The position numbers were made by a program, and so were the translations under genes. Shown here in pieces: positions 1 through 64,000 of a stretch of 64,000 nt of DNA (its first letter is position 1; each line of letters starts with the position of its first letter). Origin of the DNA: an uncultured Thalassospiraceae bacterium. Lineage in GTDB: Bacteria > Pseudomonadota > Alphaproteobacteria > Rhodospirillales > 2-02-FULL-58-16. Where the stretch lies: positions 28,702 through 92,701 of the forward strand of contig CAZWEZ010000002.1 of NCBI GenBank assembly GCA_964632795.1, in the 5' to 3' direction. The notes beneath the pieces are model-generated. The model was not told the origin of the DNA. It worked only from the letters and a program-made list of their open reading frames with translations, and made no database searches.

Positions 1-1841
1 GCCAGGGCCCGGGCCTCGACCTCCATGCCGACCCTGCCAAGGCTGGTCAGGACCCGTTTGAGGACCACCGGATCGGCCTCGCCGGGGCCGCCCTCGCCGA
101 GCGCCAGCAGGGACAGCAGCACGGTCTCGGCGCGCCGTCCGCCGCCCTCGCCGCCGTCACCGGAAGCCAAGGCCAGGCGGCGCCACAACGCCGGGGTGGG
201 CATCGCCACCGTCTTGCGGCCGGGGCCGCCGAGCAGGGCCTCCCACGATTCGGGGGCGATCGGCCAGCCGAGGGTCTCGCCCAGGCTGTAGAGCATGGCG
301 GCGCGTTCGGGCGCCCCGTCGCGCAGTTTGGCGTCCTCCCACCAGGCCGCCAGTTCGGCCGCCCCGTCGCCGTTCCCCTCGCCACCGCCGGCCAGGCGGA
401 CCACCGGCTTGAGGGCGACCAGCGCCGTCGCCGACTCGACGTCGAATCGGGCGCTGGCCTTCAGCTGATCGAACCACAACGCGGCGATCTCCAGTTCGCC
501 GCCGATCAACAGGGCGCGCACCGCCTCGGGGGCGAACCACATCAGTTCGGCGGTCGGCGGGATGCGGTTGAGGATCGGCAGGAAGACCCGGACCGTGGAG
601 GCGTAGCGGCCGCCCTCGCGGGCCAGGGACAGGGCCCGGGCGACGGCCTCGGCCTGCGCCGTGGGCACGGTCTGGACCAGCGCCGTGCGGTACAGCAGGG
701 CCCGGCTCAGGGGGCCGCTTTCGGCCTCGGCCCTGGACAGCGGGTTGGCCAGGTCCTGGTCACTGAACGAGACCCCGGTGTAGAGCTGGCGCAGGATGTC
801 GACCGGCAGGGCGCCCGCCGCCTCGGCCCGTTCGGCGGCCTCCAGCCTGAGCCCGACCGGGGCGTAGGGGCTGATGGCGATGGTCCGCAAGACCCCGGGG
901 TTGTCCGACGACAACACATCGGCCGGCAATTTGACCTTGACCACTCGCGCCATCGCCAGGTGAAGCGGGGTCGGATCGGGCAGGCTGTCGATGACCGCCC
1001 CGCCCCCGGCGGCCAGCGCCTCGATCAATTGGAAGAACACCGCGTCGTCCTCGCCCATCTCGCGCAGCAGGGCGACGCCGAGCGCCGACTTGGCGTACTG
1101 GCCGGCCAGGCTCTGGCAGAAGATGTAGACTTTCTGCCAGTAGGCGCTCGGCAGGACGGTGATCTGGCCGGAGGCCAGGGCGCAGGCGCGGGCGTTGTCG
1201 TTGGCCAGCAGGCGGGCATCGGCCTCGACCCTGGCCAGGCTTTCGATGTCCTCGCGGCCCGGGGTCACGCTGAGCAGCCGGTTGACGCCGACCAGGTCGC
1301 CCATCGCCGCCAGCAACTCGGCCCGCAGCACCACCAGGCCGCCGCCCGGCGCTTCCCCCCTCGGCGCGGCGGCCGCCGACAGCAGCAGGCGGCGCATCAG
1401 GTCGCGCATCGCCGTCGAACCGGTGTTGACCGGCAACCGCGGCAGCAGGGTCTCGACCAGGTTGCGGCTGGTGCCCTCCCACATGGCGTCCCCGAAGCCC
1501 CCTTGGGATTCGGACAGGACCCCCACCGCGTCGGGGTCGATGGTCCTCAGCGGATCGACCTGAACCCCTCCCTTGGCCGCGGGCGCCGTATCCGAGGACG
1601 GAATCGCCACCGGGGTCACGCCGGCCGGCCACGACGCCGACGGCGCCGTCTCCTCGGGCGCCGGTTCCCCCGACAGCGGCGTGGGCGGCGTCACCGGCTT
1701 GAGCAGCAGGGGCGGGATCAGGCGCAGCGGCCCGGTGTCGGGCGAGGACTCCTGGGCCAACCCCTGGCCGGGGGCCGCGGCGGCCCACAGGATCAGCGCC
1801 AGAAAGGGTCCGAACGGGCTTCTATTGGGGGAAACGATCAT
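1..1841 (-). CDS. Secreted hypothetical protein, truncated by the left window edge
   Basis: The frame is open from ATG at 1841 to the left edge with no stop, so it is missing from the ORF track. The N-terminus MIVSPNRSPFGPFLALILWAAAAPGQGLAQE looks like a signal peptide. The rest reads as ordinary Ala/Leu-rich protein, unlike the Arg/Gly/Pro-rich overlapping track ORFs. Confidence 0.55.
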   Translation of the reverse strand, partial: MIVSPNRSPFGPFLALILWAAAAPGQGLAQESSPDTGPLRLIPPLLLKPVTPPTPLSGEPAPEETAPSASWPAGVTPVAIPSSDTAPAAKGGVQVDPLRTIDPDAVGVLSESQGGFGDAMWEGTSRNLVETLLPRLPVNTGSTAMRDLMRRLLLSAAAAPRGEAPGGGLVVLRAELLAAMGDLVGVNRLLSVTPGREDIESLARVEADARLLANDNARACALASGQITVLPSAYWQKVYIFCQSLAGQYAKSALGVALLREMGEDDAVFFQLIEALAAGGGAVIDSLPDPTPLHLAMARVVKVKLPADVLSSDNPGVLRTIAISPYAPVGLRLEAAERAEAAGALPVDILRQLYTGVSFSDQDLANPLSRAEAESGPLSRALLYRTALVQTVPTAQAEAVARALSLAREGGRYASTVRVFLPILNRIPPTAELMWFAPEAVRALLIGGELEIAALWFDQLKASARFDVESATALVALKPVVRLAGGGEGNGDGAAELAAWWEDAKLRDGAPERAAMLYSLGETLGWPIAPESWEALLGGPGRKTVAMPTPALWRRLALASGDGGEGGGRRAETVLLSLLALGEGGPGEADPVVLKRVLTSLGRVGMEVEARAL

Positions 1842-2122
1842 CGGGGATCACTCTTTCGACCTCGGCCGACGGCGCCGGCATGTCCCATGTCGCCAAGAAC
1901 ACCACGGTGCCGACGATCGCCGCCAACACCACCAACAAGACGATTTTGGAAACGTTTATCATTCAGGTCCCTGGCGACGGGGGGGCAGGAGACGTCCCGT
2001 CTTGACGACAGCCGTTGGGCATTGTGGTAGGGTCCAAATATGGCAATTTTTCGGCAGTCTATCGGCTTGGCCGGGCGCATTCAACGGCCCCGCGGCGGAC
2101 GGCGGACGGCGGCGGCCGGCCG

Positions 2123-2659
2123 ATGACCCCTCCCCCGCCCTCCCTGCACGGCAAATCCATCGTCCTGGTCGGCCTGATGGGGGCCGGCAAGACCAGCGTC
2201 GGGCGGCGGCTGGCCAGGCATTACGGATTGGAGTTCGTCGACGCCGACGACGAGATCGCCGAGGCCGCCGGAAGCTCGATCGAGGACATCTTCGAGCTCT
2301 ACGGCGAGGCCGAGTTCCGCGACGGCGAGCTTCGGGTCATCACCCGGCTGCTGGACGTCGGGCCGCGGGTGGTGGCGACCGGCGGCGGCGCCTTCATGAA
2401 CCCCCGGATCCGGGCCAAGATCCGCGAAACCGGCATCTCCGTGTGGCTGCGCGCCGACCTCGAGGTCCTGGTCCGGCGCACCGGCCGGCGGGGCGGCCGG
2501 CCGTTGCTGAAGGACGGCGATCCCCGCCTCATCCTGGCCGAGCTGATCGACCGGCGCTACCCGGTGTACGCCCAGGCCGACCTCGCCGTCGATACCGACG
2601 ACGAATCCACCGATACCACGGTGGAGCGTATCATCGCCGCCCTGGAGGCCCTCCCGTGA
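2123..2659 (+). CDS. aroK: Shikimate kinase
   Basis: Has the Walker A motif GLMGAGKTSVGRRLA and typical shikimate kinase text (FVDADDEIE, FRDGE, ATGGGAF). ATG at 2123 was chosen inside track ORF 2015..2659. aroB lies immediately downstream. Confidence 0.9.
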   Translation: MTPPPPSLHGKSIVLVGLMGAGKTSVGRRLARHYGLEFVDADDEIAEAAGSSIEDIFELYGEAEFRDGELRVITRLLDVGPRVVATGGGAFMNPRIRAKIRETGISVWLRADLEVLVRRTGRRGGRPLLKDGDPRLILAELIDRRYPVYAQADLAVDTDDESTDTTVERIIAALEALP

Positions 2660-3807
2660 GCCCGCCCATGAGTCCCCCGGCGGCGGACCGCCTGCGCGTC
2701 GAGCTGGGCCCGCGGAGCTACGACATCGTGGTCGGCGAGGGCCTGCTGGCCGAGGCCGGGCACCACCTCGCCCCCCTGCTGGCGGGTTCCGGCGCGGTCG
2801 TCGTCAGCGACGACAACGTGGCCCCGCTCTACCTGGGCGAGGTCGAGGCGTCCCTCGACGCGGCGGGGGTGGAGCACGCCTCCATCGTCCTTCCCGCCGG
2901 CGAGCCGACCAAGGACTTCGACCACCTTCGCGTGCTCACCGACAAGCTGCTGGAGGCGCGGATCGAACGCTCGTCCCTGGTCGTCGCGCTGGGCGGCGGG
3001 GTGGTCGGCGACATCGCCGGCTTCGCCGCCGCGATCACCCTGCGCGGGCTGCCCTTGGTCCACCTGCCGACGACCCTGCTGGCCCAGGTCGACAGCGCGG
3101 TCGGCGGCAAGACCGGGATCAACGTCCGGGCCGGCAAGAACCTGATCGGCGCCTTCCACCAGCCGCGCCTGGTGCTGTCCGACATCTCCACCCTGGACAC
3201 CCTGACGCCACGCGACCTGGTGGCCGGCTACGGCGAGGTGGTCAAGTACGGGCTGATCGGCGACGGCGACTTCTTCGCCTGGCTGGAGGCCAACGGGGCG
3301 GCGCTGTGCGGCGGCGACACGGCGGCCCGCCGCCACGCCGTGCTGACCAGTTGCGCCGCCAAGGCCGCCATCGTCGCCGCCGACGAGAGGGAATCGGGGG
3401 TCCGCGCCCTGCTCAACCTGGGCCACACCTTCGGCCATGCCCTGGAGGCGCGCAGCGGCTATTGCGAAGCCCTGCTGCACGGCGAGGCGGTCGCCATCGG
3501 CATGGTGCTGGCCTTCGAACTGTCGGCGCGCATGGGCCTGTGCCCCGGCGGGGACGGCCACCGGGTGCGCCGCCACCTGGCCGCCATCGGCCTTCCCGTG
3601 GCGCTGGCCGAAATCGCCGATTCGTCGTGGACCGTCGAATCCCTGATCGACCTCATGGGAGCGGACAAGAAGGTACGCGGCGGCAAGTCCACCTTCGTGC
3701 TGGCCCGGGGCATCGGCAAGGCCTTCGTGTGCCGCGACGTCGCCCTCGACGACGTCCGCGCCCTGCTCGACGACGCCCTCGGCGAACAGGAAGAAAATGG
3801 TGGCTGA
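2656..3807 (+). CDS. aroB: 3-dehydroquinate synthase
   Basis: This is the C-terminal 383 codons of track ORF 1573..3807. Diagnostic motifs are GGGVVGDIAGFAAA, LPTTLLAQVDSAVGGKTGIN, NLGHTFGHALE and HGEAVAIGM. The GTG at 2656 overlaps the aroK stop (GTGA); ATG at 2668 is an alternative start. Confidence 0.9.
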   Translation: MSPPMSPPAADRLRVELGPRSYDIVVGEGLLAEAGHHLAPLLAGSGAVVVSDDNVAPLYLGEVEASLDAAGVEHASIVLPAGEPTKDFDHLRVLTDKLLEARIERSSLVVALGGGVVGDIAGFAAAITLRGLPLVHLPTTLLAQVDSAVGGKTGINVRAGKNLIGAFHQPRLVLSDISTLDTLTPRDLVAGYGEVVKYGLIGDGDFFAWLEANGAALCGGDTAARRHAVLTSCAAKAAIVAADERESGVRALLNLGHTFGHALEARSGYCEALLHGEAVAIGMVLAFELSARMGLCPGGDGHRVRRHLAAIGLPVALAEIADSSWTVESLIDLMGADKKVRGGKSTFVLARGIGKAFVCRDVALDDVRALLDDALGEQEENGG

Positions 3808-3821
3808 ACAGAGAGGCGCCC

Positions 3822-4268
3822 ATGCAATACAAGATCATTCCCGACATCATCGAGGAGCAGTCGGTGTGCCAGCTTCCCGAGATGAGCACGGTCCTGGAGG
3901 CATCCAAACAGATGCTCGATTGCAACGTCGCCGCCATCGCCGTCATCGACGAGGACGGCAAGCTCCAGGGGATCGTCACCGAACGCGACCTGACCCGGCG
4001 GGTCATGGCCAAGGGCCTGGACCCCAGGAAAACCCAGATCGCCCAGGTCATGACCAGGAATCCCGACACCCTGGCCCCCGGAGACATGGCGGCGGACGCG
4101 CTGGAGCTGATGCAGAGCCGCAAATACCGGCACCTGCCGGTGGTCGAGGACGGCCGGGTGCTCGGCATGGTCTCCATCCGCGACCTCTACGCGGCGGTGA
4201 AGAAGACCTTGGAGAAGGACATCCGTGAAACCGAGGCCTTCGTCTTCGGCGACCGCTACGGGGTGTGA
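3822..4268 (+). CDS. CBS domain pair protein
   Basis: A 148-aa product from ATG 3822 in the last part of track ORF 3306..4268. It has two CBS-like repeats (AIAVIDEDGKLQGIVTERDL and HLPVVEDGRVLGMVSIRDL). Confidence 0.85.
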   Translation: MQYKIIPDIIEEQSVCQLPEMSTVLEASKQMLDCNVAAIAVIDEDGKLQGIVTERDLTRRVMAKGLDPRKTQIAQVMTRNPDTLAPGDMAADALELMQSRKYRHLPVVEDGRVLGMVSIRDLYAAVKKTLEKDIRETEAFVFGDRYGV

Positions 4269-4334
4269 GGAGACCCCTCGACGTTCGACGGCCAACGGCG
4301 GGCGGCCTCCCATCTCCGCCAACCAAGGAATGCC

Positions 4335-4886
4335 ATGCCTCTATCCAAACCCGTCCCCCGCCAGCACATCCACAGCCGCCACCTCCACTGCCGCGGCTAC
4401 CATAGGGACGACGGCCTGTGGGACATCGAGGCCTTGCTGATCGACACCAAGACCTACTCGTTCGACAACCTCGACCGCGGCGGCGTCAACAGCGGCGAAC
4501 CCATCCACCAGATGGGGTTCCGCCTGACCATCGACGACGAGATGGTGGTCCGCGATGCCGAAGCCGCCATCGACGCCGCCCCGTTCGGCGTCTGCGCCAA
4601 GATCGTCTCCACCTTCGAGGCCCTGAAGGGGCTGCGCATCGCCCCGGGATGGCGCCAGGCGGTCGCTTCGCGGGTCGGCGGCGTCAAGGGTTGCACCCAT
4701 CTCACCGATCTGCTGGTGGGGCCGCTGACGGTGGTCGCCAACCTGACCGTGCGCGACACCAGGACCCGCCGCCGGGCTCCCGCGGCCGTCGGCGACAAGC
4801 CGCCCCACCTCGATACCTGCCACGCCCTGGCCAGCGACAGCCCGGTGGTCAAGCGCGAATGGCCGGACTTCTACGAGGGAGATTGA
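4335..4886 (+). CDS. DUF2889-like protein
   Basis: A 183-aa ORF with a GVKGCTHLTDLL motif that I recall as typical of DUF2889. The assignment is from memory only. Confidence 0.55.
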   Translation: MPLSKPVPRQHIHSRHLHCRGYHRDDGLWDIEALLIDTKTYSFDNLDRGGVNSGEPIHQMGFRLTIDDEMVVRDAEAAIDAAPFGVCAKIVSTFEALKGLRIAPGWRQAVASRVGGVKGCTHLTDLLVGPLTVVANLTVRDTRTRRRAPAAVGDKPPHLDTCHALASDSPVVKREWPDFYEGD

Positions 4887-5158
4887 TCCTCTTCCGGGGT
4901 CAGGGTCTTGAGCGACAGGGCATGGACGGCCCCCGCCAGTTCCGCGGCCAGCACGCCGTGGACCATCCGCTGGCGTTGGAGGGCGGACTTGCCGGCGAAG
5001 GCCGCCGACACCACCTCGACGGCGAAATGGCTCTCGCCTTCGGGGCGGGCGGCGGCGTGGCCGGCGTGGAGATGGGATCGATCGACCACCTCCAGGCGCG
5101 AGGGCGACAGCGCCTCGGCCAGCTTGCGTTCCATGTCCTCGGCGATGCCCATGGTCAT
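4871..5158 (-). CDS. bolA: BolA family protein
   Basis: The C-terminal text HFAVEVVSAAFAGKSALQRQRMVHGVLAAELAGAVHALSLKTLTPEE fits the BolA fold signature. The start was moved to ATG 5158 (MTMGIAE) within track ORF 4871..5248. Confidence 0.75.
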   Translation of the reverse strand: MTMGIAEDMERKLAEALSPSRLEVVDRSHLHAGHAAARPEGESHFAVEVVSAAFAGKSALQRQRMVHGVLAAELAGAVHALSLKTLTPEEDQSPS

Positions 5159-5232
5159 CGACCCCTTTTCGGAATTGCGCTGGTGGCCTGAATCGGACAT
5201 ATGGATACCATATGTTGGATTCAATCCATTAG

Positions 5233-6171
5233 ATGAGCCAATCGACACAACGCCGGGCCTACCTGTTGCTGGGGGCGGTGATCGTGCTGTGGGGGGCCAA
5301 CTGGCCGATCATGAAGGTCGGCATCGGCTACATCCCCCCGCTATGGTTCGCCGCCGCCCGGATCCTGCTCGGGGGCGGCTGCCTGTTCTTTCTGCTGGCG
5401 GTCCAGGGGCGGCTGCGCCTGCCGGGGCGCGGCGATCTGTGGGTGCTGCTTTCGGTCGGCATCGGCCAGCTGGCCTTCGGCCTGGCGCTGATTCACCTCG
5501 CCCTGCAGTTCGTGGACGCCGGGCGATCGGCCATCCTCGCCTACACCACGCCGCTGTGGGTGGCGCCGATGGCGGTGGCCCTGCTCGGCGAACGGCTGGG
5601 CGCAGGCAAGCTGGCCGGCCTGGTGCTGGGGCTCGGCGGGGTCGGGGTGCTGTTCAACCCGACCGCCTTCGACTTCTCGAACCCCCAGGCGCTGATCGGC
5701 AACGCCATGCTGCTGGCCTCGGCGGTGGTCCTGGCGGCGGTGATCGTCCACATCCGCCGCCGCCGCTGGGCCCTGAGCCCGGTCCAGCTGATGCCCTGGC
5801 AGATGCTGCTGGGCGGGGTGCTGCTGGCCGCCGCCGCCGCCTGGCTCGAGGACGCCGCCGAGATTCGCTGGTCGTGGGAACTGGCCGCCGTCCTCGCCTA
5901 CAACGGGCCGGTGGCCTCCGCCTTCTGCTTCTGGGCCTACGTCACCGTGATGCGCTCCCTGCCGGCGATCAACACCTCGCTGGGCTCGCTGGGGGTGCCG
6001 GTGGCCGGGGTGCTGTTCTCGGCCCTGGCCCTGGGCGAGCCGTTGAGCATGACCATAACCGCGGGCCTGGTCCTGATCACCGCCGGCGTCGCCCTGGTCG
6101 TCCTGGCCGACTTCCGCCGGGTGCGGCCGAAGCCGGACCCAGCTTGCCAGGGGGGGGCGGAAGGACCATAG
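5233..6171 (+). CDS. EamA/DMT family transporter
   Basis: A 312-aa polytopic membrane protein with about ten hydrophobic segments. The start YLLLGAVIVLWGANWPIMKVG is typical of EamA domains. Confidence 0.85.
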   Translation: MSQSTQRRAYLLLGAVIVLWGANWPIMKVGIGYIPPLWFAAARILLGGGCLFFLLAVQGRLRLPGRGDLWVLLSVGIGQLAFGLALIHLALQFVDAGRSAILAYTTPLWVAPMAVALLGERLGAGKLAGLVLGLGGVGVLFNPTAFDFSNPQALIGNAMLLASAVVLAAVIVHIRRRRWALSPVQLMPWQMLLGGVLLAAAAAWLEDAAEIRWSWELAAVLAYNGPVASAFCFWAYVTVMRSLPAINTSLGSLGVPVAGVLFSALALGEPLSMTITAGLVLITAGVALVVLADFRRVRPKPDPACQGGAEGP

Positions 6172-6179
6172 TTATCGGC

Positions 6180-6743
6180 ATGCAGGGCAAGGAACACATA
6201 TGCGAGGTGCCGGTCGCCAAGGCCCCGGAGCAGGGCGTGCGCCTTTGCGAGTGGTCGGAGTGCGGCGAGGAAGGCCTGTACCGGGCGCCCCGCTCGCGTG
6301 AAGCCCTGCGCAGCTACCACTGGTTCTGTCTGGTCCACGTCCGCCGCTACAATTTGGCCTGGAACTATTACGCCGGGATGAACGACGCCGAGGTCGAGGC
6401 CGACATCCGCAGGGACACGGTGTGGGGCAGGCCGTCGTGGCCGTTGGCCGGCGGGCGGGCCGACTTCGACCGCCTCGACGACGTCTTCGGGATCTTCGAG
6501 GGTCCGGGCCACGACCCGTCGTGCCGCCCGACGGTCCCCGGCCGCGCCCCCGGACCCGAGGCCAGGGCGTTGGAGGTCCTCGACCTGCGCCCGCCGCTCA
6601 CCGTCCAGGCCGTCAAGGCCCGCTACAAGGAACTTGTCAAGCGCCACCACCCCGACGCCAACGGCGGCGACAAGGCCTGCGAGGAGAAGTTCAAGGTGAT
6701 CAGCCAGGCCTACGAAACCCTGATGGACGGCCTGGCCCCTTGA
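6180..6743 (+). CDS. J-domain (DnaJ-like) protein
   Basis: This is the last 187 codons of track ORF 4908..6743, starting at ATG 6180. The C-terminal J domain reads [37 protein letters not shown], including the HPD motif. Confidence 0.8.
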
Positions 6744-6801
6744 CGCCGACCTCGATTATCCCTTACGAGGCACCTGTTCCAACCACCGGAAAGACCGTTC
6801 G

Positions 6802-7806
6802 ATGACCTCGACCGCTCCTCCTGCTTCCACCTCCGGGTTCCCCCTCGACGTCCCGGACCTCTCGATCTCGGTGCGCCAGACCTTCGGCATCGACAGCGAC
6901 ATGAAGGTCCCCGCCTTCTCCGAGAGCGAAGAGCACGTGCCGGACATCGACGGCGCCTACCAGTTCGACCACGACACCTCGCTCGCCATCCTGTCGGGCT
7001 TCGCCTACAACCGGCGGGTCATGATCCAGGGCTACCACGGGACCGGCAAGTCGACCCACATCGAGCAGGTCGCCGCAAGGCTCAACTGGCCCTGCATCCG
7101 GATCAACCTGGACAGCCACATCAGCCGCATCGACCTGGTCGGCAAGGACGCCATCGTGTTGCGTGACGGCAAGCAGGTCACCGAGTTCCGCGAGGGCATG
7201 CTGCCGTGGGCGATCCAGCACCCCATCGCCATGGTGTTCGACGAATACGACGCCGGGCGCCCCGACGTGATGTTCGTGATCCAGCGGGTGCTGGAGGTCG
7301 AGGGCAAGCTGACGCTGCTCGACCAGAACCGGGTGATGACCCCGCACCCCTACTTCCGCTTGTTCTCGACCACCAACACCATCGGCCTGGGCGACACCAC
7401 CGGGCTCTACCACGGCACCCAGCAGATCAACCAGGGCCAGATGGACCGCTGGAACGTGGTGGCGACGCTCAACTACCTGCACCACGACGACGAGGTCAAG
7501 ATCGTGCTCTCCAAGGTCCCCTCCTACGACACCAAGAAGGGCCGCGAGACCATCGGCACCATGGTCGAAATGGCCGACCTGACCCGCTCCGGCTTCGTCA
7601 ACGGCGACATCTCGACGGTGATGTCGCCGCGCACGGTCATCAACTGGGCCGAGAACACCGACATCTTCAGGGACAAGGGGTTCGCCTTCCGACTCACCTT
7701 CCTCAACAAGTGCGACGAGCTCGAACGCCCGGTGGTCGCCGAGTACTACCAGCGCTGCTTCGGCGAGGAACTGCCCGAATCGGCGAGCCGGGTGACCTCG
7801 GCCTGA
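6802..7806 (+). CDS. cobS: CobS-type AAA ATPase (aerobic cobaltochelatase subunit family)
   Basis: A 334-aa product with Walker [10 protein letters not shown] and Walker [14 protein letters not shown]. The overall text matches my memory of CobS, and cobT follows directly. Confidence 0.85.
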
Positions 7807-7818
7807 GATGTCCCTGAC

Positions 7819-9645
7819 GTGAACCCGTCGGAAGCCCCCGCGGATCTGATCAAACGGGTCACCTCGGCGACCCTCAAGGCGGTGTCCGGGCGCCGCGAGG
7901 TGAGCGTCGACTTCACCCCCGCCGCCAACGCCGGGCTGAGCGGCCAGGCGGCCCACCTGCCGAGCCCGCCGCCCCAGCCCACCCGGCGCGGGATGCGCCA
8001 ACTGAGGGGGGCCGCCGATTCCCTGGCCCTGCGCCTGCGCTACCACGACGAAGGCCTGCACCGGCGCCGGGCGCCGACGGGAGGCGAGGCCGGGACGGTG
8101 TTCGACGCCGTCGAGCAGGCCCGCGTCGAGGCGTTGGGCTGCCGCCGCATGGCCGGGGTCGCCGACAACCTGAGCGGCCTGCTCGAGGACCGCTGCCAGG
8201 GCTACGCCGGAACCAGCGAGCGGGTCTCCGAACAGCTCCCCGAGGCGCTGTCGCTGGTCGTCCGCGAAAGCCTGACCGGGGCCCCGCCGCCCCAGGCCGC
8301 CGCCGCCATGGTCGAGCTGTGGCGGCCGTGGTTCGACAAGCGCGTCGGCGCCCAGTTGCAGCGCCTCGGCGAACGCCTCGACGACCAGCAGGGGTTCGCC
8401 GAGGTCGCCGCCGAGATGATCCGCATCCTCGACCTGATCGAGGAAGAGGGGCCGCTGGACGAGGATTCGGAGCCCGACCAGCCCGAGGACCAGGACCAGC
8501 CCGAGAGCCGCGAGGCCGACTCCGAGGCCGAGGGGTCGATGGCCGGCGAGGACGCCGAGGGCGATTTCGACGACGGCGCCGAGACGGCGCCCGGCGAGGA
8601 TGACCTGATGATGCCCGGCGACGAGGAGCCGGCCGGCCCCAGGCCCCCCGGGTCGCCGTGGCCCGGCAACGCCCCCCGGGGGCCGGTCTATAACGCCTAC
8701 AGCCCGAACTTCGACGAGGTGGTGGAGGCCGCCTCGCTGTGCAGTGCCGAGGAACTGGACCGCCTCAGGGCGCAACTGGACCAACAGTTGTCCCACCTCC
8801 AAGGCGTGGTGGCGCGGCTCGCCAACCGTCTCCAGCGACGCCTCCTGGCCAAGCAGACCCGATCCTGGGAGTTCGACCAGGAGGAAGGCCTGTTGGACGC
8901 CGGCCGGCTGTCGCGCGTCGTCGTCGATCCGGCCCACCCGCTGTCCTACAAGCTGGAGAAGGAGACCGACTTCCGCGACACCGTGGTCAGCCTGCTGATC
9001 GACAACTCGGGCTCGATGCGCGGCCGCCCCATAACGGTGGCCGCGATGAGCACCGACATCCTGGCCCGGACCCTGGAAAGGTGCGCGGTCAAGGTCGAGA
9101 TCCTGGGCTTCACCACCCGCGCCTGGAAGGGCGGGGCGGCGCGCGAGAAGTGGGTCGCCGACGGCAAGCCCAAGAACCCGGGCCGGCTCAACGATCTGCG
9201 CCACATCGTCTACAAGGGCGCCGACATGCCGTGGCGCCGCACCCGCAAGAACCTGGGGCTGATGCTGCGCGAGGGCCTGCTCAAGGAGAACATCGACGGC
9301 GAGGCCCTGCTGTGGGCCCACAACCGGCTGCTGGCGAGGCCCGAGCAGCGCCGAATCCTGATGGTGATCTCCGACGGCGCGCCGGTCGACGACGCCACCC
9401 TGTCGGCCAACCCCGGCAACTACCTGGAGACCCACCTGCGCCAGGTCATCGCGTGGATCGAGGCCCGCTCGCCGGTCGAGCTGACGGCGATCGGCATCGG
9501 CCACGACGTAACCCGCTACTACCACCGGGCGGTGACCCTCACGGATGCCGAGGAACTGGGCGGCACCATGATGCAGAACCTGATGGACCTGTTCGACGAA
9601 GAAACCCAACCCTCTGGCCACCGCCGCCGGGCGGGCAGGATGTGA
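7819..9645 (+). CDS. cobT: CobT-type VWA protein (cobaltochelatase subunit family)
   Basis: A 608-aa product with a GTG start. It has an acidic low-complexity linker ([22 protein letters not shown]) and a C-terminal VWA/MIDAS region ([11 protein letters not shown]). It is paired with cobS. Confidence 0.85.
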
Positions 9646-9663
9646 AGATAGCCGTTGTCGATT

Positions 9664-9681
9664 TATAACAATTTTGTTATA
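9664..9681. promoter_or_regulatory. Inverted repeat TATAACAA-TT-TTGTTATA, candidate toxin-antitoxin operator
   Basis: Perfect 8-bp arms with a 2-bp spacer, in an AT-rich patch. It sits 3 bp upstream of the ATG of the toxin remnant and antitoxin gene. Confidence 0.4.
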
Positions 9682-9683
9682 TT

Positions 9684-9737
9684 ATGGCTTGGGCCGTAGA
9701 GACCCTCGACAAACGGGTGGACCGTGAGATCAAAGCT
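9684..9737 (+). pseudogene. Remnant of a RelE/HigB-family toxin gene (first ~18 codons only)
   Basis: ATG at 9684 encodes MAWAVETLDKRVDREIKA, which resembles N-termini of RelE/ParE/HigB-type toxins. The frame then runs out of register through the antitoxin gene and stops at 9812. Confidence 0.35.
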
Positions 9738-10020
9738 CCGCGATCTGAAGAAGGTCCTTCTCCAGGACCCCGAAACCCGCGCCGAATACGACGCCCGCGC
9801 TTCGGAGTATGAACTTGCCGGCACCCTCATCGCGGCCCGCAAGACGGCGGGCCTGACCCAGCAACAGGTGGCGGAACGGATGGGCACTAAACAAGCCGCC
9901 GTCGCCCGCATGGAAAGCGGCGCCCAAAAACCAAGCTTCAAAAGCATCGAACGCTACGCCAAAGCCACCGGCCACAAAGCCCACATAACCCTGACCCCGG
10001 CGGGCCACGATAACGCATGA
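9724..10020 (+). CDS. HTH XRE-family antitoxin (HigA-like), orphan
   Basis: A 98-aa product with a GTG start. It has the HTH motif GLTQQQVAERMGTKQAAVARMESG and an N-terminal DPETRAEYDA segment typical of HigA-like antitoxins. Confidence 0.8.
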   Translation: MRSKLRDLKKVLLQDPETRAEYDARASEYELAGTLIAARKTAGLTQQQVAERMGTKQAAVARMESGAQKPSFKSIERYAKATGHKAHITLTPAGHDNA

Positions 10021-10150
10021 GGGGTTTCGGGCGGGGGTCTGTATGGCAAGGAACTTGAGTTCCGATGCGCTGCTCAGGCAACATCTACTCCAGCTACGGC
10101 TATTTGGCCCACAGCAAACATTCCGTTGAAAAAGTGTTTTGATGGATTGC

Positions 10151-11872
10151 CTATTGATGGTTATGATCGATGTCATACTCATCTAGCTCTGCGTGGATTG
10201 ATCCATTACTTTCCAAGAACTGCAAAGGTTCAACCAGCATTCCCCGTCGCTTTGCAGCCTTTTTGAAGAGTCTCCGAATAAAGATCCTCCGAGCTATGTG
10301 TATTTTAGCAGCATCAAAAATCCGGTCTTCAAGAAATGTTACATTTGCATCTAACATTTTTGAAAAAACCGGGTCTCCAGTAACGGCGGAGATAATGTCT
10401 TTGTCCTTTGTCCACTTTCGCCTTACTGCTTCGTAATACGGAAGCCAATTTTCACTGTAGACGCCAGTTTTTTTGAATTCTGATCGCCATCCCCATTTTG
10501 AAAGTGAAACCGATAATAGACCGCGCTCCCGGAGCATACCGAGCATTGCAAAGACAACTGAATTTGGCCTTTTATCGAAAGGAGGCAATTCTATTTCGTC
10601 AAAGCTAATCCGTAAAACAGCTCCTGTGAGCAGGCACCATGTTATTTCGCTATCATGGGCATGTTGTATGTTAGTTCTGATTGTTGTTTTCACCCAAGTT
10701 ACTACCCTCTTTCTAATATCCTGATCACCACATATCGACTGGTGATTAATTAGAAACGCTGCTACATGATGCATGCATGACGGGAAATCCCGCGCTAACC
10801 GGAACATTGCTTCAAGAACCAGCTCATAGTTCTCTTGAAAAATATTGAGCCGCGATAGGCGTCGACATGCCCAACTCGCTGGTGCGCCTGTTTCAGCTTC
10901 TGTACAGAAATGCAAGGTGTGATCAACAAAACGGTATATATCACTCGCTTGCTTAGCTTGATATTTGCTAGAAAGAACGACTGAATCGAAGTCAAGTTTC
11001 CATTTTTCCTTAGCTAACGAACGAGATTTAGAAACAAACGTCTTTTTTTCATTCAGTTGCAGATTGAACTTCCACAAGGCAGCACGTAAGGCACCAAGCG
11101 CCGCTTCCGCCGTATTCACGTCATCAAACCCAATCACGTAATCGTCTAAGAGACGGAACGCGGGGCTACCGCGAATCAAAGATGAAAGATTCTTGTCAGC
11201 TTCTACACCTGCCAAAAGAACTTCCGCGATGATCCGCGATGTATCGGGGCCAACGGGAATTCCGAAAGTTTCTCTCGACTGACATAGCTGAAGAGCCTTA
11301 TCAAGATCATTGGACCAATGATTGTTTAACTTGCTTCGATTTTTTTCAATCCATTCTTTAACATTTTCCTTCCCAAGAACCGCCCACGGTATCGAGTGCG
11401 TATAAATCGTGTAAAAGAATCGAGAAATATCTGCTTGCAACACGTATGGACATTTCGAGTAAAGACTTGCAGCTAGTACGTCTTTCTTACGAAAATCTAA
11501 CCCTTCAAACGCCTTTTGTTTTTTTGGATCCTCGCTTGTGCGATAAAGCGATTTACCTCCTTCCCTTATGATTTTTTTTATTTTGGAACGATTTTTTGTT
11601 ATCAGAAGTGATAAATTCAATTGTGCGAGGGGATGTACCAAGGCAAGATTTCGACGTCCACTAACAGTTCGAGGGAATGTAAATGTTTCGTAATTTGTCG
11701 ATCCCTTAATTAGGTCTTTCTGTAATTGTTTCAAAAAATTATATTCGGTATCGCAAAAAGCAGAAAAATATTTTGCTGTTACTACTGGCGGGATTTCCAT
11801 CGGAAGGTAGGCCGTACGAATGAGCGCGGCCAAGAATTCGCGCTGTCTAGATGGTCGTGATGGTGATTTCAT
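10151..11872 (-). CDS. Stand-alone reverse transcriptase of the UG/Abi (defence-associated) type
   Basis: The track ORF is 10151..11884 (TTG start); ATG at 11872 is the more likely start. RT motifs in track numbering are SGRRNLALVHP (74-84), QADISRFFYTIYTHSIPWA (150-168, motif A Asp152), GIPVGPDTSRIIAEVLL (208-224, motif B) and FRLLDDYVIGF (243-253, Asp247-Asp248 at nt 11141-11146). Residues about 290-577 are helical-looking with no motif I recognise. The gene is strongly AT-rich compared with its flanks. Confidence 0.8.
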   Translation of the reverse strand: MKSPSRPSRQREFLAALIRTAYLPMEIPPVVTAKYFSAFCDTEYNFLKQLQKDLIKGSTNYETFTFPRTVSGRRNLALVHPLAQLNLSLLITKNRSKIKKIIREGGKSLYRTSEDPKKQKAFEGLDFRKKDVLAASLYSKCPYVLQADISRFFYTIYTHSIPWAVLGKENVKEWIEKNRSKLNNHWSNDLDKALQLCQSRETFGIPVGPDTSRIIAEVLLAGVEADKNLSSLIRGSPAFRLLDDYVIGFDDVNTAEAALGALRAALWKFNLQLNEKKTFVSKSRSLAKEKWKLDFDSVVLSSKYQAKQASDIYRFVDHTLHFCTEAETGAPASWACRRLSRLNIFQENYELVLEAMFRLARDFPSCMHHVAAFLINHQSICGDQDIRKRVVTWVKTTIRTNIQHAHDSEITWCLLTGAVLRISFDEIELPPFDKRPNSVVFAMLGMLRERGLLSVSLSKWGWRSEFKKTGVYSENWLPYYEAVRRKWTKDKDIISAVTGDPVFSKMLDANVTFLEDRIFDAAKIHIARRIFIRRLFKKAAKRRGMLVEPLQFLESNGSIHAELDEYDIDHNHQ

Positions 11873-11921
11873 TGGGTTGTCCAATCGTTAAAGAATCGCG
11901 TGGATAAAAAATTGCACCTGT

Positions 11922-11949
11922 ACTTTACGCTGATAGGAATAATTGTCGA
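11922..11949 (-). promoter_or_regulatory. Candidate sigma70-like promoter for the RT gene
   Basis: On the minus strand the sequence reads TCGACA (11949-11944), a 16-nt spacer, then TAAAGT (11927-11922). This lies about 50 nt upstream of the RT start. The call is by eye only. Confidence 0.3.
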
Positions 11950-12019
11950 TAGCATAGGTTATCGGCCAGCCAAGAAATACTACCCCTCCCTCCCCCTCAC
12001 CGCCAAGTCTCCGCAGACG

Positions 12020-12054
12020 AAAAACCGGCGCGCCCCTGATGGACGCGCCGGTTT
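12020..12054 (-). terminator. Rho-independent terminator hairpin
   Basis: A 9-bp GC stem (ACCGGCGCG at 12024-12032 with CGCGCCGGT at 12044-12052) encloses an 11-nt loop. On the minus strand it is followed by a T5 run (the complement of A5 at 12020-12024). It lies downstream of the flavoprotein gene and upstream of the RT promoter. Confidence 0.6.
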
Positions 12055-12078
12055 GTTCCGACTTCGAGGTTCCGAGAG

Positions 12079-12101
12079 TTCCGGGGACATGACACTTAAT
12101 T
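12079..12101. repeat. Solo copy of the RAYT-flanking REP sequence
   Basis: TTCCGGGGACATGACACTTAATT matches the 24-bp inverted repeat at 33370-33393 (TTCCGGTGACATGATACTTAATTG) with 2 mismatches. Confidence 0.55.
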
Positions 12102-12294
12102 CCGACAATTGAATTACCAATAATCACCCATGACAATCGCTCCCGCTCCACCTCATCCCGTAACCTCTGAAATTCCATTCGATTCTTCGCGGAGCCTTAT
12201 CTTTGCTTATCCGCGTTCATCCGTGTCCATCCGCCCTGCGGCCCAAAGCCTCCGGGCGACGGGCCGTGTCCATCCGTGTCTCCCCTCCCCCCCC

Positions 12295-12999
12295 TCACCG
12301 CCAGTACCCGGGACGGGGCGGTTCTTCGCCTTCCTGGGCGGCTTCCGGGCTGATCAGGGTGACTTGGTTGTCGGTGGGCTCGATCCTGAACAGGTCGCGG
12401 CCTAGTTGGCGGGACGATTCGATGGGGTTGGAGGGGTCGTCGCGGACTTCGCCGCGTTTGTCGCCGATGCCGGTCACCATGCCGACCAGCGAATGGTCGA
12501 GGTAGCGGCACAGCTCGGCCATCTGCTGGACGATCCCGAGGCGCACCGAGAAGGCGTAATCCTCGGCGCTCAGCAGCAGCGCCGCCCGCTTGCCGGTCAG
12601 CCTTCGGGCATTCTCCGCCGCCCCGGGATGGTTGCCCGAAACGTAACAGTAGTAGCGGTCGATGAAGCTTTTGAGGGGGCCCGAAATCCCGTACCACCAG
12701 ATCGGCGTCGCGTAGACGATGGCATCGGCCGGCAGCACCTTGTCGAGGAACAACCCGGCGTAGCCGTCGTCGATCGTACACCGGTCCTCGGCGTCGCGGC
12801 ACTTGGTGCAGTCGCGCAGGTGGCCGTCCATGTGGTCGGCCAGGTCGACCAGTTCGGCCGCCGCCCCGGCTTCCGCCGCCCCCTCGATCAGGGCCTCGGC
12901 GAGGAGCCGCGAGTTGCCGTCGCGGCGCGGGCTGGAGCTTACCGCCAGCACCCGGGGCGGGTCGTTGCGGGGTTCGTATTTACGGTTGTCCTCGCTCAT
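12295..12999 (-). CDS. NADPH-dependent FMN reductase / flavodoxin-like flavoprotein
   Basis: A 234-aa product. VLAVSSSPRRDGNSRLLAEA and AIVYATPIWWYGISGPLKSFIDR are typical of the flavodoxin_2 / FMN_red fold. Confidence 0.8.
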   Translation of the reverse strand: MSEDNRKYEPRNDPPRVLAVSSSPRRDGNSRLLAEALIEGAAEAGAAAELVDLADHMDGHLRDCTKCRDAEDRCTIDDGYAGLFLDKVLPADAIVYATPIWWYGISGPLKSFIDRYYCYVSGNHPGAAENARRLTGKRAALLLSAEDYAFSVRLGIVQQMAELCRYLDHSLVGMVTGIGDKRGEVRDDPSNPIESSRQLGRDLFRIEPTDNQVTLISPEAAQEGEEPPRPGYWR

Positions 13000-13039
13000 G
13001 GTGTTTTCCTTTCAAAATCTCAAAAGAAACCGGCGCGTT

Positions 13040-13420
13040 CATCATACCAGCCAGCGCATGTGGTTACACATGCGCTGGCTGGCAAGCGCGACCGCGCGTC
13101 GCCGCTTATGCGGCGAGCCAAGGGCCATGTCGGGTTAGTGTTGCTCCGCTTCGCTCCGCGAGCCCCTCAGTCGCCGGGCGGGCCGGTGGCCCTTGGCTAC
13201 GGGCCTACGGCCCGACGCGCTGGCGCGCTTTTCGACATGGCATGATGCCATGTCGAATCGATAAACAATCGACGAATGTGCAGGAGGCCAGCCTGGCCCT
13301 ATCAAGCCTGTCTCCAAACCGGCATGGCCCCCGGCCATGCCGGCAAGCGCGACCGCGCGTCGCGACTTATGTCGCGAGCCAAGGGCCACCGGCCCGCCCG
13401 GCGCCTGAGGGGCAGCGTAA
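13040..13420. repeat. Cluster of REP-like nested hairpin repeats
   Basis: Two direct copies of GGCAAGCGCGACCGCGCGTCGC-N-CTTATG-N-GCGAGCCAAGGGCCA lie at 13081-13127 and 13343-13389. Each is preceded by a different perfect hairpin. An inverted partial copy (13158-13198 versus 13378-13415) and a further hairpin at 13241-13257 are also present. Confidence 0.6.
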
Positions 13421-13428
13421 CGAGGCGT

Positions 13429-14961
13429 CTACGCCGCAGGGCGCATGGCGCTTTCCGGGAGCAGGATGTTGAACTGCTTGCGGACTTCGGCGTCGATCTC
13501 AGGAGGGATCACGGTTGGCCAGTGCTCGGTCAGGATCTTGCGGGCGTAGTCGCGCGCCGCCTCGCGGACGTCCTTGGCCCCGGCCGCCGTCCACACCTCG
13601 CGGTTGTTGCGGTCCATGACCTCGGGATAGAGGTATTCGGTGTGCATCTTCGACAGCGTCTGGGGATGGCCCAGGTAGTGGCCGTCGCCCCTGCACACCT
13701 GGTCGATGACGTCGACGCACAGCGATTCCTCGGAAACCTCGACGCCGCGCACCATGCGCATGATCTGGCCGTTGATGTCGTTGTCGATCACGTACTGCTC
13801 GTAGGCCACCGCCAGCATGCTTTCGAGGAAGCCGGCCGAGTGGTGGATGTAGTTGGTGCCGGCCAGCGCCGCCGCCAGGCCGGTGATCGCCTTCTCAGAG
13901 GCCGCCTGGGCGTCGGGGACCTTGGAATCGGTGATCCCGGTGGAGTTGTAGACCGGCAGGTTCAGGCGCTGGCCGATCTGGGCGCACGCCGCGTTCATCA
14001 CCGCCGCCTCGGCCGAACCGCCGGTGTAGGAGCCGGTGCGCAGGTCGGCCTGGGCCGGCACGCAGCCCAGGATCACCGGATGGCCGGGGTTGAGCAGGTT
14101 GACGTAGACGATGCCGGAAAGCTCCTCGGCGAAGATCTGGACCAGGGTCCCGGCCAGGGTCACCGGCGAGGTGGCGCCGGACTGGGGGGCCGAGGACAGT
14201 ACCACCGGCAGGCCCGAGGCGATGATGGCGTCCAGCACCTCGAGGGTCTCGAAGGCGTAGCGCAGCGGGCTGACCGTCCAGCAGTTGACATAGGAGATGG
14301 TCGGCCGGGCGTCGAGGGACTCCTTGCCCCCGGCCATGATCTCCGCCATCCGGCGCTGTTCGGGCACGTTCTCGGGCATGTAGGCGTTGGCCATCACGTG
14401 CTTGGGGGTCGCCGCCATGCAGGCGTAGTACTGGTTGATGTCCAGGTCCGCCGACGGGATGTCGCGGCTGACCACCGGGCGCATGTAGAAGTGGATGTTG
14501 TCGAGCCTGTCGACCAGGCGGCCGATGTTGTAGTTGTCGAGCAGCACGGTCTCGCGGTAGTTGCCCTCGAGATCGAGGATGTTGACCGCCGAGCCGCCGG
14601 TCCCCATGAACACCTTGGTGCCGCCGATCATCAGGTCGTGGTCCGGGGTGCGGCCGGCCAGCAGCACCTGGTTGGCCGCCTTGGCGACCCCCTCCTCGAC
14701 GGTCTTGTGGTCGATGTAGACGCGGTTGGCGTCGGCGTCGATGCGGCATCCCGCCTTGCGGAAGACCTCCCGGCACGGGCTGTCCATGACTTCGATGCCG
14801 GTCCTCTCCAGCACCGTCTTGGCGGCGTCGATGATCTTCTCGACGTCGCCGTCGGACAGCGGCTTGTACTGGCCGCCGATCAGGCCTCCGGGGGCGACGG
14901 GGGCGGCTTTGGGTTTGCTGGCTTCGCCGCTGCCGCGGCGGCGTCGTTGGGCACGAGGCAT
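13429..14961 (-). CDS. MttB-superfamily (trimethylamine methyltransferase-like, non-Pyl) protein 1
   Basis: A 510-aa product with family text such as GIEVMDSPCREVFRKAGCRID, SSAPQSGATSPVTLAGTL and YIHHSAGFLES. The frame is uninterrupted, with no in-frame amber codon. Confidence 0.85.
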   Translation of the reverse strand: MPRAQRRRRGSGEASKPKAAPVAPGGLIGGQYKPLSDGDVEKIIDAAKTVLERTGIEVMDSPCREVFRKAGCRIDADANRVYIDHKTVEEGVAKAANQVLLAGRTPDHDLMIGGTKVFMGTGGSAVNILDLEGNYRETVLLDNYNIGRLVDRLDNIHFYMRPVVSRDIPSADLDINQYYACMAATPKHVMANAYMPENVPEQRRMAEIMAGGKESLDARPTISYVNCWTVSPLRYAFETLEVLDAIIASGLPVVLSSAPQSGATSPVTLAGTLVQIFAEELSGIVYVNLLNPGHPVILGCVPAQADLRTGSYTGGSAEAAVMNAACAQIGQRLNLPVYNSTGITDSKVPDAQAASEKAITGLAAALAGTNYIHHSAGFLESMLAVAYEQYVIDNDINGQIMRMVRGVEVSEESLCVDVIDQVCRGDGHYLGHPQTLSKMHTEYLYPEVMDRNNREVWTAAGAKDVREAARDYARKILTEHWPTVIPPEIDAEVRKQFNILLPESAMRPAA

Positions 14962-15075
14962 GTCAACACCGGTGTCTGTTTCAAGGGGGGAATATCACTA
15001 CATGGATTATGGGGATTTTTTTTGCCAAGGGCGACACTGAATTCTCCCTGGGCGCAGTCTCCCCCGGCCCTCCCC

Positions 15076-15534
15076 TCACGAGGTATCGCCTTCCAGAGCC
15101 CCCCCCGAGGTGCCCGGGAAGCGGCGCAGGTCGTCGCCAATGGCGTAGTAGTCGGGAACGTCAACGGCGTAGATGTGGCCGATGGTGCGAAGGCCGCTGG
15201 GCTGGTCGATGGAGCCGGCGGCGATGCTGATCGAGCCGCTGCCCTCCTTCCTCCAGAACAGGCTGGCCCCGCACTCGGCACAGAACCCGCGCCGTCCCGC
15301 CTCCGAGGAGGCGTACCACCTGAGCCCCCGTTCCTCGATAAAGGTCACGGCGTCGATGGCGGCGGCGGCGTAGGCGGCGAAGTTGCCGTGGGTGCGTTGG
15401 CACTGGGAGCAGTGGCAGTTGATCACGTTGCGCAGCGGCCCGCCCTGCACCCGGTAGCGCACCGCGCCGCACAGGCAGCCTCCGGTGGCGCGAACCTCCT
15501 GAGGGTCATGAGTCATGTTCGTTCTCTCATCCAT
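15076..15534 (-). CDS. GFA family (glutathione-dependent formaldehyde-activating / CENP-V-like) protein
   Basis: Has the Cys-rich motifs GGCLCGAVRY, CHCSQCQ and FCAECGASLF. ATG at 15516 is an alternative start. The 15534 start overlaps the upstream regulator's stop by 8 nt. Confidence 0.8.
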   Translation of the reverse strand: MDERTNMTHDPQEVRATGGCLCGAVRYRVQGGPLRNVINCHCSQCQRTHGNFAAYAAAAIDAVTFIEERGLRWYASSEAGRRGFCAECGASLFWRKEGSGSISIAAGSIDQPSGLRTIGHIYAVDVPDYYAIGDDLRRFPGTSGGALEGDTS

Positions 15535-16381
15535 CCCCGATGTCGTCGCCGAGGGTGCGCAGGAACCCGGCGGCCTCGTTGGCCTGGACCACGGCGGCGC
15601 GGATCAGGCCGTCGAAATGGCGGGTCAACACCCGGATGTGCTCGGCGGTGTTGAACACGAAGTACATCTGGCCGACGTAGAGCGCCGCGCGCAACGGCCC
15701 GAAGATCGTATAGGGCACCGAATAGTGGCTCAGTTCGTCGTAAAAGAACAGGCGCAGCGAGGGATACAGTTCCTCGCCGAGGGCGATCATCCGTTCCACC
15801 TGCTCCAGCCGCGCCGCCGGCGGCAGGCCCCGCCACACCCCCTCGCCGCGGGCGAAGGAGGCCATCCCCTGGACCGTCATGCAGATCTCGACGTCGGTTT
15901 CAGGCTGCCGGATGTAGGCCAGCCGGTGGCGGCCGTCGCCGATCGCCTGGTCCGCCGTGCGGGCGACGAAACCCCGGAACTCGTGGCGGGTCACCCGGTC
16001 GGTCTTGAACGGGTCGGGCAGGGTCGTCGGCACGTGCCGGATCTTGTAGCCGGCGGCCTCCTGGTACCAGCGGTCAAGCCCCTCGTCGTCGATGGTCCCG
16101 GCGCTGGGCGTGAACTGCATCGATTCGAGAAGGATGTCGGCGCTCAGCCGGTCCTCCCGGCTCAGCCCCAGCAGCCAGTCGAGACTGACTCCCAGCGCGG
16201 TGGCGATGGCCGCCACCGTGTCCGAACGCGGCAGGCGGCCGGTGTCCCCGGACAACAGCTGGGACAGGGTCGAGCGGTCGATGCCGGTCCGCCTCGCCAG
16301 GGTCGAGCGGTTGAGCCCCGAACGGGCCATCGCCTCTCCCAGCCGGCTCCGGAACCGGCGCGCCATATCGCGGCGATCCAT
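15527..16381 (-). CDS. XRE-family HTH transcriptional regulator with a large C-terminal domain
   Basis: The N-terminal HTH reads LNRSTLARRTGIDRSTLSQLLSG, followed by about 200 aa of unassigned domain. Confidence 0.8.
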   Translation of the reverse strand: MDRRDMARRFRSRLGEAMARSGLNRSTLARRTGIDRSTLSQLLSGDTGRLPRSDTVAAIATALGVSLDWLLGLSREDRLSADILLESMQFTPSAGTIDDEGLDRWYQEAAGYKIRHVPTTLPDPFKTDRVTRHEFRGFVARTADQAIGDGRHRLAYIRQPETDVEICMTVQGMASFARGEGVWRGLPPAARLEQVERMIALGEELYPSLRLFFYDELSHYSVPYTIFGPLRAALYVGQMYFVFNTAEHIRVLTRHFDGLIRAAVVQANEAAGFLRTLGDDIGDG

Positions 16382-16435
16382 GGCCGCCTCCCGCTGTTCA
16401 TGGGACGCTCTGCCTGTTGTTTATTATCTACATTA

Positions 16436-16449
16436 AGTGACTTTTGTCA
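16436..16449. promoter_or_regulatory. Small palindrome GTGAC-TTTT-GTCAC in a divergent promoter region
   Basis: It lies in the AT-richer 160-bp gap between the XRE regulator gene and the Mo-enzyme gene. This is a candidate operator only. Confidence 0.3.
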
Positions 16450-16541
16450 CCACATTTGATCAATAGTGCGCATTCCCACGTTGCCCAAACAAGGCCGCCG
16501 CGCCACCCTGTCGAAATCTGGGCGAGCCGGAAATCGATACC

Positions 16542-18680
16542 GTGAACGTGATCAAGAACAAGGCGCCCCCCGGGGCGCCGCCGGGCGAGGTCGGGCGGCC
16601 GGTGAGGCGCACCGACGCCCCGGCCAAGGCGGCCGGCGCCACCCGCTATGCCGGCGACTTCGCGATGCCCGGCATGCTGCACGCCCGCGTCCTGCGCTCG
16701 CCGGTCGCCGCCGGCCGGCTGCGGGGCATCGACGCCGGCGCCGCCCGCGCCCTGCCCGGCGTCGCCTGCGTGCTGAGCGCCAAGGACATCCCCGGCGCCG
16801 GCGCCGTCTGCGGGCGGCCGGTGCTGGCCGCCGGCTCCATCCGTCATTACGGCGAGCCGATCGCCCTGATCGCCGCCCGGAGCCCGGCCATCGCCGAATT
16901 GGCGATGGCCATGATGGTCCTCGACATCGAGGAAACCGCCGCCGTCTTCGACCCCTCGGCGGCGCTGGCCCCGGGCGCCCCCGGGGTTCACGGCGAGGGC
17001 AACGTCTCGGCCCGCCACCGCATCCGCAAGGGCGACCTCGAGGCCGGCTTCGCCGCCGCCGAGATGGTGGTCGAGCGGACCTACCGGGTCGGTCGCATGG
17101 AGCACGCCTTCCTCGAACCCGAGGCGGGGATCGCCTGGCTCGACGAGGACGGCGTCCTCACCATCCGCGTCGGCACCCAGATGACCGACCACTACCGGGC
17201 GGTGGCCGAGGTGCTGGCGCTGCCCCCGGACAAGGTCCGGGTGCTGGGCATGTTCACCGGCGGCGCCTTCGGCGGCAAGGAGAGCGTCACCATCGAGGCC
17301 TTCCTCGGCCTGCTGGCCCAGGCGACCGGACGGCCGGTCCGCCTGGCCTGCGCCCGCGAGGAGTCGTTCCTCACCCACGGCCAGCGCCACGCCATGTCGA
17401 TGACCTACAGGAGCGGAATCACCCGGGACGGCAGGATCACCGCCCATGAGGTCGACATCGTCGCCGACGGCGGCGCCCACCCGGCGGTCAACCGGTTCGC
17501 GCTGTTCCATGCCGGCAACGCGGCGGCCGGCCCCTACCGGATCGACGCCATCCACGTCGACGCCGTGGCGGCGGCGACCAACACCCCGCCGGCCGAGGCC
17601 CTGAGAAGCTTCGGCGCCGGCCTGGCCTGCGTCGCCTACGAGGCCCAGATGGACGAGATCGCCAAGGCCCTGGGGATGAGTCCGCTGGAGGTGCGGCGCC
17701 GCAACTTCCTGGCACGCAACCAAACCACGGCCACCGGCCAGGCCGTGGAGAGCGCGGTATGGACCGGGCGCTGCATGGATCGGGCATGGCGGGCGTTGGG
17801 CGACAGGACCCCGGACGCGCCTCCCCTCAGGATCGGCCGCGGAATCGCCTGCTACCAGCAGTTCTACGGCCGCATCGCCACCAACCCGGAGTCCGCCGAG
17901 GCCGCGGTGGCGATCGAGGCCGACGGTTCGGTGACCGTGCGCACGTGCGTCCCCGACATCGGCGGCGGCCAGGTCTCGGCGCTGTGCCAGATCGCCGCCG
18001 AGGTGCTCGGCGTGGCCCTCGGGCGGGTGCGCATCGAACACACCGATTCAGCCGCCCTGCCGGCGGCCGGGGCGACCGGGGTCAGCGCCCAGCTCTACAT
18101 GTCGGGCAACGCCGTCAAGATGGCGGCGGAGCGCCTGCTTGCGCGGGCCGATCCCGAGGCCCCGGGGTCGGCGAGCGCCGTCTACCGGGCCCCCGTCGGC
18201 GCCATCGACCCCGACACCGGCCAGGGCTTCGCCTATCCCGACTTCACCTACGGCGCCCACGCCGTCGAGTTGGCGGTGGACGTCGAGACCGGCGAGGTGG
18301 CGGTGCTCAAGAGCGTCGGTTGCCACGACGTCGGGCGGGCCGTCAACCCGGCCGCCGTCGCCGGCCAGATCGAGGGCGGCGCGGTGATGGGGCTGGGCTG
18401 CGCGCTGAGCGAGGAGTTCAAGCTCCAGCGGGGACGGCCGGCCACGCCGTCGCTGGGCGAATACCTGATCCCCACCGCCATCGACGTCCCGGGGACCAAC
18501 CAGGCGATCATCCTCGAATCGGCCAGCGGGCTGGGACCCTTCGGGGCCAAGGGAATCGCCGAGGCCGCCTTCACCCCGGTCGCCCCGGCGATCGCCAACG
18601 CCGTCGCCGAGGCCATCGGGGTTCGCATCTTCGAGCTGCCGATCACCCCCGAGAAGATCGTCAAGGCGCTGCGGGGCTAG
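16542..18680 (+). CDS. Xanthine dehydrogenase / aldehyde oxidase family molybdopterin-binding subunit
   Basis: A 712-aa product with a GTG start. It opens with GRPVRRTDAPAKAAGATRYAGD and HARVLRSPVAAGRL (a/b hammerhead). Later GGGQ and GxGE-type motifs (DIGGGQVSAL, FGAKGIAEAA) are typical of the family. Confidence 0.85.
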   Translation: MNVIKNKAPPGAPPGEVGRPVRRTDAPAKAAGATRYAGDFAMPGMLHARVLRSPVAAGRLRGIDAGAARALPGVACVLSAKDIPGAGAVCGRPVLAAGSIRHYGEPIALIAARSPAIAELAMAMMVLDIEETAAVFDPSAALAPGAPGVHGEGNVSARHRIRKGDLEAGFAAAEMVVERTYRVGRMEHAFLEPEAGIAWLDEDGVLTIRVGTQMTDHYRAVAEVLALPPDKVRVLGMFTGGAFGGKESVTIEAFLGLLAQATGRPVRLACAREESFLTHGQRHAMSMTYRSGITRDGRITAHEVDIVADGGAHPAVNRFALFHAGNAAAGPYRIDAIHVDAVAAATNTPPAEALRSFGAGLACVAYEAQMDEIAKALGMSPLEVRRRNFLARNQTTATGQAVESAVWTGRCMDRAWRALGDRTPDAPPLRIGRGIACYQQFYGRIATNPESAEAAVAIEADGSVTVRTCVPDIGGGQVSALCQIAAEVLGVALGRVRIEHTDSAALPAAGATGVSAQLYMSGNAVKMAAERLLARADPEAPGSASAVYRAPVGAIDPDTGQGFAYPDFTYGAHAVELAVDVETGEVAVLKSVGCHDVGRAVNPAAVAGQIEGGAVMGLGCALSEEFKLQRGRPATPSLGEYLIPTAIDVPGTNQAIILESASGLGPFGAKGIAEAAFTPVAPAIANAVAEAIGVRIFELPITPEKIVKALRG

Positions 18681-18709
18681 TGCATTTCAAGATTGATCGG
18701 ACCCGCTGG

Positions 18710-18803
18710 CATCCTTCGACACGCGAGCTACGCTCGCTGCTCAGGATGAGGATTTTAATGACACCTCATCCTGAGCAGCCGCGAAGCGGCGTGTCGAAGG
18801 ATG
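18710..18803. repeat. REP-like long hairpin
   Basis: CATCCTTCGACACGC...GCTGCTCAGGATGAGG pairs with CCTCATCCTGAGCAGC...GCGTGTCGAAGGATG around a 12-nt loop. It lies between two convergent genes. Confidence 0.6.
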
Positions 18804-18835
18804 GATCGAATGAAGCGAATCAATCCGGACCTGGG

Positions 18836-20356
18836 TTAGGCGCCGTGGATTTCCCGGCGGCGGCGCTCGATGAAGGCCCGGAGTTCCTCGTCGACGGCGG
18901 GATCGAGCGCCGGCGCCCGGTAGTCCTCGAGCAGCCGCTTGACCAGGAGGTTGGCGTTCTCCGCCGTGCTCCGGGCGCCGTCGTCGCGCCAGCTTTCGAA
19001 GTCCCGCCAGTCCCACAGCATGGGCCGGTGGAAGGCGTTCCGGTAGCGCTCCAGCGTGTGGGGCGTCGCCAGGTGGTTGCCGCCCGGTCCCTGCCGGACC
19101 ATGGAGTCCATGGCCAGGGTCGCCTCGTCGACGGTGATCGGCTCGAGAAAATCGGCGATCATCCCCAGCGCCTCGGCGTCGATCACCACCTTCTCGAAGC
19201 TGGACGACAGGCTGCTCTCGATCCACCCCGCGGCGTGCAGGATCATGTTGGCGTGGCCCATCACCGCCCCCCACAGGGCGAACATGGATTCGTAACCGGC
19301 CTGGGCGTCGGGAGCGTTGGCGGTGGTGCAGCCCGCCGACCGGCAGGGCAGCCCGTAGCGCCGCGCCAACTGGCCGGCGGCCAGCGTCGCGCGCAGGGAT
19401 TCCGGGGTGCCGAAGGTCGGCGCCCCGCTCTTCATGTCGGCCGCCGCGTGGAAGGCGCCGTAGGCGCACGGGGCGCCCGGACGCAGGATCTGGATGTAGG
19501 CGACGACCGCCAGGATCTCGGCGTTCTGCTGGGCCAGGGCGCCGGCCAGGGTCACCGGCGCGCTCACCCCGGAGAGGGTGAACGGGGTCACGATCACCGC
19601 CTGGCCGCGGGTCGTCATCTCCTTGAGTCCCTGGAGCATGGTGCCGTCGATGCGCAACGGCGAGGTGGTGTTGACCACCGTGAACAGGCCGGGCCGCTCC
19701 ATCAGGTCGTCGCCGCTCCAGCCGGTGGCGATGGTCAGCATGGCGATGGCGTCGGCGATCCGCTCCCGCCCCAGCGCATAGGGGTGCCAGACCTTGTCGG
19801 TCAGCGCGATGTAGCCGTAGTGGCAGTCGAGGTGCCGGGATTCGGGGGCCACGTCCTGGGGCTCCACCGGATAGCCGCCGATCATGTGGATCACGTTCAG
19901 GCTCTGGTGCAGCTTGAGGAAGCGGTTGTAATCGGCCAGCGTCCCCGGCCGCCGGCCGCCGTCGAGGTCGGTGCAGTTGGGGGCGCTGGCCGCCGAGCAG
20001 AAGTTGACCCGGGTGCCGCCCAGCGTCACCGTATGGTCCGGGTTGCGGGCGTGCAAGGTGAACTCGGCGGGCGCCCGGGCCACCGCTTCCAGGACCATGT
20101 CCCTGTCGAAGCGCACCCGGGGGCCGTCGGCCTCGACCTCGGCGCCCGCCGCCTCGAGGGTCCGCCGTGCCTCAGCGTCGAGGAAGTCGATGCCGACCGT
20201 CTCCAGCAGGTCCAGCGAGGCGTCGTGGATCGCCTCGAGCTGGTCGGCGTCCAGCACCTCGATCGGCGGGTACGGGTTGCGCAGGCTCCGCCACCGAGGC
20301 TGCGCGACTCCTTCGGTCCCGGGCTTCGCCCGCTTACGGCCTGTTCGCGCCATCAA
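18836..20356 (-). CDS. MttB-superfamily (trimethylamine methyltransferase-like, non-Pyl) protein 2
   Basis: A 506-aa paralog of 13429..14961 with the same family blocks (VGIDFLDAEARRTLEAAGAEV, PFTLSGVSAPVTLAGAL, ILHAAGWIESS). There is no in-frame amber codon. Confidence 0.85.
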   Translation of the reverse strand: MMARTGRKRAKPGTEGVAQPRWRSLRNPYPPIEVLDADQLEAIHDASLDLLETVGIDFLDAEARRTLEAAGAEVEADGPRVRFDRDMVLEAVARAPAEFTLHARNPDHTVTLGGTRVNFCSAASAPNCTDLDGGRRPGTLADYNRFLKLHQSLNVIHMIGGYPVEPQDVAPESRHLDCHYGYIALTDKVWHPYALGRERIADAIAMLTIATGWSGDDLMERPGLFTVVNTTSPLRIDGTMLQGLKEMTTRGQAVIVTPFTLSGVSAPVTLAGALAQQNAEILAVVAYIQILRPGAPCAYGAFHAAADMKSGAPTFGTPESLRATLAAGQLARRYGLPCRSAGCTTANAPDAQAGYESMFALWGAVMGHANMILHAAGWIESSLSSSFEKVVIDAEALGMIADFLEPITVDEATLAMDSMVRQGPGGNHLATPHTLERYRNAFHRPMLWDWRDFESWRDDGARSTAENANLLVKRLLEDYRAPALDPAVDEELRAFIERRRREIHGA

Positions 20357-20424
20357 CGCCTCCTTGTCCCTTCGATTTCCGACGACAACAGTTTATTCTT
20401 AACATCCTTGGTGGAGAAGAAACG

Positions 20425-21819
20425 ATGAAAACGGAGCAGCCGCTCAAACAACGCCCGCCGTTGACCGACTACCCCCACGTCACCGGGATTCCGACCTCGG
20501 CGAGGTACGTGGTGGTCGGCGCCGGGGTCCACGGGCTGAGCACCGCCTGGCACCTGGCGATGGAGCTGGAGGCGCGCGGCACCGGGAGCGGCGCCGACAT
20601 CGTGCTGATCGACAAGTCCGGCCCCGGCCACGGCGCCACCGGCATCGCCTGCGGCTGCGTGCGCAACTTCTACATGACCGAGCCCCTGCACGCTATCCTG
20701 CGCCATTCGGTGGACGTGTGGATGAGCGACCCCATCAACTTCGGCTTCCAGCAGGTCGGCTACATCTCGTGCGGCGAGGACAACCAGGCCGAGGAATACG
20801 CCAAGGTCCACGAGAGCCAGAACGCCGTCGGCTACCACTCCGACCTCTATTACGGCAAGGACGCCCACCGTCTGCTCAAGGGCCTGTGGCCCGACTTCAA
20901 GACCGACCGGGTCGGGGTGGTGCTGCACGAAAAGGTCAGCGGCTACGCCGGCACCCTGCAGATGGTCGACGGCTTCGCCCGCAAGTGCAAGCGCCACGAC
21001 GTGCAATGCCTGTGGGGGGTCGAGGTGATCGGCTACGACATCACCTCGGGCCGGGTCGCCAAGGTCCACACCGACCTCGGCGACATCGCCTGCGAGGCGG
21101 TGGTGATCGGCGTCGGGGCGTGGACGCCCGCCCACTGGCGGATGCTCGGCCAGCCGATGACGCTGGATGTGCGCTACCCCGACGGCGAGACGCTGGCCGA
21201 CCAGGACATGTGGACCTTCTGGCGCCTGCTCGAGGGCGACGTGCTGCTCGACGAACCCTACCGCGACGCCCGCGACCTGGACCCGCCGGTGCTCCATGTC
21301 GAGCTGATGAACACCCCGGTCCACGACCCCGTAAGCGGCCGCCAGCTGGCCGACCATACCTACGTCTACTGGAAGAACGCCTCGGAGCGCCTGCGCGACC
21401 GCTACGGCGTCCAGGGCGGCACCATCCCGATCAAGATCGGTCCCGAGGCGGCGGTCGAGCCCTACGGCCACGCCAACCGCCAGTACTGGGCCGAGGCCGG
21501 GTTCGCCGACTACTACACCGCCGCCCTGGGCCAGTTGATGGGCCGCTTCGAGGGCTGCCGGGGACGCTTCAACAAACGCCCCAACGGCGGCATCGGCGCC
21601 TTCACGCCCGACAACGTGCCGGTTTTCGACTGGGTGCTGCCCAACGCCTACCTGATCGCCGACAGCAACCACGGCTTCAAGATGACCGGGGTGGGCAAAC
21701 TGGTCGCCCAACTCCTGGCCACCGGCCGAACCCCTCAAGAGCTCAAACCCTTCGCGCTGGACCGCTTCGCCAAGGGCAACACCTTCGGCGAGCGGAATTC
21801 ACGGTGCCCGTGGGTTTAG
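20425..21819 (+). CDS. FAD-dependent oxidoreductase (DAO family, sarcosine/dimethylglycine oxidase-like)
   Basis: A 464-aa product from ATG 20425 inside track ORF 20167..21819. It has the dinucleotide-binding motif YVVVGAGVHGLSTAWHLA. It is divergent from MttB paralog 2. Confidence 0.8.
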   Translation: MKTEQPLKQRPPLTDYPHVTGIPTSARYVVVGAGVHGLSTAWHLAMELEARGTGSGADIVLIDKSGPGHGATGIACGCVRNFYMTEPLHAILRHSVDVWMSDPINFGFQQVGYISCGEDNQAEEYAKVHESQNAVGYHSDLYYGKDAHRLLKGLWPDFKTDRVGVVLHEKVSGYAGTLQMVDGFARKCKRHDVQCLWGVEVIGYDITSGRVAKVHTDLGDIACEAVVIGVGAWTPAHWRMLGQPMTLDVRYPDGETLADQDMWTFWRLLEGDVLLDEPYRDARDLDPPVLHVELMNTPVHDPVSGRQLADHTYVYWKNASERLRDRYGVQGGTIPIKIGPEAAVEPYGHANRQYWAEAGFADYYTAALGQLMGRFEGCRGRFNKRPNGGIGAFTPDNVPVFDWVLPNAYLIADSNHGFKMTGVGKLVAQLLATGRTPQELKPFALDRFAKGNTFGERNSRCPWV

Positions 21820-22279
21820 GGGGGCGTAAGGGACAGGCTCATCTATTTTCGGAGTATGCGCGCCTCATCGAGCGATCCCGGCAACCAACGTGATTTTGGC
21901 AAGCGCGGCGAGGCAAACTCCTGGGCTTGGAATGTCGGCTTGTCGTTCCAAAGCGGCGGTCAAATGGCATCGGTTCTGAATACGGCTGTTAGCCACGAGG
22001 AGACATTGGCTGGTCAGACGACTGTGGGGGGAATCCCATTTCTGTAGCGGTGCCGTAATGGTATGATCGGTATGGATTTGAAGGCTATCTGGGAAATGTC
22101 GGCTAATATCTTTGGGAAGATTGGGTTCAATGCCCGTCGGAAGCGTCGGGTAGGACTGTGGCTTGTTTTCGCCACAGACCGCAAACCCGCCCATATCGGG
22201 GAAAAGATTGCCATTGAGTGACCGCGCCCAAGCAGTAGGCGGCGCGCCGCCCGACCCGCAAGGCGAAGGAGCGCATCGC

Positions 22280-23101
22280 ATGAAGGAGGACGTCACCTAC
22301 ATCGAGCGACCCAACCGTCCGCTGCACATCTACGCGATCCTGTTTCTTGCGTTCCTGTATATTCCGGTGCTGTTCCTGCCGTTGTTTTCCTTCAACGACT
22401 CCATCTACGTCGCCTTTCCGATCAAGAGCTTCACCACCAAGTGGTACATATACATGTTCAACAACGAGCCGATACTGGCTGCGTTGATGAACAGCCTCAA
22501 GGTGGGCGCGGCGACCTCGGTGTTCGCCACCATCCTGGGAGTCTTCGCCGCCAAGGCGGTGACCCGCTACCGGATGCCGGGCAAGAAGCCGGTCGTCTTC
22601 GTGATCATGCTGCCGCTGGTGATCCCCGGCATCATCCTTGGTGTCGCGTTGCTGATCCTGATGAGCCGGCTCGGGGTCCCGCTGTCGCTGTACACGGTCA
22701 CCATGGGCCATGTCCTGATCAGCGTTCCGTTCGCCATAGCGACCCTGATCACGCGCTTCGAGGGCTTCGACAAATCGATGGAGGAGGCGTCCGCCGACCT
22801 CGGCGAGAATGCGTGGTGGACGTTCTGGCGGGTGACTTTTCCGATGGTGTTCCCGGGCGTCCTGGCGAGCCTGCTGCTCACCTTCACGATCTCGTTCGAC
22901 GAGTTCATCATGGCCTTCTTCCTGTCCGGCACCGAGCCCACGCTGCCGATCGCCATCTGGACTCAGTTGCGGTTCCCGGATGAACTGCCGGGTGTGCTGG
23001 CGCTCGGCTCGTGCATCCTGGTGGTTTCCTTCATCGTGGTGTTCATCTCGCAGTGGCTCCGGGGCCGCGGAGTCCCGACCAAGACCTTAAGCGGAGTGTA
23101 A
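22280..23101 (+). CDS. ABC transporter permease (PotC/spermidine-putrescine-type), orphan
   Basis: A 273-aa product from ATG 22280. It has six hydrophobic segments and an EAA-like loop (EEASADLGENAWWTFWRVTFP). No ATPase, second permease or binding-protein gene is adjacent. Confidence 0.8.
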   Translation: MKEDVTYIERPNRPLHIYAILFLAFLYIPVLFLPLFSFNDSIYVAFPIKSFTTKWYIYMFNNEPILAALMNSLKVGAATSVFATILGVFAAKAVTRYRMPGKKPVVFVIMLPLVIPGIILGVALLILMSRLGVPLSLYTVTMGHVLISVPFAIATLITRFEGFDKSMEEASADLGENAWWTFWRVTFPMVFPGVLASLLLTFTISFDEFIMAFFLSGTEPTLPIAIWTQLRFPDELPGVLALGSCILVVSFIVVFISQWLRGRGVPTKTLSGV

Positions 23102-23641
23102 CCATGGCCCAAGACGACTCATGGCAGATATCCCAGGTTTACAGGCATGAAGGCGGCATGACGCCCTACCGTCGAATGATGGACGTTCGCTAGGGCTGTT
23201 TTCAGTGGTCTGTGGTAGCCTGTTACCGCCGCTGATAGCCAGTTCCGGAAGTTCGTGATGCCGCTCTCCGATCCCGACGGAGAGCGGCATATGAAATCGA
23301 GAAGTTGGAAAACGAAGCCTTCCGGGGCCGTTCCCGGACCTCGCTCATCAGGTAATCTCGAAAATTACGGAAATCATAAAGTCGAAGTGTGATCCGTGCA
23401 GGATCATGCGGAATGGCACTATTGTGGTGTCCGTAGCAGCGTATGGCGCTGGCCCGAGGCGGTGTGTTCAGGCGATGTCGGGTACCGGATTGTAGGGAAA
23501 TGCACTGCGCCGGCCATCGTAGGCTAGGTGGTGACCCGCTTCTCCACGTATTCGGAAAAGATTCTGGGTGAACTCGGGTTGCTCACGGTCGAGTTCTATG
23601 ATCCGGGATTTGAACGAAGGCTTCGGCGATGGCAGGCACAA

Positions 23642-25654
23642 TCACCCGTTGCCGCCGCCCAAAAGCACCAGGGTGGGTCCGGTAAGGCACGCCGGCGGGG
23701 CGCCGCCGCCGGTCAGATCAATCCAGCGTCCAACATCACGAGGCGGCGCGTTGGGCAGTTCCGCCGGGTCGAGATCGGCGGCCGGCAGCAGCAACGCGCC
23801 TGCCCCGTCCAAACCCCGCAATTCCACGACACGGCCCTTATCGCCTTCGCTTATCTCGCCGATGTCGCAGCCGCCGATCAGGGCGGCGTGAAGGTGGCGG
23901 ACGATGCGGGAGCCATCGAGTGGATTGTAGAGCCGGTCGACCAGGCCACCGCTGAAGTAATAACCACGGTCGATGCCGGTGAAGTTGTCGAGGAACACCG
24001 CGACATCGTCATGACTCATGGCCGCCACCACCGATTCGGCAATCCGGTTGGCGTCGTGACGAGCGGTTTCCTCCGCGTCCAAGGGCCTGCGGTGGGCGAA
24101 CTGCACATGGACGGCCGCCTTGACGCCCAGCCCCGCGACGCTGCGCCGGGCGGCGGCGGTGGCCGAGGCCGGCGCGTCCCGCCAGCCGACGCCGAAGACC
24201 ATGCCGTCGATGGCGTCGCGCGCGCCGTCGACGGCAAGAAACGCCTCGACCGCGCCGCGCTCGTCGGCATCGAGGCCGTGACTGCTGCTGAATGCCTCGA
24301 CGTCGATGCGGTAGGCGTTGAAGTACACCTGTAGATCGCCCTTCAACGCCGCGACATCGGCGAGCAATGCGCCCGCCGTGGTGATTGGGGCGATGACCTC
24401 CCAGGCCGCCAGAATGTTGCCGTGGGCCGCCAGGGCATCGGCCGCCGCTCCCCGGGGGAGGCCGAAGGAATACGCGGTGAAACGATGGCCGAGGATGGCG
24501 AGTTCGGCCATCCGCGCCCGGGTTTCAGGGTCGGCGAGGTCGTCGAGCGGCACCCGCAGATCCCGTATGCCCATCTCCCACAACGCCAGGAGAGGATAGT
24601 CGTTGCGGATGCGCTTGCGGCTGAAGGCGTCGATTCCCCAGGGCGTGGGTATGTCGGCGCTGTCGCACCACGGCTGGCGGAGATAGAGCCCGATGCCATG
24701 GCCGTTCGGTCCCAGGCCATGGACTCGCGGCAACTCGATAGACTGGACAGGCGGGGAGTCCCCGGCCTCGAGCGACCGGCCATGGGTGCGGATGATGTGG
24801 TTGAGGTGGCCTTCCCCATGGACCTCGACGACCGCGTAGCCCAGCTTGGCGCCGTCGTGCCGACCCTGCTTCATGCCCGGCGCGACGCGGAACAGCTCGT
24901 GGTAATCGTGACGCAGGAAACAGAAGGATGGCAGCACGTAGCAGTTCGTCGCCCCGTGGCGATTGAAGAAGAAGTTGTGGACGTGGCCGGCGTAATAGGC
25001 CTCGACGCCATGGCGATCGAGCAATTCCAGCATCCACGACCGGCCCGGCTCGTCGGTGGCGTCGTAGTGGTCGGGCTCGCCGGCGCGGGAGAGATAGAGC
25101 GGATAGTGCGAGAACATGAAGACGCGCCGCCCATGGTTGGCTTCGAGCAAGCCTTCGAGCCATTGCCGTTGCCGGTCATCGCAGGCCAGGCCCGAATTGA
25201 CAATCATGCCGTTCAGCACCACGAACAGGCAATCCTGGTGTTCGAAGGAATAGTACTGCGACCGAAAATGCCGTTCGTACTCGGCGACCATGTCGTCGTT
25301 GACGGTTCCCCGCGCCTGCCGGTTGGCGGGGGGGTCGGCGGCAAACGCCTTCTCGCCAACATCGTGGTTGCCGGCCACCAGATGGAGCGGACATTCCAGG
25401 TCCGCGTAGATCCGGCGGAAGCGCTCCGCCGAATCCCCGTAGACCGGGGAGCCGGGTACGGGATGGGTGATGTCGCCGAGATGGACGACGAAATCGGGCC
25501 CCATGTGGTTAAGCTGATGGATCACATGGCGCGACCGCGCCGCCTCCAGCTTCGCGGTGTCGATGTCGAAGCCGCTGATGGCAGTGGCTTCAGCTTCGGT
25601 GACGTGGGTATCGGCGATGATGGCGAAAGTAAAGAGATGCTCTCCGGTGACCAT
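23642..25654 (-). CDS. Calcineurin-like metallophosphoesterase with a long unassigned C-terminal region
   Basis: The N-terminal motifs DTH, GDITH, GNHD and GHVH occur in canonical order. The start was set at ATG 25654 (MVTGEHLF), 5 nt after the ggt stop. The last ~380 aa has no motif I recognise. Confidence 0.7.
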   Translation of the reverse strand: MVTGEHLFTFAIIADTHVTEAEATAISGFDIDTAKLEAARSRHVIHQLNHMGPDFVVHLGDITHPVPGSPVYGDSAERFRRIYADLECPLHLVAGNHDVGEKAFAADPPANRQARGTVNDDMVAEYERHFRSQYYSFEHQDCLFVVLNGMIVNSGLACDDRQRQWLEGLLEANHGRRVFMFSHYPLYLSRAGEPDHYDATDEPGRSWMLELLDRHGVEAYYAGHVHNFFFNRHGATNCYVLPSFCFLRHDYHELFRVAPGMKQGRHDGAKLGYAVVEVHGEGHLNHIIRTHGRSLEAGDSPPVQSIELPRVHGLGPNGHGIGLYLRQPWCDSADIPTPWGIDAFSRKRIRNDYPLLALWEMGIRDLRVPLDDLADPETRARMAELAILGHRFTAYSFGLPRGAAADALAAHGNILAAWEVIAPITTAGALLADVAALKGDLQVYFNAYRIDVEAFSSSHGLDADERGAVEAFLAVDGARDAIDGMVFGVGWRDAPASATAAARRSVAGLGVKAAVHVQFAHRRPLDAEETARHDANRIAESVVAAMSHDDVAVFLDNFTGIDRGYYFSGGLVDRLYNPLDGSRIVRHLHAALIGGCDIGEISEGDKGRVVELRGLDGAGALLLPAADLDPAELPNAPPRDVGRWIDLTGGGAPPACLTGPTLVLLGGGNG

Positions 25655-25659
25655 GTGTC

Positions 25660-27471
25660 TCAACGTCCCGCGGCGTAGCATTGCATGAAGCGCGGGCTGG
25701 CGCCGGCCTTGAGCAGGCCGCCCTCGCGTGTCGCGGCGGTAACGTAGCCAAGGCTGTAGTCTTCGTAGACGTCGATCGCGTGCCCGCGCTTGGCCAACGC
25801 GGCGATGGTGTCGTCACCGAAGCGGTGCTCGACCGCCAGATGGCCGGGAACGCACTCGCGCGGGTAGAACGAACTCGGCGCGTGGCGGGTGTGGAACTCG
25901 GGCGCGTCGATCGCCTCCTGCAGGTTGAGGCCGAAGTGAACGTGGCGCAGGAAGGCGTGCAACGCCCATTGGTCCTGCTGGTCGCCGCCCGGCGTGCCGA
26001 ACACCATGTAGGGCTCGCCGTTCTTGAGGGCGAGCCCCGGCGTGAGCGTCGTGCGCGGCCGCTTGCCCGGCGCCAGGACGGTCGGTGAATCCTCGTCGAG
26101 GCTGAACATCTGGCCGCGCGCCGACAGCGCGAAGCCGAGCCCCGGCACCACCGGCGAGCCGCTCAACCAGCCGCCGCTCACCGTCCCCGAGATCATGTTG
26201 CCGTGGCGGTCGATGATGTCGAAGTGGGTGGTGTCGCCGTGCAACGCGCCGGCTCCGGCAATGGCGCGCTCGAGGTGATGGAGCGGGTACGGGCCGCCGA
26301 AGTCGAGCGCCTCGGAATGGGCAATGTCCGGGGTCGAGCCCTTGGGCCGAATGCTGATCGGGCCGCCGTAACCGGGCACCGTCCCGGGCCTCAGTTCGTG
26401 GGACGCCTCGTCCGTGACCAGTTTGCGGCGCTCGGCGTTGTAGTCGTCGCCGAGCAGCGTATCGAAGGGAACATCGACGAAATCCGGATCGCCGTAGAAC
26501 GCCTCGCGGTCGGCGAGAGCGAGCTTGGTGCATTCGACGACGGTATGCACGAACTCGGCGCTTGCCGGCGCCATCGCCGCGAGGTCGAAGCCCTCGAGCA
26601 GCGCGAGCTGTTGCAGCGCCACCGGTCCCTGTCCCCAGGGCCCCGTCTTGCACACCGTGTAGCCGTGATAATCGTAGGTCAGCGGGTCCTCGATCGCCGC
26701 CCGCCAGCGCGCCAGATCGTCGCCGGTGAGGAATCCGCGATGGCGACGGCCGGTGGTGTCGATGACCTCCGTCTCGCGGCAGAAACGATCGATAGCCTCG
26801 GCGACAAAGCCCTCGTACCAGGCGCGCCGCGCCACCTCGATCTGCGCCTTGCGGTCGCCGCCCGTGGCCTCAGCTTCATGGACGACGCGTTCGAAGGTGT
26901 CGGCCACGGCCGTGGTGCGGAACAGCTTGCCCGGCGCCGGCACCGCCCCGCCGGGAAGGAAGACCTCGGCCGACGATGTCCACTCGGTCTCGAACAGGGG
27001 TTTTACGACGGCGATCGACTCGCTCACCCGCGGGGTCACGGCGAAGCCGTCGCGCGCATAGCCGATGGCGGGCGCCATGACGTCACGAAGCGGCATGCTG
27101 CCGTACTCGCTCAACAGCAGCATCCAGGCACCGAACGATCCCGGCACCACCGCCGACAAGAGCCCGATGCCTGGAATCACGTCGAGGCCGAGATCGCGGT
27201 ACGCCGAGACCGTTGCCCCGGCCGGCGCCGAGCCCTGGCCGCAGATCACCTTCACCTCGTCGAGTTGAGCGCAGTAGAGGATTAGCGGCACGTCGCCGCC
27301 GGGGCCGTTCTGGTCGGGCTCGAGGATGTGGAGCGAGAGTCCGGTAGCGACCGCCGCGTCGAAGGCATTGCCGCCTTTTTCGAGCATCGCCATGCCGGCC
27401 GCGGTGGCCAGCCAGTGGGTCGAGGCGACGACGCCGAAGGTGCCGACGATCTCGGGGCGGGTGGTAAACAT
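25660..27471 (-). CDS. ggt: Gamma-glutamyltransferase family protein
   Basis: A 603-aa product with STHWLATAAGMAMLEKGGNAFDAAVA at the N-terminus. The autoprocessing-site context DTTHFDIIDRHGN is typical of GGT. Confidence 0.85.
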   Translation of the reverse strand: MFTTRPEIVGTFGVVASTHWLATAAGMAMLEKGGNAFDAAVATGLSLHILEPDQNGPGGDVPLILYCAQLDEVKVICGQGSAPAGATVSAYRDLGLDVIPGIGLLSAVVPGSFGAWMLLLSEYGSMPLRDVMAPAIGYARDGFAVTPRVSESIAVVKPLFETEWTSSAEVFLPGGAVPAPGKLFRTTAVADTFERVVHEAEATGGDRKAQIEVARRAWYEGFVAEAIDRFCRETEVIDTTGRRHRGFLTGDDLARWRAAIEDPLTYDYHGYTVCKTGPWGQGPVALQQLALLEGFDLAAMAPASAEFVHTVVECTKLALADREAFYGDPDFVDVPFDTLLGDDYNAERRKLVTDEASHELRPGTVPGYGGPISIRPKGSTPDIAHSEALDFGGPYPLHHLERAIAGAGALHGDTTHFDIIDRHGNMISGTVSGGWLSGSPVVPGLGFALSARGQMFSLDEDSPTVLAPGKRPRTTLTPGLALKNGEPYMVFGTPGGDQQDQWALHAFLRHVHFGLNLQEAIDAPEFHTRHAPSSFYPRECVPGHLAVEHRFGDDTIAALAKRGHAIDVYEDYSLGYVTAATREGGLLKAGASPRFMQCYAAGR

Positions 27472-27780
27472 CGGTTGCGCTCCTTGTCTCGGCGGCGGGT
27501 CGAGGCTCTCTGTCCGAGCGCCTCAGCCTAGCGTCGGCAAGGTTCGCCGAAAAGCAAATTTCCTGACAGTGGGTTACAGGTCCCGGATCGGCGCCCTACA
27601 GGAGCAAGAACACCGTTACCAGCACGTTGTATCGAAGGGCGAGCAGTATATAACCCCGGCCACTCAGCAATGCCTCCAAAGACCGCTTGGGGTCAAAAGC
27701 AGCGGTCGGCGCCCCCTCCATGGCGAGTCCGCAGTCAGAGGTCAAGCTGACGAAACTCGGCGATTGACGAGCCTGCTATT

Positions 27781-27796
27781 AATTGCTATAGCAATT
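27781..27796. promoter_or_regulatory. Perfect 16-bp palindrome AATTGCTATAGCAATT, candidate MarR operator
   Basis: It lies immediately upstream of the MarR gene: 7 bp before ATG 27803 and 55 bp before ATG 27851. Confidence 0.45.
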
Positions 27797-27802
27797 GTTG
27801 TC

Positions 27803-28291
27803 ATGCAACGTTTCGCCGAGAATGACAGTCGGCGGGGGCACGGGCGGATCATGTTCCGGCGCCGCGACAGCGTCGGCCATCTGGTCGCCATGGCCCGCCG
27901 GCTGCTGGCCCGGGCCCTTCACACGCGGACCATCCGCCACGGCGTGCCGATCGGCCAGTGGTCGGTGCTGGTCGTGCTGTGGGAGGAGGACGGCCTGGCC
28001 CAGAACGAGCTCGCGCGGCGGGCCGCCATCGCGCCGCCGACCCTGGCCCGGACCCTCGAGCGGATGGAGCGCGACGGGGTCGTCGAGCGGCTCCGCAACC
28101 GCGACGACCGGCGGCGCGTCGACGTCTTCCTGAGCGGCCGCGGCCATGCGCTGCGCGACGTCTTGGTGCCCGAGGCGATCGAGGTCGGGCGCCTCGCCAC
28201 CGCGGGCCTGGACGACGGCGAGCGGGCCCAGCTGCGCGACCTGCTCGAACGGCTGATCGCCAACCTGGAGGGGCCGTCCGAGCCCGCTTGA
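27803..28291 (+). CDS. MarR family transcriptional regulator
   Basis: Has the winged-helix text LAQNELARRAAIAPPTLARTLERMERDGVVERLRNRDDRRRVDVFLS. ATG at 27851 is an alternative start. It corresponds to the last part of track ORF 27326..28291. Confidence 0.85.
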   Translation: MQRFAENDSRRGHGRIMFRRRDSVGHLVAMARRLLARALHTRTIRHGVPIGQWSVLVVLWEEDGLAQNELARRAAIAPPTLARTLERMERDGVVERLRNRDDRRRVDVFLSGRGHALRDVLVPEAIEVGRLATAGLDDGERAQLRDLLERLIANLEGPSEPA

Positions 28292-28449
28292 TACCAGCGG
28301 TCCTTATTCCTGACCCCATGTGATCGCTTTTCCCGTCCTCTCGGGGCGTCGGAACCGCTCGCCGATGCGCCGCATCGCCTTCGCGCCCCCTCCTGCCGAG
28401 AGGACGGGAAAAGCGATCACATGGGGTCAGGAATAAGGACCGCTGGTAT
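28291..28449. mobile_element. MITE-like palindromic element (54-bp perfect arms, 51-bp centre)
   Basis: The arm at 28291-28344 (ATACCAGCGGTCCTTATTCCTGACCCCATGTGATCGCTTTTCCCGTCCTCTCGG) is the exact reverse complement of 28396-28449. The ends can be read as CCAGCGG... arms flanked by TA on each side. It has no coding capacity. Confidence 0.6.
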
Positions 28450-28502
28450 AACCCCGGCCCGGCCATGCGCCCGGAGCAGGGCTGGGTTGAGCGGAACGTA
28501 TA

Positions 28503-28560
28503 TTGACTCGATATATATCGCTCCTATATATATCGGCAGGATATATATCGCCGCGATATG
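28503..28560 (+). promoter_or_regulatory. Promoter-like TTGACT-N16-TATATA overlapped by a 15-bp tandem repeat (ATATATATCG x3)
   Basis: The exact 10-mer ATATATATCG occurs at 28511, 28526 and 28541, with a degenerate fourth copy at 28556. The first copy is part of the 12-bp palindrome CGATATATATCG. It lies upstream of the PadR gene. Confidence 0.4.
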
Positions 28561-28594
28561 TTGGCGGCGCCCCCCCCCTGAGAAGGACCGGTTC

Positions 28595-29149
28595 ATGGAC
28601 ATCAAGACCCTGTGCCTGGGCATCCTCACCCTCGGCGAGGCCAGCGGCTACGAGCTTAAGAAGCACTTCGAGGACGGCCCGATCTCCCAATTCCACCACG
28701 CCGGCTTCGGTTCGATCTACCCGGCGCTGGGCAAGCTCCACGACGAGGGGCTGGTGACCCGCTCCGAGATGGTCCAGGACGGCCGCCCCGACAAGAAGGT
28801 GTACGCCATCACCAGCCGCGGCCTGGAGACCTTCCGCCAGGCCCTGGCCAAGCCCCCGGCCGCCGACAAGATCCGTTCCGAGTGCCTGTTGATCCTGTTC
28901 TTCGAACACCTGCTGGAGGCCGGCCATAGCCGCCACGTGTTCGAGGAATACCTGGCCAGCTACCACCGGCTCCTGGCCTGCGTCGAGGCCCGCGACATGT
29001 CCGGGATGCCGCCGGGGCGGCGCTTCGTCCACGGCTTCGGGATGACCATCTACCGGGCCATCATCGCCTACATGGAGGACAACCGGGGGCTCCTGCTCGA
29101 AGACGCCGAGGCTTCGGATAGCGCGCTTAAGACGGGGACCGGACAATGA
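28595..29149 (+). CDS. PadR family transcriptional regulator
   Basis: A 184-aa product from ATG 28595. The text LGILTLGEASGYELKKHFE...GSIYPALGKLHDEGLV...KKVYAITSRG is a canonical PadR winged helix. Its stop overlaps the next gene's start. Confidence 0.85.
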   Translation: MDIKTLCLGILTLGEASGYELKKHFEDGPISQFHHAGFGSIYPALGKLHDEGLVTRSEMVQDGRPDKKVYAITSRGLETFRQALAKPPAADKIRSECLLILFFEHLLEAGHSRHVFEEYLASYHRLLACVEARDMSGMPPGRRFVHGFGMTIYRAIIAYMEDNRGLLLEDAEASDSALKTGTGQ

Positions 29150-30237
29150 AACGCTCGTACCTGATCGCCGCCGGGATCGCGCTCGCCGTCGCCGGCTGGA
29201 TCCTCTCCGGCCAGGTCGACGGCAACATCGAAACCGACCGCGCCGAGCCTACGTCGGCGGCGGCGGCGAAGGAGGAGGTGGCGGCGGCGCTGCCCCAGGT
29301 CCGGGTGCGCTCCTCCACGGCCCGCGAAAGGGTCAGCGAACTGGTCCTGTTCGGGCGCAGCGAAGCCGAACGGATGGTCGAGCTGCGTACCGAGACCGCG
29401 GCCCGGGTGGTCGCCATCAAGGTCGCCAAGGGCCAGCGGGTGGCCAAGGGCGACGCCATCGTCCGGCTGGCCATGGACGACCGCCAGGCCCGCCTGAGCG
29501 AAGCCGAGGCGGTGGTAGAACAGCACCGCATCGCTTACGAGGCGGCGCAGAAGCTGTCGCAGAAGCAGTACCGTTCCAAGGTCAAGCTGGCCGAGACCAG
29601 GGCCCAGTTGGAGACCGCCAAGGCGGCCCTGGCGGCGATCCGCCTCGACATCGCCCGCACCGTCATCCGCGCCCCCTTCGCCGGGGTGGTCGAGGCCTTG
29701 CCGGCCGAGGTCGGGGATTACCTGGCGGTCGGCGACGCGGTCGCCCACATCGTCGATCTGGATCCGATCCTGATCGTCGGCGAGGTCGCCGAACGCGACA
29801 TCGCCAAGGTCGCCACCGGGTCCCTGGCGCGGGTCCGCCTGACCACCGGCGAGATGGTCGAGGGCACGGTGCGCTACGTCTCCAGGGTCGGCGCCAGGTC
29901 GACCCGCACCTTCCGCATCGAGGTCGCGCTGGCCAACCCCGGGGGCGCCATCGCCGAGGGGCTGACCGCCGAGTTGTGGCTGCCGGTCGGCCTCGAGTTG
30001 GCCCATCTGGTGTCACCGGCGGTGCTGACCCTGTCCGACGACGGCGTGGTCGGGGTCAAGGTGGTGGATGATAAGGACGTGGTCGACTTCTTCCCGGTGC
30101 GGATGGTCGCCGACACCCCCGACGGGGTGTGGCTGGGCGGGCTGCCCGAGACCGTCACCCTGATCACCGTCGGCCAGGAGTTCGTGCTCCCCGGCCAAAG
30201 GGTGATCCCGGTCCCCGAGGACGGCAACGGGTCATGA
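29146..30237 (+). CDS. RND efflux periplasmic adaptor (MFP/HlyD family)
   Basis: A 363-aa product with an N-terminal membrane anchor, a coiled-coil segment and beta-barrel text (IRAPFAGVVE). It overlaps both neighbouring genes. Confidence 0.85.
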   Translation: MKRSYLIAAGIALAVAGWILSGQVDGNIETDRAEPTSAAAAKEEVAAALPQVRVRSSTARERVSELVLFGRSEAERMVELRTETAARVVAIKVAKGQRVAKGDAIVRLAMDDRQARLSEAEAVVEQHRIAYEAAQKLSQKQYRSKVKLAETRAQLETAKAALAAIRLDIARTVIRAPFAGVVEALPAEVGDYLAVGDAVAHIVDLDPILIVGEVAERDIAKVATGSLARVRLTTGEMVEGTVRYVSRVGARSTRTFRIEVALANPGGAIAEGLTAELWLPVGLELAHLVSPAVLTLSDDGVVGVKVVDDKDVVDFFPVRMVADTPDGVWLGGLPETVTLITVGQEFVLPGQRVIPVPEDGNGS

Positions 30238-33200
30238 AGTCGATCATCGATGCGGCGATCGGGCGGGCGCGGATGGTGCTGGCCTCGCTGGCCCTGATCC
30301 TGATCGCCGGAACGGTGGCCTACATCGACATCCCCAAGGAGTCCGATCCCGACATCAACATCCCCATCATCTACGTCCGCATGGAGCACGACGGGATCTC
30401 GCCCGAGGACGCCGAGCGGCTGCTGATCCGCCCCCTCGAGGAGGAGCTCCGGATCGTCGAGGGGGTCAAGGAAATGCGCTCCACCGGCTACGAGGGCGGG
30501 GCCTACGTGGTGCTCGAGTTCGAGGCCGGGTTCGACGCCGACAAGGCGATGGAGGACGTCCGCGAGAAGGTCGATCTGGCCAAGCCCGAACTGCCCGCCG
30601 ACACCGACGAGCCGACGGTGCACGAGGTTAACTTCTCCCTGTTCCCGGTGATCGTGGTGACGCTGGCCGGCGAGGTCCCCGAGCGGACCCTGATGCGCCT
30701 GGCCAACGACCTCCAGGACGCCGTCGAGGGTATCTCCAGCGTGCTCAAGGTGGAGATCGCCGGCGACCGCGACCAGGTGGTCGAGGTCCTGATCGACCCG
30801 GTCAAGGTGGAGAGCTATGGCCTGACCCCGGACCAGGCGATCAACATCGTGCGGCGCTCCAACCTGCTGGTCGCCGCCGGCGCCCAGGACACCGGCCGGG
30901 GGCGCTTCGCGCTCAAGGTGCCGGGGCTGCTGGAGACGGTCTTCGACATCATCGCCCTGCCGGTGGTGGTCGAGGGCGACGCCGTGGTCCGCCTCGGCGA
31001 CATCGCCGAAATCCGGCGCACCTTCAAGGACCCGGAGAGCTTCGCCCGGGTCGACGGCCGCCCGGCGATCGGGCTCGAGGTCTCCAAGCGCACCGGCGAG
31101 AACATCATCGAGACCATCGAGCGGGTGCGCCAGGTGGTCGAGGCCGAACGCGCCGTGTGGCCGGACGGCCTGCGCCAGGCGGTCCAGGTCGCCTTCTCCC
31201 AGGACAAGTCCGACGACATCCGGACCATGCTCGCCGATCTCCAGAACAACGTCATCATGGCGGTGCTGCTGGTCATGATCGTGGTCGTCGCGGCGCTGGG
31301 GCCGCGCACCGCGATCCTGGTCGGGATCGCCATCCCGGGATCGTTCCTGATCGCCATCCTGGTCCTCGGGGGGCTGGGGCTGACCATCAACATGGTGGTC
31401 CTGTTCAGCCTGATCCTGGCCGTCGGCATGCTGGTCGACGGGGCGATCGTGGTCACCGAGTACGCCGACCGCAAGATGACCGAGGGCGAACACCGCCGCA
31501 CCGCCTACGCGCTGGCCGCCAAGCGCATGTCGTGGCCGATCATAGCCTCCACCGCGACCACCCTGGCCGCCTTCCTGCCACTGGTGTTCTGGCCGGGCGT
31601 GGTCGGCGAGTTCATGAAGTTCCTGCCCATCACCCTGCTCGCCACCCTGTCGGCGTCGCTGCTGATGGCGCTGATCTTCGTCCCCACCCTGGGCTCCTTC
31701 ATCGGCCGCCCGGGCGGCACCGTCGACGCCGCCACCATGAAGGGCCTGGCGGCGAGCGCCGGGGCCGGTGACCTGTCGGCGCTCGGCGGCATAACCGGCG
31801 CCTACCTCCGGGTGCTGGGGGTGGCGCTCAACCACCCGGCCAAGGTGCTGCTGGTGGCCCTCGCCCTGCTGATCGGCGTCCAGTGGGCCTACGCCAGCTT
31901 CGGCAAGGGGATCGAGTTCTTCCCCGAGGTCGAACCCAAGTTCGCCAAGCTCCAGGTGCGGGCCCGGGGCAACCTGTCGATCCACGAGAAGGACGTCTTG
32001 ATGCGCCAGGTCGAGAGCCGGATCCCGAGGAACGGCGAGTTCGCCTCGGTCTACACCCGGACCGGCAAGGAACCCAACAGCCAGGAGGCCGAGGACATCA
32101 TCGGCACCATCACGCTCGAGTTCGTCGACTGGGACAAGCGGCGCAAGGCCGACCGCATCCTCGCCGAGATCCAGCGCAATACCGCCGACCTGGCCGGCAT
32201 CTTCGTCGATTCGCGCAAGGCCGAGGAAGGACCCCACGCCGGCAAGCCGGTCCAGATCGAGCTGTCCTCGCGCTATCCCGAACTGCTGCCCGGCGCCATC
32301 GCCACGGTGCGCCGGAAGCTGGACGGGATCGCCGGGCTGATCAACCTGGTGGACAGCCGCCCGCTGCCCGGCATCGACTGGCAGCTCGAGGTCGACCGCG
32401 CCCAGGCCGCCAAGTTCAACGCCGACGTCAGCATCATCGGCAGCGCCGTGCAGATGGTGACCACCGGCATCATGCTGGGCGACTACCGCCCCGACGACAG
32501 CGACGACGAGATCGAGATCCGGGCCCGCTATCCGCGCCCCTACCGGACCATCGAGCAGCTCGACAACATCCGCATCAACACCGACCTCGGCCGGGTGCCG
32601 ATCAGCAACTTCGTGAGCCGCCTCGCCAAGCCCGCGGTGGGCACCGTCACCCGCACCGACGGCAGGCGGGTGATGACCGTCAAGGCCGACGTGATGGAAG
32701 GCGTCAACGTCGACCACAAGGTCGGCGAGATCCAGGCGTGGCTGAAAACAGCCGGCCTGGACAGCCGGGTCGAGATCGCCTTCAAGGGCGAGGACGAGGA
32801 GCAGAAGAAGGCCGAGGCGTTCCTCATCAAGGCCTTCGCGGTGGCCCTGTTCATCATGGCGATCATCCTGGTGACCCAGTTCAACAGCTTCTATTCGGCG
32901 CTCCTGATCCTGAGCGCGGTGGTGATGTCGACCATCGGCGTGCTGGGCGGCATGCTGATCCTCGATCAGCCGTTCGGGATCATCATGAGCGGCATCGGGG
33001 TGATCGCCCTGGCCGGTATCGTGGTCAACAACAACATCGTCCTCATCGACACCCACGACCGGCTCTCCGAGGAGACCGGCGAAACGCCCAGGCAGGTCAT
33101 CCTGAGGACCGGTGCCCAGCGCCTGCGCCCGGTGCTGCTGACCACGGTGACCACCATGCTGGGCCTGATGCCGATGGTGCTCGGCGTCAACATCGACTTC

Positions 33201-33383
33201 GTGACCCGCGAGATCGCCGTCGGCGCCCCGTCCAGCCAGTGGTGGACCCAGTTGTCGACGGCCATCGTCTTCGGGCTCGGCTTCGCCACCGTGCTGACCC
33301 TCCTCGTCACCCCCAGCGCCCTGATGGTGCGGGCCAACCTCAGGGCCTGGAAGATGCGCCGCCGCCGAATTCCGGTGACATGA
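30234..33383 (+). CDS. RND efflux permease (AcrB/AcrD/AcrF family)
   Basis: A 1049-aa product whose ATG at 30234 overlaps the adaptor stop (ATGA). It shows a 12-TM, two-large-loop architecture by eye and typical family text throughout. Confidence 0.9.
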   Translation: MKSIIDAAIGRARMVLASLALILIAGTVAYIDIPKESDPDINIPIIYVRMEHDGISPEDAERLLIRPLEEELRIVEGVKEMRSTGYEGGAYVVLEFEAGFDADKAMEDVREKVDLAKPELPADTDEPTVHEVNFSLFPVIVVTLAGEVPERTLMRLANDLQDAVEGISSVLKVEIAGDRDQVVEVLIDPVKVESYGLTPDQAINIVRRSNLLVAAGAQDTGRGRFALKVPGLLETVFDIIALPVVVEGDAVVRLGDIAEIRRTFKDPESFARVDGRPAIGLEVSKRTGENIIETIERVRQVVEAERAVWPDGLRQAVQVAFSQDKSDDIRTMLADLQNNVIMAVLLVMIVVVAALGPRTAILVGIAIPGSFLIAILVLGGLGLTINMVVLFSLILAVGMLVDGAIVVTEYADRKMTEGEHRRTAYALAAKRMSWPIIASTATTLAAFLPLVFWPGVVGEFMKFLPITLLATLSASLLMALIFVPTLGSFIGRPGGTVDAATMKGLAASAGAGDLSALGGITGAYLRVLGVALNHPAKVLLVALALLIGVQWAYASFGKGIEFFPEVEPKFAKLQVRARGNLSIHEKDVLMRQVESRIPRNGEFASVYTRTGKEPNSQEAEDIIGTITLEFVDWDKRRKADRILAEIQRNTADLAGIFVDSRKAEEGPHAGKPVQIELSSRYPELLPGAIATVRRKLDGIAGLINLVDSRPLPGIDWQLEVDRAQAAKFNADVSIIGSAVQMVTTGIMLGDYRPDDSDDEIEIRARYPRPYRTIEQLDNIRINTDLGRVPISNFVSRLAKPAVGTVTRTDGRRVMTVKADVMEGVNVDHKVGEIQAWLKTAGLDSRVEIAFKGEDEEQKKAEAFLIKAFAVALFIMAIILVTQFNSFYSALLILSAVVMSTIGVLGGMLILDQPFGIIMSGIGVIALAGIVVNNNIVLIDTHDRLSEETGETPRQVILRTGAQRLRPVLLTTVTTMLGLMPMVLGVNIDFVTREIAVGAPSSQWWTQLSTAIVFGLGFATVLTLLVTPSALMVRANLRAWKMRRRRIPVT

Positions 33384-34139
33384 TACTTAATTGTCTCTCT
33401 CACTCTTTCTGTGCTAGGTTTTTCTCATGGCACGATTTGCGCGGGTGGTGGCGCCGGGCATTCCTCATCATGTGACGCAGCGGGGCAACCGGCGGCAGAC
33501 CACATTTTTCAACGATGAAGACTATGCGGCCTACCTGGATTTGTTGGCCGAGCAGTTGGCCCGCGCCTCGGTGGCGCTGTGGGCCTACTGCCTGATGCCG
33601 AACCACGTGCACCTGATCCTGGTGCCGGAAACGGAAGACGGCCTGGCCGTCGCCCTGGGCGAGGCACACCGCCGCTACACCCGACGAATCAACTCCCGCG
33701 AGGGTTGGCGGGGTTTTCTGTGGCAGGGCCGTTTTGGCTCGTTTCCCCTGGAAGGCGATCACCTGCTGGCGGCGGCGCGCTATGTGGAATTGAACCCCGT
33801 GCGCGCAAAGTTGGCGAGGGGGCCCGAGGACTGGCCGTGGTCCAGCGCCCGCGCCCATCTGGCGGGGCGCGACGGCGGGGCGCTGTCGGTCCGCCCTCTT
33901 CTCGATCGGGTCGGCGACTGGCGGGCCTTTCTCGACGGCGGTCTTGGCGCGGAGGCTCTCGACGCCCTGCGCCGCCATGAGCGGACAGGCCGGCCCCTCG
34001 GCTCGACGGCTTTCGTGGAACGGCTGGAAGGTATGCTCGGCCGCCCCCTCAAGAGGCGCAAACCGGGACCCAAGCCGGCGGCGGAATGAACGGGGATGTT
34101 TGCGGCGCGCAAGGGCAATTAAGTATCATGTCACCGGAA
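33370..34139. mobile_element. RAYT unit: Y1 transposase gene bracketed by perfect 24-bp inverted repeats
   Basis: TTCCGGTGACATGATACTTAATTG at 33370-33393 is the exact reverse complement of 34116-34139. The stop codon of the RND gene (33381-33383) lies inside the left repeat. Confidence 0.7.
33427..34089 (+). CDS. REP-associated tyrosine transposase (RAYT, IS200-like Y1 transposase)
   Basis: A 220-aa product. It has the HUH motif context CLMPNHVHLILVP and the catalytic Tyr context ARYVELNPVRAKL. The N-terminal GIPHHVTQRGN is typical of this family. Confidence 0.8.
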   Translation: MARFARVVAPGIPHHVTQRGNRRQTTFFNDEDYAAYLDLLAEQLARASVALWAYCLMPNHVHLILVPETEDGLAVALGEAHRRYTRRINSREGWRGFLWQGRFGSFPLEGDHLLAAARYVELNPVRAKLARGPEDWPWSSARAHLAGRDGGALSVRPLLDRVGDWRAFLDGGLGAEALDALRRHERTGRPLGSTAFVERLEGMLGRPLKRRKPGPKPAAE

Positions 34140-34169
34140 CTCAGTTTCGATTAGGCGCCGCCCCGGGCC

Positions 34170-34781
34170 TCACGGCTTGTACATGCGCTGCTTCTTGTCG
34201 AGTTCGGGATTGGTCAGCTGGCGCTGCTCTTGAGGCAGTTCGAACTGCTTTTTCAGGTAGAGGGCGCGGCCGCGCACGGTCGCCGGATCGACGTTGTAAT
34301 ACAGGATGTTGTCGATCAGTCCGGGTCCGGAAACCGCCTCTTGGTCCACCTTCAGGGCCTCGATGTAGTCGTCGAGCGCCATCTCGTGGCGCCCGGTGCG
34401 GTCGTACAGGATGCCGCGGTTGGCGTGGGCGGCGGCCAGCACCGCCCGGCCGGTGAGGTCGTCGGCCTCCAGGGTCCGCTCCAGGAAGCCGATGAGGTAG
34501 GTCAATTCCGCCTCGGCCTCCGGGTGCCGGCCGGCCTGCAGGAAGGCGATGGCCCGGCCCATCAGCGCCCCGCGGTGGTCGGCGCGCTCGGCGAGGGCCA
34601 TCTCGAAGCTTTCCAGGGCGCCGGCGAAGTCGCCCTCGCCGAGGCGGTTGCTCCCCTCGCGGACGTAATAGTCGCCGGGTTGGCCCGGGGTCAGGTAATG
34701 CCAGCCGACCCACAACGTGAACATGACGGCGGTGGCGATCGCCATCAGCTTGATGAACCTGAGCAGGAGCCGCCGGTTCAT
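34170..34781 (-). CDS. TPR repeat membrane-anchored protein
   Basis: A 203-aa product from ATG 34781 within track ORF 34170..34991. It has one N-terminal TM segment followed by TPR-like repeats (GDFAGALESFEMALAERADH, GRHPEAEAELTYLI, GRHEMALDDYIEAL). Confidence 0.7.
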   Translation of the reverse strand: MNRRLLLRFIKLMAIATAVMFTLWVGWHYLTPGQPGDYYVREGSNRLGEGDFAGALESFEMALAERADHRGALMGRAIAFLQAGRHPEAEAELTYLIGFLERTLEADDLTGRAVLAAAHANRGILYDRTGRHEMALDDYIEALKVDQEAVSGPGLIDNILYYNVDPATVRGRALYLKKQFELPQEQRQLTNPELDKKQRMYKP

Positions 34782-35023
34782 CGACCGTTCCCGAACAGGT
34801 TGCCGACGTAGAAGACGGCAAAGAGGAAACAGAGCAGGGCCGCCGTGACCCCGGCCCGCTTCTTCAGCGATCGGCGCTGGGCCTCGTCGGAGGGGCCGTG
34901 GCGGCGCTCGAGGCGGCGAACCGACATCACCCAGATCAACCGGCGCACCGGAAAGAACAGGGCCACCCCGAGGGCGACGGCCCAAAGCCAAACGTACTCC
35001 GGTGCAAACAACGATGCCATCAT
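34778..35023 (-). CDS. Small two-TM membrane protein
   Basis: An 81-aa product starting with MMASLFAPEYVWLWAVALGVALFF, 6 nt after the symporter stop. Its stop overlaps the TPR gene's start (ATGA). Confidence 0.5.
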   Translation of the reverse strand: MMASLFAPEYVWLWAVALGVALFFPVRRLIWVMSVRRLERRHGPSDEAQRRSLKKRAGVTAALLCFLFAVFYVGNLFGNGR

Positions 35024-35028
35024 CAGGG

Positions 35029-36996
35029 TCAGTTGCTCGGTCGCTCGAGCACCGTGTCGCCGATGTCTTCGACCAGGGCCTCGACCTCCTTGTCGGGGAT
35101 GGTCGACATCTCCATCTTGTAGGCGAGGAACCACATCATCCCCACGCCCAGGATCCAGAACAGGATCTGCCACGCCCAGATCGAGGGTATGCCGAAGGTC
35201 CAGGCGTCCGGCGTCCCGGCGTCGGGGCTTCCGAAGATGTCGTTGCCCAGAACCGCGCCCGGGCCGATGCCAAAGAACAGCCACGCCAGGGTGACGATCC
35301 AGGCGACCGGCTTGAGGCCTTGCTTGTCGTCGGGCAGCGAAGCGTGCTCGGCCAGGAAGTCATGGTACCTCATGCGGTGGCTGCGGGCCTCGCCGTTCTG
35401 GGTCATCGCCGAGACGATGAGGCAGACGCCGAGGTTGAAGATCATGCCCCAGCCGGCGGAGTGGATGGTCCACGGCCAGCGTCCCCACGGCAACGATCCG
35501 CCGGTGATGGTGGAGCCGATGGTCTCGGTGAAGATCACCCCGAGCAGACCGGCGGCCAGACCCCACGTGGCGCCCTGACGGGTGATCCACGGGAACCAGG
35601 TGACGGCGGCCAGCGACGGCCACATCTGGAAGCCGAAGGCGACCGCCAGGCCGCCGAGCAGAACCAGGGCGTCCTTGGAATAGGTCGCCACCAGAAGGGC
35701 GCCGATGACGATGACGGCGACCCCGATGCGCCCGAACAGCTTCTGGGTGGCGTGGGAAGCGGTCGGGTTGATGTAGCGCTTGTACAAATCGCGGGTCAGC
35801 ATCGCGCCGGCGGTCGACATGTAGGCGCCGCCGGTGGACTGCATGGCGGCCAGGGCGCACACCGCGAGAAGGCCGACCAGCCACGGCATGCTCTCGCCGA
35901 TCAGGTTGAGGTAATGGGGAACCAGGCCGGCCTGCTTGTCGGCGCCGAGGTCGGGCAGCACGGTGGCGATCGCCAGACCGGCGTCGGTCACCGCCTGGTT
36001 GGCGCCGAGGAGGTGGGCGCCCATGCCCTGGAAGGCGGCGAAGAAGAACAGGATCAGGCCGATCCCGAAGGACGACGCCCATACCTGCTGGGGCGCGAAC
36101 GGCTTGGGGTTGTTGTTGGAGAACGACCACATGGTGAACGCCGGGGCCGATTGGACGCCCATCAGCGCCAACATGTAGGTCAGGACCATGATGGCGGTCC
36201 ACAGGCCGCCCACCGGGGTCTCCTTGCCCAGGCCGGCGGTCCACTGGATCACCCCCGGGATGGCGAAGTAGGCGTTGTAGTCGCCGCCTCCGAATCCCTT
36301 GGTGGTGCCCCATTTGCCGACCTCGGAGGCGGCCAGCTTGGCCAGCCCCATCTGCAGGGAATCCCAGCCCCCGGCGGCGTTCAGGGCGATGATGCCGGCG
36401 GCCACGATGGCCGACGCCAGCAACACGCACTGCAGGGCGTCGACGTAGGCCACCGCCCGCAGACCGCCGGAAGCGACGTAGATCAGCACCACCAGCGACA
36501 GCACCCACATGCCGACGCTGCGGTCCAGCCAGCCGTCGGTGAGGACGTTGAACAGGAAGCCCGACGCACCGAGCTGGAGGCCCAGAAAGGGGATCGAGAA
36601 CAGCAGCGCCACGCACACGGTGAGGATGCGGATGGCATCGCCCTGGAAGTAGTCGGCCAGCATCTCGCCCGGCGTCACATAGCCGAAGCGCTTGCCCAAC
36701 ATCCATTGGCGCTTGAGGAACAGCACCCCCGTGAAGGGGATGGTAATGGCGTAAAACGAGGCGTAGGCGTACTGGAAGCCGTCACGGTAGACCAGCCCCG
36801 GGTGGCCCATGAAGGTCCAGCCCGAGAACGAGGTCGCGGTGGCGGCCAGCACGAACACCCACATCGAGATCCGACGGCCGGAGATGAAATAGTCGGTAGC
36901 CGTCTTGGCCATGCGGGCGCACTTGATGCCCCAGAAAATGCAGTAGGCCCAATAGAGCGCCACGAACACCAACAGCCAAACGACTTTTTCAGACAA
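35029..36996 (-). CDS. Sodium:solute symporter family transporter
   Basis: A 655-aa polytopic product. The N-terminal DYFISGRRISMWVFVLAATATSFSGWTFMGHPG is typical of the SSF family. Confidence 0.85.
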   Translation of the reverse strand: MSEKVVWLLVFVALYWAYCIFWGIKCARMAKTATDYFISGRRISMWVFVLAATATSFSGWTFMGHPGLVYRDGFQYAYASFYAITIPFTGVLFLKRQWMLGKRFGYVTPGEMLADYFQGDAIRILTVCVALLFSIPFLGLQLGASGFLFNVLTDGWLDRSVGMWVLSLVVLIYVASGGLRAVAYVDALQCVLLASAIVAAGIIALNAAGGWDSLQMGLAKLAASEVGKWGTTKGFGGGDYNAYFAIPGVIQWTAGLGKETPVGGLWTAIMVLTYMLALMGVQSAPAFTMWSFSNNNPKPFAPQQVWASSFGIGLILFFFAAFQGMGAHLLGANQAVTDAGLAIATVLPDLGADKQAGLVPHYLNLIGESMPWLVGLLAVCALAAMQSTGGAYMSTAGAMLTRDLYKRYINPTASHATQKLFGRIGVAVIVIGALLVATYSKDALVLLGGLAVAFGFQMWPSLAAVTWFPWITRQGATWGLAAGLLGVIFTETIGSTITGGSLPWGRWPWTIHSAGWGMIFNLGVCLIVSAMTQNGEARSHRMRYHDFLAEHASLPDDKQGLKPVAWIVTLAWLFFGIGPGAVLGNDIFGSPDAGTPDAWTFGIPSIWAWQILFWILGVGMMWFLAYKMEMSTIPDKEVEALVEDIGDTVLERPSN

Positions 36997-37052
36997 GGCA
37001 AACCCCCTTCGTTATCTTCCGAGCCTGATAATGCATTATACCAACGGTCCTT

Positions 37053-37085
37053 ATACCAAGGAGCACTGACAATGACCTTTGGTAT
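37053..37085. repeat. Short REP-like hairpin (ATACCAAGG...CCTTTGGTAT)
   Basis: The same about 33-bp element occurs in the opposite orientation at 53665-53697, and as a half copy near 44584. The preceding ATACCAACGGTCCTTAT resembles the terminus of the MITE at 28291. Confidence 0.45.
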
Positions 37086-37105
37086 TACAACGTCGGGGAG
37101 CCGAC

Positions 37106-37918
37106 TCAGCCGGGCGGGGGTTGGGGGGGGTTCGCGGCGGCGGGGTCGCTTTGGGTTTCCTCGGTCTGGCGTTTGAGGTCCCGGAAGGAGCGGATGCTGA
37201 AGGGAAACGAGGCCATGTAGGCGATCAGGATCACCGATATGGTGGCCCACGTCATGCTGGCCAGCGAGGCCGCGAACAGGCCGACGAACAGCATGGTCGG
37301 CATCACCCAGCGGTGGGCGACCTTGAACTTCTTGAAGGCGAAGGTCGGAAACCGGCTGACCATCAGCCCCGACACCACGACCAGGAACACCGCCACCACC
37401 ACCGGCTCGCGGAAGAAGCCGTCGCCGATCTGGAACGACAGCATCATCGGCAGCAACACCAGGCCGGCCGCCATCGGCGCCGGCACCCCGGTGAAGAAGT
37501 TGGAGGCCCAGCGCGGCATGTCGGGCTCGTCCAGGTCGGTGTTGAAGCGGGCCAGCCGAAGCACGCAGCACACCGTGAACAGCAACGACAACACCCAGCC
37601 GATGCCCCCGGCGTCCTTCATCGTCCACAGGAACAGCATCATCGCCGGGGCGACCCCGAAGTTGACGATGTCGGCCAACGAATCCAGCTCGGCCCCGAAC
37701 TTGCTGGTCCCCTTGAGGATGCGGGCCACCCGGCCGTCCAGCGCATCGAGGATGGCGGCGACCAGGATCGCCAGCACCGCGTGCTCCCAGCGTTCCAGAA
37801 TGGCGAAGCGGATGCCGGTCATCCCGGCGCACAACGCCAGCAGGGTCAGGATGTTGGGAATCATCTTGTTGAACGGCAACCCCTTGAGGCGTTGGCGTTG
37901 GGTGCGCGGGTCCTCCAT
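37106..37918 (-). CDS. pssA: CDP-diacylglycerol--serine O-phosphatidyltransferase
   Basis: Has the CDP-alcohol phosphotransferase motif DALDGRVARILKGTSKFGAELDSLADIV. It lies directly downstream of psd. Confidence 0.85.
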   Translation of the reverse strand: MEDPRTQRQRLKGLPFNKMIPNILTLLALCAGMTGIRFAILERWEHAVLAILVAAILDALDGRVARILKGTSKFGAELDSLADIVNFGVAPAMMLFLWTMKDAGGIGWVLSLLFTVCCVLRLARFNTDLDEPDMPRWASNFFTGVPAPMAAGLVLLPMMLSFQIGDGFFREPVVVAVFLVVVSGLMVSRFPTFAFKKFKVAHRWVMPTMLFVGLFAASLASMTWATISVILIAYMASFPFSIRSFRDLKRQTEETQSDPAAANPPQPPPG

Positions 37919-38605
37919 CTAGCGGACCTCCCCGTCGCGCGGCGGTTCCTGGGCCCGGATGTCGGCGATCACCGTCTCGCCGGCGATCGCGCTCTGGCCG
38001 GGGACGACCAGCGCCGTCACCCCCTCGGGCAGGTAGACGTCGAGTCGGCTGCCGAAGCGGATCAGCCCGAAGCGCTCGCCGGCCTTGACCCGTTGGCCCT
38101 CGACGAGCGTGCACTTGATGCGCCGGGCGACCAGGCCGGCGATCTGGACGAAGGCGATGTCGGGGCCGTCGTCGGTGGTCAGGCGCACGCCCTGGCGCTC
38201 GTTGAACTCGCTGGCCTTGTCCAGCGAGGCGTTGAGGAACTTCCCCGGCCGGTAGGCCAGCCCGGAGACCGTGCCGTCGCAGGGGACGCGGTTGACGTGG
38301 ACGTTGAAGACGTTCATGAACACGCAGACCCGCGGCCGCGGGGCCTCGCCCATCCCCAGCTCGGGCGGCGGCGCGGCGTGGTCGACCAGCTGGACGACGC
38401 CGTCGGCCGGGCTGACGATCAGCCCCTGGCGGGACGGCGTGATTCGGTCGGGATCGCGGAAGAACCAGGCGCACCACAGCGTCACCACCACCCCGGCCCA
38501 GCCCGCCGGCTGCCAGGCCACGAACAGGCCGGCGGCAATCGCCGCGAACAACCCGATGAAGGGCCAGCCGGCGCGGTTGATCGGAATCAGCACGGTGTTC
38601 AGCAC
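37919..38605 (-). CDS. psd: Phosphatidylserine decarboxylase
   Basis: A 228-aa product. It has the family text FFRDPDR, SPADG and [10 protein letters not shown], and the self-cleavage region [10 protein letters not shown]. Confidence 0.9.
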
Positions 38606-38635
38606 GGTGTCATCCCTCTCCGCATGCCTTCGACC

Positions 38636-38904
38636 TAGTGTCCTGGTTCCTAAGTTGGTGGTGTTTAGGATCGCTTTTCCCGGCCTCCGGGTAGGAGGCG
38701 CCGCGCCGGCGATGCGGGTCCATCGGCAAGCGGCGCCGACGCCCTCCGGAGGCCGGGAAAAGCGATCCCGTGGGCGGCCATGCAGGCCCCTCGGACATCG
38801 TCGCGCGGCCCTTGTGATGGACCGCCATCACGGCGGACCGCGCTCCTAGCCGAGGGGTCTGCATGGCCGTCCTAAACACCACCAACTTAGGAACCAGGAC
38901 ACTA
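38636..38904. mobile_element. MITE-like element with 35-bp perfect terminal inverted repeats and internal hairpins
   Basis: TAGTGTCCTGGTTCCTAAGTTGGTGGTGTTTAGGA at 38636-38670 is the exact reverse complement of 38870-38904. The outer TA of each end could be a TA target duplication. An internal hairpin shares the core GATCGCTTTTCCCG-CCT with the element at 28291. It has no coding capacity. Confidence 0.65.
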
Positions 38905-39963
38905 ATTGGAGGCCGGAAGGGCGAAGACCTGTCCGGGGAAGATCAGGTCCGGGTCCTTGATCTGCTCGCGGTTGGCGTCGTAGATCACCGTGTACTGGAA
39001 GCCGGTGCCGTAGGCGCGCCGGGCCAGGCGCCACAGGCTGTTGCCCGGCTGGACGATGACGAAGGTCCCGGGACTCATCGCCGCCAACGGTACCGAGCGG
39101 GCGAACGGGATCACCACCCGGGCCAGCACCTTGCCGGCGTCGTCCACCTGATCGGCCCTCAGCGTGTACAGGCCGGGCTGGACGGGGGTCTCGGGGCTGA
39201 CGCTCCACACGCCGTCCTCGCCGCTCGTCGAGCGGCCGACGAAGCGGTTGTCGATGTAGAGCTGGACCATGGCCCCCGGCGGGGCGTGGCCGCTGATGCT
39301 CAGCCGCCCGGCGTCGTCGTAGCTCACCGTGTCCAGGGTCAGCCCCGGGCCGACGGGGCCGGCGGCGGTCGAGGACGGCGACGGGAACGACGGCGCGGCC
39401 AGCTCCGGGACCGTGGCCGACGGCTTCTGGAGCACGACCGCCGGGCCGGTGCCCTGGCGGGGGACCAGAAGGGCCAGCGCCTGGGTCGGCTTCGCCGCCT
39501 CCTGGCCGGCGATGTCCTTGCCCGGCTCGGGCACCACCAGCAGCACCTCGTTGGCCGAGTCCACCGGTTCGGCGCCCTCGCGCCGCATCTCCAGGGACAG
39601 CCGGCGGCTGCCCGGGGGCAACGGCTGGTCGGGGACGAAGACCCATTCGCCGCGGTCGTCGGCGGTGACCTGGCCGATCACCTTGTCGCCGTCCATGATC
39701 AGCACCGTGCTGCCGGGATCGGCCCGTCCGGCCATCACCGTGTCGCCCTTGGGGTTGACCCGGACCACGTCGAAGCTCGGCGTCACCGGGACCGGGGGCG
39801 CGGGTTCGGGTTTGGTGGCGGGCTCCTGGCGCGCGCCCTCGCTGGCCACTGCCTGTTGTTCGACGGGAGCCTTCTCCTCCTCCTGCCAGAGCAGGACGTT
39901 GAGGCCGACGGCGGCGGCGACGACGGCGGCGCCGATGGCGGCAATCAGCAGCGGTCGGTTCAC
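38902..39963 (-). CDS. LysM domain peptidoglycan-binding protein
   Basis: A 353-aa product with an N-terminal membrane anchor and a Pro-rich linker. The C-terminal LysM reads [49 protein letters not shown]. Its TAG stop is the last 3 nt of the MITE. Confidence 0.8.
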
Positions 39964-40140
39964 CTGTCCCCCCGCGGTGTCGTGAATTTGAATAAGCTGC
40001 TATGCGACGGCGCCTAGACTAATACGCCGGGGATGGCGGTGCAACGTCGTCGCGCCCCCGCCGCCAGGCGAGACAGTCGGTACTAAGCCGATTATAACGG
40101 GTTGCGCCCGCCATGCCGGGCGCCGGAGGGACGGCGGACG

Positions 40141-40725
40141 ATGACCGAAATCACCTCGCTGGGCGTTTTCTGCGGCTCGAGGACCGGCAACGATTCGGCC
40201 TGGGCCGAGGCCGCCGAACGGCTCGGTGAGGCGATCGCCGAACGCGGCATCCGTCTGGTCTACGGCGGCGGCGGCATCGGGCTGATGGGACTCCTCGCCG
40301 AGACCGTACTCGCCCGCGGCGGCCGGGTGGTCGGGGTGATCCCCGGCTTCCTGACCAAATACGAGATCGGCAACCCGCCCCTCAGCGAGCTGATCGTCGT
40401 CGACAGCATGCACGAGCGCAAACGGCGCATGTTCGAGCTGTCGGACGGCTTCGTGGTCCTGCCGGGCGGCCTGGGAACCCTGGACGAACTGTTCGAGGTC
40501 GTCACCTGGAAGCAGCTCCGGCTCCACGCCAAGCCGGTGGTGGCGGTCAACGTCCGGGGCTACTGGGAGCCCTTCCGAAGCCTCGTCGCGGCGACCGTCG
40601 CCGGCGGCTTCGCGCACCCGGCGATCGGCGAACTGGTGACCATGGTCGACGGGGTCGAGGAGGTCTTCGACGCCCTTGCCTCGGCGCCCGAGCCGCGGCT
40701 CGAGGTGCTGACCAGCCACCTGTAG
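40141..40725 (+). CDS. LOG family protein (TIGR00730, cytokinin riboside 5-prime-monophosphate phosphoribohydrolase-like)
   Basis: A 194-aa product from ATG 40141. It has the motifs VYGGGGIGLMG and PGGLGTLDELFE. Confidence 0.85.
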   Translation: MTEITSLGVFCGSRTGNDSAWAEAAERLGEAIAERGIRLVYGGGGIGLMGLLAETVLARGGRVVGVIPGFLTKYEIGNPPLSELIVVDSMHERKRRMFELSDGFVVLPGGLGTLDELFEVVTWKQLRLHAKPVVAVNVRGYWEPFRSLVAATVAGGFAHPAIGELVTMVDGVEEVFDALASAPEPRLEVLTSHL

Positions 40726-40747
40726 GGAGGTTCTTGCCCGCAAGCCC

Positions 40748-41056
40748 TCAAAATATCAGGATCACGACGCAGACGACCGCGAACAAATTGAAGTAAAATA
40801 GTATCCTGGCGAGATCCGAGGACTTTTCGCAACACGCGGCGATGATATCGCGTTCCCGTGCCAGGCTTTTTTCGTAACGGTTGCGGAGTTCGTTCCTGAC
40901 CATCAGCGGCAGGTCTTTCCCGTCCTCGATATCCCGCAGGGAAATACTGTCGCCGGTCTTGCCGCAGATCTCGAAGAGAACGGCGCCGGGCGTCTGATCG
41001 GCGAGGGCCGCCGTCGTCCTCAGAATATGAAGGTTTTCCTTGCTGTGGGTATCCAT
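40748..41056 (-). CDS. Hypothetical tail-anchored small protein
   Basis: A 102-aa ORF in a lower-GC patch, with a C-terminal hydrophobic segment ILFYFNLFAVVCVVILIF. I recognise no family. Confidence 0.4.
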   Translation of the reverse strand: MDTHSKENLHILRTTAALADQTPGAVLFEICGKTGDSISLRDIEDGKDLPLMVRNELRNRYEKSLARERDIIAACCEKSSDLARILFYFNLFAVVCVVILIF

Positions 41057-41199
41057 CTCGGCATCCGCGCCACGGTGGGCGTCCTCCCTTGGATATGCGG
41101 ATTCCCCCCCCGGTTTTCAATGTACGCCGGTGACCTCCGGCGGGTCCTGGAGAGCGTGCGGTCAACGGCCATGGAGGAGTGATCCACGGCCCCCGAGCG

Positions 41200-41343
41200 T
41201 CACTTGACGGCGAATTCCTTCCAGTCGCTTTTGCTGGTGCCCCAGAAGCCGTTGCTTCCTTCATCCTGCCCGTTCTTGGTCTCCGGCTGTTCCTTCGCCG
41301 GTCCGGGGCCGAGGTCCTTCTTCGTGGTATCGGTGGTGTTCAT
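41200..41343 (-). CDS. Possible 47-aa hydrophilic protein (below the track length cut-off)
   Basis: The ATG is preceded by GGAGA with an 8-nt spacer. The product is MNTTDTTKKDLGPGPAKEQPETKNGQDEGSNGFWGTSKSDWKEFAVK. This call is speculative. Confidence 0.3.
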   Translation of the reverse strand: MNTTDTTKKDLGPGPAKEQPETKNGQDEGSNGFWGTSKSDWKEFAVK

Positions 41344-41767
41344 GTCCGTTGTCTCCAACATCCGGAAGTGCTTGAAAAGTATTCCCAGGGAACGTTCGGT
41401 AGTGATGGCTCATTCTAAAGCCGTGTCCTGGTATGCTATATATTGGTATAAGTATTCACCATGTCCAGGGATCAGAGGGGGGGTGAACAATTTCACCGAC
41501 ATGTATTCTTTTGCGCCCCTGTCGACCATTAATTACCACCTTGTAGACCAACAATTACCTTCTTTGGGGGGTACCTTTTGTTACCTGTTTACATTTCACG
41601 ATGTTTCGCCGCCGATCGGCCCTACTTTCCCGTTCGATGTCTTCCCGACCTTGCCAAATCGGGCGGCGGTGCCTATGGTCCCGCCCGTCCGGGCGGCTCC
41701 CTCGCCTTCCGGGACGCACCCCGGCGGACGCCCATCGTCTTAACCCTGGTAGCCCGGAGGCACACCA

Positions 41768-42982
41768 ATGGCCAAGATCAAGGTCGCGACCCCGGTCGTC
41801 GAGATCGACGGCGACGAAATGACCCGCATCATCTGGGCGTTCATCAAGGACAAGCTGATCCTGCCTTATTTGGATATCGACCTCGCCTACTATGACCTCT
41901 CCATCGAGAGCCGGGACGCCAGCGACGACCAGATCACCGTCGACGCCGCCGAGGCGATCAAGACCCACGGCGTCGGCATCAAGTGCGCCACCATCACCCC
42001 CGACGAGGCACGGGTCGAGGAGTTCGGCCTCAAGCAGATGTGGCGCTCGCCCAACGGCACCATCCGCAACATCATCGGCGGCACCATCTTCCGCCAGCCG
42101 ATCATCTGCAACAACGTGCCCCGCCTGGTGCCGGGCTGGACCAAGCCGATCGTCATCGGCCGTCACGCCTTCGGCGACCAGTACCGGGCGACCGATTTCG
42201 TGGTTCCCGGAAAGGGCCGCCTGACCATCAAGTTCGAGCCCGCGGACGGCGGCGAGACCATCGAGCGCGAGGTCTTCGACTTCCCCGGCGGCGGCGTCGC
42301 GATGTCGATGTTCAACCTGGACGACTCGATCCGCGGCTTCGCCCGGGCGAGCATGAACTACGGGCTGAACCTGGGCTGGCCGCTGTTCCTGTCGACCAAG
42401 AACACCATCCTCAAGTTCTACGACGGCCGCTTCAAGGACCTCTTCCAGGAGGTCTTCGAGGCCGAGTTCAAGGACCGCTTCGAGGCCGCCGGCATCACCT
42501 ACGAGCACCGCCTGATCGACGACATGGTGGCCCAGTGCCTGAAGGCCAGCGGCGGCTTCGTGTGGGCGTGCAAGAACTACGACGGCGACGTCCAGTCGGA
42601 CACCGTGGCCCAGGGCTTCGGCTCGCTGGGGCTGATGTCCTCGGTGCTGTTGACGCCCGACGGCGGGACGGTGGAGGCCGAGGCGGCGCACGGCACGGTG
42701 ACCCGCCACTACCGCCAGCACCAGCAGGGCAAGGAGACCTCGACCAACCCCATCGCCTCGATCTTCGCCTGGACCCGGGGCCTGTGGTACCGGGGCAAGT
42801 TCGACCACACCCCCGACCTCCAGGGCTTCGCCGAAACGGTGGAGAAGGTGTGCATCGCGACCGTCGAGAGCGGCGCCATGACCAAGGACCTGGCGCTGCT
42901 GATCGGCCCCGACCAGCCCTGGCTGACCACCCAGCAGTTCCTCGACAAGGTCGACGGCAACCTCGAACAGGCGCTGGGCTGA
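41768..42982 (+). CDS. icd: NADP-dependent isocitrate dehydrogenase (dimeric, eukaryote-like type)
   Basis: A 404-aa product. [40 protein letters not shown] and GRHAFGDQY are all hallmark blocks of this IDH class. Confidence 0.9.
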
Positions 42983-43092
42983 TACCGGCGACTTTCTTCT
43001 TCCACCTTGACGGACGCCGCCGGTTGGCATAAAAACCGCCGTTCCGGGGCCGTATTGACGGCCCTGATGTTTCGCTTCGCGAGGATCAGGCC

Positions 43093-43383
43093 ATGGCCAG
43101 ACGCTGCGCCCTCACCGGCAAGGGGGTCCTGACCGGCAACAACGTCAGTCACGCCCACAACAAGACCCGCCGCCGGTTCCTCCCCAACCTCCAGGAGGTG
43201 TCGGTCCTCAGCGACGCCCTGGGCCTCTCGGTGCGCCTCAGGATCAGCACCCACGCGCTGCGCACCATCGAGCACAAGGGCGGCCTGGACGCCTACCTGC
43301 TGGGCACCCGGAACTCCAAGCTGCCCCCCGAGGCGTTGCGCCTCAAGCGTCGCATCCGCAAGGCCCAACCGGCGAGCCCGTAG
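43093..43383 (+). CDS. rpmB: 50S ribosomal protein L28
   Basis: [34 protein letters not shown] is the canonical L28 N-terminus. Confidence 0.9.
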
Positions 43384-43578
43384 ATTAATGGTGACTGCAG
43401 AAAATGGTGACTGTATATAGTTTTTGATAGGAAATTAAATGGTGACTGAATTAAATGGTGACTGTATATAGTTTTTGATAATAAAAACTATATACAGTCA
43501 CCATTTAATTCAGTCACCATTTAATTTCCTATCAAAAACTATATACAGTCACCATTTTCTGCAGTCACCATTAATCTA
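43381..43578. repeat. Perfect 198-bp AT-rich palindrome (96-bp arms, 6-nt centre GATAAT)
   Basis: I checked the arms (43381-43476 and 43483-43578) base by base as exact reverse complements. Each arm is two roughly 45-bp direct repeats and carries four copies of AATGGTGACTG (43387, 43403, 43438, 43454). I counted 28 G+C in the 96 nt of one arm. Confidence 0.9.
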
Positions 43579-43582
43579 CGGG

Positions 43583-44560
43583 CTACCTCAACTCGAACAT
43601 CATCAGCAGGGTCCGCTGGGCGAAGCTGAAGTTGTCGTCGGAAACCAGGTAGAGCAGGGTTTCGCCGTCGGCTCCCCGACGGGCGTCGATGCCCTCGAAG
43701 TTGGCGACGTTCAGCGGCGCCTTGATCTCGGCGCGCACCCGGCCCTCGAGCCGCGCCCCGGGGACCACCGCCTCATGGTCGACGCGGACCAGCCGGGCGG
43801 CGACGCCCTCGAACAGCGAGTAGCGGCGCATCAGCACCATCACGTCGCCGCCGGGCAGGACGGTGGCGCCGGTCGGCTGGAAGCGGCCGTCGGTGGCCAG
43901 GGTCAGCATCGACCAGCCGCCCTCGCCGCCGACCCAGCCGACCATCGCGTCGCCCTCGCCGAGGCGCTCGGAGAAGGCCAGCAGGCGGCCGTCGTCGAGC
44001 CGGGCCAGGGCCTCGATGCCGCCGTTCCTGGGCGCCTTGTCCAGTCCCTCGGGCGGCGGCAAGGGGACCGCCACCGGATCCCCCGGCCGGTAGCGCCACA
44101 GCCGGTGGCGGCGCTCGAAGGCGACCACGAAGCCGCCCCCGGGGTCGCCGGCCATGGCCTCGGCGTCGCTGTTCTTCTTGCCCCTCAGCGCCATCCCGTC
44201 GAGGTCGGTCAGCGGGGCGAGGGAGGCCTCGCGCAGCCCGGCCAGGTTTCCCGCCGGGTCGTAGACCAGCCGGGCGGTGAGGCGGTATCCCCTGTCCGAC
44301 AGCGCGGTCAGGCGGCCGCCGTCGGCGCTGACGGCCAGCGCCGACAGGCCCCCGAACCGGGAGTCCGGCGAGCTCAGGACCAGCCCCCCCCGGTAGCGCA
44401 GGGCGCCGAAGACCGTCTGCCGGGGGGCTTCGGGGTCGAAGGGAAGCGGGGCGGCGTCGACCTCGATGGTCCCGGCGCCGGCCGGCGGCGCGGCCAGCAC
44501 CGTGAAGGCGGCCAGCGCCAGGGCCAGAAGGGGGACCGCCAAATTGAAACTTTTCATCAC
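43583..44560 (-). CDS. Secreted esterase-like-activity-of-phytase family protein
   Basis: A 325-aa product with the signal peptide MMKSFNLAVPLLALALAAFTVLAAPPAGA. SRFGGLSALAVS and SDDNFS blocks match my memory of the family. Confidence 0.7.
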   Translation of the reverse strand: MMKSFNLAVPLLALALAAFTVLAAPPAGAGTIEVDAAPLPFDPEAPRQTVFGALRYRGGLVLSSPDSRFGGLSALAVSADGGRLTALSDRGYRLTARLVYDPAGNLAGLREASLAPLTDLDGMALRGKKNSDAEAMAGDPGGGFVVAFERRHRLWRYRPGDPVAVPLPPPEGLDKAPRNGGIEALARLDDGRLLAFSERLGEGDAMVGWVGGEGGWSMLTLATDGRFQPTGATVLPGGDVMVLMRRYSLFEGVAARLVRVDHEAVVPGARLEGRVRAEIKAPLNVANFEGIDARRGADGETLLYLVSDDNFSFAQRTLLMMFELR

Positions 44561-44712
44561 CCGATGCCGTACCTACCCACATAATACCAAGGAGCACGTC
44601 ATATCACGTACCGGGAACACCGGCGAGGTCGGCGAAGCATTGGTCGTGCTTGTTCTTGTCCGACATCTCCTCGCAATTGCCTGGGAAATCGATAAGGGGG
44701 TATAGTCCCCGG

Positions 44713-45573
44713 ATGACCCTGGAACGCGACCCCGCCGCCGGAACCCCCGATCTGGCCGATCACTTCATCGAGTGCTGCGGGCTCGACCGCCACCTGACCC
44801 TGCCCGACGAGAACCGCTACGTGATCAGCGACGACTACAGCACCGGCCGCCTCAGCGAGCCGGTCTCGACCTCGTTCGCCTCGATCTACGCCAAGGACGC
44901 CCTGGTCGCCCAGGCGGCGGTGATTCCCCTGGGCCGGACGGCCAACGGCCTGCCGCTGTCGAAGATCGCCAGGTTCGAGGAGCTGTTCGAGCTCATCGAG
45001 CGCACGGCGCTCAGCGGCGAGGTCCGCTATTCGGCCAAGACGCTGCTCGACAGCGGCTTCAGCCGGGCCAAGACGAGGGCCGTCGAGGCCGATCTGCTGG
45101 CCAAGCTGAGCCCGGCACGGCGGCGCTACCGGGTGTTCCTGGAGGTGGTCCGCCAGTTCATGGAAAAGAAGGTCTCGCCGGGCGCCTTCCAGGACGAGTT
45201 CCTGGAGTTCACCCGGGCGGTGGCCGGGCGGCTCGACTTCGGCATCTACAGCTTCTGCCTCGACCGCATCTTCCTCAACCAGCGGATCGACCTGGAGATC
45301 AAGCAGTTCATGGTCGAGGAGATCGTCGACTATCCGCCGCTGATCCGCAAGGAGCTGTTGAGCAACCTGATGGCCGCCCCCGGCCAGGGCTCCGAGTTGG
45401 TCCGCTTCGCCACCCAGACCGCGATCCGGGGACTGAGCCGCCGGGCGCTGACCGACATCTACCTGCTGACCTCCCTCAAGGTGTCCCACCACACCAGCGA
45501 GGAATCCGAACCCACCCTGATGCGCACGATCGAGGCCAAGGTCCGCGACCAGGCCGGCGCCATCCTCATCTGA
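44713..45573 (+). CDS. Hypothetical protein
   Basis: A 286-aa product from ATG 44713 within track ORF 44650..45573. The composition is protein-like and helical, but I recognise no family. Confidence 0.5.
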   Translation: MTLERDPAAGTPDLADHFIECCGLDRHLTLPDENRYVISDDYSTGRLSEPVSTSFASIYAKDALVAQAAVIPLGRTANGLPLSKIARFEELFELIERTALSGEVRYSAKTLLDSGFSRAKTRAVEADLLAKLSPARRRYRVFLEVVRQFMEKKVSPGAFQDEFLEFTRAVAGRLDFGIYSFCLDRIFLNQRIDLEIKQFMVEEIVDYPPLIRKELLSNLMAAPGQGSELVRFATQTAIRGLSRRALTDIYLLTSLKVSHHTSEESEPTLMRTIEAKVRDQAGAILI

Positions 45574-45595
45574 GGGCGAGGGAAAGAACACCCCC

Positions 45596-46582
45596 ATGGC
45601 GAGCGCCAGGAAGAAGGTGTGGGTGGGGTTCGATCTCGGCGGCACCAAGATGCTGGCCACGGCGTTTGACGGTTCCTTCAAGGCGCTGGGCCGCAAGCGG
45701 CGCAAGACCAAGGCCAGCAAAGGCCTCGAGGCCGGCCTGGAGCGGGTCGTCGGGACCATCCGCGGGGCGCTGGACGGGGCCGCCGTCGCCCCCGACCGAA
45801 TCGCCGGCATCGGCATCGGCTGCCCGGGCCCCGTCGACATGGAGCGCGGCGTGGTCCTCGAGACCCCCAGCCTGGGCTGGAAGAAGGTGGGGGTGAAGGC
45901 GGCCCTCGAAGAGGCCTTCGGCTGCCCGGTGGCGGTGGCCAACGACGTCGATCTCGGGGTCTACGGCGAATACCGGCGCGGCGCGGCGCGCGGCGCGCGG
46001 TGCGTGGTCGGCGCCTTTCCGGGCACCGGGATCGGCGGCGGCTGCGTCTACCAGGGACGGATATTCCACGGCAAGGCCGCCTCGTGCATGGAGATCGGCC
46101 ATATCCCGGTGGCCGTCGACGGGCCGCTGTGCGGCTGCGGCCGGCGCGGCTGCCTGGAGACCTACGCCGGCCGCCTGGCGATCGCCGCCGCCGCCGCCAC
46201 CGCCGTCCAGCGGGGCCAGGCGCCCCACCTCCTGAGGCTGGCCGGCACCGACCCGGCGGACATCCGTAGCGGCGCCCTGGCCGCCGCCGTCAAGGCCGGC
46301 GACCTGGCGGTCGAGCGGATCGTGCGCGACGCCGCCTGGCGCCTGGGATGGGCGCTGGCCGGGATCGTCAACCTGATGGCCCCGGACGTGGTGCTGCTCG
46401 GCGGCGGGCTGGTCGAGGCGATGCCCGAGCTGTACCGCGGCGAGGTCGAGCGCTCGCTCGAGGACCGGGTCATGCCGTCGTACCGCGACAGCTTCCGCAT
46501 CGCCATCGCCGATCTCGGCGACGAGGCCACGGTCACCGGCGCCGCCGCCTGGGTCCGCCGGACCGTCGAAGGGGACGACTAA
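45596..46582 (+). CDS. ROK family sugar kinase/regulator
   Basis: Has GFDLGGTK at the N-terminus and the ROK zinc motif GHIPVAVDGPLCGCGRRGCLETY. Confidence 0.85.
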   Translation: MASARKKVWVGFDLGGTKMLATAFDGSFKALGRKRRKTKASKGLEAGLERVVGTIRGALDGAAVAPDRIAGIGIGCPGPVDMERGVVLETPSLGWKKVGVKAALEEAFGCPVAVANDVDLGVYGEYRRGAARGARCVVGAFPGTGIGGGCVYQGRIFHGKAASCMEIGHIPVAVDGPLCGCGRRGCLETYAGRLAIAAAAATAVQRGQAPHLLRLAGTDPADIRSGALAAAVKAGDLAVERIVRDAAWRLGWALAGIVNLMAPDVVLLGGGLVEAMPELYRGEVERSLEDRVMPSYRDSFRIAIADLGDEATVTGAAAWVRRTVEGDD

Positions 46583-46601
46583 CGAAGGAGAACCCGCCGC
46601 C

Positions 46602-47348
46602 ATGCGACTTCATCTTTGCACCTGGCCCGAGGTCGAGGCCTACCTGGGCCGTTCCACCGGCATCGTGGTTCCCATCGGCTCGACCGAACAGCACGGACCG
46701 ACCGGCCCCATCGGCACCGACGCGATATGCGCCGAGGCGGTGGCGGTGGGGGTCGGCGAGCGCATCGGGGCCCTGGTCGCGCCGACCATCGCCGTCGGCA
46801 TGGCGGTCCACCACATGGCGTTTCCGGGCTCGATGACGCTCAAGCCCTCGACCCTGATCGCGGTGATCGGCGACTGCGTGAGGGGTCTGGCCAGCCACGG
46901 CTTCCGGCGGTTCCTGTTGGTCAACGGCCACGGCGGCAACAACGCCAGCATCCAGGCCGCGTTCTACGAGATCCACGCCGAGGAGGGGCGCGACGAGGCC
47001 GGGCGGCCCTTCGACCTGCGGCTCAAGTCCGTCAACTGGTACCATGGAGAGAAGGTGGCGGCGCTGGGCAAGGAGCTGTTCGGGGACGACGAAGGCGACC
47101 ACGCCACGCCCTCGGAAATCGCCGTCGTCCAGCATCTCCATCCCCAAACCGCCGGCCGCGGCGAATCAACGCCGCAGCGGGCGCCCGACGGCGACTTCCA
47201 CGGCCCCCTCGATTTCCGCCGCCGCTTCCCCGACGGCCGCATCGGCTCGCGCCCGGCCCTGGCCACCCCCGCCCACGGCGCCCGCCTGCTGGCCACCGCC
47301 ATTGAGGAGATGGTGGCGATTTATGAAACCTTCCTCGGCGAGGAATAG
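46602..47348 (+). CDS. Creatininase family amidohydrolase
   Basis: A 248-aa product. IGSTEQHGP, VNGHGGN and DHATPSE are typical of the family. Confidence 0.8.
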   Translation: MRLHLCTWPEVEAYLGRSTGIVVPIGSTEQHGPTGPIGTDAICAEAVAVGVGERIGALVAPTIAVGMAVHHMAFPGSMTLKPSTLIAVIGDCVRGLASHGFRRFLLVNGHGGNNASIQAAFYEIHAEEGRDEAGRPFDLRLKSVNWYHGEKVAALGKELFGDDEGDHATPSEIAVVQHLHPQTAGRGESTPQRAPDGDFHGPLDFRRRFPDGRIGSRPALATPAHGARLLATAIEEMVAIYETFLGEE

Positions 47349-47508
47349 GCTGCCGGGGCAGCGGCCGGACGCTCCGCCGAGCGGTGGAGGGCGATTAAGG
47401 TCACCGCCTTCGAACGCCGCCAGATGGCCCAACTCAGAGAGGAACTGGATCAGGAATACGAGGCCCGTTTCCTGCCTCCCAATACAGGGTTGGAGGGCTG
47501 TTTGTTCG

Positions 47509-47553
47509 GTTGCGGGGGAAGGATTTGAACCTCCGGGCTTCAGGTTATGAGCC
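47509..47553 (-). repeat. 45-nt copy of the 3-prime half of tRNA-Met (candidate att remnant)
   Basis: It matches 41 of 45 nt of 49792-49836 (anticodon loop, variable loop, T arm and 3-prime acceptor strand). No D arm or 5-prime acceptor strand lies upstream, so it is not a functional tRNA. Confidence 0.65.
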
Positions 47554-47593
47554 CGTTGTGTGGCTCGCATTGGCCGAGACCGACATTCACTGA

Positions 47594-48344
47594 TCACCTC
47601 GATTTAACGCCTCGGCCGGGGACACGGACCCGTTCAAGCAGATCGAGAAATTCTTGGACGTCAGCTTGGGCAAGATCATTGAACGGGTATGGACCGCCGA
47701 CCCATTTCTCGTGCACTTCGTTCATCAGAAATTTCCATCCCCTCATGTGAGACTTCCGGAACAATGGAAAAAAGCCAGTTCTCAAATTGTTTGGCCTCGA
47801 TCCGACCGGAATCAACTCTCTTGTGGCTCTCGCTTGCTGGCCAGTAGATCAGAGAGAGTTCCCAATCCCATCCAAACTCTTCAGGGAGTTCATTCCATAG
47901 GCTGGACTTCACGACAAATCCTAGAGGGCAATAAACGGAAAGTTCATCGTTGCGGAACGCCTTTAATAAATGCCCTTCTGTGTTTTCGAAACGCTCCCAT
48001 CTTCCGTAGTCGTCGGTCTCGTATTTTCGCACCTCGCCAATCTTGTTCAGCCAGGAAAAAACATCTCCCTGCCTGTTTTTTAGGTTAGCAATCTCCGAGT
48101 TAATCCATGAAATTTCATCTTTCCCCAGGACTTTTCTTAATTCATATTGCTTAGCATTAATCTCAAGATTGATAGCTTCAAGCTCTCGCTCAAGTGGAGC
48201 TCTCGCCTCCTTGATCGGTCTAGGATCAACAGCCTTACGGCCCCAAATTTCATAACCATTCTATTCTGAACCATACAACCGCATTCCAAGCGCATTAAAG
48301 GCATCCGACAGAAAGAAATCTCGGTGAAAACTTGATGAATTCAT
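47594..48344 (-). pseudogene. Disrupted partner gene of the HEPN-like gene (in-frame TAG plus homopolymer frameshift)
   Basis: The ATG at 48344 overlaps the upstream stop (ATGA). Codon 28 is TAG (48261-48263), yet the same frame continues as protein-like text into track ORF 47676..48032. At the A6 run (47768-47773) the plausible reading shifts into track ORF 47594..47815. I recognise no family. Confidence 0.55.
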
Positions 48345-49510
48345 GTGTTGCTATGCCTTTTGAATATCTTTGAGTTTTCTAGTCGAAGATCCATTACCGC
48401 TGGCCACTCACCCGGTGGCATTGCATTCAGATAACCGCCTGCCAAATGGCGGACAGCTTGAATGTAGATTTCAACAGAATTCTCTTGGTCCCGACCAATC
48501 AGATAAGGTTCTCGCCCGTGCGCAATTTGATTCCGATCAATCGTTAAATTCTTGAGTTTTTCACGTACCGGCTTCTCCACAAGATTTGTCGTTCGAATAG
48601 CCTTCGCTAATTTCGAAGGCGTACGTTTGAGTATTGCGATACTATGCTTACTGAGCATGATCTCGGTGGCGATACAGAGGTTGAGGATAGCTTTATCGTC
48701 CCGACCAGCCATGTAATCAGCCATCCCATCGTAAAATGCTAGCATTCCTTGGTCGGCTTTCCGTCTTTCTTGGGTATGATGCGCCGCAAGAAGCCACCAC
48801 CCCTTATTAAGTGGACTACCAAATCCAAGGGAAGGCTGATATTGGACAGCACCATACCATGTCGATTCAATTTCACCTGCTCCGCGATGCCGTAACTCTG
48901 TGGCAATGTTGAAATCTTTTGTGATCGCCCCACCCATTCTTAATGGCCCAAGCATCGGATTGTGGGACGCCCTAATCCACCATTGATGCGTATACTGGCT
49001 TATGTGATCTAGCAGAAGGTTCAGTATTTCTATCGCGTCTACCCCGTGTTGGACATCAAGGCGGAATGCTCGGCACCATTTAGCAGTGTCACTAACCCCG
49101 TGTTCCATCCTGACACCACGGACGGCACTTGATGGGAGTTGAACGGCTCTTTCGACACACTGTGTACCCTCCGGAACGAGTACTTCATTGAAAGCTCCAG
49201 ATGTTTCCGACTTCTCATCAACCGGAAAAGGGGGGTAAATTCGGACGATTTTTCCATCTCGTTGAATAGTCAAAACATCGGTAACTTCACCGACATCCAC
49301 CAAAATTGATGTTGGCCTGAGATATATGTGAGATTCAAAATCTGGTGCCAAGCTATCATGGTAAGCCTCGATTTTGCTATCCGACAAGTTGGGCCATTCA
49401 AGCCCTTTTTCGAGACTTTTCTCTTCGGACATGTGAGCTTTAACCCCATATTGGCACCAATCGCGGGAGATTTCTCCGACCGGAAAATGATCACTGTTTA
49501 TGTTTGACAC
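48341..49510 (-). CDS. HEPN-like (Rx4H) protein, possibly ApeA-like defence/toxin RNase
   Basis: The track ORF is 48341..49555. I prefer GTG at 49510, which is preceded by AGGAGG (49517-49522) with a 6-nt spacer. The C-terminal ~130 aa is a helical bundle carrying LTIDRNQIAHG (R341-x4-H346 in track numbering, nt 48518-48535). The N-terminal ~270 aa is unassigned. The gene is AT-rich. Confidence 0.6.
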   Translation of the reverse strand: MSNINSDHFPVGEISRDWCQYGVKAHMSEEKSLEKGLEWPNLSDSKIEAYHDSLAPDFESHIYLRPTSILVDVGEVTDVLTIQRDGKIVRIYPPFPVDEKSETSGAFNEVLVPEGTQCVERAVQLPSSAVRGVRMEHGVSDTAKWCRAFRLDVQHGVDAIEILNLLLDHISQYTHQWWIRASHNPMLGPLRMGGAITKDFNIATELRHRGAGEIESTWYGAVQYQPSLGFGSPLNKGWWLLAAHHTQERRKADQGMLAFYDGMADYMAGRDDKAILNLCIATEIMLSKHSIAILKRTPSKLAKAIRTTNLVEKPVREKLKNLTIDRNQIAHGREPYLIGRDQENSVEIYIQAVRHLAGGYLNAMPPGEWPAVMDLRLENSKIFKRHSNT

Positions 49511-49792
49511 CCCTTGCCTCCTACTAACCGTATAAGGTTTTCTATAGTTTTTCACTGTATCCTAGAAGAATGCAATTGGTTGATTTGTGATGGCATTATA
49601 CCTCGGCCACTTCTAGCTTCTCAATTCTGCATTACTATCTAGCAGAACCAGATAGCAGCGTGTCATATTCACCACAGGCTACGCTTTTTTTCTCCTCCTG
49701 GTGCTTCCACAGCGCTTCCACGAATGATTATTGTGTTGAGCATGAGGCACAGAAAAACCCCATAACCAATTGAGGTAATGGGGTTAATTTTG

Positions 49793-50536
<744 letters not shown>

Positions 50537-50544
<8 letters not shown>

Positions 50545-51595
50545 TTCCTTTCACCAGGACATCGATTACGGCTTGGCGGGTAACCCGGCCGATCGGCCGG
50601 CCGTCGTCGTCGACGATCGTTGCATCGATGTCGCCGTCGATCAGTTGGGGCGCCAAGGCGTCGATCTTGGTGTGGGCCGGAACCACGTTCGATGTCGCGG
50701 CGCCTTCATCCAGCGGCGTCATGACGGCCCGCGCCGAGAGAACCTTGGCCCGGGGAATGTCCTTGGTGAATTCCCTGACGTAGTCGGTCGCCGGCTCGAG
50801 GACCAGTCGCTCGGGCGATCCGGTTTGAATGATCAGGCCGTCCTTCATGATGGCGATCCGGTCGGCGACCCGGATCGCCTCGTCGAAATCGTGGGTGATG
50901 AAGACGATGGTCTTCTGCAGCAGGTTCTGAAGACGAAGGAATTCGTCCTGCATCTCGCGGCGGATCAACGGATCGAGGGCCGAGAACGGCTCATCCAGGA
51001 ACCACACGTCCGGCTCCACGGCCAGCGAGCGGGCGATCCCCACCCGCTGTTGCTGGCCGCCCGAGAGTTCCCTGGGGTAGTAGTTCTCACGCCCCTTGAG
51101 GCCGACCAGTTCGATCATTTCCATCGCCCGGTTGGTGCGTGTACCACGGTCGATGCCCTGGATTTCAAGGGGGAACGCGACGTTGCCGAGAACCGTCAGA
51201 TGGGGCAGAAGGGCGAAATGCTGGAACACCATGCCCATCTTGTGGCGGCGGATTTCGGTGAGTTCCTGTTCCGGGATCGCCAGCAGGTCCCGGCCCTCGA
51301 AGACGACCTCTCCCGCCGTCGGTTCGATCAGCCTCGACAGACAACGCACCAATGTCGATTTGCCGGAGCCCGACAAGCCCATGACGACGAAGATCTCCCC
51401 CTCGCCCACCTGCAGCGTCGCATCGCGCACCCCGACCACGAAGCCGCCCTCGGCAAGGGCTTCCTCGGAAGGGGAAAAATGGTGGTCGTCGAGGAACCGG
51501 CGCGGCTCCGGTCCGAAAACCTTCCATAGCTTCCGGCACGATATCTTGACACCGTCCGGGCCGGTGTTTGCCCGGTGTTCAGATGGCGATGGCAT
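50537..51595 (-). CDS. Glycine betaine/proline-type ABC transporter ATP-binding protein with C-terminal CBS pair (ProV/OpuAA-like)
   Basis: Has Walker A GLSGSGKST, signature LSGGQQQRV and Walker B VWFLDEPFSALD, followed by a CBS-like tail. The start was set at ATG 51595 within track ORF 50537..51652. Confidence 0.85.
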
Positions 51596-52385
51596 CTTCG
51601 TACCCGCCGCTTGCCGAGACCACCTCGATACCGGTGTCCGCGAACGGTCCAACCACGTCGGGATCCATGCAGTCGGTGATCAGCATGTCGATTCTCGAGG
51701 CCGGCAGGGCGGTGATCCGGTCGCGTTGCATCAATTTCCGCGTCGTCATGAGGATCACGGTTCTGGTGGCCTGTTCGCTCATCAGTCGGGCCAGGGTGGC
51801 ATCCGCTTCGTAGGAATAGGTCAATCCCTCGCCAAGGGACAGGCCTTCCGCGGCAATGAAGGCGCAATCGGCGTTGAACGCCCTCAACATGCTCTCGGCG
51901 AAATCCCCGGAGGTCCCCAGTGTCCGGTGGCGAACCCGCCCGCCCAGCAGATAGGCCGAAATGGCGGGGCTTTCGGATAACAATGTCGCGACATTGACCC
52001 CCGGGGTGGCGACCATGAGCGGCATCCCCGTCGCCACCAGTTCCCGGGCCAGCGCCAAGACGGTCGAACCGTCGTTGATCAGCAACGTCTGATCGGGTTC
52101 GATGAAATCCAGCGCCTTGCGGGCGATGACCCGCTTGGCGTCGGCGTCCAGTTGTTCGCGCAACGCGAAGGCCTGATCGGCCCCCCGGGGCGCCTTGATG
52201 GCGGCGCCGCCATGGGTCCGGCGGATCGAGCCTTCTTCTTCCAGGCTGTTGAGGTCGCGGCGGATGGTGGCGACCGATGCCCCGAACCGCCTGGAAAGAT
52301 CCTCGACGCTCACCGCGCCCTCCAGCATCAACTGACGCTGGATGGCCTGTCTCCGGGCCGTGGGATTGTAGCTTCGATCACCCAT
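51579..52385 (-). CDS. DeoR/GlpR family transcriptional regulator
   Basis: Has the N-terminal HTH VSVEDLSRRFGASVATIRRDLNSLEEEG and a C-terminal sugar-phosphate sensor domain. Confidence 0.85.
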   Translation of the reverse strand: MGDRSYNPTARRQAIQRQLMLEGAVSVEDLSRRFGASVATIRRDLNSLEEEGSIRRTHGGAAIKAPRGADQAFALREQLDADAKRVIARKALDFIEPDQTLLINDGSTVLALARELVATGMPLMVATPGVNVATLLSESPAISAYLLGGRVRHRTLGTSGDFAESMLRAFNADCAFIAAEGLSLGEGLTYSYEADATLARLMSEQATRTVILMTTRKLMQRDRITALPASRIDMLITDCMDPDVVGPFADTGIEVVSASGGYEDAIAI

Positions 52386-52387
52386 GT

Positions 52388-52450
52388 CACGATCATATAA
52401 TCACATAAACGATCATTCATTCCTAAATTTCGATCAAAATCAAGAACCAT
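52388..52450. promoter_or_regulatory. Array of CGATCA-containing direct repeats, candidate DeoR operators
   Basis: CGATCA occurs at 52390, 52410 and 52431 (spacing 20 and 21 bp), with a related TTTGATTGAT at 52450. All lie in the AT-rich divergent promoter region. Confidence 0.35.
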
Positions 52451-52589
52451 TTTGATTGATTTATTGCCGAATGGGGTGCTAGCATCCTCCCACAGTTCTG
52501 CCGCGACCTTTCCGGGGCGCCTCGGCGCTTCACCGAATCAAACACGATGGTTCCGCTTTGAACTCGAGGAAAACAGGGAGGTAGAAATC

Positions 52590-53570
52590 ATGCTCGGAAG
52601 ATGTCGTCACTTATTGGCCAGCGCAATCGTCGTCGGGCTGCTGGCCGGGGTCGGGAGCCTTGGGGTTTCCCGGACCGCCGACGCCGGCGTGCCGGAATCC
52701 AAGGATACCATCAAGATCGTGATCATGGGTTATTCCGGCGACAACATCATCATGTACATCTACGGCAAACTGATCGAGAAGCTGGGTTATAACATCGAGT
52801 ATACGCCCGCCGACTATCTCGGCCAGTTCGCCGGTCTGGAAGCCGGAGATCTCCACATCGGCTCGCCGGGTTGGGACACCACCGCCAAGGCCGCCATGGC
52901 CGCCGCCTGGGGGTCGGGCAAGGTGCTCAACATGGGGAACATGGGGATCGCGGTCAACGAGGACTGGTGGTATCCCCTTTACGTCAAGGACAAATGCCCC
53001 GGCCTTCCCGATTGGAAAGCGTTGCTCGACCCCACCTGCGCCGAGTCGCTTTCGGTGGCCGAGACCTCGCCCAAGGGGCGGTTCCTGAGCGGCCCCATCG
53101 AGTGGGGCGGCCATGACGCCGAGAGGGTCGAAGCCCTGAATCTGCCGTTCGAGGTCATCCATGCCGGCAGCGACGGCGCGCTCACCGCCGAGTTCGTCGC
53201 CTCCATCAAGCGCAAGCAGCCGATCGTCGGCTGGACCTGGGAGCCTTTCTGGCTGCCGGCGCTCTTTGAGGGCGAGTTCGTGGTATGGCCGGACTATGAC
53301 GATGCCTGCTACGAGGATGCGAGCTGGGGCCCCAATCCCGATAAGACCCATGATTGCGGCCGTCCGCGCGGCTTCATGTGGAAGTCCGCCTGGGCCGGCG
53401 GCGAATCCATCTGGCCGAAAGCCTATGATGTATGGCGCAAATTCAATCTCGACGCCAAGACCATGGGTGAAATGGTCAATAAAAGCGACATCGAGGGGGT
53501 GCCCACAGAACAGGTCGCCCAGGATTGGATCGACAGCCACCAAAGCACCTGGAAGTCCTGGCTCGAATAA
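52590..53570 (+). CDS. ABC transporter substrate-binding protein, glycine betaine (OpuAC/ProX) fold family
   Basis: A 326-aa product from ATG 52590, preceded by AGGGAGG. It has a signal peptide. Aromatic-rich text (WWYPLYV, GWTWEPFW) is typical of OpuAC-type binding proteins. Confidence 0.75.
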   Translation: MLGRCRHLLASAIVVGLLAGVGSLGVSRTADAGVPESKDTIKIVIMGYSGDNIIMYIYGKLIEKLGYNIEYTPADYLGQFAGLEAGDLHIGSPGWDTTAKAAMAAAWGSGKVLNMGNMGIAVNEDWWYPLYVKDKCPGLPDWKALLDPTCAESLSVAETSPKGRFLSGPIEWGGHDAERVEALNLPFEVIHAGSDGALTAEFVASIKRKQPIVGWTWEPFWLPALFEGEFVVWPDYDDACYEDASWGPNPDKTHDCGRPRGFMWKSAWAGGESIWPKAYDVWRKFNLDAKTMGEMVNKSDIEGVPTEQVAQDWIDSHQSTWKSWLE

Positions 53571-53664
53571 GCGGGGCATTTACAGTAGCGGTCGATCCGC
53601 GCGAAAACAGACGGCGGCCGGTGTGATCATACCGGTCGCCGCCCTTTTCCGGGCACTGGACCTT

Positions 53665-53697
53665 ATACCAAGGGTCATTATCAGTGCCCCTTGGTAT
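53665..53697. repeat. Short REP-like hairpin (ATACCAAGGG...CCCTTGGTAT)
   Basis: A 10-bp stem with a 13-nt loop. It is an inverted copy of the element at 37053-37085. Confidence 0.45.
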
Positions 53698-53706
53698 TAG
53701 TATGCG

Positions 53707-55719
53707 ATGACGTCGATCACTATCGCCGATAAGTCCAATACCGTTCATCTCAGGCCCGGCACGGCGGCGATCCTGCTCGCTCTGGCGGCGACGGTCCTGC
53801 TCATGTGGTTCAACGGCATGGTGCCGTGGGCCATGGAATATCCGGACCCCTGGGTGGTTCATGTCGATCGCTGGTTGACCATCTCGTTCAAGTGGCTGGT
53901 CAACGATGCCGATCTCGGACTGTTTACCTTCAAGGAGATGACCCGGGCCTTTGGGGCGATGCTCGACGCCCCGGTCCTCTTTCTGAAGGGTTTGCTCTCG
54001 ACCGGGTTCAAGTTCGAGAGCGAGGACGGCTTGGTCCTCAAATTCCCGCCGCTTTCATGGATCGGCGTCATCGCCGTTTTCACCCTGATCGGAATATCCC
54101 TCGGCAACTGGCGCCTGGTCGTCTTCATTGCCGCCTCCTTTATCTACGTCGCCCTCATCGGTCTCTGGGAAAGCACGATGCTGACCTTCGCCTCGATCAT
54201 CGTCGCCGTGGTGATCGGGGTGGTGACGGGGGTGCTGCTGGGGATAGCGGCCTATCGCTGGAAGCCGGTGGACATGATCCTGACGCCGGTCTTCGACTTC
54301 ATGCAGACGATGCCGGTCTTCGCTTATCTGGTGCCGGCCCTGATGCTGTTCGGCTACGGCCCCGCCGCCGCCATGGTGGTGACCCTGATCTACGCCATGC
54401 CGCCCATGGCGCGCGTCACCAAGATCTCTCTCGGCCAGGTTCGCGAGGAGACGGTGGAGTTCGGCAGGATGGCGGGATGCTCGCGACGCCAATTGACGTG
54501 GAAGGTCATGTTGCCGTCGATCCGTCCCCGCCTCATGGTCGGCGTCAACCAGGTCATCATGCTGACCTTGAACATGGTGATCATCGCTTCGATGATCGGC
54601 GCCGGTGGGCTTGGCTTCAATGTCTGGCAATCCCTGAAGGCGCTCAGGATCGGCCAGGGCGCCGAGGCGGGAATCGCCATCACCCTGGTCGCCATCGTTC
54701 TCGACCGCATCAGCCAGCGCTACGCCGCCCGCCGTCCGGAGCATAAGGACACCCCGGAAACCTTTGCCATGCGCCACCGGTTTCTGATCGCCGCCGCCGG
54801 GTTCGCCGTCGTCTTCACGGTGATCGGTCTCAGGGTGCCCGCCGTGGCAACGGTGCCCGAGGATTGGATAATGTCCACCGGGCGTTTCTGGGACAACATC
54901 ATCGATTGGATCAACCTCAATCTCTATGTCTATATCCGCGCCGTGCGCGACTCGTTCTTCATTTACCTTTTGAAGCCCTTCAAGCATTTCATGCTGTCCC
55001 TGCCCTGGCTCGGCGTGACGCTGATCCTGGCCGCCATCGGCTACCGCCTCGGCGGTTGGCGCCTTGCCCTTCTGGAGGTCGGGCTGATCGGCTTCATCGC
55101 CGTCGTGGGTTTATGGGAAAAGGCGATGATCTCGGCCTATCTGGTCGGCGTATGCGTTTTGCTGGCGAGCCTGATCGGCATCCCCATCGGCATCGCGGCG
55201 TCTAGAAACGACCGCCTCGATCGTATCGTCGCGGTGATTATCGACACCCTGCAGACCCTGCCGGCGTTCGTCTATCTTATCCCGGTGATCATGCTGTTCA
55301 GCGTCGGCGATTTCTCGGCCATGATCGCGGTCGTGCTGTATGCCGTGGTGCCGGCGATCCGCTACACCAACCACGGCCTGCGCCAGGTGCCCGAGGATGT
55401 CATGGAAGCGTCCCGCTCCATGGGCTGCACCCAAAGCCAGATTCTATGGCGGGTGCAACTTCCCCTGGCCCTTCCCGACATCATGCTGGGCATCAACCAG
55501 ACCCTGATGATGGGGCTCTCCATGCTGGTGATCACGGCGCTGGTGGGCACCCGCGATCTTGGCCAGGAAACATTGATCGCGCTTTCCACGGTGGATCCGG
55601 GACGGGGACTGACCGCCGGTATCTGCGTGGCATTCATCGCCATCGCCGCCGATCGCCTGATCAACGCCTGGGCGAGACGGCGAAAGAAGGAACTCGGACT
55701 GGATGACTCGAACATCTAG
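53707..55719 (+). CDS. Fused double ABC transporter permease (ProW/OpuAB-like, two BPD domains)
   Basis: A 670-aa product containing two repeats of the permease core. EAA-like loops occur at EFGRMAGCSRRQLTWKVMLP and EASRSMGCTQSQILWRVQLP. Confidence 0.85.
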   Translation: MTSITIADKSNTVHLRPGTAAILLALAATVLLMWFNGMVPWAMEYPDPWVVHVDRWLTISFKWLVNDADLGLFTFKEMTRAFGAMLDAPVLFLKGLLSTGFKFESEDGLVLKFPPLSWIGVIAVFTLIGISLGNWRLVVFIAASFIYVALIGLWESTMLTFASIIVAVVIGVVTGVLLGIAAYRWKPVDMILTPVFDFMQTMPVFAYLVPALMLFGYGPAAAMVVTLIYAMPPMARVTKISLGQVREETVEFGRMAGCSRRQLTWKVMLPSIRPRLMVGVNQVIMLTLNMVIIASMIGAGGLGFNVWQSLKALRIGQGAEAGIAITLVAIVLDRISQRYAARRPEHKDTPETFAMRHRFLIAAAGFAVVFTVIGLRVPAVATVPEDWIMSTGRFWDNIIDWINLNLYVYIRAVRDSFFIYLLKPFKHFMLSLPWLGVTLILAAIGYRLGGWRLALLEVGLIGFIAVVGLWEKAMISAYLVGVCVLLASLIGIPIGIAASRNDRLDRIVAVIIDTLQTLPAFVYLIPVIMLFSVGDFSAMIAVVLYAVVPAIRYTNHGLRQVPEDVMEASRSMGCTQSQILWRVQLPLALPDIMLGINQTLMMGLSMLVITALVGTRDLGQETLIALSTVDPGRGLTAGICVAFIAIAADRLINAWARRRKKELGLDDSNI

Positions 55720-57277
55720 GGCGGACGGGGACAGGCCGCGGGCGGTCGTCATCGGCGGCGGCGCCACGGGGTGCGGGGTGGCGCGCGATCTGGTCCTGCG
55801 CGGGCTCGACGTCACGCTGGTCGAGTACGGCGATCTGGGCAGCGGGACCAGCAGCCGCTTCCACGGCATGTTGCAGAGCGGCGCCCGCTATGTCGTAAGC
55901 GATACACGATACGCCGCCGAATGCATGGAGGAGCGGCGTATCGTCGCCGGCCTCGTTGCCAACGCGGTCGAGCTGAGCGGCGGATTGTTCGTCGCCCTCG
56001 ATGAAGACCCTCCCGAGTTCGCGGACCGCTTCGCGCAAGGGTGCCGGTCGGCCCGGATTCCGGTCGAGGAACTCGATCCCGGCCGTGTCATGAGTGACCA
56101 GCCCGCCATCAGCCGCCGCGTCGTCCGCGCCTTTTCGGTTCCCGACGCGACGATCAATTCGTGGCGGCTGGTCAACTCGCTGGCCGACGACATCCAGGGG
56201 CGGGGCGGGCTCGTCCTGTCCCGCCATCAGGTCACGGCGATCGATGTCCGGGGAGGCCGGGTGCGGGCCGTCATCGTCAAGGGAAACGGAAGCGAGCGCC
56301 GCATCGAGACCGACATCGTCGTCAACGCCTCGGGTTCGTGGTCGGCCCGCGTCGCCGCGCTGGCCGATCAACGGGTCGATCTGGAGTTGACCAAGGGGGC
56401 GATCATCGTCCTGGCCCATCGCCTCGTCGGGGCCGTGGTCAACCGCTGCCGGCCGCCATCCAGCCACGACATCATCGTTCCGACGGGTACCGTAAGCCTG
56501 TTCGGAACCACTTCCGAAGTGGTCGAGGACCCGGACACGACGACGGTCGGGGCGGCCGAAATTCAGGTGTTGCTGGACGGCGCCGAACCCCTCATCCCCG
56601 GCATCCGGCAGTATCGGGCCTTGCGCGCCTGGGCGGGTGTCCGCCCGCTGGTCAAGCCGGCCGATTGGCCGGACGGCACTCCCCTGTCGAGACGCCATCA
56701 GGTGATCGATCACGCCGAGGACGGTCTTCACGGTTTCTTCACGGTCTGCGGCGGCTCCCTGACCACCCACCGCTCGATGGCCGAGGATGTGGGCAACCAT
56801 GTCTGCCGGCAATTGGGACTCTCCCGACCTTGCCGGACGGCGACCACGCCGTTGGGGGAGGACGGCGCTCGAGACCACTGGCGGCCCACGGAAAATTACC
56901 AGCGCCTTGAACGCGAGGGCAGGTTCGACATCCCGATTTGTGAATGCGAAGCGGTCGATGGGGCGGCCATTTCCGAACTCATCGAGACCCGGGGCATGAA
57001 ACGGCTTCACGACCTCAGGCGCCGGCTGCGGATCGGCTTCGGGCCGTGCCAGGGGACGTTCTGCGGCCCCCGCGTGGCGGGACTGCTGGCCGAAGCCGAT
57101 CCCGATTTCCGGACCGAAGCGGAACTCGGACGCTTCTGGAGCGAACGCCTGAAGGGCATGGCGCTGACCGCGTGGGGGGAACAGGCGCGACAGCTTCTCC
57201 TCAGCGACGCGGTCTATCGCGAAACGCTGGGCATCCGGCTGGGCCGGGAAATCTTGCCGGCCGAGGATCATCGATGA
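55703..57277 (+). CDS. glpA: Anaerobic glycerol-3-phosphate dehydrogenase subunit A-like FAD oxidoreductase
   Basis: Has the FAD motif VVIGGGATGCGVARDL, the block GTSSRFHGMLQSGARY, and a C-terminal BFD-like 2Fe-2S segment (CECEAV...GPCQGTFC). It overlaps the permease gene's end by 17 nt. Confidence 0.8.
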   Translation: MTRTSRADGDRPRAVVIGGGATGCGVARDLVLRGLDVTLVEYGDLGSGTSSRFHGMLQSGARYVVSDTRYAAECMEERRIVAGLVANAVELSGGLFVALDEDPPEFADRFAQGCRSARIPVEELDPGRVMSDQPAISRRVVRAFSVPDATINSWRLVNSLADDIQGRGGLVLSRHQVTAIDVRGGRVRAVIVKGNGSERRIETDIVVNASGSWSARVAALADQRVDLELTKGAIIVLAHRLVGAVVNRCRPPSSHDIIVPTGTVSLFGTTSEVVEDPDTTTVGAAEIQVLLDGAEPLIPGIRQYRALRAWAGVRPLVKPADWPDGTPLSRRHQVIDHAEDGLHGFFTVCGGSLTTHRSMAEDVGNHVCRQLGLSRPCRTATTPLGEDGARDHWRPTENYQRLEREGRFDIPICECEAVDGAAISELIETRGMKRLHDLRRRLRIGFGPCQGTFCGPRVAGLLAEADPDFRTEAELGRFWSERLKGMALTAWGEQARQLLLSDAVYRETLGIRLGREILPAEDHR

Positions 57278-58506
57278 ACACCGATATTCTCATCTTCGGC
57301 GCCGAGCTTGACGCATTGATCGCCGCCCTTCGCCTGTCGCAACGCGGTCACGGTGTCCGCGTGCTGGCCGCCGGCGCCGGTTCCCTGCACTACGCGCCCG
57401 GCGGCATCCATATGCTCGGATACCTCTCCGAGGGTGACGGCGAGGCGGTGTCTTCGCCGATGGCCGGCATTTCGGCGCTGGACGTCCGCCATCCGTACCG
57501 GCTGCTTGGCGCGGAGCGGATCGAAAGCGCGCTGGACTGGTTCTTCGCCGCCGCCGGGAAGGCCGGCCTGAAGTTCCGGGTCAACGGAGCCAACGTCACG
57601 GCGCTGACCCCCGCCGGCCTGGGCTTGCCGGTGTACGCGCCGACGGAGAAGCAGGCGACGATGGAGGACCTGCGCGGCCGAAAAGTGGCGGTCGTCCGAT
57701 TTCGCGGCCATCGCGACCTGCCCGCCGGTATCGTCGTATCCGGGCTGTCGCGCCAAGGCATCGAGACCACCCTGGTGACCGTCGATCCCCCCGGCCCGAG
57801 CCCCGAAAGCATCGACATGGCAAGGGCCTTCGACGGCCAGGCCGACTTCGGAAAGTACTTCGCCGGGATAAAAGCCTGTTTTCCCGAAGGGACCGAATGC
57901 GCCCTGTTCCCGGCCGTGCTTGGACTCGATTCTCACAACCGGGTCGCCGGCGAAGCGGAAGCGGCCCTGGGGATGCCGTGCCTCGAGGTTCCCACGTTGC
58001 CGCCAAGCGTTCCCGGCATCCGCCTGTACCGGGCGTTGACGCGGGAACTCGAGCGCAATGGGGTCTTGCTCCACCTTGGCGTCGAGGCCGGCGAAATCAT
58101 TGCCGGCGATGGGAAATGCACGGCGGTCAGGGACGACATGGGCCGGGTGTACGAGGCTTCCGCCTTCATCGTCGCCACGGGCGGAGTCCTGATGGGAGGA
58201 CTGGACGTCGATTCCTTCGGAAAGGTCCGTGAGACCACGTTCGCCCTGGAGGTCTTTCAGGGGGCGCCGCTGGACGCCCAAACGGTCGATCGGTCCCTGG
58301 CCGCGTTGCACCAAAGCGGCGTCGAATGCGACGCCAGCCTGCGCCCGGTGGCCGGCGGCAAGCGCGTCCATGACAACCTTTTCGTCACCGGCCGCACGCT
58401 GGGCCACTGGAATCCTTCCCTCGAGGCGTCTTCCGAGGGGGTTTCCATCGCCACCGGATGGGCGGCGGCGGAAGAAGCCCGGATATACCTTGAGGGGGAG
58501 GGTTGA
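57274..58506 (+). CDS. glpB: Anaerobic glycerol-3-phosphate dehydrogenase subunit B-like protein
   Basis: A 410-aa product from ATG 57274, overlapping the glpA stop (ATGA). The N-terminal DILIFGAELDALIAALRLSQRGHGVRVLAAGAGSLHY resembles GlpB. Confidence 0.7.
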   Translation: MNTDILIFGAELDALIAALRLSQRGHGVRVLAAGAGSLHYAPGGIHMLGYLSEGDGEAVSSPMAGISALDVRHPYRLLGAERIESALDWFFAAAGKAGLKFRVNGANVTALTPAGLGLPVYAPTEKQATMEDLRGRKVAVVRFRGHRDLPAGIVVSGLSRQGIETTLVTVDPPGPSPESIDMARAFDGQADFGKYFAGIKACFPEGTECALFPAVLGLDSHNRVAGEAEAALGMPCLEVPTLPPSVPGIRLYRALTRELERNGVLLHLGVEAGEIIAGDGKCTAVRDDMGRVYEASAFIVATGGVLMGGLDVDSFGKVRETTFALEVFQGAPLDAQTVDRSLAALHQSGVECDASLRPVAGGKRVHDNLFVTGRTLGHWNPSLEASSEGVSIATGWAAAEEARIYLEGEG

Positions 58507-58509
58507 GCC

Positions 58510-60003
58510 ATGGAAAGCGGGGTATACGTGGGGATCGATCACGGCGGCTCGACCACGACCGCCCTGGTTTTCGATACCGAACGCGGGAAACTGGCCAGTT
58601 TTTCGGTCCCCATGCCCAAGCAGACACCGCGGGTGGGCTGGGTCGAGCACCACCCGGACGACTTCGTGCGGACCAGCCTGGAGGCGGCGGCCGGGGCGCT
58701 CGGGCGGGCCGGCCTTTCGTGGCGCGATGTCCGCGCCCTGGGGATCGCCAACCAGGGCGAGACCTCCATGGCGTGGTCCAGGGAAAGCGGTCTGGCCATC
58801 GGCCCCGCCATTTCCTGGGAAGACCGCCGGACCACGGAGATATGTACGTCGTTGGCCGGCAGGGGGGTCGACGATCTGGTCCGCGAGCGGACCGGGGTCC
58901 TGCTCGACCCGTACTTCTCGGCGACCAAGTTCCGGTGGCTGATCGACAACGTCGAGGAGGCCAGGTCGGCCTTCGATCGAGGGACCCTCGGCTTCGGCGG
59001 CACGGATTCATACACCATCAACCGGCTCACCGGGGGCGAGGTCCATGCCACCGACGCCGCCACCGGATCGCGGACCGCGTTGTTCAACCTCAGGGGCGTG
59101 CATTGGGACCACGACCTGTTGGAGGCTTTCGGCCTGTCACCTTCGGCGATGCCCGAAATCCGCTCCAGTTGCGGCGATTACGGCACCGTCCGGCATCCCG
59201 AAATCGACGCCGCCGGAATCCGCATCACCGCCGACACGGTGGACGCCCACGCGGCGCTGTTCGCCCAGGGGTGTCGGGACGACACCACCGCCAAGGCGAC
59301 CTACGGCACCGGAGCCTTCATCGAGACCAATACCGGGACCAGCCCCGTCGAACCCGACGGCAAGCTGCCGGTGTTCATCGCCTGGGAGATCGACGGCCGG
59401 GTCGATTACACCATCGAAGGGGGCGTCTTCTCGGTGGGTTCGGCTGTCGACTGGGTGGTCGGCTCGGGCCTTCTGCCGTCGGCCGCCGAATCTTCCGACC
59501 TCGCCGAGGGGGTTCCGGATTCCGGCGGGGTGGTCATGGTGCCGAGCTTTACCGGCCTCTCCGCGCCGCATTGGGAATCCGCCGCCAGGGCCTGCATCCT
59601 GGGCCTCGGTCTCGACACCACCGCCGGGCATATCGCCCGGGCGCTCCTCGACGGGATCGCTTTTCAATGCGCGGATATCGTGAGCGCCTTGAACCAAAGG
59701 CTCGGCGGCACTGTCAGGGAGGTCAGGGGCGACGGCGGCCCGACCCGCAACAGCTACCTCATGCAGCGTCAGGCCGACCTTCTGGAAATGCCGCTCACGG
59801 TGTCGCTGGAACCCGACATGACGGCGCTGGGGGCGGCGCTTCTGGCGGCCATCGGGGATGGCCAACTGACCCAGCAGGAGGTTGCCGCCATGGACCGGGA
59901 AACCATCGTCTACGAACCCGGGATGGGCGGCGACGAACGCCAATCCCTGTGGGCGGAATGGCGCAAGACCGTCGCCGTGGCCAGCCAAAGGGCAAGAGCA
60001 TGA
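58510..60003 (+). CDS. glpK: Glycerol kinase-like FGGY carbohydrate kinase
   Basis: GWVEHHPDD, GIANQGETSMAW, ISWEDRRT, LDPYFSATKFRWLIDNV and FGGTDSYTINRLTGG parallel the GlpK blocks. Confidence 0.75.
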   Translation: MESGVYVGIDHGGSTTTALVFDTERGKLASFSVPMPKQTPRVGWVEHHPDDFVRTSLEAAAGALGRAGLSWRDVRALGIANQGETSMAWSRESGLAIGPAISWEDRRTTEICTSLAGRGVDDLVRERTGVLLDPYFSATKFRWLIDNVEEARSAFDRGTLGFGGTDSYTINRLTGGEVHATDAATGSRTALFNLRGVHWDHDLLEAFGLSPSAMPEIRSSCGDYGTVRHPEIDAAGIRITADTVDAHAALFAQGCRDDTTAKATYGTGAFIETNTGTSPVEPDGKLPVFIAWEIDGRVDYTIEGGVFSVGSAVDWVVGSGLLPSAAESSDLAEGVPDSGGVVMVPSFTGLSAPHWESAARACILGLGLDTTAGHIARALLDGIAFQCADIVSALNQRLGGTVREVRGDGGPTRNSYLMQRQADLLEMPLTVSLEPDMTALGAALLAAIGDGQLTQQEVAAMDRETIVYEPGMGGDERQSLWAEWRKTVAVASQRARA

Positions 60004-61238
60004 CCGACGGCCGGGATGGGGTCCTCGGCACCATGGACCGGTGTACCAAGTGCGGCATCTGCCAGTCCTACTGTCCCGTCTCGGCGGCCACCACCCTCTT
60101 CCCCGGCCCCAAGTACACGGGTCCGCAAGCCCAGCGGTTTCGCGTCATCGAACCGACAGCCGACATCTCTCCGGCGCTGTGCAGCGGTTGCGGGGTGTGC
60201 ACCAGCGTCTGCCCCAACGGTGTCGCGATCGCCGACATCATTACCATCGCCAAGGCCGCAATGGCCGGCGGCGGTAAAAATTTGCCGATCAGGCAACGCC
60301 TCCTCAACCGTCCCGACATGATTGGCCTGCTCGGCGGACGAACCCCCGCCCTGACCAACGGAATCCTCGCCAACCGGTTCCTGCGCGGCCTCGCCGAGCG
60401 CCTGATCGGCATCCACCGCAAGGCCCCGCTACCCAAGGTCAGCGGCCCCGTGTTCCGCCGCTGGCTGAACGCCCATGGCCAGCCGGACGGCCCCATGGTC
60501 ACGTATTATTCCGGCTGCGCCGTCGAGAACTACGATCCCCACGTCGGGATCGCGCTGGTCCGGGTGATGAACCGTCTCGGCTTCCATGTCGAGGCGCCGA
60601 GCGAGGCGTGTTGTTCCCTGCCGATGCTGTCGAGCGGCGAATGGGAGGCCGCCTCGAGCCGCGCCGATAAACTCATCGACGAGCTGAGCCCCGCCGCCGA
60701 GGCCGGCCGCCCCATTATCTCCACCTCGATCAGTTGCGGCCTGGCGATCAGAGCCAAATACGCCACATACCTCAACCGCCTGGACGACAAATCGAAACGG
60801 GTCGCCGGAGCCGTCGTCGACGTCTGCGAGTTTCTGCGCGACGGCCATGACGAAGAACTCGCCTCGTTCCTGACCCCCCTGCCCCTACGAATTCTTTACC
60901 ACGGCCCATGTCAACTCCGCGGACACCGCATGGGGATGCCGGCGGTGGAACTCCTGCGCCTGATCCCGGAGCTGTCGAGCGAACTGTCCCAAGCCGATTG
61001 CTGTGGGGTATCGGGAACCTATGGCTACGACGCCGAAAAATACGACATCGCCAACGCCGTCGGCAGGACGCTTTTCGATCAGGTGGCGGAAACCGGGCCG
61101 GACCTCATCGTCTGCGACAGCGAGACATGCCGGTGGAACATAGAACAGGAAACGGGCGTGCCCTGCCGTCACCCCATCGAGGTCCTCGCCGCCGCCATCT
61201 TCGGGGAAGACCCGGCGCACAGGGAACCCCTGCCATAG
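60000..61238 (+). CDS. glpC: Anaerobic glycerol-3-phosphate dehydrogenase subunit C-like Fe-S protein
   Basis: A 412-aa product from ATG 60000, overlapping the kinase stop (ATGA). It has two ferredoxin-type Cys clusters (CTKCGICQSYCP, CSGCGVCTSVCP) and two CCG-type domains. Confidence 0.8.
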   Translation: MTDGRDGVLGTMDRCTKCGICQSYCPVSAATTLFPGPKYTGPQAQRFRVIEPTADISPALCSGCGVCTSVCPNGVAIADIITIAKAAMAGGGKNLPIRQRLLNRPDMIGLLGGRTPALTNGILANRFLRGLAERLIGIHRKAPLPKVSGPVFRRWLNAHGQPDGPMVTYYSGCAVENYDPHVGIALVRVMNRLGFHVEAPSEACCSLPMLSSGEWEAASSRADKLIDELSPAAEAGRPIISTSISCGLAIRAKYATYLNRLDDKSKRVAGAVVDVCEFLRDGHDEELASFLTPLPLRILYHGPCQLRGHRMGMPAVELLRLIPELSSELSQADCCGVSGTYGYDAEKYDIANAVGRTLFDQVAETGPDLIVCDSETCRWNIEQETGVPCRHPIEVLAAAIFGEDPAHREPLP

Positions 61239-61289
61239 CTCGCCTCTGAAACTTTCCAGGCTTTCCCCAATAATCGGTTGATCCGACAT

Positions 61290-62771
61290 CTATCCGCCGA
61301 GCGCCCGGGCCATCTTTTGAACGGCCGGGCGGATTTTTTCCACCGGGGTGCAACAGAATCCCAAGAACAGGCCGGGGCGCGGCTGTTGCTCGTTGAAGTA
61401 GAACGATATGGGAAAGCTCGAGACGCCGAGTTCCGATATCTTGCGTCTGGCCACCAAGTCATCGCTACCCGAAGAAAGCCAGCCGATGACGTTCATCCCG
61501 GCCCGCGCCGGCGACACGTTCATAATGCCGTCGAGATCGCCGCGGATGGCATCTACGATGGCATCTTGACGTTCGGCGTAAACCTGACGCATGCGCCGAA
61601 CATGGGTCGAAAAATAACCGTTATCGATAAAATCCGCGAGCACCGCCTGGGGAAGGGTGGACACGCCGCGGGTCAACAGATGCACGGCGGCGCTGTACGC
61701 GTCCACCAGTCCCGGCGGCGCCACCAGATAGCCGATACGCAGCGACGGGAAGAGCACCTTGCTCAAGGTCCCGATATAGATGACCCGGCCGTTGCGGTCT
61801 ATGGTCTGCAGGGGAGCCAGCGGGGCACTGGAAAAGCGGAATTCGCTGTCGTAGTCGTCTTCGACGATCCAACTCTTGTTTCGGGTCGCCCAAGCCAGCA
61901 GCTCCAGGCGCCGAGGCAGGCTCAATGTCACGCCCAGGGGATATTGGTGTGAAGGCGCGACCACGGCCAGGCGCGCGTCCGGCTTGCTGGCGATACCGGC
62001 GGAAACCTTCATCCCGTTGTTATCGACCGGGACGTTGACGATGGAAGCCCCAAGACCGATGAGCATATCGCGCATGGTCAAAAAGCAGGGGTCTTCCATC
62101 AACACCGCATCGCCGGGATCGAGAAGAATCCAGGCTGTGAGACTCAAGGCCATCTGCGCCCCGGCAACCACGATGACCTGGCCCTCGTCACACTTGATCC
62201 CGCGGGCATCGCGCAGATAGGCGGCGATCGCCCGACGCAAAGGCGGGTATCCCAGCGGGCTCCCATAGTTGAGCATTTCGAGTGCCGGTTGGCGATGCCG
62301 GCGCGCCGTGAGCCGCGCCCAAACGCCGAAGGGGAATTGGTCGTAGGCCGGTTGGTTGGGGACGAAGGCGGTCGGCACCTGTGGCGGGTTGTTGGACCGG
62401 GTTTTCGCCACCAGGGCGCCCCGCCGCGACAGAATGATCTCCGGCTTCGCTGGCCCGGTCCGGAGCCTGCCCGGTAGCGGCGGTTCCATGATCTGTTCGC
62501 TAAGGTCGGTCCCGACAAAAGTGCCGGCCCCAACCCTGCCTTCGAGAAAACCTTCGGCGATCAGTTGTTCGAAGGCCGTCACCACGCTCGTCCGCGAGAC
62601 TCCGAGTTGCTTTGCCAGGATACGGCTGGAAGGCAGCCGCAACCCCGACGGCAGGCGTCCGGAAAGAACCGCCTGGCGGATCTGCGCGCCCAATTGCTGA
62701 AACAGCGGAACGGAGGAGTTCCGATCCAGGTTGACGAAGGAGAAAAGAGCGACCCCCACCCGTTTCCGCAT
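61290..62771 (-). CDS. MocR/PdxR-type regulator (GntR HTH fused to a PLP aminotransferase-like domain)
   Basis: A 493-aa product with the N-terminal wHTH LPSSRILAKQLGVSRTSVVTAFEQLIAEGFL. This is followed by a fold-type I aminotransferase body with the lysine context IYIGTLSKVLFPSLRIGY. Confidence 0.85.
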   Translation of the reverse strand: MRKRVGVALFSFVNLDRNSSVPLFQQLGAQIRQAVLSGRLPSGLRLPSSRILAKQLGVSRTSVVTAFEQLIAEGFLEGRVGAGTFVGTDLSEQIMEPPLPGRLRTGPAKPEIILSRRGALVAKTRSNNPPQVPTAFVPNQPAYDQFPFGVWARLTARRHRQPALEMLNYGSPLGYPPLRRAIAAYLRDARGIKCDEGQVIVVAGAQMALSLTAWILLDPGDAVLMEDPCFLTMRDMLIGLGASIVNVPVDNNGMKVSAGIASKPDARLAVVAPSHQYPLGVTLSLPRRLELLAWATRNKSWIVEDDYDSEFRFSSAPLAPLQTIDRNGRVIYIGTLSKVLFPSLRIGYLVAPPGLVDAYSAAVHLLTRGVSTLPQAVLADFIDNGYFSTHVRRMRQVYAERQDAIVDAIRGDLDGIMNVSPARAGMNVIGWLSSGSDDLVARRKISELGVSSFPISFYFNEQQPRPGLFLGFCCTPVEKIRPAVQKMARALGG

Positions 62772-62980
62772 CGCCCTCCCCCGAAAGAAACCAAATATGC
62801 CGCCAGGAAATTGGTATGATCGATATGGCGGAAATGGATATTAACACCAATGCCAATCTGGGTCTAATGTCGGATAGTCGCCACCATCATGGCGGACCGC
62901 CGGTATGCCGGCGGTTTGTTATCGACCGGTGCAAAAGAAAAATAATTACGCGGCAACAGCCAAACAGGAGGAGAAGACCA

Positions 62981-64000
62981 ATGTCATTCAGATACCGTAA
63001 AGGCGTCCGAACGGGGACCATCATTTCACTCATTGCGGGGCTGGGCATCGCCTTCGCGGCGACGGCGCAGGCGGCCGGTTGCCCGACGGTTGCCGATCCC
63101 CAGGGGGTGAAACCTGAACACCCGCAGCAGATGGACCTTGCCGAATTCGAGAAGCAGACGGGCACAAGCCTGACGTTTACCGAAAACCCGTTTTTTGCCG
63201 AGCGCGTCAAGGCCTGGACATTGCCGCCGGTCGTGGAACGGCTGCCCTGGGAGCCGTTGGTGGTGCTGCCCTATGACGAATGCGGCAAGTACGGCGGAAC
63301 CCTGCGCGGCATGGCCCGCAAGTACGAGTCGGGAACCTCGGAGATCCTCGCCTGGCGTCAAGACAACATGGTCCGCATTCTCGACGACGGCCAGACCGTC
63401 GTTCCCAACGTGGCCAAGGCCTGGAAATGGAACGACACCTACACCGAGATCACTTTTTTCCTGCGCAAGGGCCACAGATGGTCCGACGGCGCCCCCTTCA
63501 CCGCCGATGACGTGACCTTCTGGGCCAATGACATCATCAACAACAAGGATATCCATAAGACGACGCCGGCACCTTGGAACATCGGCATGAGGGCCGAAAA
63601 GATCGATGATGCGACGGTCAAGCTGATCTTCGACAAGCCCTATCCGGCGTTTTTGAGCTACAACGCCGGGATGGGTTCCTACTTCACGATCTTCGAGGCC
63701 AAGCATTTCCTGGCGCCGCTGCACATCGACTACAACCCGAAGGCCGACGAGCAAGCCAAGGCGGCCGGGTACGACGGCTGGGTGCAACGCTTCACCAAGT
63801 TCTGGAACAAGTGGAAAGATGCGACAACGGCGATTCCCGAGGGGGTCAGGATTCCGACCCTGGAAAGCCATCTCATGGTTTCGCCGTTGACCACGCAGCG
63901 TCGGAACTATGAAGCCAATCCTTACTTCTTCAAAGTCGATACCAGTGGCCAGCAACTGCCATATATCAACAAAATCAACGAACGGTTCCTCAACTCCGAA
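62981..64000 (+). CDS. ABC transporter substrate-binding protein, family 5 (peptide/nickel type), truncated by the right window edge
   Basis: ATG at 62981 is preceded by AGGAGGAG. It has the signal peptide TIISLIAGLGIAFAATAQA. The frame stays open to the window end and is absent from the track for that reason. The text FFLRKGHRWSDGAPFTADDVTF is typical of SBP_bac_5. Confidence 0.8.
   Translation, partial: MSFRYRKGVRTGTIISLIAGLGIAFAATAQAAGCPTVADPQGVKPEHPQQMDLAEFEKQTGTSLTFTENPFFAERVKAWTLPPVVERLPWEPLVVLPYDECGKYGGTLRGMARKYESGTSEILAWRQDNMVRILDDGQTVVPNVAKAWKWNDTYTEITFFLRKGHRWSDGAPFTADDVTFWANDIINNKDIHKTTPAPWNIGMRAEKIDDATVKLIFDKPYPAFLSYNAGMGSYFTIFEAKHFLAPLHIDYNPKADEQAKAAGYDGWVQRFTKFWNKWKDATTAIPEGVRIPTLESHLMVSPLTTQRRNYEANPYFFKVDTSGQQLPYINKINERFLNSE

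Follow-up and report, generated by a model that had tools for sequence, protein, structure and literature searches.

The locus studied here raises the question of which reverse transcriptase (RT) is encoded by an AT-rich gene standing between GC-rich flanks, and whether it represents a new defence system or a member of a known one. The analysed stretch of DNA, referred to as the window, is 64,000 nucleotides long. The initial annotation had read the gene as a stand-alone RT of the UG/Abi type without a partner effector, and had considered it the best candidate in the window for a poorly characterised defence system. The former is borne out by the results presented below, whereas the latter is not, given UG12 has already been named DRT6 and partly characterised as an anti-phage system. 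The best explanation of the whole, which we consider very probable, is that the gene encodes a divergent DRT6 (UG12) member of the class 1 UG/Abi RTs, carried as a single-gene cassette with neither a partner nor a non-coding RNA (ncRNA). Since DRT6 is named and partly characterised, the gene would be genuine but unremarkable, adding one more member to a system already known.

The longest open reading frame spans 10151..11884 on the minus strand and encodes 577 aa from a TTG at 11884, immediately 5' of which lies an in-frame stop. Given the ATG at 11872 is the start in close homologues and in two independent gene calls, the gene, identified as a DRT6/UG12-family reverse transcriptase by its PADLOC Drt6 and Pfam RVT_1 matches, is placed at 10151..11872 (minus strand, stop codon at 10151-10153), with a product of 573 aa beginning MKSPSRP. 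These are the two lengths between which the initial annotation had placed its single gene (573-577 aa), and the RT motifs D152 and LLDD lie where it had located them in the 577-aa numbering, which is kept for the motifs below. The RT fingers and palm (residues ~57-300, 10985..11716, minus strand) are supported by the family alignment and the alignment with DRT4. This region contains R78, ADISRFFYTIYTHSIPWA at residues 151-168 with the motif A aspartate D152 (11429-11431), GIPVGPDTSRIIAEVLL at residues 208-224 with the GIPVGPDTS motif (11213-11263), and LLDD at residues 245-248 with the motif C pair D247-D248 (11141-11146), all on the minus strand. Among the 112 aligned family sequences, D152 and D247 are present in 112/112 and D248 in 111/112. 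The RT active site is intact, with both the motif A Asp and the motif C xxDD present.

Profile searches had been proposed in the initial annotation, and both Pfam RVT_1 and PADLOC Drt6 matched. RVT_1 was barely over its threshold (30.5 bits vs 29.6, residues 136-285). The PADLOC Drt6 profile PDLC03748, which is the UG12 profile, yielded 412.9 bits (E 5.1e-124) in a match spanning residues 17-521 of the protein and positions 3-480 of the 511 in the profile, and is matched by all 38 members of the clade of close relatives described further below. All other PADLOC profiles scored lower: the next reached 322.8 bits, the UG15-derived PDLC03752 reached 231.5 bits and UG30 reached 165.9 bits, so that UG12 leads its nearest competitor by ~90 bits and PDLC03752 by ~180 bits. 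The characterised DRT6 of Sphingopyxis, whose sequence was rebuilt from the 9wy8 alignment, scores 602, 254 and 230 bits with UG12, UG15 and UG30, respectively, the same rank order as that of the window protein. When the two proteins were compared directly, BLASTP aligned them end to end over 506 residues with 26% identity (E 6e-49), and phmmer yielded an E-value of 4.3e-45.

The view that the enzyme is neither a group II intron RT nor a retron RT also stood. The group II maturase model TIGR04416 gave 34.5 bits vs a cut-off of 300, in a match that spans the RT core only, and an Rfam search produced no match at the locus, group II introns included. A group II intron RT or maturase was rejected on these grounds and given the C-terminal half is an alpha-repeat domain. 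A retron RT was rejected given the same Rfam result, the lack of a conserved neighbour, and the weak matches to retron RT structures (TM ~0.3 on the query).

Structure prediction followed by a Foldseek search, likewise proposed at the outset, is in agreement with the DRT6 assignment. The AF2 monomer model presents a pLDDT of 88 and a pTM of 0.87, and its best match is 9wy8, a cryo-EM structure titled "hexameric DRT6" (E 8.8e-27, TM 0.90 on the target, 512 aligned columns), followed by DRT4/UG15 and then by AbiK and Abi-P2. The C-terminal half, which the initial annotation had left unassigned, corresponds to the alpha-repeat domain common to DRT6, DRT4, AbiK and Abi-P2. In the model this domain (residues ~309-512, 10349..10960, minus strand) is all-helical, with ~12 helices at a pLDDT above 90, and the clade, the wider family and the characterised DRT6 all retain its residues E413, W416, W480, E485 and W491. 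The window protein is, hence, confidently matched to a single-gene DRT family that is already characterised and whose C-terminal domain it shares, an outcome that the initial annotation itself had counted against its reading. The protein ends in a disordered tail (residues 541-577, 10154..10264, minus strand, pLDDT below 50) that contains the acidic-Tyr motif ELDEYDID. Acidic and aromatic residues are enriched at the C-terminus across the family, and a few family members end in the canonical SSB-like ...D-[ILV]-P-F.

The RT gene came as a compact cassette of ~1.9 kb that holds nothing else, acquired horizontally, in line with the AT-rich single-gene island that had been described. The GC content of the gene is 0.425, compared with 0.685 and 0.682 for 5 kb on either side; that of the cassette is 0.42 against 0.68 in its flanks. 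In 50-nt steps, GC ranges from 0.26 to 0.54 inside and from 0.56 to 0.76 outside, and the window shows just one other dip of this kind besides that at the RT gene. In almost all related loci, the RT gene lies 10-25 GC points under its own flanks. While the low-GC unit is real, its limits are ~10103-11984 rather than the 10021-12008 first given: both the GC steps and the points at which L001 and L002, the two closest loci, start and cease to be similar at the DNA level place the cassette at 10103..11984 (no strand assigned). The neighbourhoods of these two loci are unrelated. In the cassette, the RT gene is accompanied by ~50 nt on its 3' side and ~100 nt on its 5' side.

Searches for an empty site gave no insertion borders, so the limits rest on GC and on similarity to these two loci. 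On the right flank, the closest flavodoxin homologues are on contigs shorter than 1.3 kb and the next (~62% identity) are in other neighbourhoods; the identical flavodoxin pointed to nothing more than L026, which is itself a 1.7 kb piece of the locus studied here. On the left flank, the best metagenome CobT relatives are at most 63% identical, and an HTH, RT, flavodoxin or MttB gene is found nearby in 0/80 loci of CobT relatives. The REP copy that the initial annotation had placed beside the gene was not recovered: the window's dispersed repeat families have no copy at the cassette borders, and when the border sequences were searched for copies elsewhere, only short isolated matches came up, so the REP reading was rejected.

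The orphan antitoxin reported beside the gene is present. An intact HTH_3 gene (9724-10020, plus strand; Pfam HTH_3, E 1.5e-11), convergent with the RT gene, follows ~13 codons left from the start of a HigB-like toxin (9684-9725, plus strand), upstream of which lies an operator-like palindrome (9664-9681, plus strand). Toxin and antitoxin are both intact at the same position in L005 alone. Given the antitoxin thus adjoins the RT in only 2/24 loci, it was rejected as a component of the system. No conserved partner gene was found, as no neighbour family occurs in more than 3/24 loci. SIR2-HerA defence genes adjoin the RT in L008 and L020. Regarding carriage, phage records gave no match to the RT, three IMG/VR contigs encode proteins 25-38% identical to it, and relatives are carried by one Azospirillum replicon of 1.8 Mb and two distant Bacillus plasmids. 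These phage and plasmid results neither add to nor detract from the family assignment.

Upstream of the gene, the sole block conserved with the two closest loci contains CTTGGC-N16-CTATCG (11947..11974, minus strand), which we take to be promoter-like from its likeness to the sigma-70-type consensus. Given its position, the 5'UTR is probably at most 75 nt, shorter than the leader of ~130 nt that had been described. Farther upstream, a GC-rich hairpin followed by a T-run (12022..12054, minus strand; inverted repeat I14, 14-nt arms, 93% complementary) probably terminates transcription of the flavodoxin-like gene located upstream (12295-12999). This hairpin is external to the cassette and sets the upstream limit for any RT leader.

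Within the wider family, the window protein belongs to a monophyletic clade (16/16 representatives in the tree), so far found exclusively in alphaproteobacterial genomes, with identities of at least 37% within the clade and 25-31% to all else. In a neighbour-joining tree of 112 sequences, this clade splits off deeply as sister to the main set, which holds the characterised DRT6. This distance tree is crude and cannot decide between DRT6 and DRT4, because RT-region distances are saturated, at 0.82 to DRT6 and to DRT4 alike. The loop S112-L113-Y114, located ahead of motif A (11543..11551, minus strand), is a candidate protein-priming site, as suggested by conservation. Y114 is invariant in 38/38 clade sequences and 16/16 clade representatives, while in the wider family (n=94) its column holds Ser or Thr in 75 sequences and Phe in 11, with Ser in the Sphingopyxis DRT6. 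The S112 column holds Ser or Thr in 93% of sequences, and F126 and G128 are further clade-specific invariants. The priming Y125 of DRT4 aligns with L129, in a variable column.

UG groups were defined by both profile and tree. The clade could be regarded as a separate class 1 UG/Abi group, sister to UG12, with Tyr114 as its own priming residue and possibly another product or trigger. Its monophyly, the step in identity, its place at the base of the UG12-like set (in the crude, saturated tree), the invariant Y114 against Ser/Thr in the main set, and the invariants F126 and G128 all speak for such a split. We nevertheless consider it unlikely, given the lead of UG12 over the next profile and over PDLC03752, given that it is DRT6 that aligns over the full length and is matched best in fold, and given that DRT6 has the very same C-terminal signature motifs. 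Assigning the gene to DRT4 (UG15) instead would be extremely improbable. DRT4 is the top match in NCBIfam, yet at 190.4 bits vs an equivalog cut-off of 450, and the UG15-derived profile reaches 231 bits vs 413 for UG12. A number of PADLOC models bear the name Drt4 and reach 178-323 bits, but the high-scoring PDLC02179 gives the characterised DRT6 726 bits and is, hence, in effect a UG12-like model. Although DRT4 structures are the second-best fold matches, the phmmer alignment to DRT4 is confined to residues 71-384, and the Y125 that is invariant in DRT4 is not conserved.

Two further readings concern whether the gene needs more than itself and whether it still functions. An RT working with a cis-encoded ncRNA or template in the 5' leader or the 3' flank, as in DRT2, DRT3, DRT9 and DRT10, had been left open by the initial annotation, which noted a leader following a terminator. 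In addition, ~100 nt upstream and ~50 nt downstream accompany the gene in the three closest loci. However, the upstream conservation is limited to those ~100 nt in L001 and L002 and ends with these closest relatives, the conserved block is promoter-like, the leader folds less stably than its shuffles (z = +1.28), and Rfam gave no match. The gap upstream of the RT is only 12-79 nt in L008, L006, L005 and L022, which leaves no room for an ncRNA. Class 1 enzymes, DRT6 and DRT4 included, are reported to be active without one, and the RT profiles of DRT2, DRT3, DRT9 and DRT10 score far lower. A cis-encoded ncRNA is, hence, unlikely, and the reading built on it very improbable. It is exceedingly unlikely that the horizontally transferred gene has fallen silent or is decaying and no longer has a function: the ORF is full length, every family-invariant residue is intact, and the conserved promoter-like element is kept. 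The points in its favour are the interrupted RT copies in 5/23 related loci, the deletion of the adjoining toxin gene, and a composition un-ameliorated towards the host; yet most of these copies come from long-read MAGs, in which assembly frameshifts are presumably common.

We therefore return to a divergent DRT6 as the preferred reading. Against it stand an identity of only 26% to the sole characterised DRT6, the deep branching of the clade alongside the main UG12 set and not within it (in the crude tree), the marginal RVT_1 score, the variable column opposite the DRT4 priming residue, and the replacement of Y114 by Ser in the Sphingopyxis DRT6 and by Phe in 11 of the 94 wider-family sequences. 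UG12 was named DRT6 when its RT-dependent protection against phages T5 and ZL-19 was reported (PMC9226505). DRT6 forms an oligomer, performs template-independent, protein-linked DNA synthesis and acts by abortive infection; its activator is T5 ORF55, and in a delta-sbcB background it proves toxic (PMC12783706). The oligomer is described as a hexamer (preprint 10.64898/2026.04.29.721553; PDB 9wy8 title). By homology, the window protein most likely works like DRT6 and DRT4. Its N-terminal RT domain (fingers and palm, with an intact active site) is fused to the alpha-repeat domain and the disordered acidic tail, and it would require neither a partner protein nor an ncRNA. As in DRT6 and DRT4, it would oligomerise, probably into a hexamer, and prime ssDNA synthesis without a template from one of its own hydroxyl side chains. 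In the uninfected cell, a host 3'-5' ssDNA exonuclease would remove this product. During infection, a phage ssDNA-binding protein would shield the 3' end and so stabilise the ssDNA, and the resulting build-up of ssDNA would lead to cell death or arrest prior to phage release. The trigger and exonuclease known from E. coli (T5 ORF55 and SbcB) may have no counterpart in a GC-rich host with alphaproteobacterial relatives.

A bolder combination of these observations can be proposed, though we hold it to be doubtful. The clade would be a functionally distinct deep DRT6-like lineage that primes on Tyr114 where the main lineage uses Ser/Thr, and the acidic-aromatic C-terminal tip of the family would mimic the tip of SSB, tethering ExoI-type nucleases or other SSB-interacting proteins to the enzyme. 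If this is true, SSB-tip mimicry would explain in physical terms why DRT4 and DRT6 depend on sbcB, as has been published.

Database entries for the RT gene and its ~200 close relatives read "hypothetical protein" or "RNA-directed DNA polymerase". They can now be annotated as DRT6-family defence RTs. No new principle is involved, as the family, the fold and the outline of the mechanism are already published. The clade forms a coherent, deep sub-lineage whose members travel as cassettes of one bare gene, which may help in choosing further DRT6 representatives for biochemistry.

In comparison with known systems, AbiK (7r06/7r07) and Abi-P2 (7r08) share the overall class 1 fold with the window protein, and the likeness drawn is to their protein-primed, template-independent DNA synthesis in abortive infection. 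They differ in identity (15-18%), in fold similarity (TM ~0.6), in oligomer geometry, and in that their priming tyrosines (Tyr44 and Tyr61) are in a fingers loop. DRT4 (UG15, E. coli WP_031606642.1; 9vdo, 9vdv, 9l9s) is likewise a class 1 RT that forms a single-gene system; it too has an alpha-repeat domain and, at its C-terminus, a flexible tail, and its R75, D149, D240 and D241 correspond to R78, D152, D247 and D248 of the window protein. It is the likely model of the mechanism: a hexamer that synthesises random ssDNA from a protein primer, under the control of ExoI and a phage ssDNA-binding protein. However, identity is ~20% over a partial alignment (residues 71-384), the fold match (TM 0.76-0.80) is weaker than that of DRT6, and the priming Tyr125 is not conserved. 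DRT6 (Sphingopyxis sp. PHR10625.1, 9wy8) presents the same two-domain architecture of RT and alpha-repeat domain, matching catalytic and C-terminal signature residues (HxxE.xW, WL..YEA.R..W), and the same single-gene organisation without an ncRNA. It differs from the window protein in sequence (26% identity), the latter being placed in a separate deep alphaproteobacterial clade, and in the Ser that the Sphingopyxis enzyme carries where the window protein has Tyr114.

The reverse transcriptase (RT) gene at 10151..11884, on the minus strand, encodes a protein for which the Pfam RVT_1 match is only marginal, with 30.5 bits over residues 136-285 (cut-off 29.6). The best PADLOC result is obtained with the Drt6 profile, which yielded an E value of 5.1e-124 and 412.9 bits over residues 17-521, covering profile positions 3-480 of 511. 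These profile searches, proposed in the initial annotation, support its placement of the RT among UG/Abi enzymes. Lower PADLOC scores were obtained with models named Drt4 (at most 323 bits), UG30 (166 bits) and AbiK (135 bits). Among NCBIfam models, the Drt4 equivalog gave 190 bits, far under its cut-off of 450, and the group II intron RT/maturase model gave 34.5, against a cut-off of 300. When phmmer was applied to solved structures, the best match was 9wy8, a six-chain structure of an MBP-fused RT (E 4.3e-45 over residues 17-521), followed by DRT4/UG15 (7e-23, residues 71-384 only), and then by AbiK and Abi-P2.

As a test of whether the Drt6 profile stands for the characterised enzyme, from Sphingopyxis, 492 residues of the 9wy8 RT were rebuilt from the printed alignment. 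After subtracting the MBP offset, its YVDD corresponds to D223/D224, the DRT6 catalytic mutant (PMC12783706). The rebuilt enzyme scores 602 bits for UG12, 254 for UG15 and 230 for UG30, and the window protein presents the same order, with 413, 231 and 166 bits. PADLOC model PDLC02179, labelled Drt4, gives the characterised DRT6 726 bits, versus 602 on the Drt6 model; hence, it behaves as a UG12-like model, and this accounts for the high "Drt4" scores of the window protein. A second PADLOC-DB model, PDLC02177, is also named "Drt4". Automated annotation may label DRT6-type genes as DRT4.

Translated from a TTG at 11884, directly 5' of which lies an in-frame stop, the RT has 577 residues; the ATG at 11872 is the start in the closest homologues and in two independent gene calls of identical sequence (573 residues, MKSPSRP...). 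The two starts account exactly for the previously given range of 573-577 residues, and the motifs quoted with it were located at their positions: ADISRFFYTIYTHSIPWA at residues 151-168, including D152, GIPVGPDTSRIIAEVLL at residues 208-224, and LLDD at residues 245-248. The gene has a GC content of 0.425, compared with 0.685 and 0.682 in the 5 kb flanks, and is one of only two low-GC dips of such depth in the 64 kb window. The AT-rich single-gene island first drawn at 10021-12008 is thus real but slightly narrower, with borders at approximately 10103 and 11984, as set by 50-nt GC steps and by the ends of DNA similarity to the two closest loci.

A second low-GC island is found at 47600-49870 (GC 0.46-0.50 versus 0.65-0.70). 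It adjoins the window's only tRNA gene, a tRNA-Met (CAT) at 49792-49866 on the minus strand, and holds minus-strand ORFs of 404 residues (48341-49555) and 118 residues (47676-48032), neither of which has a Pfam or PADLOC match at E <= 0.01. This could be an island associated with the tRNA gene and carrying uncharacterised cargo.

The organisation of the RT locus was compared among 24 loci: the window, two metagenomic loci with 80% and 72% identical proteins, and 21 loci from named genomes, all 21 alphaproteobacterial. When all ORFs lying within 3.5 kb of the RT were compared with one another, no neighbour family occurred in more than three of the 24 loci, in agreement with the reported absence of a partner effector. 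The initial annotation also considered a cis-encoded ncRNA in the leader, and the evidence stands against it. In L008, L006, L005 and L022, the gap between the nearest upstream ORF end and the RT is 12-79 nt, too short in these loci for an upstream ncRNA of the DRT2 or DRT9 type. Rfam yielded no match at E ≤ 1 over 9400-12700, and the fold of the 145-nt leader is no more stable than those of shuffled versions (z = +1.28). Upstream DNA is conserved in the two closest loci only, and over about 100 nt only. It includes the block CTTGGC-N16-CTATCG (11974-11947), which we take to be a putative promoter, given its resemblance to a sigma-70-type consensus. Outside the cassette, a hairpin at 12022-12054 is followed by a T-run on the minus strand, so the simplest reading is that it terminates the flavodoxin-like gene at 12295-12999.

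The C-terminal half, residues 290-577 or so, had been left unassigned. An AlphaFold2 model built from a 38-sequence clade alignment (mean pLDDT 88, pTM 0.87) presents a mixed alpha/beta RT core at residues ~57-300, about twelve high-confidence helices at residues 309-512, a short beta hairpin at residues 525-537, and a disordered tail at residues 541-577. The suggested Foldseek search against the PDB ranked 9wy8_A, "Cryo-EM structure of the hexameric DRT6", at the top (E 8.8e-27, TM on target 0.90, rmsd of 3.0 Å over 512 columns). It was followed by UG15/DRT4 (TM on target 0.73-0.80), AbiK (~0.6), Abi-P2 (0.6-0.7) and AbiA (~0.4), and lastly by group II intron, DGR and retron RTs, whose matches are confined to the RT core. 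An alignment of 112 sequences shows E413, W416, W480, E485 and W491 to be conserved in the clade, in 94 distant relatives and in the characterised DRT6. Given these shared residues and fold matches, residues 290-577 consist of the alpha-repeat domain by which class 1 UG/Abi RTs are defined and, after it, a flexible tail, and are not an unknown module.

In almost every locus, the RT gene lies 10-25 GC points under its surroundings. The genes around it, whether housekeeping or island genes, are unrelated: the window has those for CobT, an HTH antitoxin, a flavoprotein resembling FMN reductase and MttB, and other loci have IS elements, DUF6602 and a SIR2-HerA pair, among others. Given that the three closest loci have in common only the gene, about 100 nt on its 5′ side and about 50 nt on its 3′ side, the unit is a bare gene cassette; no recognisable mobility gene was found in it. 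An empty site was not recovered, as the contigs carrying close relatives of the flanking genes are either very short or not syntenic.

Two C-rich stretches of 22 nt, CCCTCCCTCCCCCTCACCGCCA and CCCCTCCCCCCCCTCACCGCCA, form a direct repeat with 86% identity. They lie at 11984-12005, exactly at the right border of the cassette, and at 12282-12303, over the stop codon of the flavodoxin-like gene; the repeat pattern has three matches in the window, versus 0.3 expected by chance. The repeat could be a remnant of an integration event; no matching copy is found at the left border. A 26-nt sequence at 12076-12101, between the flavodoxin-like gene and the cassette, recurs inverted 22 kb away at 34117-34142 with 92% identity and no further similarity around either copy, and could be either a regulatory site common to both places or a coincidence.

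The orphan antitoxin noted beside the RT is what survives of a HigB/HigA-like module at 9664-10020: an 8-nt inverted repeat, TATAACAA-TT-TTGTTATA (9664-9681), about 13 codons of toxin start, MAWAVETLDKRVD, running out of frame from 9684 into the HTH_3 gene, and that intact gene at 9724-10020. L005 presents a full toxin and antitoxin (7741-8420) in the same convergent position beside its own RT, a 56% identical homologue, so that the pairing occurs in two of 24 loci. A SIR2-like protein and a HerA-type ATPase (DUF87) directly adjoin the RT homologue in L008 (2463-5989) and L020 (7835-11258), and a SIR2-like fragment does so in L022; such neighbours suggest a defence-island setting for the family. 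RT homologues in L017, L018, L022, L024 and L025 are broken by early in-frame stops past which tblastn similarity runs, and are either pseudogenes or frameshift errors in MAG assemblies. L013 and L025, from one MAG, are nearly identical copies of the RT locus.

A survey of the C-termini of about 180 homologues (residues 541-577 here, at 10154-10264) found Tyr, Phe or Trp within the last four residues in 81% of 89 clade members and in 78% of 93 sequences from the wider set, versus about 35% in internal windows. The last twelve positions are also enriched twofold in acidic residues and depleted of basic ones. The disordered C-terminus of the family is therefore not random, and has an acidic-aromatic tip. 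Four distant members end in ...DDAIPF, ...DDDDLPF, ...EEEVPF and ...YEIPF, which we take to resemble the C-terminal tip with which SSB binds ExoI; in the window protein, ELDEYDID is followed by HNHQ. Speculatively, such a tail might recruit SSB-interacting nucleases, and its tip may be linked to the published sbcB/ExoI dependence. The DRT4 paper notes the C-terminus only as unmodelled and flexible, and the DRT10 preprint discusses an SSB-like tip only for the phage trigger.

UG12 received the name DRT6 after giving E. coli RT-dependent protection from T5 and ZL-19 (PMC9226505). The Sphingopyxis enzyme presents an abortive-infection phenotype, oligomerisation, and template-independent DNA synthesis in which the product is bound covalently to the protein; it inhibits growth when co-expressed with the T5 DNA-binding protein ORF55, and is toxic in delta-sbcB cells (PMC12783706). 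A later preprint describes DRT6 as a hexamer (10.64898/2026.04.29.721553), in agreement with the PDB title of 9wy8. The detailed model comes from DRT4, a hexamer that primes on Tyr125 and makes random ssDNA, which is degraded by ExoI and protected by ORF55. Given this work and the homology, fold, intact active site and single-gene organisation found here, the mechanism is assigned to the window's enzyme with moderate confidence: a hexamer would prime on its own residue and make random ssDNA, which an ExoI-type nuclease would degrade and an ORF55-like phage protein would protect.

An exhaustive search of 1.84 billion representatives returned 3270 relatives at E ≤ 1e-3, of which 464 reach E ≤ 1e-30, with a clear identity step between the protein's own clade (at least 37%) and the rest (25-31%). 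Neighbour-joining recovers the clade as a monophyletic group branching off at the base of the set holding the characterised DRT6, yet distances are saturated, since the RT region is at ~0.82 from both DRT6 and DRT4. Profile scores, full-length alignment, fold ranking and C-terminal motifs all favour DRT6, with a place probably within UG12 or else beside it. As architecture and organisation are identical to DRT6, we rate the gene as a new, divergent member of that family. What had been put forward as a poorly characterised system thus belongs to a family already named, structurally solved and partly characterised, C-terminal domain included; general interest is low, and the value lies in annotation and in the choice of family representatives.

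The DRT4 priming residue cannot be transferred, because the alignment column in which Y125 falls is variable. Ahead of motif A, hydroxyls are conserved at two positions only, S112 (Ser or Thr in 93% of sequences) and position 114, which is Tyr in all clade members and, in the wider family, Ser or Thr in 75 of 94 and Phe in 11; this loop is a candidate only for the priming site. In comparison with Sphingopyxis DRT6, the window protein is 26% identical by BLASTP (E 6e-49, 506 residues) and has Tyr instead of Ser at position 114, whereas in comparison with DRT4, the priming Y125 is replaced by L129.

Follow-up and report, generated by a model that had tools for sequence, protein, structure and literature searches.

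The locus raises the question of how two methyltransferases of the MttB superfamily, MttB1 and MttB2, can work when no gene for a corrinoid protein or a second methyltransferase lies beside them. Both were analysed within a stretch of 64,000 nucleotides (C2:28702-92701, called the window here), and the features discussed are collected in Table 1. We consider it probable that the two proteins are working, substrate-specific "MT1" components which feed a corrinoid hub encoded elsewhere in the genome of this marine alphaproteobacterium.

Table 1. Features of the locus (window positions) and the candidate methyl acceptor (contig C124)
Feature	Position	Strand	Remarks
cobS + cobT, aerobic cobaltochelatase subunits	6802..9645	+	CobS_N + AAA_5; CobT + CobT_C
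MttB1, non-Pyl MttB-superfamily methyltransferase	13429-14961	-	510 aa; PF06253
Rfam PYLIS_3 match within MttB1	13836..13935	-	starts exactly at Ile343 codon (AUC for UAG)
GFA/CENP-V domain protein	15076..15534	-	152 aa; PF04828 at 76 bits
XRE-family regulator	15527..16381	-	284 aa; Pfam HTH_3, HTH_31, HTH_26
Sigma-70-like promoter, GTGACA-16-GATAAT	16423..16450	-	10/12 consensus, upstream of XRE; called from consensus scan alone
Orphan xanthine dehydrogenase-family Mo-hydroxylase large subunit	16542..18680	+	712 aa; Ald_Xan_dh_C, MoCoBD_1, MoCoBD_2
MttB2, non-Pyl MttB-superfamily methyltransferase	18836-20353	-	505 aa from ATG; PF06253
DAO-family FAD oxidoreductase	20425..21819	+	464 aa; PF01266 at 106 bits
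MtgC-like corrinoid protein	C124:394-1104		B12-binding_2 + B12-binding domains

The preliminary description of two diverged, non-pyrrolysine MttB paralogs in less than 7 kb was confirmed: the proteins are 32% identical, their genes together span 6.9 kb, and both are intact members of the superfamily. In profile searches PF06253 matched MttB1 at 410 bits (profile positions 28-489 of 500) and MttB2 at 627 bits (4-499 of 500), both far above the cut-off of 25 bits. No in-frame stop, and hence no UAG codon for pyrrolysine, is present in either reading frame. An alternative TTG start of MttB2 at 20356 would give 506 aa, compared with 505 aa from the ATG at 20353 (..ccat in reverse complement, 20350-20353). 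Alignments with the TIM-barrel MttB/MtgB structures 2QNE, 9YCE, 7XCL and 4YYC extend over about 470 residues with E-values from 1e-47 to 1e-108, which denote sequence homology only. MttB1 scores highest with MtgB (2QNE, 251 bits), followed by MttB (7XCL, 211 bits) and 4YYC (195 bits), and the best PDB match of MttB2 is 4YYC (364 bits), before MtgB (343 bits) and MttB (163 bits). Neither gene has the marks of a pyrrolysine-dependent trimethylamine methyltransferase, as UAG at the Pyl334 position is absent from both and TIGR02369 scores 403 bits for MttB1 and 305 bits for MttB2, below its 525-bit cut-off. Three findings would fit the view that the two genes are redundant copies, or copies in decay, left by a recent expansion of the family and devoid of a distinct role: the genome contains 17 PF06253 loci, one copy on contig C30 is interrupted by in-frame TGA and TAA codons, and of ten further genomes from the same taxonomic family only one has an MttB gene. 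We give this explanation very little credence, since both ORFs are intact with a GC3 of 0.94, the 32% identity indicates old paralogs, and orthologs of both at 60-72% identity are common in genomes and MAGs of Rhodospirillales, Kiloniellales and Dongiaceae, with neighbours that are kept beyond the genus and even beyond the class.

The residues which bind glycine betaine in MtgB are Y97, R312, H348 and F356 (PMC13080624), and this set is incomplete in both proteins. In MttB1 the four columns read G/Y/H/M. Residue-level alignment places Tyr338 at the position of Arg312, where M. barkeri Pyl-MttB has Tyr329, while Gly123 lies at the Y97/G110 position, His373-His374 at the Y364/H348 position, and Ile343, encoded by AUC, at the position of Pyl334. 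MttB1 thus shares Gly110, Tyr329 and the ...DSKVPDAQA... segment with the Methanosarcina barkeri enzyme (7XCL; PMC9842639), but has Ile in place of UAG/Pyl334 and His in place of Tyr364. The similarity in that segment also explains why the PYLIS_3 model fires at the equivalent codon of MttB1, at 53.8 bits against a gathering score of 38 bits. A working PYLIS element was rejected, because the score derives mainly from primary sequence and several base pairs are non-canonical, so that the match represents coding-sequence homology; four further MttB paralogs of the same genome also pass the cut-off. The residues that mark the MttB1 clade, namely Ile or Met at the pyrrolysine site and, like Pyl-MttB, Tyr at the Arg312 position, are kept in 14 orthologs and in 65 Desulfobacterota cousins of about 40% identity. 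Among these 65 Desulfobacterota loci an MtgD-like gene lies within 10 kb in 61 and an MtgC-like gene nearby in 51, and the anaerobic cousins of MttB1 are thus housed in classical three-gene operons. The clade extends to Kiloniella, Halopseudomonas and Chloroflexota, where its genes stand under regulators of the GbdR type, and in Pelagibius litoralis a pair of MtgC and DUF1638 genes is found 10 kb from the MttB1 ortholog.

MttB2 reads A/R/H/S at the same columns. It retains the Arg and His that contact the carboxylate in MtgB and has lost both aromatic residues (Y97 to Ala, F356 to Ser). Across 41 relatives R338 and H373 never vary and at least 90% carry N346; throughout the clade Y97 is replaced by Ala or Ser and F356 by Ser or Gly. 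A Lys kept in MtgB, 4YYC and MttB is Asn in MttB2, and one residue is deleted near the active-site loop that corresponds to the pyrrolysine site; given these two changes, the chemistry of MttB2 could differ.

The retained Arg/His pair, together with the scores of 343-364 bits to MtgB and 4YYC, raises the alternative that extra glycine-betaine methyltransferases (MtgB isozymes) are encoded here by either gene or by both, MttB2 being the more plausible of the two. A quick tree, computed without the characterised MtcB, MtpB, MtyB and MthB and the Ruegeria pomeroyi MtgBs, places the MttB2 clade as sister to the C90/4YYC MtgB-type clade (SH-aLRT 99), and R. pomeroyi co-induces two MtgB (pfam06253) paralogs on glycine betaine (PMC12478193). 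Nevertheless, we regard such isozymes as unlikely. The Y97A and F356L exchanges in MtgB raise Km several hundred-fold (PMC13080624), and these are the positions at which the MttB2 clade departs from MtgB; MttB1 in addition lacks Arg312, and R312L MtgB is inactive. A better candidate is also at hand in the paralog on contig C90, which reaches 725 bits with 4YYC of S. meliloti and 446 bits with MtgB, retains Y97, R312 and H348, and adjoins DMGDH and DgcA/DgcB, likewise with no corrinoid gene. This context of glycine-betaine/dimethylglycine catabolism is not found at MttB1 or MttB2, and a glycine-betaine role fits the C90 paralog. As judged from the residues, glycine betaine is therefore an unlikely substrate of either window protein. 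The kept carboxylate-binding pair suggests some betaine other than glycine betaine for MttB2, and Tyr in place of Arg, as in Pyl-MttB, suggests for MttB1 a substrate without the MtgB-type carboxylate contact. By the measure of residues and PDB anchors, both paralogs fall outside the clades of known specificity, as had been expected.

Whole-genome scans bore out that the window has no corrinoid or MtxA-like gene: the matches to PF02310, PF00809 and PF01208 all lie outside it, so that neither a B12-binding, a pterin-binding nor a URO-D gene is present in the window, and the closest B12-binding gene, at C2:105770, starts 13 kb beyond its end. This orphan state is the rule among the MttB genes of the genome. 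Twelve of the 17 loci have no corrinoid gene on their own contig, the five others being those on C96, C119 and, with three copies, C30. The proposal that the partners are encoded elsewhere is supported by contig C124, which carries in order the MtgC-like gene, DUF1638, an MTHFR paralog, a URO-D + B12 (CmuA-like) fusion, an MtgD-like gene, RACo and a GbdR-like regulator. The search of the genome returned 5-7 small corrinoid proteins; the MtgD-like protein is the only non-DHPS-like pterin-binding protein, and the RACo activase exists in a single copy. In the MtgC-like protein the DIHDIGKN cobalamin motif is invariant across 33 relatives, as are the DxHxxG, SxL and GG motifs. A fused MetH was not found in the genome, the S-methyl_trans proteins standing alone. 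The hub genes thus exist, are single-copy and are unlinked to MttB1 and MttB2, where unlinked in this MAG of 184 contigs means located on different contigs. In a sample of 151 genomes from the order RACo was present in 24 of 26 MttB-positive and in 10 of 125 MttB-negative genomes, counts in which related genomes are not independent.

Such an arrangement has a close parallel in aerobic Alphaproteobacteria, namely the MtgBCD(E) system described from Ruegeria pomeroyi DSS-3 and Phaeobacter inhibens (Mausz et al. 2025, PMC12478193), where scattered MttB proteins are likewise unlinked to a shared MtgC and MtgD, and knockouts in R. pomeroyi show that these unlinked proteins serve the MttB-family MtgBs. 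The two systems also have in common RamA/RACo, DUF1638 and a MetF paralog, homocysteine methyltransferases that stand alone with no fused MetH found, and flavin demethylases which take later methyl groups. They differ in that up to seven pfam06253 paralogs per genome were noted in that study (PMC12478193) as against 17 loci here, and in that the window paralogs are devoid of the full set of glycine-betaine contact residues; we infer the coupling to the hub here. MtgB of Desulfitobacterium hafniense (2QNE/9YCE; PMC13080624) belongs to the same superfamily, aligns near full-length (251 and 343 bits), has no pyrrolysine and shares R312 and H348 with MttB2, but is encoded alongside its own MtgC and MtgA. 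The putative trimethylamine methyltransferase of Sinorhizobium meliloti (4YYC) is alphaproteobacterial, as is the present genome, but its true ortholog here is the C90 paralog and not MttB2. By analogy with the hub architecture published in 2025 (PMC12478193), the puzzle of MttB genes without local partners may be taken as settled, as one shared corrinoid/folate hub on C124 for 17 MttB paralogs would explain the partners missing from the window.

In the proposed mechanism MttB1 and MttB2 would each demethylate an N-methylated substrate, probably a quaternary one, and load the methyl group onto the Co(I) of a small corrinoid protein, for which the C124 MtgC-like protein is the best candidate. 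Its transfer from there to tetrahydrofolate would fall to the single MtgD-like pterin-binding enzyme, a MetF2-like MTHFR would oxidise the methyl-THF, and RACo with DUF1638 would re-reduce inactive Co(II). MttB1 and MttB2 would both dock to the C124 hub.

The idea had also been raised of a corrinoid-free, purely oxidative demethylation cluster, in which the MttB proteins act with the DAO, GFA and Mo enzymes. In its favour, corrinoid and MT2 genes are absent over 56 kb, the flavin oxidase and the GFA-domain gene are conserved neighbours, and the Lys to Asn change in MttB2 is unusual. We nevertheless hold this to be very unlikely. We know of no MttB-family member that works without corrinoid, and the hub genes are present in the genome and track the MttB genes across the order. 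The GFA protein had been called formaldehyde-related, which over-reads a bare GFA/CENP-V domain: no clear orthology to the characterised Gfa of Paracoccus could be seen, its sole PDB match (E<0.01) is 8AJQ, a "CENP-V/GFA domain-containing protein", and no NCBIfam name was found for it. The Mo-hydroxylase subunit is certainly there, and contigs from a second study join XRE, Mo subunit and MttB2 in identical order, but its membership of the cluster did not stand, as an FA_desaturase-family gene occupies its place in relatives. Its NCBIfam matches are all under the equivalog cut-offs and no [2Fe-2S] or FAD partner subunit is encoded on the 122-kb contig C2, all seven Fer2_2 genes of the genome being on other contigs. 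The subunit is a non-conserved bystander.

The DAO flavoenzyme, for which ATG 20425 after a GGAG motif is a better start than that of the 550-aa ORF from 20167, is divergently oriented to MttB2 across a 71-bp spacer. It is a distant relative of sarcosine oxidase beta and of the oxidases of N-methyl amino acids; the soxB and N-methyltryptophan oxidase models score far under their cut-offs and the best PDB match is 1Y56_B (60 bits). DAO orthologs adjoin MttB2-type genes in the genomes G108 and SYSU D60014; an MttB-family gene lies within 6 kb in 18 of 44 informative metagenome loci, and on one metagenome contig the ortholog directly adjoins MtgD, MTHFR and MtgC. The pairing of DAO and MttB does not hold everywhere: families of the order outside this one have MttB2 homologs (about 50% identity) with no DAO beside them. 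Since the same genome pairs the C90 MtgB-type paralog with DMGDH and DgcAB, the DAO enzyme more likely acts downstream of the MttB step, and we infer that, once MttB2 has acted, it takes a later N-methyl group off the product, in the way that DMGDH/DgcAB do by the C90 paralog.

One may speculate, although we think it quite improbable, that a trimethylammonium compound from sea or soil is demethylated in three steps by a route not recognised so far, and that most of this route is encoded in the window. The first methyl group would fall to MttB2, which has the carboxylate-binding Arg/His; MttB1, with no need of pyrrolysine, would demethylate a substrate that lacks this carboxylate contact; and the DAO flavoenzyme would strip the last methyl group. 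In that case aerobes would have, in the MttB1 clade, a way to handle a methylamine-type substrate that does without pyrrolysine. Under the preferred reading of a shared hub, the genome represents an extreme case, with 17 substrate modules on one folate methyltransferase and one activase, and the layout implies that many methylated compounds are routed via cobalamin in marine-sediment Alphaproteobacteria. With clear residue signatures and kept neighbours, the two uncharacterised MttB clades are tractable targets for substrate discovery. Both have culturable hosts: MttB1 occurs in Kiloniella spp. and Pelagibius litoralis, and MttB2-DAO in Rhodospirillaceae bacterium SYSU D60014.

DAO, MttB2, XRE and GFA co-recur in relatives and metagenomes, and the XRE-GFA pair is kept in G108, SYSU D60014 and metagenome loci. 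The GFA gene overlaps the XRE stop by 8 nt, no terminator-like site was found in a scan between XRE and MttB1, and the putative promoter may drive XRE-GFA-MttB1 as a single unit, of which XRE, and perhaps also GFA, would be the regulators. Beyond the N-terminal HTH_3 the C-terminal ~200 aa of XRE matched no family, with DUF5753 as a weak lead only, and its orthologs in relatives score 300-400 bits. The cobS and cobT genes lie 4 kb from MttB1.

Each of the two non-pyrrolysine MttB-superfamily genes, MttB1 and MttB2, matches PF06253 from end to end in an ORF free of internal stops, and the two are 32% identical. They lie in a 12.3-23.1 kb gene group, with cobS and cobT upstream, in a window of 65-72% G+C where a GC3 above 0.85 marks true genes. 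No B12-binding, pterin-binding or URO-D gene was found within the window, which bears out the preliminary description of two diverged MttB paralogs with the genes for a corrinoid protein and a second methyltransferase missing nearby. For the C-terminal domain of the XRE regulator no family match was found. The arrangement is not an assembly artefact: contigs from a second study join the XRE regulator, the Mo-hydroxylase subunit and MttB2 in this order as well. Among public sequencing runs, no RNA run containing 13429-21819 was listed.

Coordinates of the features discussed (window positions unless a contig or locus is named)
Feature	Position	Strand	Remark
Low-G+C island	~9967-11834		43% G+C
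Drt4-like antiviral reverse transcriptase ORF	10151-11884	-	190 bits
FMN-reductase-like gene	12295-12999	-	
Raised-depth stretch	12769-13702		
MttB1	13429-14961	-	PF06253
PYLIS_3 match in MttB1	13836-13935	-	
GFA-domain gene	15076-15534	-	
XRE regulator	15527-16381	-	8-nt overlap with GFA gene
Mo-hydroxylase large subunit	16542-18680	+	
Raised-depth stretch	18373-18839		
Replaced stretch	18671-18833		163 nt
MttB2	18836-20353	-	PF06253
DAO-family flavoprotein	20425-21819	+	divergent from MttB2, 71 bp between
PotC-like ABC permease	22163-23101	+	
Low-G+C stretch	48001-50000		48% G+C
tRNA	49793-49866	-	
Hub cluster	C124:1-9749		
208-aa corrinoid protein	C2:105506-106132		
MttB-family tandem	C30:22450-26881		
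DAO paralog	C60:9246-10583		
Other PYLIS_3 matches	C59:3368-3467; C8:43166-43265; C73:9614-9713; C8:50999-51090		
Halopseudomonas cluster	L055:955-12881		

The source genome (G000; 3.78 Mb, 184 contigs), which holds 17 PF06253 loci, was searched for corrinoid and methyltransferase partners, as the preliminary description had suggested. Contig C124 (9.7 kb) is filled by a complete cluster, the hub, with all genes in one direction: a 236-aa MtgC-like corrinoid protein (B12-binding_2 and B12-binding domains), a DUF1638 gene, an MTHFR paralog, a CmuA-like URO-D and B12 fusion, the only MtgD/MtgA-like pterin-binding protein of the genome, its only RACo reductive activase, and a GbdR-like regulator. 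Homologs of the corrinoid protein across Rhodospirillales and Dongiaceae are 75-80% identical to it, and its DxHxxG, SxL and GG motifs do not vary among them. Every homocysteine S-methyltransferase domain of G000 is encoded by a stand-alone gene, and fused MetH was not found. Other small corrinoid proteins are encoded on C2 (at 105.5 kb), C9, C96/C119 and C109, and among the 17 MttB loci only those of C96, C119 and C30 share a contig with a corrinoid gene, so that an orphan MttB is the rule in this genome. The hub, together with orphan MttB genes genome-wide, gives good support to the first of the two explanations offered earlier, that the partners are encoded elsewhere. The B12-binding gene nearest to MttB1 and MttB2, on C2 and 13 kb beyond the window end, has a radical SAM/SPASM protein and a PLP-dependent enzyme as neighbours. 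The C30 tandem consists of three MttB-family genes, the middle one with in-frame TGA and TAA and probably a pseudogene, and lies 4-6 kb from a URO-D and B12-binding fusion.

The layout is the same as in Ruegeria pomeroyi, where the MttB-family genes are unlinked to MtgC and MtgD, and where these two have been shown genetically to serve both methionine synthesis and MttB-family glycine betaine demethylation (PMC12478193); 'up to seven' pfam06253 paralogs are noted in the same work. In a sample of 151 genomes of the same order PF06253 is present in 26, and RACo occurs in 24 of these 26 versus 10 of the 125 MttB-negative genomes, counts that are descriptive, related genomes not being independent. 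In many genomes of this sample the distance between RACo and the top-scoring (C90-type) MttB is 2-25 kb. Beyond its own clade, MttB1 is closest to non-pyrrolysine proteins of Desulfobacterota (about 40% identity, Met at the Pyl site). Within 10 kb, their 65 loci have an MtgD-like gene in 61 cases and an MtgC-like gene in 51, which is the classical three-gene operon. In Pelagibius litoralis a corrinoid protein and DUF1638 are found 10 kb from the MttB1 ortholog, and on metagenome contig L176 an ortholog of the window DAO directly adjoins MtgD, MTHFR and MtgC. For MttB2 paired with the C124 MtgC, from alignments of 41 and 33 rows, complex prediction gave ipSAE values of 0.21 and 0.18, under the mark. 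For the second explanation offered earlier, a corrinoid-independent oxidative role, no support was found.

The set of DAO divergent from MttB2, followed by XRE, GFA, (PhnD-like) and MttB1, recurs in G108 (GCA_024278615.1, same family), in Rhodospirillaceae bacterium SYSU D60014 and in a JGI contig. In all three an FA_desaturase-family gene occupies the position of the Mo subunit, for which the 122-kb contig carries no Fe-S partner and which was treated as a bystander. Relatives of the window DAO (60-71% identity) were collected from 80 metagenome loci, 44 of them reaching at least 2.5 kb upstream; these 44 carried, no further than 6 kb from the DAO gene, an MttB-family gene (18), a PhnD-like binding protein (15), an FA_desaturase-like gene (10) or an XRE regulator (8), and at least one of the four in 30 loci. 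MttB2 homologs in the order's other families (about 50% identity) are without DAO, the PhnD-like gene often being kept.

Substrate contacts were read from HMMER alignments to 2QNE (the glycine betaine methyltransferase MtgB) and 7XCL (the M. barkeri TMA methyltransferase, Pyl-MttB), and from a MAFFT alignment of all paralogs. In MtgB, Y97 and F356 make cation-pi contacts to glycine betaine and R312 and H348 bind the carboxylate, R312 being retained in characterised relatives (PMC13080624). At Y97/R312/H348/F356 the paralog on C90 has Y, R and H, with F356 not kept; its scores are 725 bits against S. meliloti 4YYC and 446 bits against MtgB. This paralog adjoins a DMGDH-type enzyme and DgcA/DgcB, with no adjacent corrinoid gene, and is likely the glycine betaine enzyme of the genome. 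The MttB2 clade has A or S, R, H, and S or G, together with a one-residue deletion and Asn in place of a conserved Lys; R338 and H373 of MttB2 are invariant across 41 relatives. The MttB1 clade has G, Y, H and M, with Ile at the Pyl334 position and Gly110 and Tyr329 in common with M. barkeri MttB. To the Pyl-MttB equivalog model (cut-off 525) MttB1 scores 403 bits and MttB2 305 bits. In a quick IQ-TREE maximum likelihood tree of the G000 paralogs and metagenomic matches, in which some branches are long, the MttB2 clade is sister to C90 and the MttB1 clade to a six-member expansion inside G000. The placement was made by three PDB anchors, residue signatures and this tree. Neither MttB1 nor MttB2 qualifies as an MtgB or as a Pyl-MttB; both add new, uncharacterised members to a known enzyme family, within known architecture. 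Judged from the four alignment columns, the substrate of MttB2 is probably a betaine that bears a carboxylate but is not glycine betaine, and that of MttB1 probably a compound without this carboxylate contact.

Orthologs of MttB1 (62-68% identity) were found in only 3 of 150 other genomes of the order, and also in Kiloniella, Curvivirga, Ostreiculturibacter, a Halopseudomonas MAG and a Chloroflexota MAG. MttB1 and MttB2 orthologs co-occur, in the order sample, only in G000 and G108, and the pair is therefore not obligately coupled. In Kiloniella and the other taxa named with it the usual cluster is GbdR-like regulator, DAO paralog, SBP, MmgE/PrpD, CN_hydrolase, GbdR-like regulator and MttB1, probably a mobile module for the catabolism of some N-methylated compound. 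This cluster of about 10 kb is common to Alpha- and Gammaproteobacteria (L055, Halopseudomonas aestusnigri MAG; L134, Kiloniella majae), sometimes with a GbcA-like Rieske oxygenase added. The DAO beside the Kiloniella and Halopseudomonas MttB1 orthologs was rejected as an ortholog of the window DAO, since reciprocal search gives the C60 gene (732 vs 346 bits); the window DAO is a paralogous subfamily. The contexts of MttB1, MttB2 and DAO point consistently towards the breakdown of N-methylated compounds by a corrinoid step and then flavin steps, the pattern known for glycine betaine (PMC12478193, PMC13381886), and the MttB1 and MttB2 clades are targets for substrate discovery.

The Rfam model PYLIS_3 (mttB pyrrolysine insertion sequence) scores above gathering on five non-Pyl MttB genes of G000, MttB1 and four others. 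In MttB1 the match begins exactly at the codon in the place of UAG, here AUC, and a functional element was rejected, the score coming from coding-sequence similarity. What the model picks up appears to be conserved coding sequence and not RNA structure, and false positives on non-Pyl homologs are therefore possible.

The 43% G+C island lies upstream of the MttB genes, between cobT and the FMN reductase gene, and its reverse transcriptase ORF scores below the 450-bit cut-off. The island has depth in metagenome run X1 and close to zero in three runs of another study that carry its flanks, and is apparently a defence island that varies between strains. In all four runs depth is raised 5- to 15-fold over two intergenic stretches, which are thus multi-copy repeat elements. 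In X2-X4, CCAA replaces 163 nt between the Mo subunit and MttB2. The second low-G+C stretch adjoins a tRNA and may be an integrated element.

Follow-up and report, generated by a model that had tools for sequence, protein, structure and literature searches.

A 210-bp AT-rich palindrome filling the spacer between two convergent stop codons in an uncultured alphaproteobacterium

A palindrome of 210 bp, made of AT-rich tandem repeats, was identified in sediment of the Arctic Mid-Ocean Ridge, in the genome of an uncultured alphaproteobacterium resembling Rhodospirillales. The element fills the entire spacer between the stop codon of rpmB, which encodes ribosomal protein L28, and the stop codon of a convergent phytase-like gene, and its arms are 100% complementary over 102 nt, as determined by repeat search. 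The reading we tentatively favour is that an AT-rich spacer grew by stepwise duplications and became palindromic in situ by a snap-back template switch, the product being either tolerated or else employed as an RNA hairpin or bidirectional terminator. The locus is known from one metagenome-assembled genome.

The palindrome and its setting

The analysis covered a stretch of 64 kb (64,000 nt), hereafter the window, in which the palindrome is the longest inverted repeat and the only perfect one. The relevant features are the following.

43093..43383, plus strand: rpmB (ribosomal protein L28, 96 aa), an ORF whose product is identical to P0121, which carries Pfam PF00830
43381-43383, plus strand: stop codon TAG of rpmB (ORF)
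43375-43383, plus strand: last 9 nt of rpmB, AGC CCG TAG, which are the outer end of the left arm
43375..43584, unstranded: whole palindrome, 210 bp, two 102-nt arms and a 6-nt centre (repeat search; identical in the ENA scaffold L016)
43375..43476, plus strand: left arm, GC-rich host sequence in its first 9 nt (43375-43383), AT-rich repeat DNA in the other 93 nt
43384..43434, plus strand: tandem unit A, 51 nt, a pair of 11-mers at a distance of 16 nt and then TATATAGTTTTTGATAGGAAA; mirror copy at 43525-43575
43435..43485, plus strand: tandem unit B, 51 nt, 44/51 identical to unit A and extending 3 nt beyond the centre; mirror copy at 43474-43524
43387-97, 43403-13, 43438-48 and 43454-64, plus strand: four copies of AATGGTGACTG in the left arm, spaced 16, 35 and 16 nt start to start
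43477..43482, plus strand: asymmetric centre GATAAT, the hairpin loop, between AGTTTTT and AAAAACT; same orientation in both assemblies
43456..43511, unstranded: innermost terminator-like hairpin, TGGTGACTGTATATAGTTTTT, loop, AAAAACTATATACAGTCACCA, then TTTAATT; the minus strand reads the same by symmetry
43483..43584, minus strand: right arm, exact reverse complement of the left arm
43495-505, 43511-21, 43546-56 and 43562-72, minus strand: four copies of AATGGTGACTG in the right arm
43576-43584: outer 9 nt of the right arm, CTACGGGCT, mirroring the 3' end of rpmB and giving two of the three nucleotides of the phytase-like stop codon
43583-43585, minus strand: stop codon CTA of the phytase-like gene
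43583..44557, minus strand: phytase-like (esterase-like) gene, 324 aa, an ORF whose product is 100% identical to P0001; Pfam PF13449
33427-34089: RAYT-like gene, the sole transposase-like gene in the window, with 27-nt inverted repeats unrelated to the arm
27-mer of the element: GACTGTATATAGTTTTTGATA

The outer 9 nt of each arm are the GC-rich host sequence AGCCCGTAG or its complement, and the central GATAAT is not self-complementary. A preliminary description of this DNA had recognized a perfect palindrome with arms of 96 nt (43381-43476 and 43483-43578), which are correct, but fall 6 nt short of the true ends on each side. The position it gave also holds, the rpmB TAG (43381-43383) opening its left arm and the facing CTA lying at 43583-43585, and so does the low GC content it reported, 29% over the core of 198 or 192 bp against 65.3% for the window. 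This composition fits the suggestion of foreign or specialised DNA, although a source sequence was not found. The genome also contains other palindromic interspersed repeats, whose GC content is normal.

Each arm does contain two direct repeats, as previously described, but their period is 51 nt, not about 45; their identity is 90% over 48 nt and 44/51 over the full unit, the two units thus differing at 5/48 to 7/51 positions. The count of eight exact copies of the 11-mer AATGGTGACTG was right, four lying on each strand, while shuffled sequences are expected to yield 0.49 matches at one mismatch or fewer. The only further match in the window carries one mismatch and falls within a coding gene; this near-match, at 3796, is the end of the gene and was dropped. 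For the second motif, TGTATATAGTTTTTGATA, the earlier count of four was slightly generous: three copies are exact, and the fourth, interrupted by the asymmetric centre, has two mismatches.

Read in either direction, the element has stop codons in each of the three frames, and both flanking proteins end where their homologues end. Homologues of L28 have variable tails and are 94-104 aa long, mostly 95-101, against 96 aa in the window, while the phytase-like protein terminates with ...MMFELR*, one residue shorter than the ...FELxE* of most homologues. The rpmB 3' region was compared in relatives, as the preliminary description had suggested: in these the neighbours are different, or rpmB and the phytase-like gene are separated by an EamA gene or by a transposase of the IS256 type. 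None was close enough for an empty-site comparison, the best non-self matches being 64% identical for the phytase-like protein and 87% for L28.

Proposed formation of the palindrome in place

The two arms show 100% identity, against 86-90% between the tandem units that make up an arm; had the arms diverged like the tandem units, 102 nt free of mismatches would be found with a probability of about 2e-5. Thus either the inverted duplication took place long after the tandem one, or the arms have been homogenised. This is in agreement with the earlier proposal of a very recent origin or active maintenance, given the 10-14% divergence of the tandem units. The similarity between units runs 3 nt beyond the centre, as expected if the loop region existed before the inversion, and the palindrome includes 9 nt of host flank on each side, which argues that it was formed in place, rather than inserted as a ready-made element. 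When a simple insertion was reconstructed by reading the sequence, with a target duplication of TA, of GC or with none, every version deleted the rpmB stop codon, causing the genes to overlap by tens of codons.

According to the reading favoured here, a 16-nt unit (ATTAAATGGTGACTGx) would first have been doubled in an AT-rich spacer, and the resulting block of 51 nt would have been duplicated in tandem, its copies later diverging by 10-14%. Far more recently, a template switch within the strand (snap-back), starting from the small hairpin AGTTTTT-GATAAT-AAAAACT, would have produced an inverted copy of one arm. The new strand would have been copied back along the whole arm and 9 nt of the 3' end of rpmB, the return to the template taking place at the stop codon of the facing gene, where the earlier spacer would have been overwritten; hairpin-templated correction of the same type may also have kept the arms perfect. 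Such a course of events would explain why the arms are perfect, why the 6-nt loop is asymmetric, why the outermost 9 nt come from the host and why the facing protein lacks one residue. In Proteobacteria, inverted repeats with imperfections are known to be made perfect by template switching (PMC5941160, PMC7202029). We infer the order of these events from one sequence.

Some features fit this scheme less well. The origin of DNA with 29% GC in a genome with 65% GC is left unexplained by it, and a random template switch returning exactly at a stop codon is somewhat surprising; selection against longer copies would account for just one direction of the stop-codon coincidence.

Other explanations and support for the assembly

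Other copies of the element were sought in several collections. There is no second copy within the 64-kb window, a contig search of 185,579 species genomes gave 0 matches, and so did two further patterns run on viral contigs; blastn against plasmids and phages returned nothing significant (best E 0.7 or worse). A single 16-nt tandem triple in a viral contig, upstream of an ORF judged terminase-like from its translation, was considered a chance occurrence. Searching 1.84 billion proteins with the 36-aa peptide translated from the right arm produced low-complexity repeat proteins only. Eight loci were found in metagenome contigs. Seven are eukaryote-like, six of them sharing one 16-nt minisatellite and the other (L008) having a single pair; the eighth, L007, is a 40-nt hairpin array on a Burkholderiales contig, containing the same 11-mer pair and lying between convergent stop codons. 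The array is kept in a 99% relative, while a 91% relative, L018, carries a different, GC-rich set of hairpins at the same junction, indicating that junction hairpins turn over. The match of L007 to the window element is doubtful and may be due to chance, the search pattern being an 11-mer within a 16-nt tandem. Within the window and the databases searched, the element is apparently single-copy, and the preliminary idea that it is the footprint of a mobile element finds no backing there: further copies of the motif, of the unit and of the whole palindrome did not turn up, nor did a many-copy MITE.

These results bear directly on an alternative which we regard as unlikely, namely that a low-copy, hairpin-forming, non-autonomous mobile element of the foldback, MITE or REPIN type has inserted itself between rpmB and the phytase-like gene. 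The eight 11-mers would then be subterminal sites bound by a transposase from another locus, such as one of the Y1/HUH enzymes, which act on hairpins in single-stranded DNA. The architecture is suggestive: the whole element is one inverted repeat, so that terminal inverted repeats, a hallmark of MITEs and foldback elements, are present, the subterminal motifs are repeated, the composition looks foreign, and stop codons occur in all frames at both ends. The presence in the genome of the interspersed palindromes of normal GC content mentioned above, and the conservation of the L007 array with its 11-mer pair between convergent stops in a 99% relative, point the same way. REP heads read GTAG...CTAC, and the outer ends of the element look alike, with GTAG at 43380-43383 and CTAC at 43576-43579; the TAG is, however, the stop codon of rpmB, and the GTAG may be coincidental. 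A RAYT-like Y1 transposase gene lies 9.3 kb away, flanked by 27-nt inverted repeats of its own. The flanking repeat is found in three copies in the window, none resembling the AT-rich arm, and 575-750 of 2000 shuffled sequences match it as well as the arm does, and a link between palindrome and RAYT-like gene was rejected on the dissimilarity of these repeats. Mobility is further disfavoured by the occurrence of a single copy in the 64 kb, by the null result in 185,579 species genomes, plasmids and phages, and by the JGI metagenome matches other than L007 being eukaryote-like minisatellites. There is no definable direct target duplication, the self-complementary TA or GC being all that could be read as one, the loss of the rpmB stop affects each simple-insertion reconstruction, and the GC-rich 9-nt outer ends resemble the host, not the element.

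It is improbable, in our opinion, that the palindrome is a maintained site for protein binding or recombination, either an iteron- or centromere-like array, as had been proposed, or a giant site of the tyrosine-recombinase type, with inverted arms, a 6-bp asymmetric crossover, arm-type-like CAGTCACCAT motifs and TATCAA boxes resembling IHF sites. The eight identical 11-mers do form two symmetric sets around a 6-nt non-palindromic centre, and in a binding array all eight would be expected to be perfectly conserved; their identity is also trivially explained by recent duplication. The four plus four exact 11-mers correspond to the several direct repeats of a 10-22-bp motif typical of iterons, and 102 nt-GATAAT-102 nt corresponds to inverted elements around an asymmetric spacer of 6-8 bp, a weak argument, any snap-back palindrome having this shape. 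ATGGTGACTG agrees at 9/10 positions with ATAGTGACTG, the 'int 2' (P2) arm site of lambda attP; this is a post hoc match of one 10-mer, and the resemblance to lambda Int arm-type sites is retained as a lead only, because no integrase is present. Pfam annotation revealed no transposase, recombinase or partition gene adjoining the palindrome, and no integrase, recombinase, Rep, ParA, ParB or ParR gene anywhere in the 64-kb window, leaving the proposed array with no cognate gene nearby; the sole DNA-transaction genes of the window are the RAYT-like gene and a DRT-type reverse transcriptase, both distant from the palindrome. In addition, the motif spacing of 16, 35 and 16 nt has no regular helical phasing, the centre is found in a single orientation, GATAAT, in two assemblies, and no GC-skew switch falls at the locus. 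A replication terminus or dif site was rejected, since the cumulative GC skew does not switch at the locus, and so was a protelomerase target or replicated hairpin telomere, since the centre is asymmetric over 6 nt, the flanks are ordinary, unmirrored chromosomal genes and no resolvase is found in the window.

A broader version, to which we likewise assign little probability, would make the palindrome no accident but a cis element maintained for DNA transactions that work through hairpins, such as a foldback-type mobile or recombination substrate, whose eight CAGTCACCAT-like sites would recruit a distant Y1/HUH enzyme or tyrosine recombinase, whose arms would be kept perfect by hairpin-templated repair, and to whose family the AAAATGGTGACTG arrays of L007 and L017 would belong. 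Were this true, short AAAATGGTGACTG arrays at convergent stops of unrelated GC-rich Proteobacteria (L007, L017) would represent horizontally spreading 'portable two-way stop signals'.

Very improbable, finally, is an assembly or library artefact, in which an inverted chimera would hide a true locus with one arm or another spacer. Fold-back chimeras do classically yield perfect palindromes, a single Illumina short-read data set underlies all three assemblies and all the evidence, and L28 from the locus is listed for NCBI and ENA, not for Logan. The 210 bp are, however, identical in the ENA re-assembly (scaffold_568, L016), whose contig boundaries are different and which shows one mismatch in 16.2 kb elsewhere. 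In the Logan assembly (k=31, run SRR8799001), contig L011 runs from the phytase-like gene into AGCCCGTAGATTAATGGTGACTGCAGAAAA and ends exactly 30 nt (k-1) inside the arm, which is preceded by T in this contig, and by G on the rpmB side. The break at k-1, together with the T versus G difference, is the graph branch to be expected if the reads contain both flank-arm junctions, and indicates that they do; only an inverted repeat can join two flanks that lead into one and the same sequence. The library (Nextera Flex, 2x150) was prepared with no MDA and assembled by MEGAHIT with k up to 117, larger than the 102-nt arm, and random chimeras do not reach the consensus. The palindrome thus appears to be genuine, and the concern about an assembly artefact is largely, not fully, removed.

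Possible role and relation to known systems

The hairpin is predicted to fold at -179.7 kcal/mol as RNA (z = -29 vs shuffles) and at -119.2 kcal/mol as DNA (z = -31.5 vs shuffles). The 66-nt inner hairpin reaches -35.7 kcal/mol on the plus strand and -35.6 on the minus strand and, with the TTTAATT that follows, is the top terminator-like match on both strands within 20 kb in a lenient scan. A stem-loop is thus located immediately downstream of both convergent coding regions, from stop codon to stop codon. No sigma-70 promoter was found by scanning the element. In Rfam, only plant miRNA-precursor hairpins scored, all below threshold (e.g. MIR810, 109.8 bits vs a gathering score of 170); they share a generic long-hairpin shape and were rejected as homologues.

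A transcript of either strand is predicted to fold into a long hairpin, in which successive stem segments would end in U-rich tails of the GUCACCAUUU(A/U) type, and the hairpin may serve as a bidirectional transcription stop, as an insulator and as a 3'-end structure for both genes. Stem-loops positioned between convergent genes are reported to set bidirectional termination (bioRxiv 10.1101/2022.10.23.513370), and in other genomes junctions of this kind carry small hairpins made of an A-tract, a stem and a T-tract (L007, L017, L018, L012). The element probably acts as a two-way transcription stop. The preliminary suggestion of a bidirectional terminator giving dsRNA is partly borne out, by the top score on both strands and the hairpin fold, while other features sit badly with it: known intrinsic terminators have much shorter and much less AT-rich stems, the GGTGAC/GTCACC segments being the only GC-rich portions of the arms, and the TTTAATT tail (5 T in 8) following the inner stem on both strands is interrupted and itself base-paired in the full hairpin. 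A perfect dsRNA of 102 bp, moreover, is a substrate for RNase III and could destabilise the essential rpmB mRNA.

At the DNA level, the element would be a potential cruciform and SbcCD target, which suggests that it is young, or tolerated in a population of the subsurface that replicates very slowly. In E. coli, SbcCD cleaves long, near-perfect palindromes, and a perfect one of 460 bp is lethal (PMC4245961). Persistence of the palindrome we infer solely from its presence in the assembly consensus. If real, it would be a case of a natural, near-perfect palindrome of about 200 bp lasting in a bacterial chromosome, and would illustrate how palindromes may be born, a short AT-rich unit first multiplying in tandem and a large inversion by template switching then ending exactly at two stop codons. 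It would also suggest that extremely slow replication in subsurface sediment may relax selection against palindromes and, for annotation, that an AT-rich hairpin can occupy the whole 3' spacer of an essential ribosomal-protein gene. At present the locus is a curiosity, found once in a single metagenome-assembled genome, and defines no new system.

Among known systems, eukaryotic foldback elements and MITE-derived hairpins are similarly palindromic throughout, with arms of short tandem repeats; here the host is bacterial, and neither a family of copies nor a target duplication is seen. REP, BIME and REPIN-RAYT sequences are likewise extragenic palindromes at gene 3' ends, REPs being common between convergent genes, and the RAYT-like gene in the window and, unless coincidental, the GTAG...CTAC outer ends add to the likeness. 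Our element differs in being single-copy, while those occur in hundreds, and unrelated to the RAYT-flanking repeats; it is rich in AT within a genome rich in GC, and is much longer and more perfect than REPINs. REP hairpins in 3' UTRs act as terminators and stabilisers (bioRxiv 10.64898/2026.03.23.713779).

With bidirectional intrinsic terminators (bioRxiv 10.1101/2022.10.23.513370) the palindrome shares the site between convergent stops, a hairpin on both transcripts, and an A-rich run before and a T-rich run after each stem segment (AAATGGTGAC...GTCACCATTT). Known stems are, however, GC-rich and about 5-15 bp long, against arms of 102 bp and a core of 29% GC here, where U-tracts are interrupted, tandem repeats are nested and termination is a prediction. 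The palindromes engineered in E. coli (460-bp perfect and 480-bp interrupted, PMC4245961; interrupted, PMC3315005) are also long and near-perfect, with a very short spacer, a combination for which replication-dependent hairpins attacked by SbcCD are expected; ours is natural, 210 bp long with a 6-nt spacer, and resides in an uncultured, slow-growing host.

Quasipalindrome correction and template-switch inverted duplication (PMC7202029, PMC5941160) are close to the mechanism we propose. Known events mend a few bases in short inverted repeats, while about 100 nt would have been copied at once here, and no pre-event allele of this palindrome has been seen. The likeness lies in the perfect arms standing beside diverged tandem units, in the short loop within a micro-inverted repeat, and in the symmetry of the element reaching into the host flank.

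Anatomy of the palindrome

A repeat search of the 64 kb identifies the element as by far the longest inverted repeat in the window, and the only perfect one. Its parts are:

43375-43476: left arm, 102 nt
43477-43482: centre, GATAAT, 6 nt, not self-complementary
43483-43584: right arm, 102 nt, 100% complementary to the left arm (inverted-repeat search)

The outer 9 nt of the arms are GC-rich (AGCCCGTAG left, CTACGGGCT right): the former closes the rpmB coding sequence, TAG stop codon (43381-43383) included, and the latter provides two of the three nt of the CTA stop codon of the convergent ORF (43583-43585). GC content is 29% in the AT-rich core, against 65.3% in the whole window. The preliminary description had placed the palindrome at 43381-43578: that sequence is as described, but the symmetry extends over 43375-43584. 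Each arm does contain two direct repeats, which are tandem units of 51 nt and not of about 45 bp, with 90% identity over 48 nt and 44/51 overall. Every unit holds two copies, 16 nt apart, of the 11-mer AATGGTGACTG; all eight copies claimed for the element were recovered as exact matches by motif search, each within it, where shuffles predict 0.49. Four copies of TGTATATAGTTTTTGATA had also been reported, of which three are exact, the other carrying two mismatches and being interrupted by the centre. The element strand is predicted to fold at -179.7 kcal/mol as RNA (z = -29) and at -119.2 kcal/mol as DNA (z = -31.5).

Genomic surroundings and related sequences

Neighbouring genes, and the only two DNA-transaction genes that Pfam added from the rest of the well-supported ORFs in the window, are:

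upstream, + strand: icd, rpmB
downstream, in order: phytase-like gene (-), unknown 286-aa gene, ROK-family gene, creatininase-family gene
33427-34089, + strand: RAYT-like Y1 transposase gene
10151-11884, - strand: DRT-type reverse transcriptase gene

Between -6 and +10 kb of the element there are no genes for a transposase, an integrase or Rep or Par proteins, and its locus shows no GC-skew switch. L28 homologues at 74-87% identity bear the names of Rhodospirillales, Rhodospirillaceae, Dongiaceae and Magnetospira; the top non-self match of the phytase-like protein is only 64% identical, so that no close relative is at hand, and the rpmB/phytase-like junctions of relatives retain too little synteny to yield an empty site. 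In L015 (4783-6039), a 58% relative, an IS256-family transposase gene (Pfam Transposase_mut) is inserted into an EamA gene located between the phytase-like gene and rpmB, indicating that the rpmB-proximal region takes insertions in this group.

The 220-aa product of 33427-34089 (region 33367-34142), an IS200-like Y1 transposase or RAYT-like protein, scores 40.5 bits with Pfam PF01797 (cut-off 23) and 66.8 bits with NCBIfam REP_Tyr_transpos, under the cut-off of 80. Inverted repeats of 27 nt (GAATTCCGGTGACATGATACTTAATTG, 96% complementary) bracket its gene, and a degenerate third copy of them lies at 12081-12102. The 577-aa defence-type reverse transcriptase, encoded in a low-GC islet (10071-12189, 27-45% GC) and adjoined by an XRE-type HTH gene (9724-10020), matches PADLOC Drt6 (E = 5e-124), as well as the Drt4 and AbiK models. 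Another low-GC islet, 47700-49870, adjoins tRNA-Met (49792-49866, -) and may be a remnant genomic island; its 404-aa (48341-49555, -) and 118-aa ORFs have no Pfam or PADLOC match. Two intergenic sequences, 28278-28462 and 38636-38904, form a GC-normal palindromic interspersed repeat family, REPIN- or MITE-like in look: the former has 67-nt arms, 93% complementary, and is 81% identical to the latter over 106 nt. Nested GC-rich inverted and direct repeats (94-nt arms at 80%; 44-50-nt direct copies at ~90%) occupy 13084-13413, between flavodoxin-like and MTTB-family genes.

The database search advised in the preliminary description was run with the double 11-mer pattern, which has 0 matches in 185,579 species genomes, one in viral contigs and eight loci in JGI metagenomes; BLAST against plasmids and phages, two more scans of viral contigs and a search with a translated peptide found no relatives of the element. 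The viral contig, L001 (IMGVR_UViG_3300005095_000067), carries three exact 16-nt tandem repeats, TGTTACTAATGGTGAC, containing the 11-mer (2003-2050). They lie in intergenic DNA, AT-rich and full of repeats, upstream of an ORF of 540 aa whose translation looks like a putative terminase large subunit; the 11-mer is probably shared by chance. Six of the eight metagenome loci contain one common eukaryote-like 16-nt minisatellite and L008 a single eukaryote-like pair, the eighth being L007, a 69%-GC Burkholderiales contig. Here an MFS transporter gene and a sensor kinase gene converge, and AAATGGTGACTGTTGAAAATGGTGACTGTCACCATTTT (5779-5816) lies exactly between their stop codons. The AAATGGTGACTG array is common to L007 and its 99% relative L017, which keeps it with one substitution (1756-1793); at the equivalent junction of a 91% relative, L018 (2919-2990), unrelated GC-rich hairpin repeats are found (GGGCTCTGACCCCGATT, three copies, fold -51 kcal/mol). 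Judging from these contigs, hairpins at this junction are evidently replaced quickly. All three feature small hairpins made of A-tract, stem and T-tract, the form of bidirectional terminators. Since an 11-mer within a 16-nt tandem matches by chance in a large collection, L007 is an analogue of the element, kinship being at most possible.

Origin of the palindrome

Three levels of repetition, 16-nt units, 51-nt tandem units and inverted arms, appear from their sequences to differ in age. The tandem units differ at 5/48 to 7/51 positions, the arms at 0/102 nt; at tandem-unit divergence, mismatch-free arms have a probability of about 2e-5. Thus, either the inversion is recent or the arms have been homogenised, which bears out the earlier proposal of very recent origin or active maintenance.

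The palindrome takes in host sequence, the rpmB 3' end, and both flanking proteins terminate where their homologues do: L28 is 96 aa long (homologues 94-104, mostly 95-101), and the phytase-like protein ends in FELR*, versus FELxE* in most homologues. A ready-made element would need to bring both stop codons; in each reconstructed removal (assuming a TA, a GC or no duplication) rpmB loses its stop for 17 to >25 codons and the genes overlap, which makes simple insertion unlikely. A better fit is a snap-back template switch: nucleation would occur at AGTTTTT-GATAAT-AAAAACT, the switched strand would copy the arm plus 9 nt of rpmB, and would then rejoin the original template at the stop codon of the facing gene. 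Such a switch would explain the 6-nt loop, the similarity between 51-nt units, which runs 3 nt past the centre, the host-derived outer ends of the arms and the missing last residue of the facing protein. Inverted repeats perfected by template switching are documented in Proteobacteria (PMC5941160, PMC7202029).

A low-copy foldback, MITE or REPIN element would share the palindromic architecture and the foreign base composition, and both the RAYT-like gene and further palindromic repeats in this genome, along with the L007 array, speak for it; we nevertheless hold it unlikely, the element being single-copy within the 64 kb, with host-derived outer ends, no usable target duplication and no similarity to the 27-nt repeats of the RAYT-like gene. 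More doubtful still is a protein-binding or recombination site, suggested by the identity of the eight sites, by the asymmetry of the 6-nt core and by a resemblance, at 9/10 positions, to the P2 arm site of lambda: no cognate gene is present throughout the 64 kb, motif spacing is irregular, the centre is seen in one orientation only, and recent duplication already accounts for the identical copies.

An assembly or library product, a concern of the preliminary description pursued here through other assemblies, is the least probable explanation. The identical 210 bp are found, with different boundaries, in the ENA re-assembly of BioSample SAMN11268109 (scaffold_568, 35.7 kb), which outside the element shows one mismatch to the window in 16.2 kb. 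The Logan contig of run SRR8799001 enters the element from the side of the phytase-like gene and ends after exactly 30 arm nt, AGCCCGTAGATTAATGGTGACTGCAGAAAA, preceded by T in this contig versus G on the rpmB side. In a k=31 graph this is where a shared (k-1)-mer gains two predecessors, so that both flank-to-arm junctions are present in reads, and an inverted repeat is the only way to join two flanks reading into the same sequence. Nextera DNA Flex libraries (2x150 nt) of the sample, Arctic Mid-Ocean Ridge sediment (core GC08), were prepared without MDA and assembled by MEGAHIT with k 27 to 117 (PMC7768721), the upper value exceeding the 102-nt arm. The 324-aa phytase-like protein (P0001) is recorded from NCBI, ENA and Logan, and L28 (P0121) from NCBI and ENA. 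The sole base differing in the ENA re-assembly, 46335, lies 9 nt from the start of Logan unitig L011 (46344), which fits strain-level variation within the sample. On present evidence the palindrome is real, unusual and isolated.

Likely function and known hairpin elements

On both strands, the top predicted terminator-like site within 20 kb is the inner hairpin (stem TGGTGACTGTATATAGTTTTT) with TTTAATT after it, and successive GTCACCATTT(A/T) segments reproduce this stem and T-rich arrangement with a stem growing longer. Stop codons occur within the element in all three frames and both directions. From the hairpin features we infer that it is likely a two-way terminator, or hairpin, at the 3' ends of both genes. 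Stem-loops between convergent genes are known to position bidirectional termination (bioRxiv 10.1101/2022.10.23.513370), and REP hairpins terminate transcription and stabilise mRNA, and are linked to higher expression of both genes of convergent pairs (bioRxiv 10.64898/2026.03.23.713779).

Compared with known terminators, the stem is much longer and more AT-rich; this outsized stem, whose RNA would be an RNase III substrate, argues against a tuned function. As DNA, the element should form hairpins open to SbcCD attack, so that it is probably either a young structure or one tolerated by a population that replicates very slowly; in E. coli a 460-bp perfect palindrome is lethal, and a 20-bp spacer renders it repairable (PMC4245961). 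A new system is not yet indicated by the element: from its sequence, it would best be classed as an extreme form of the hairpins known from spacers of convergent genes, made by template switching.
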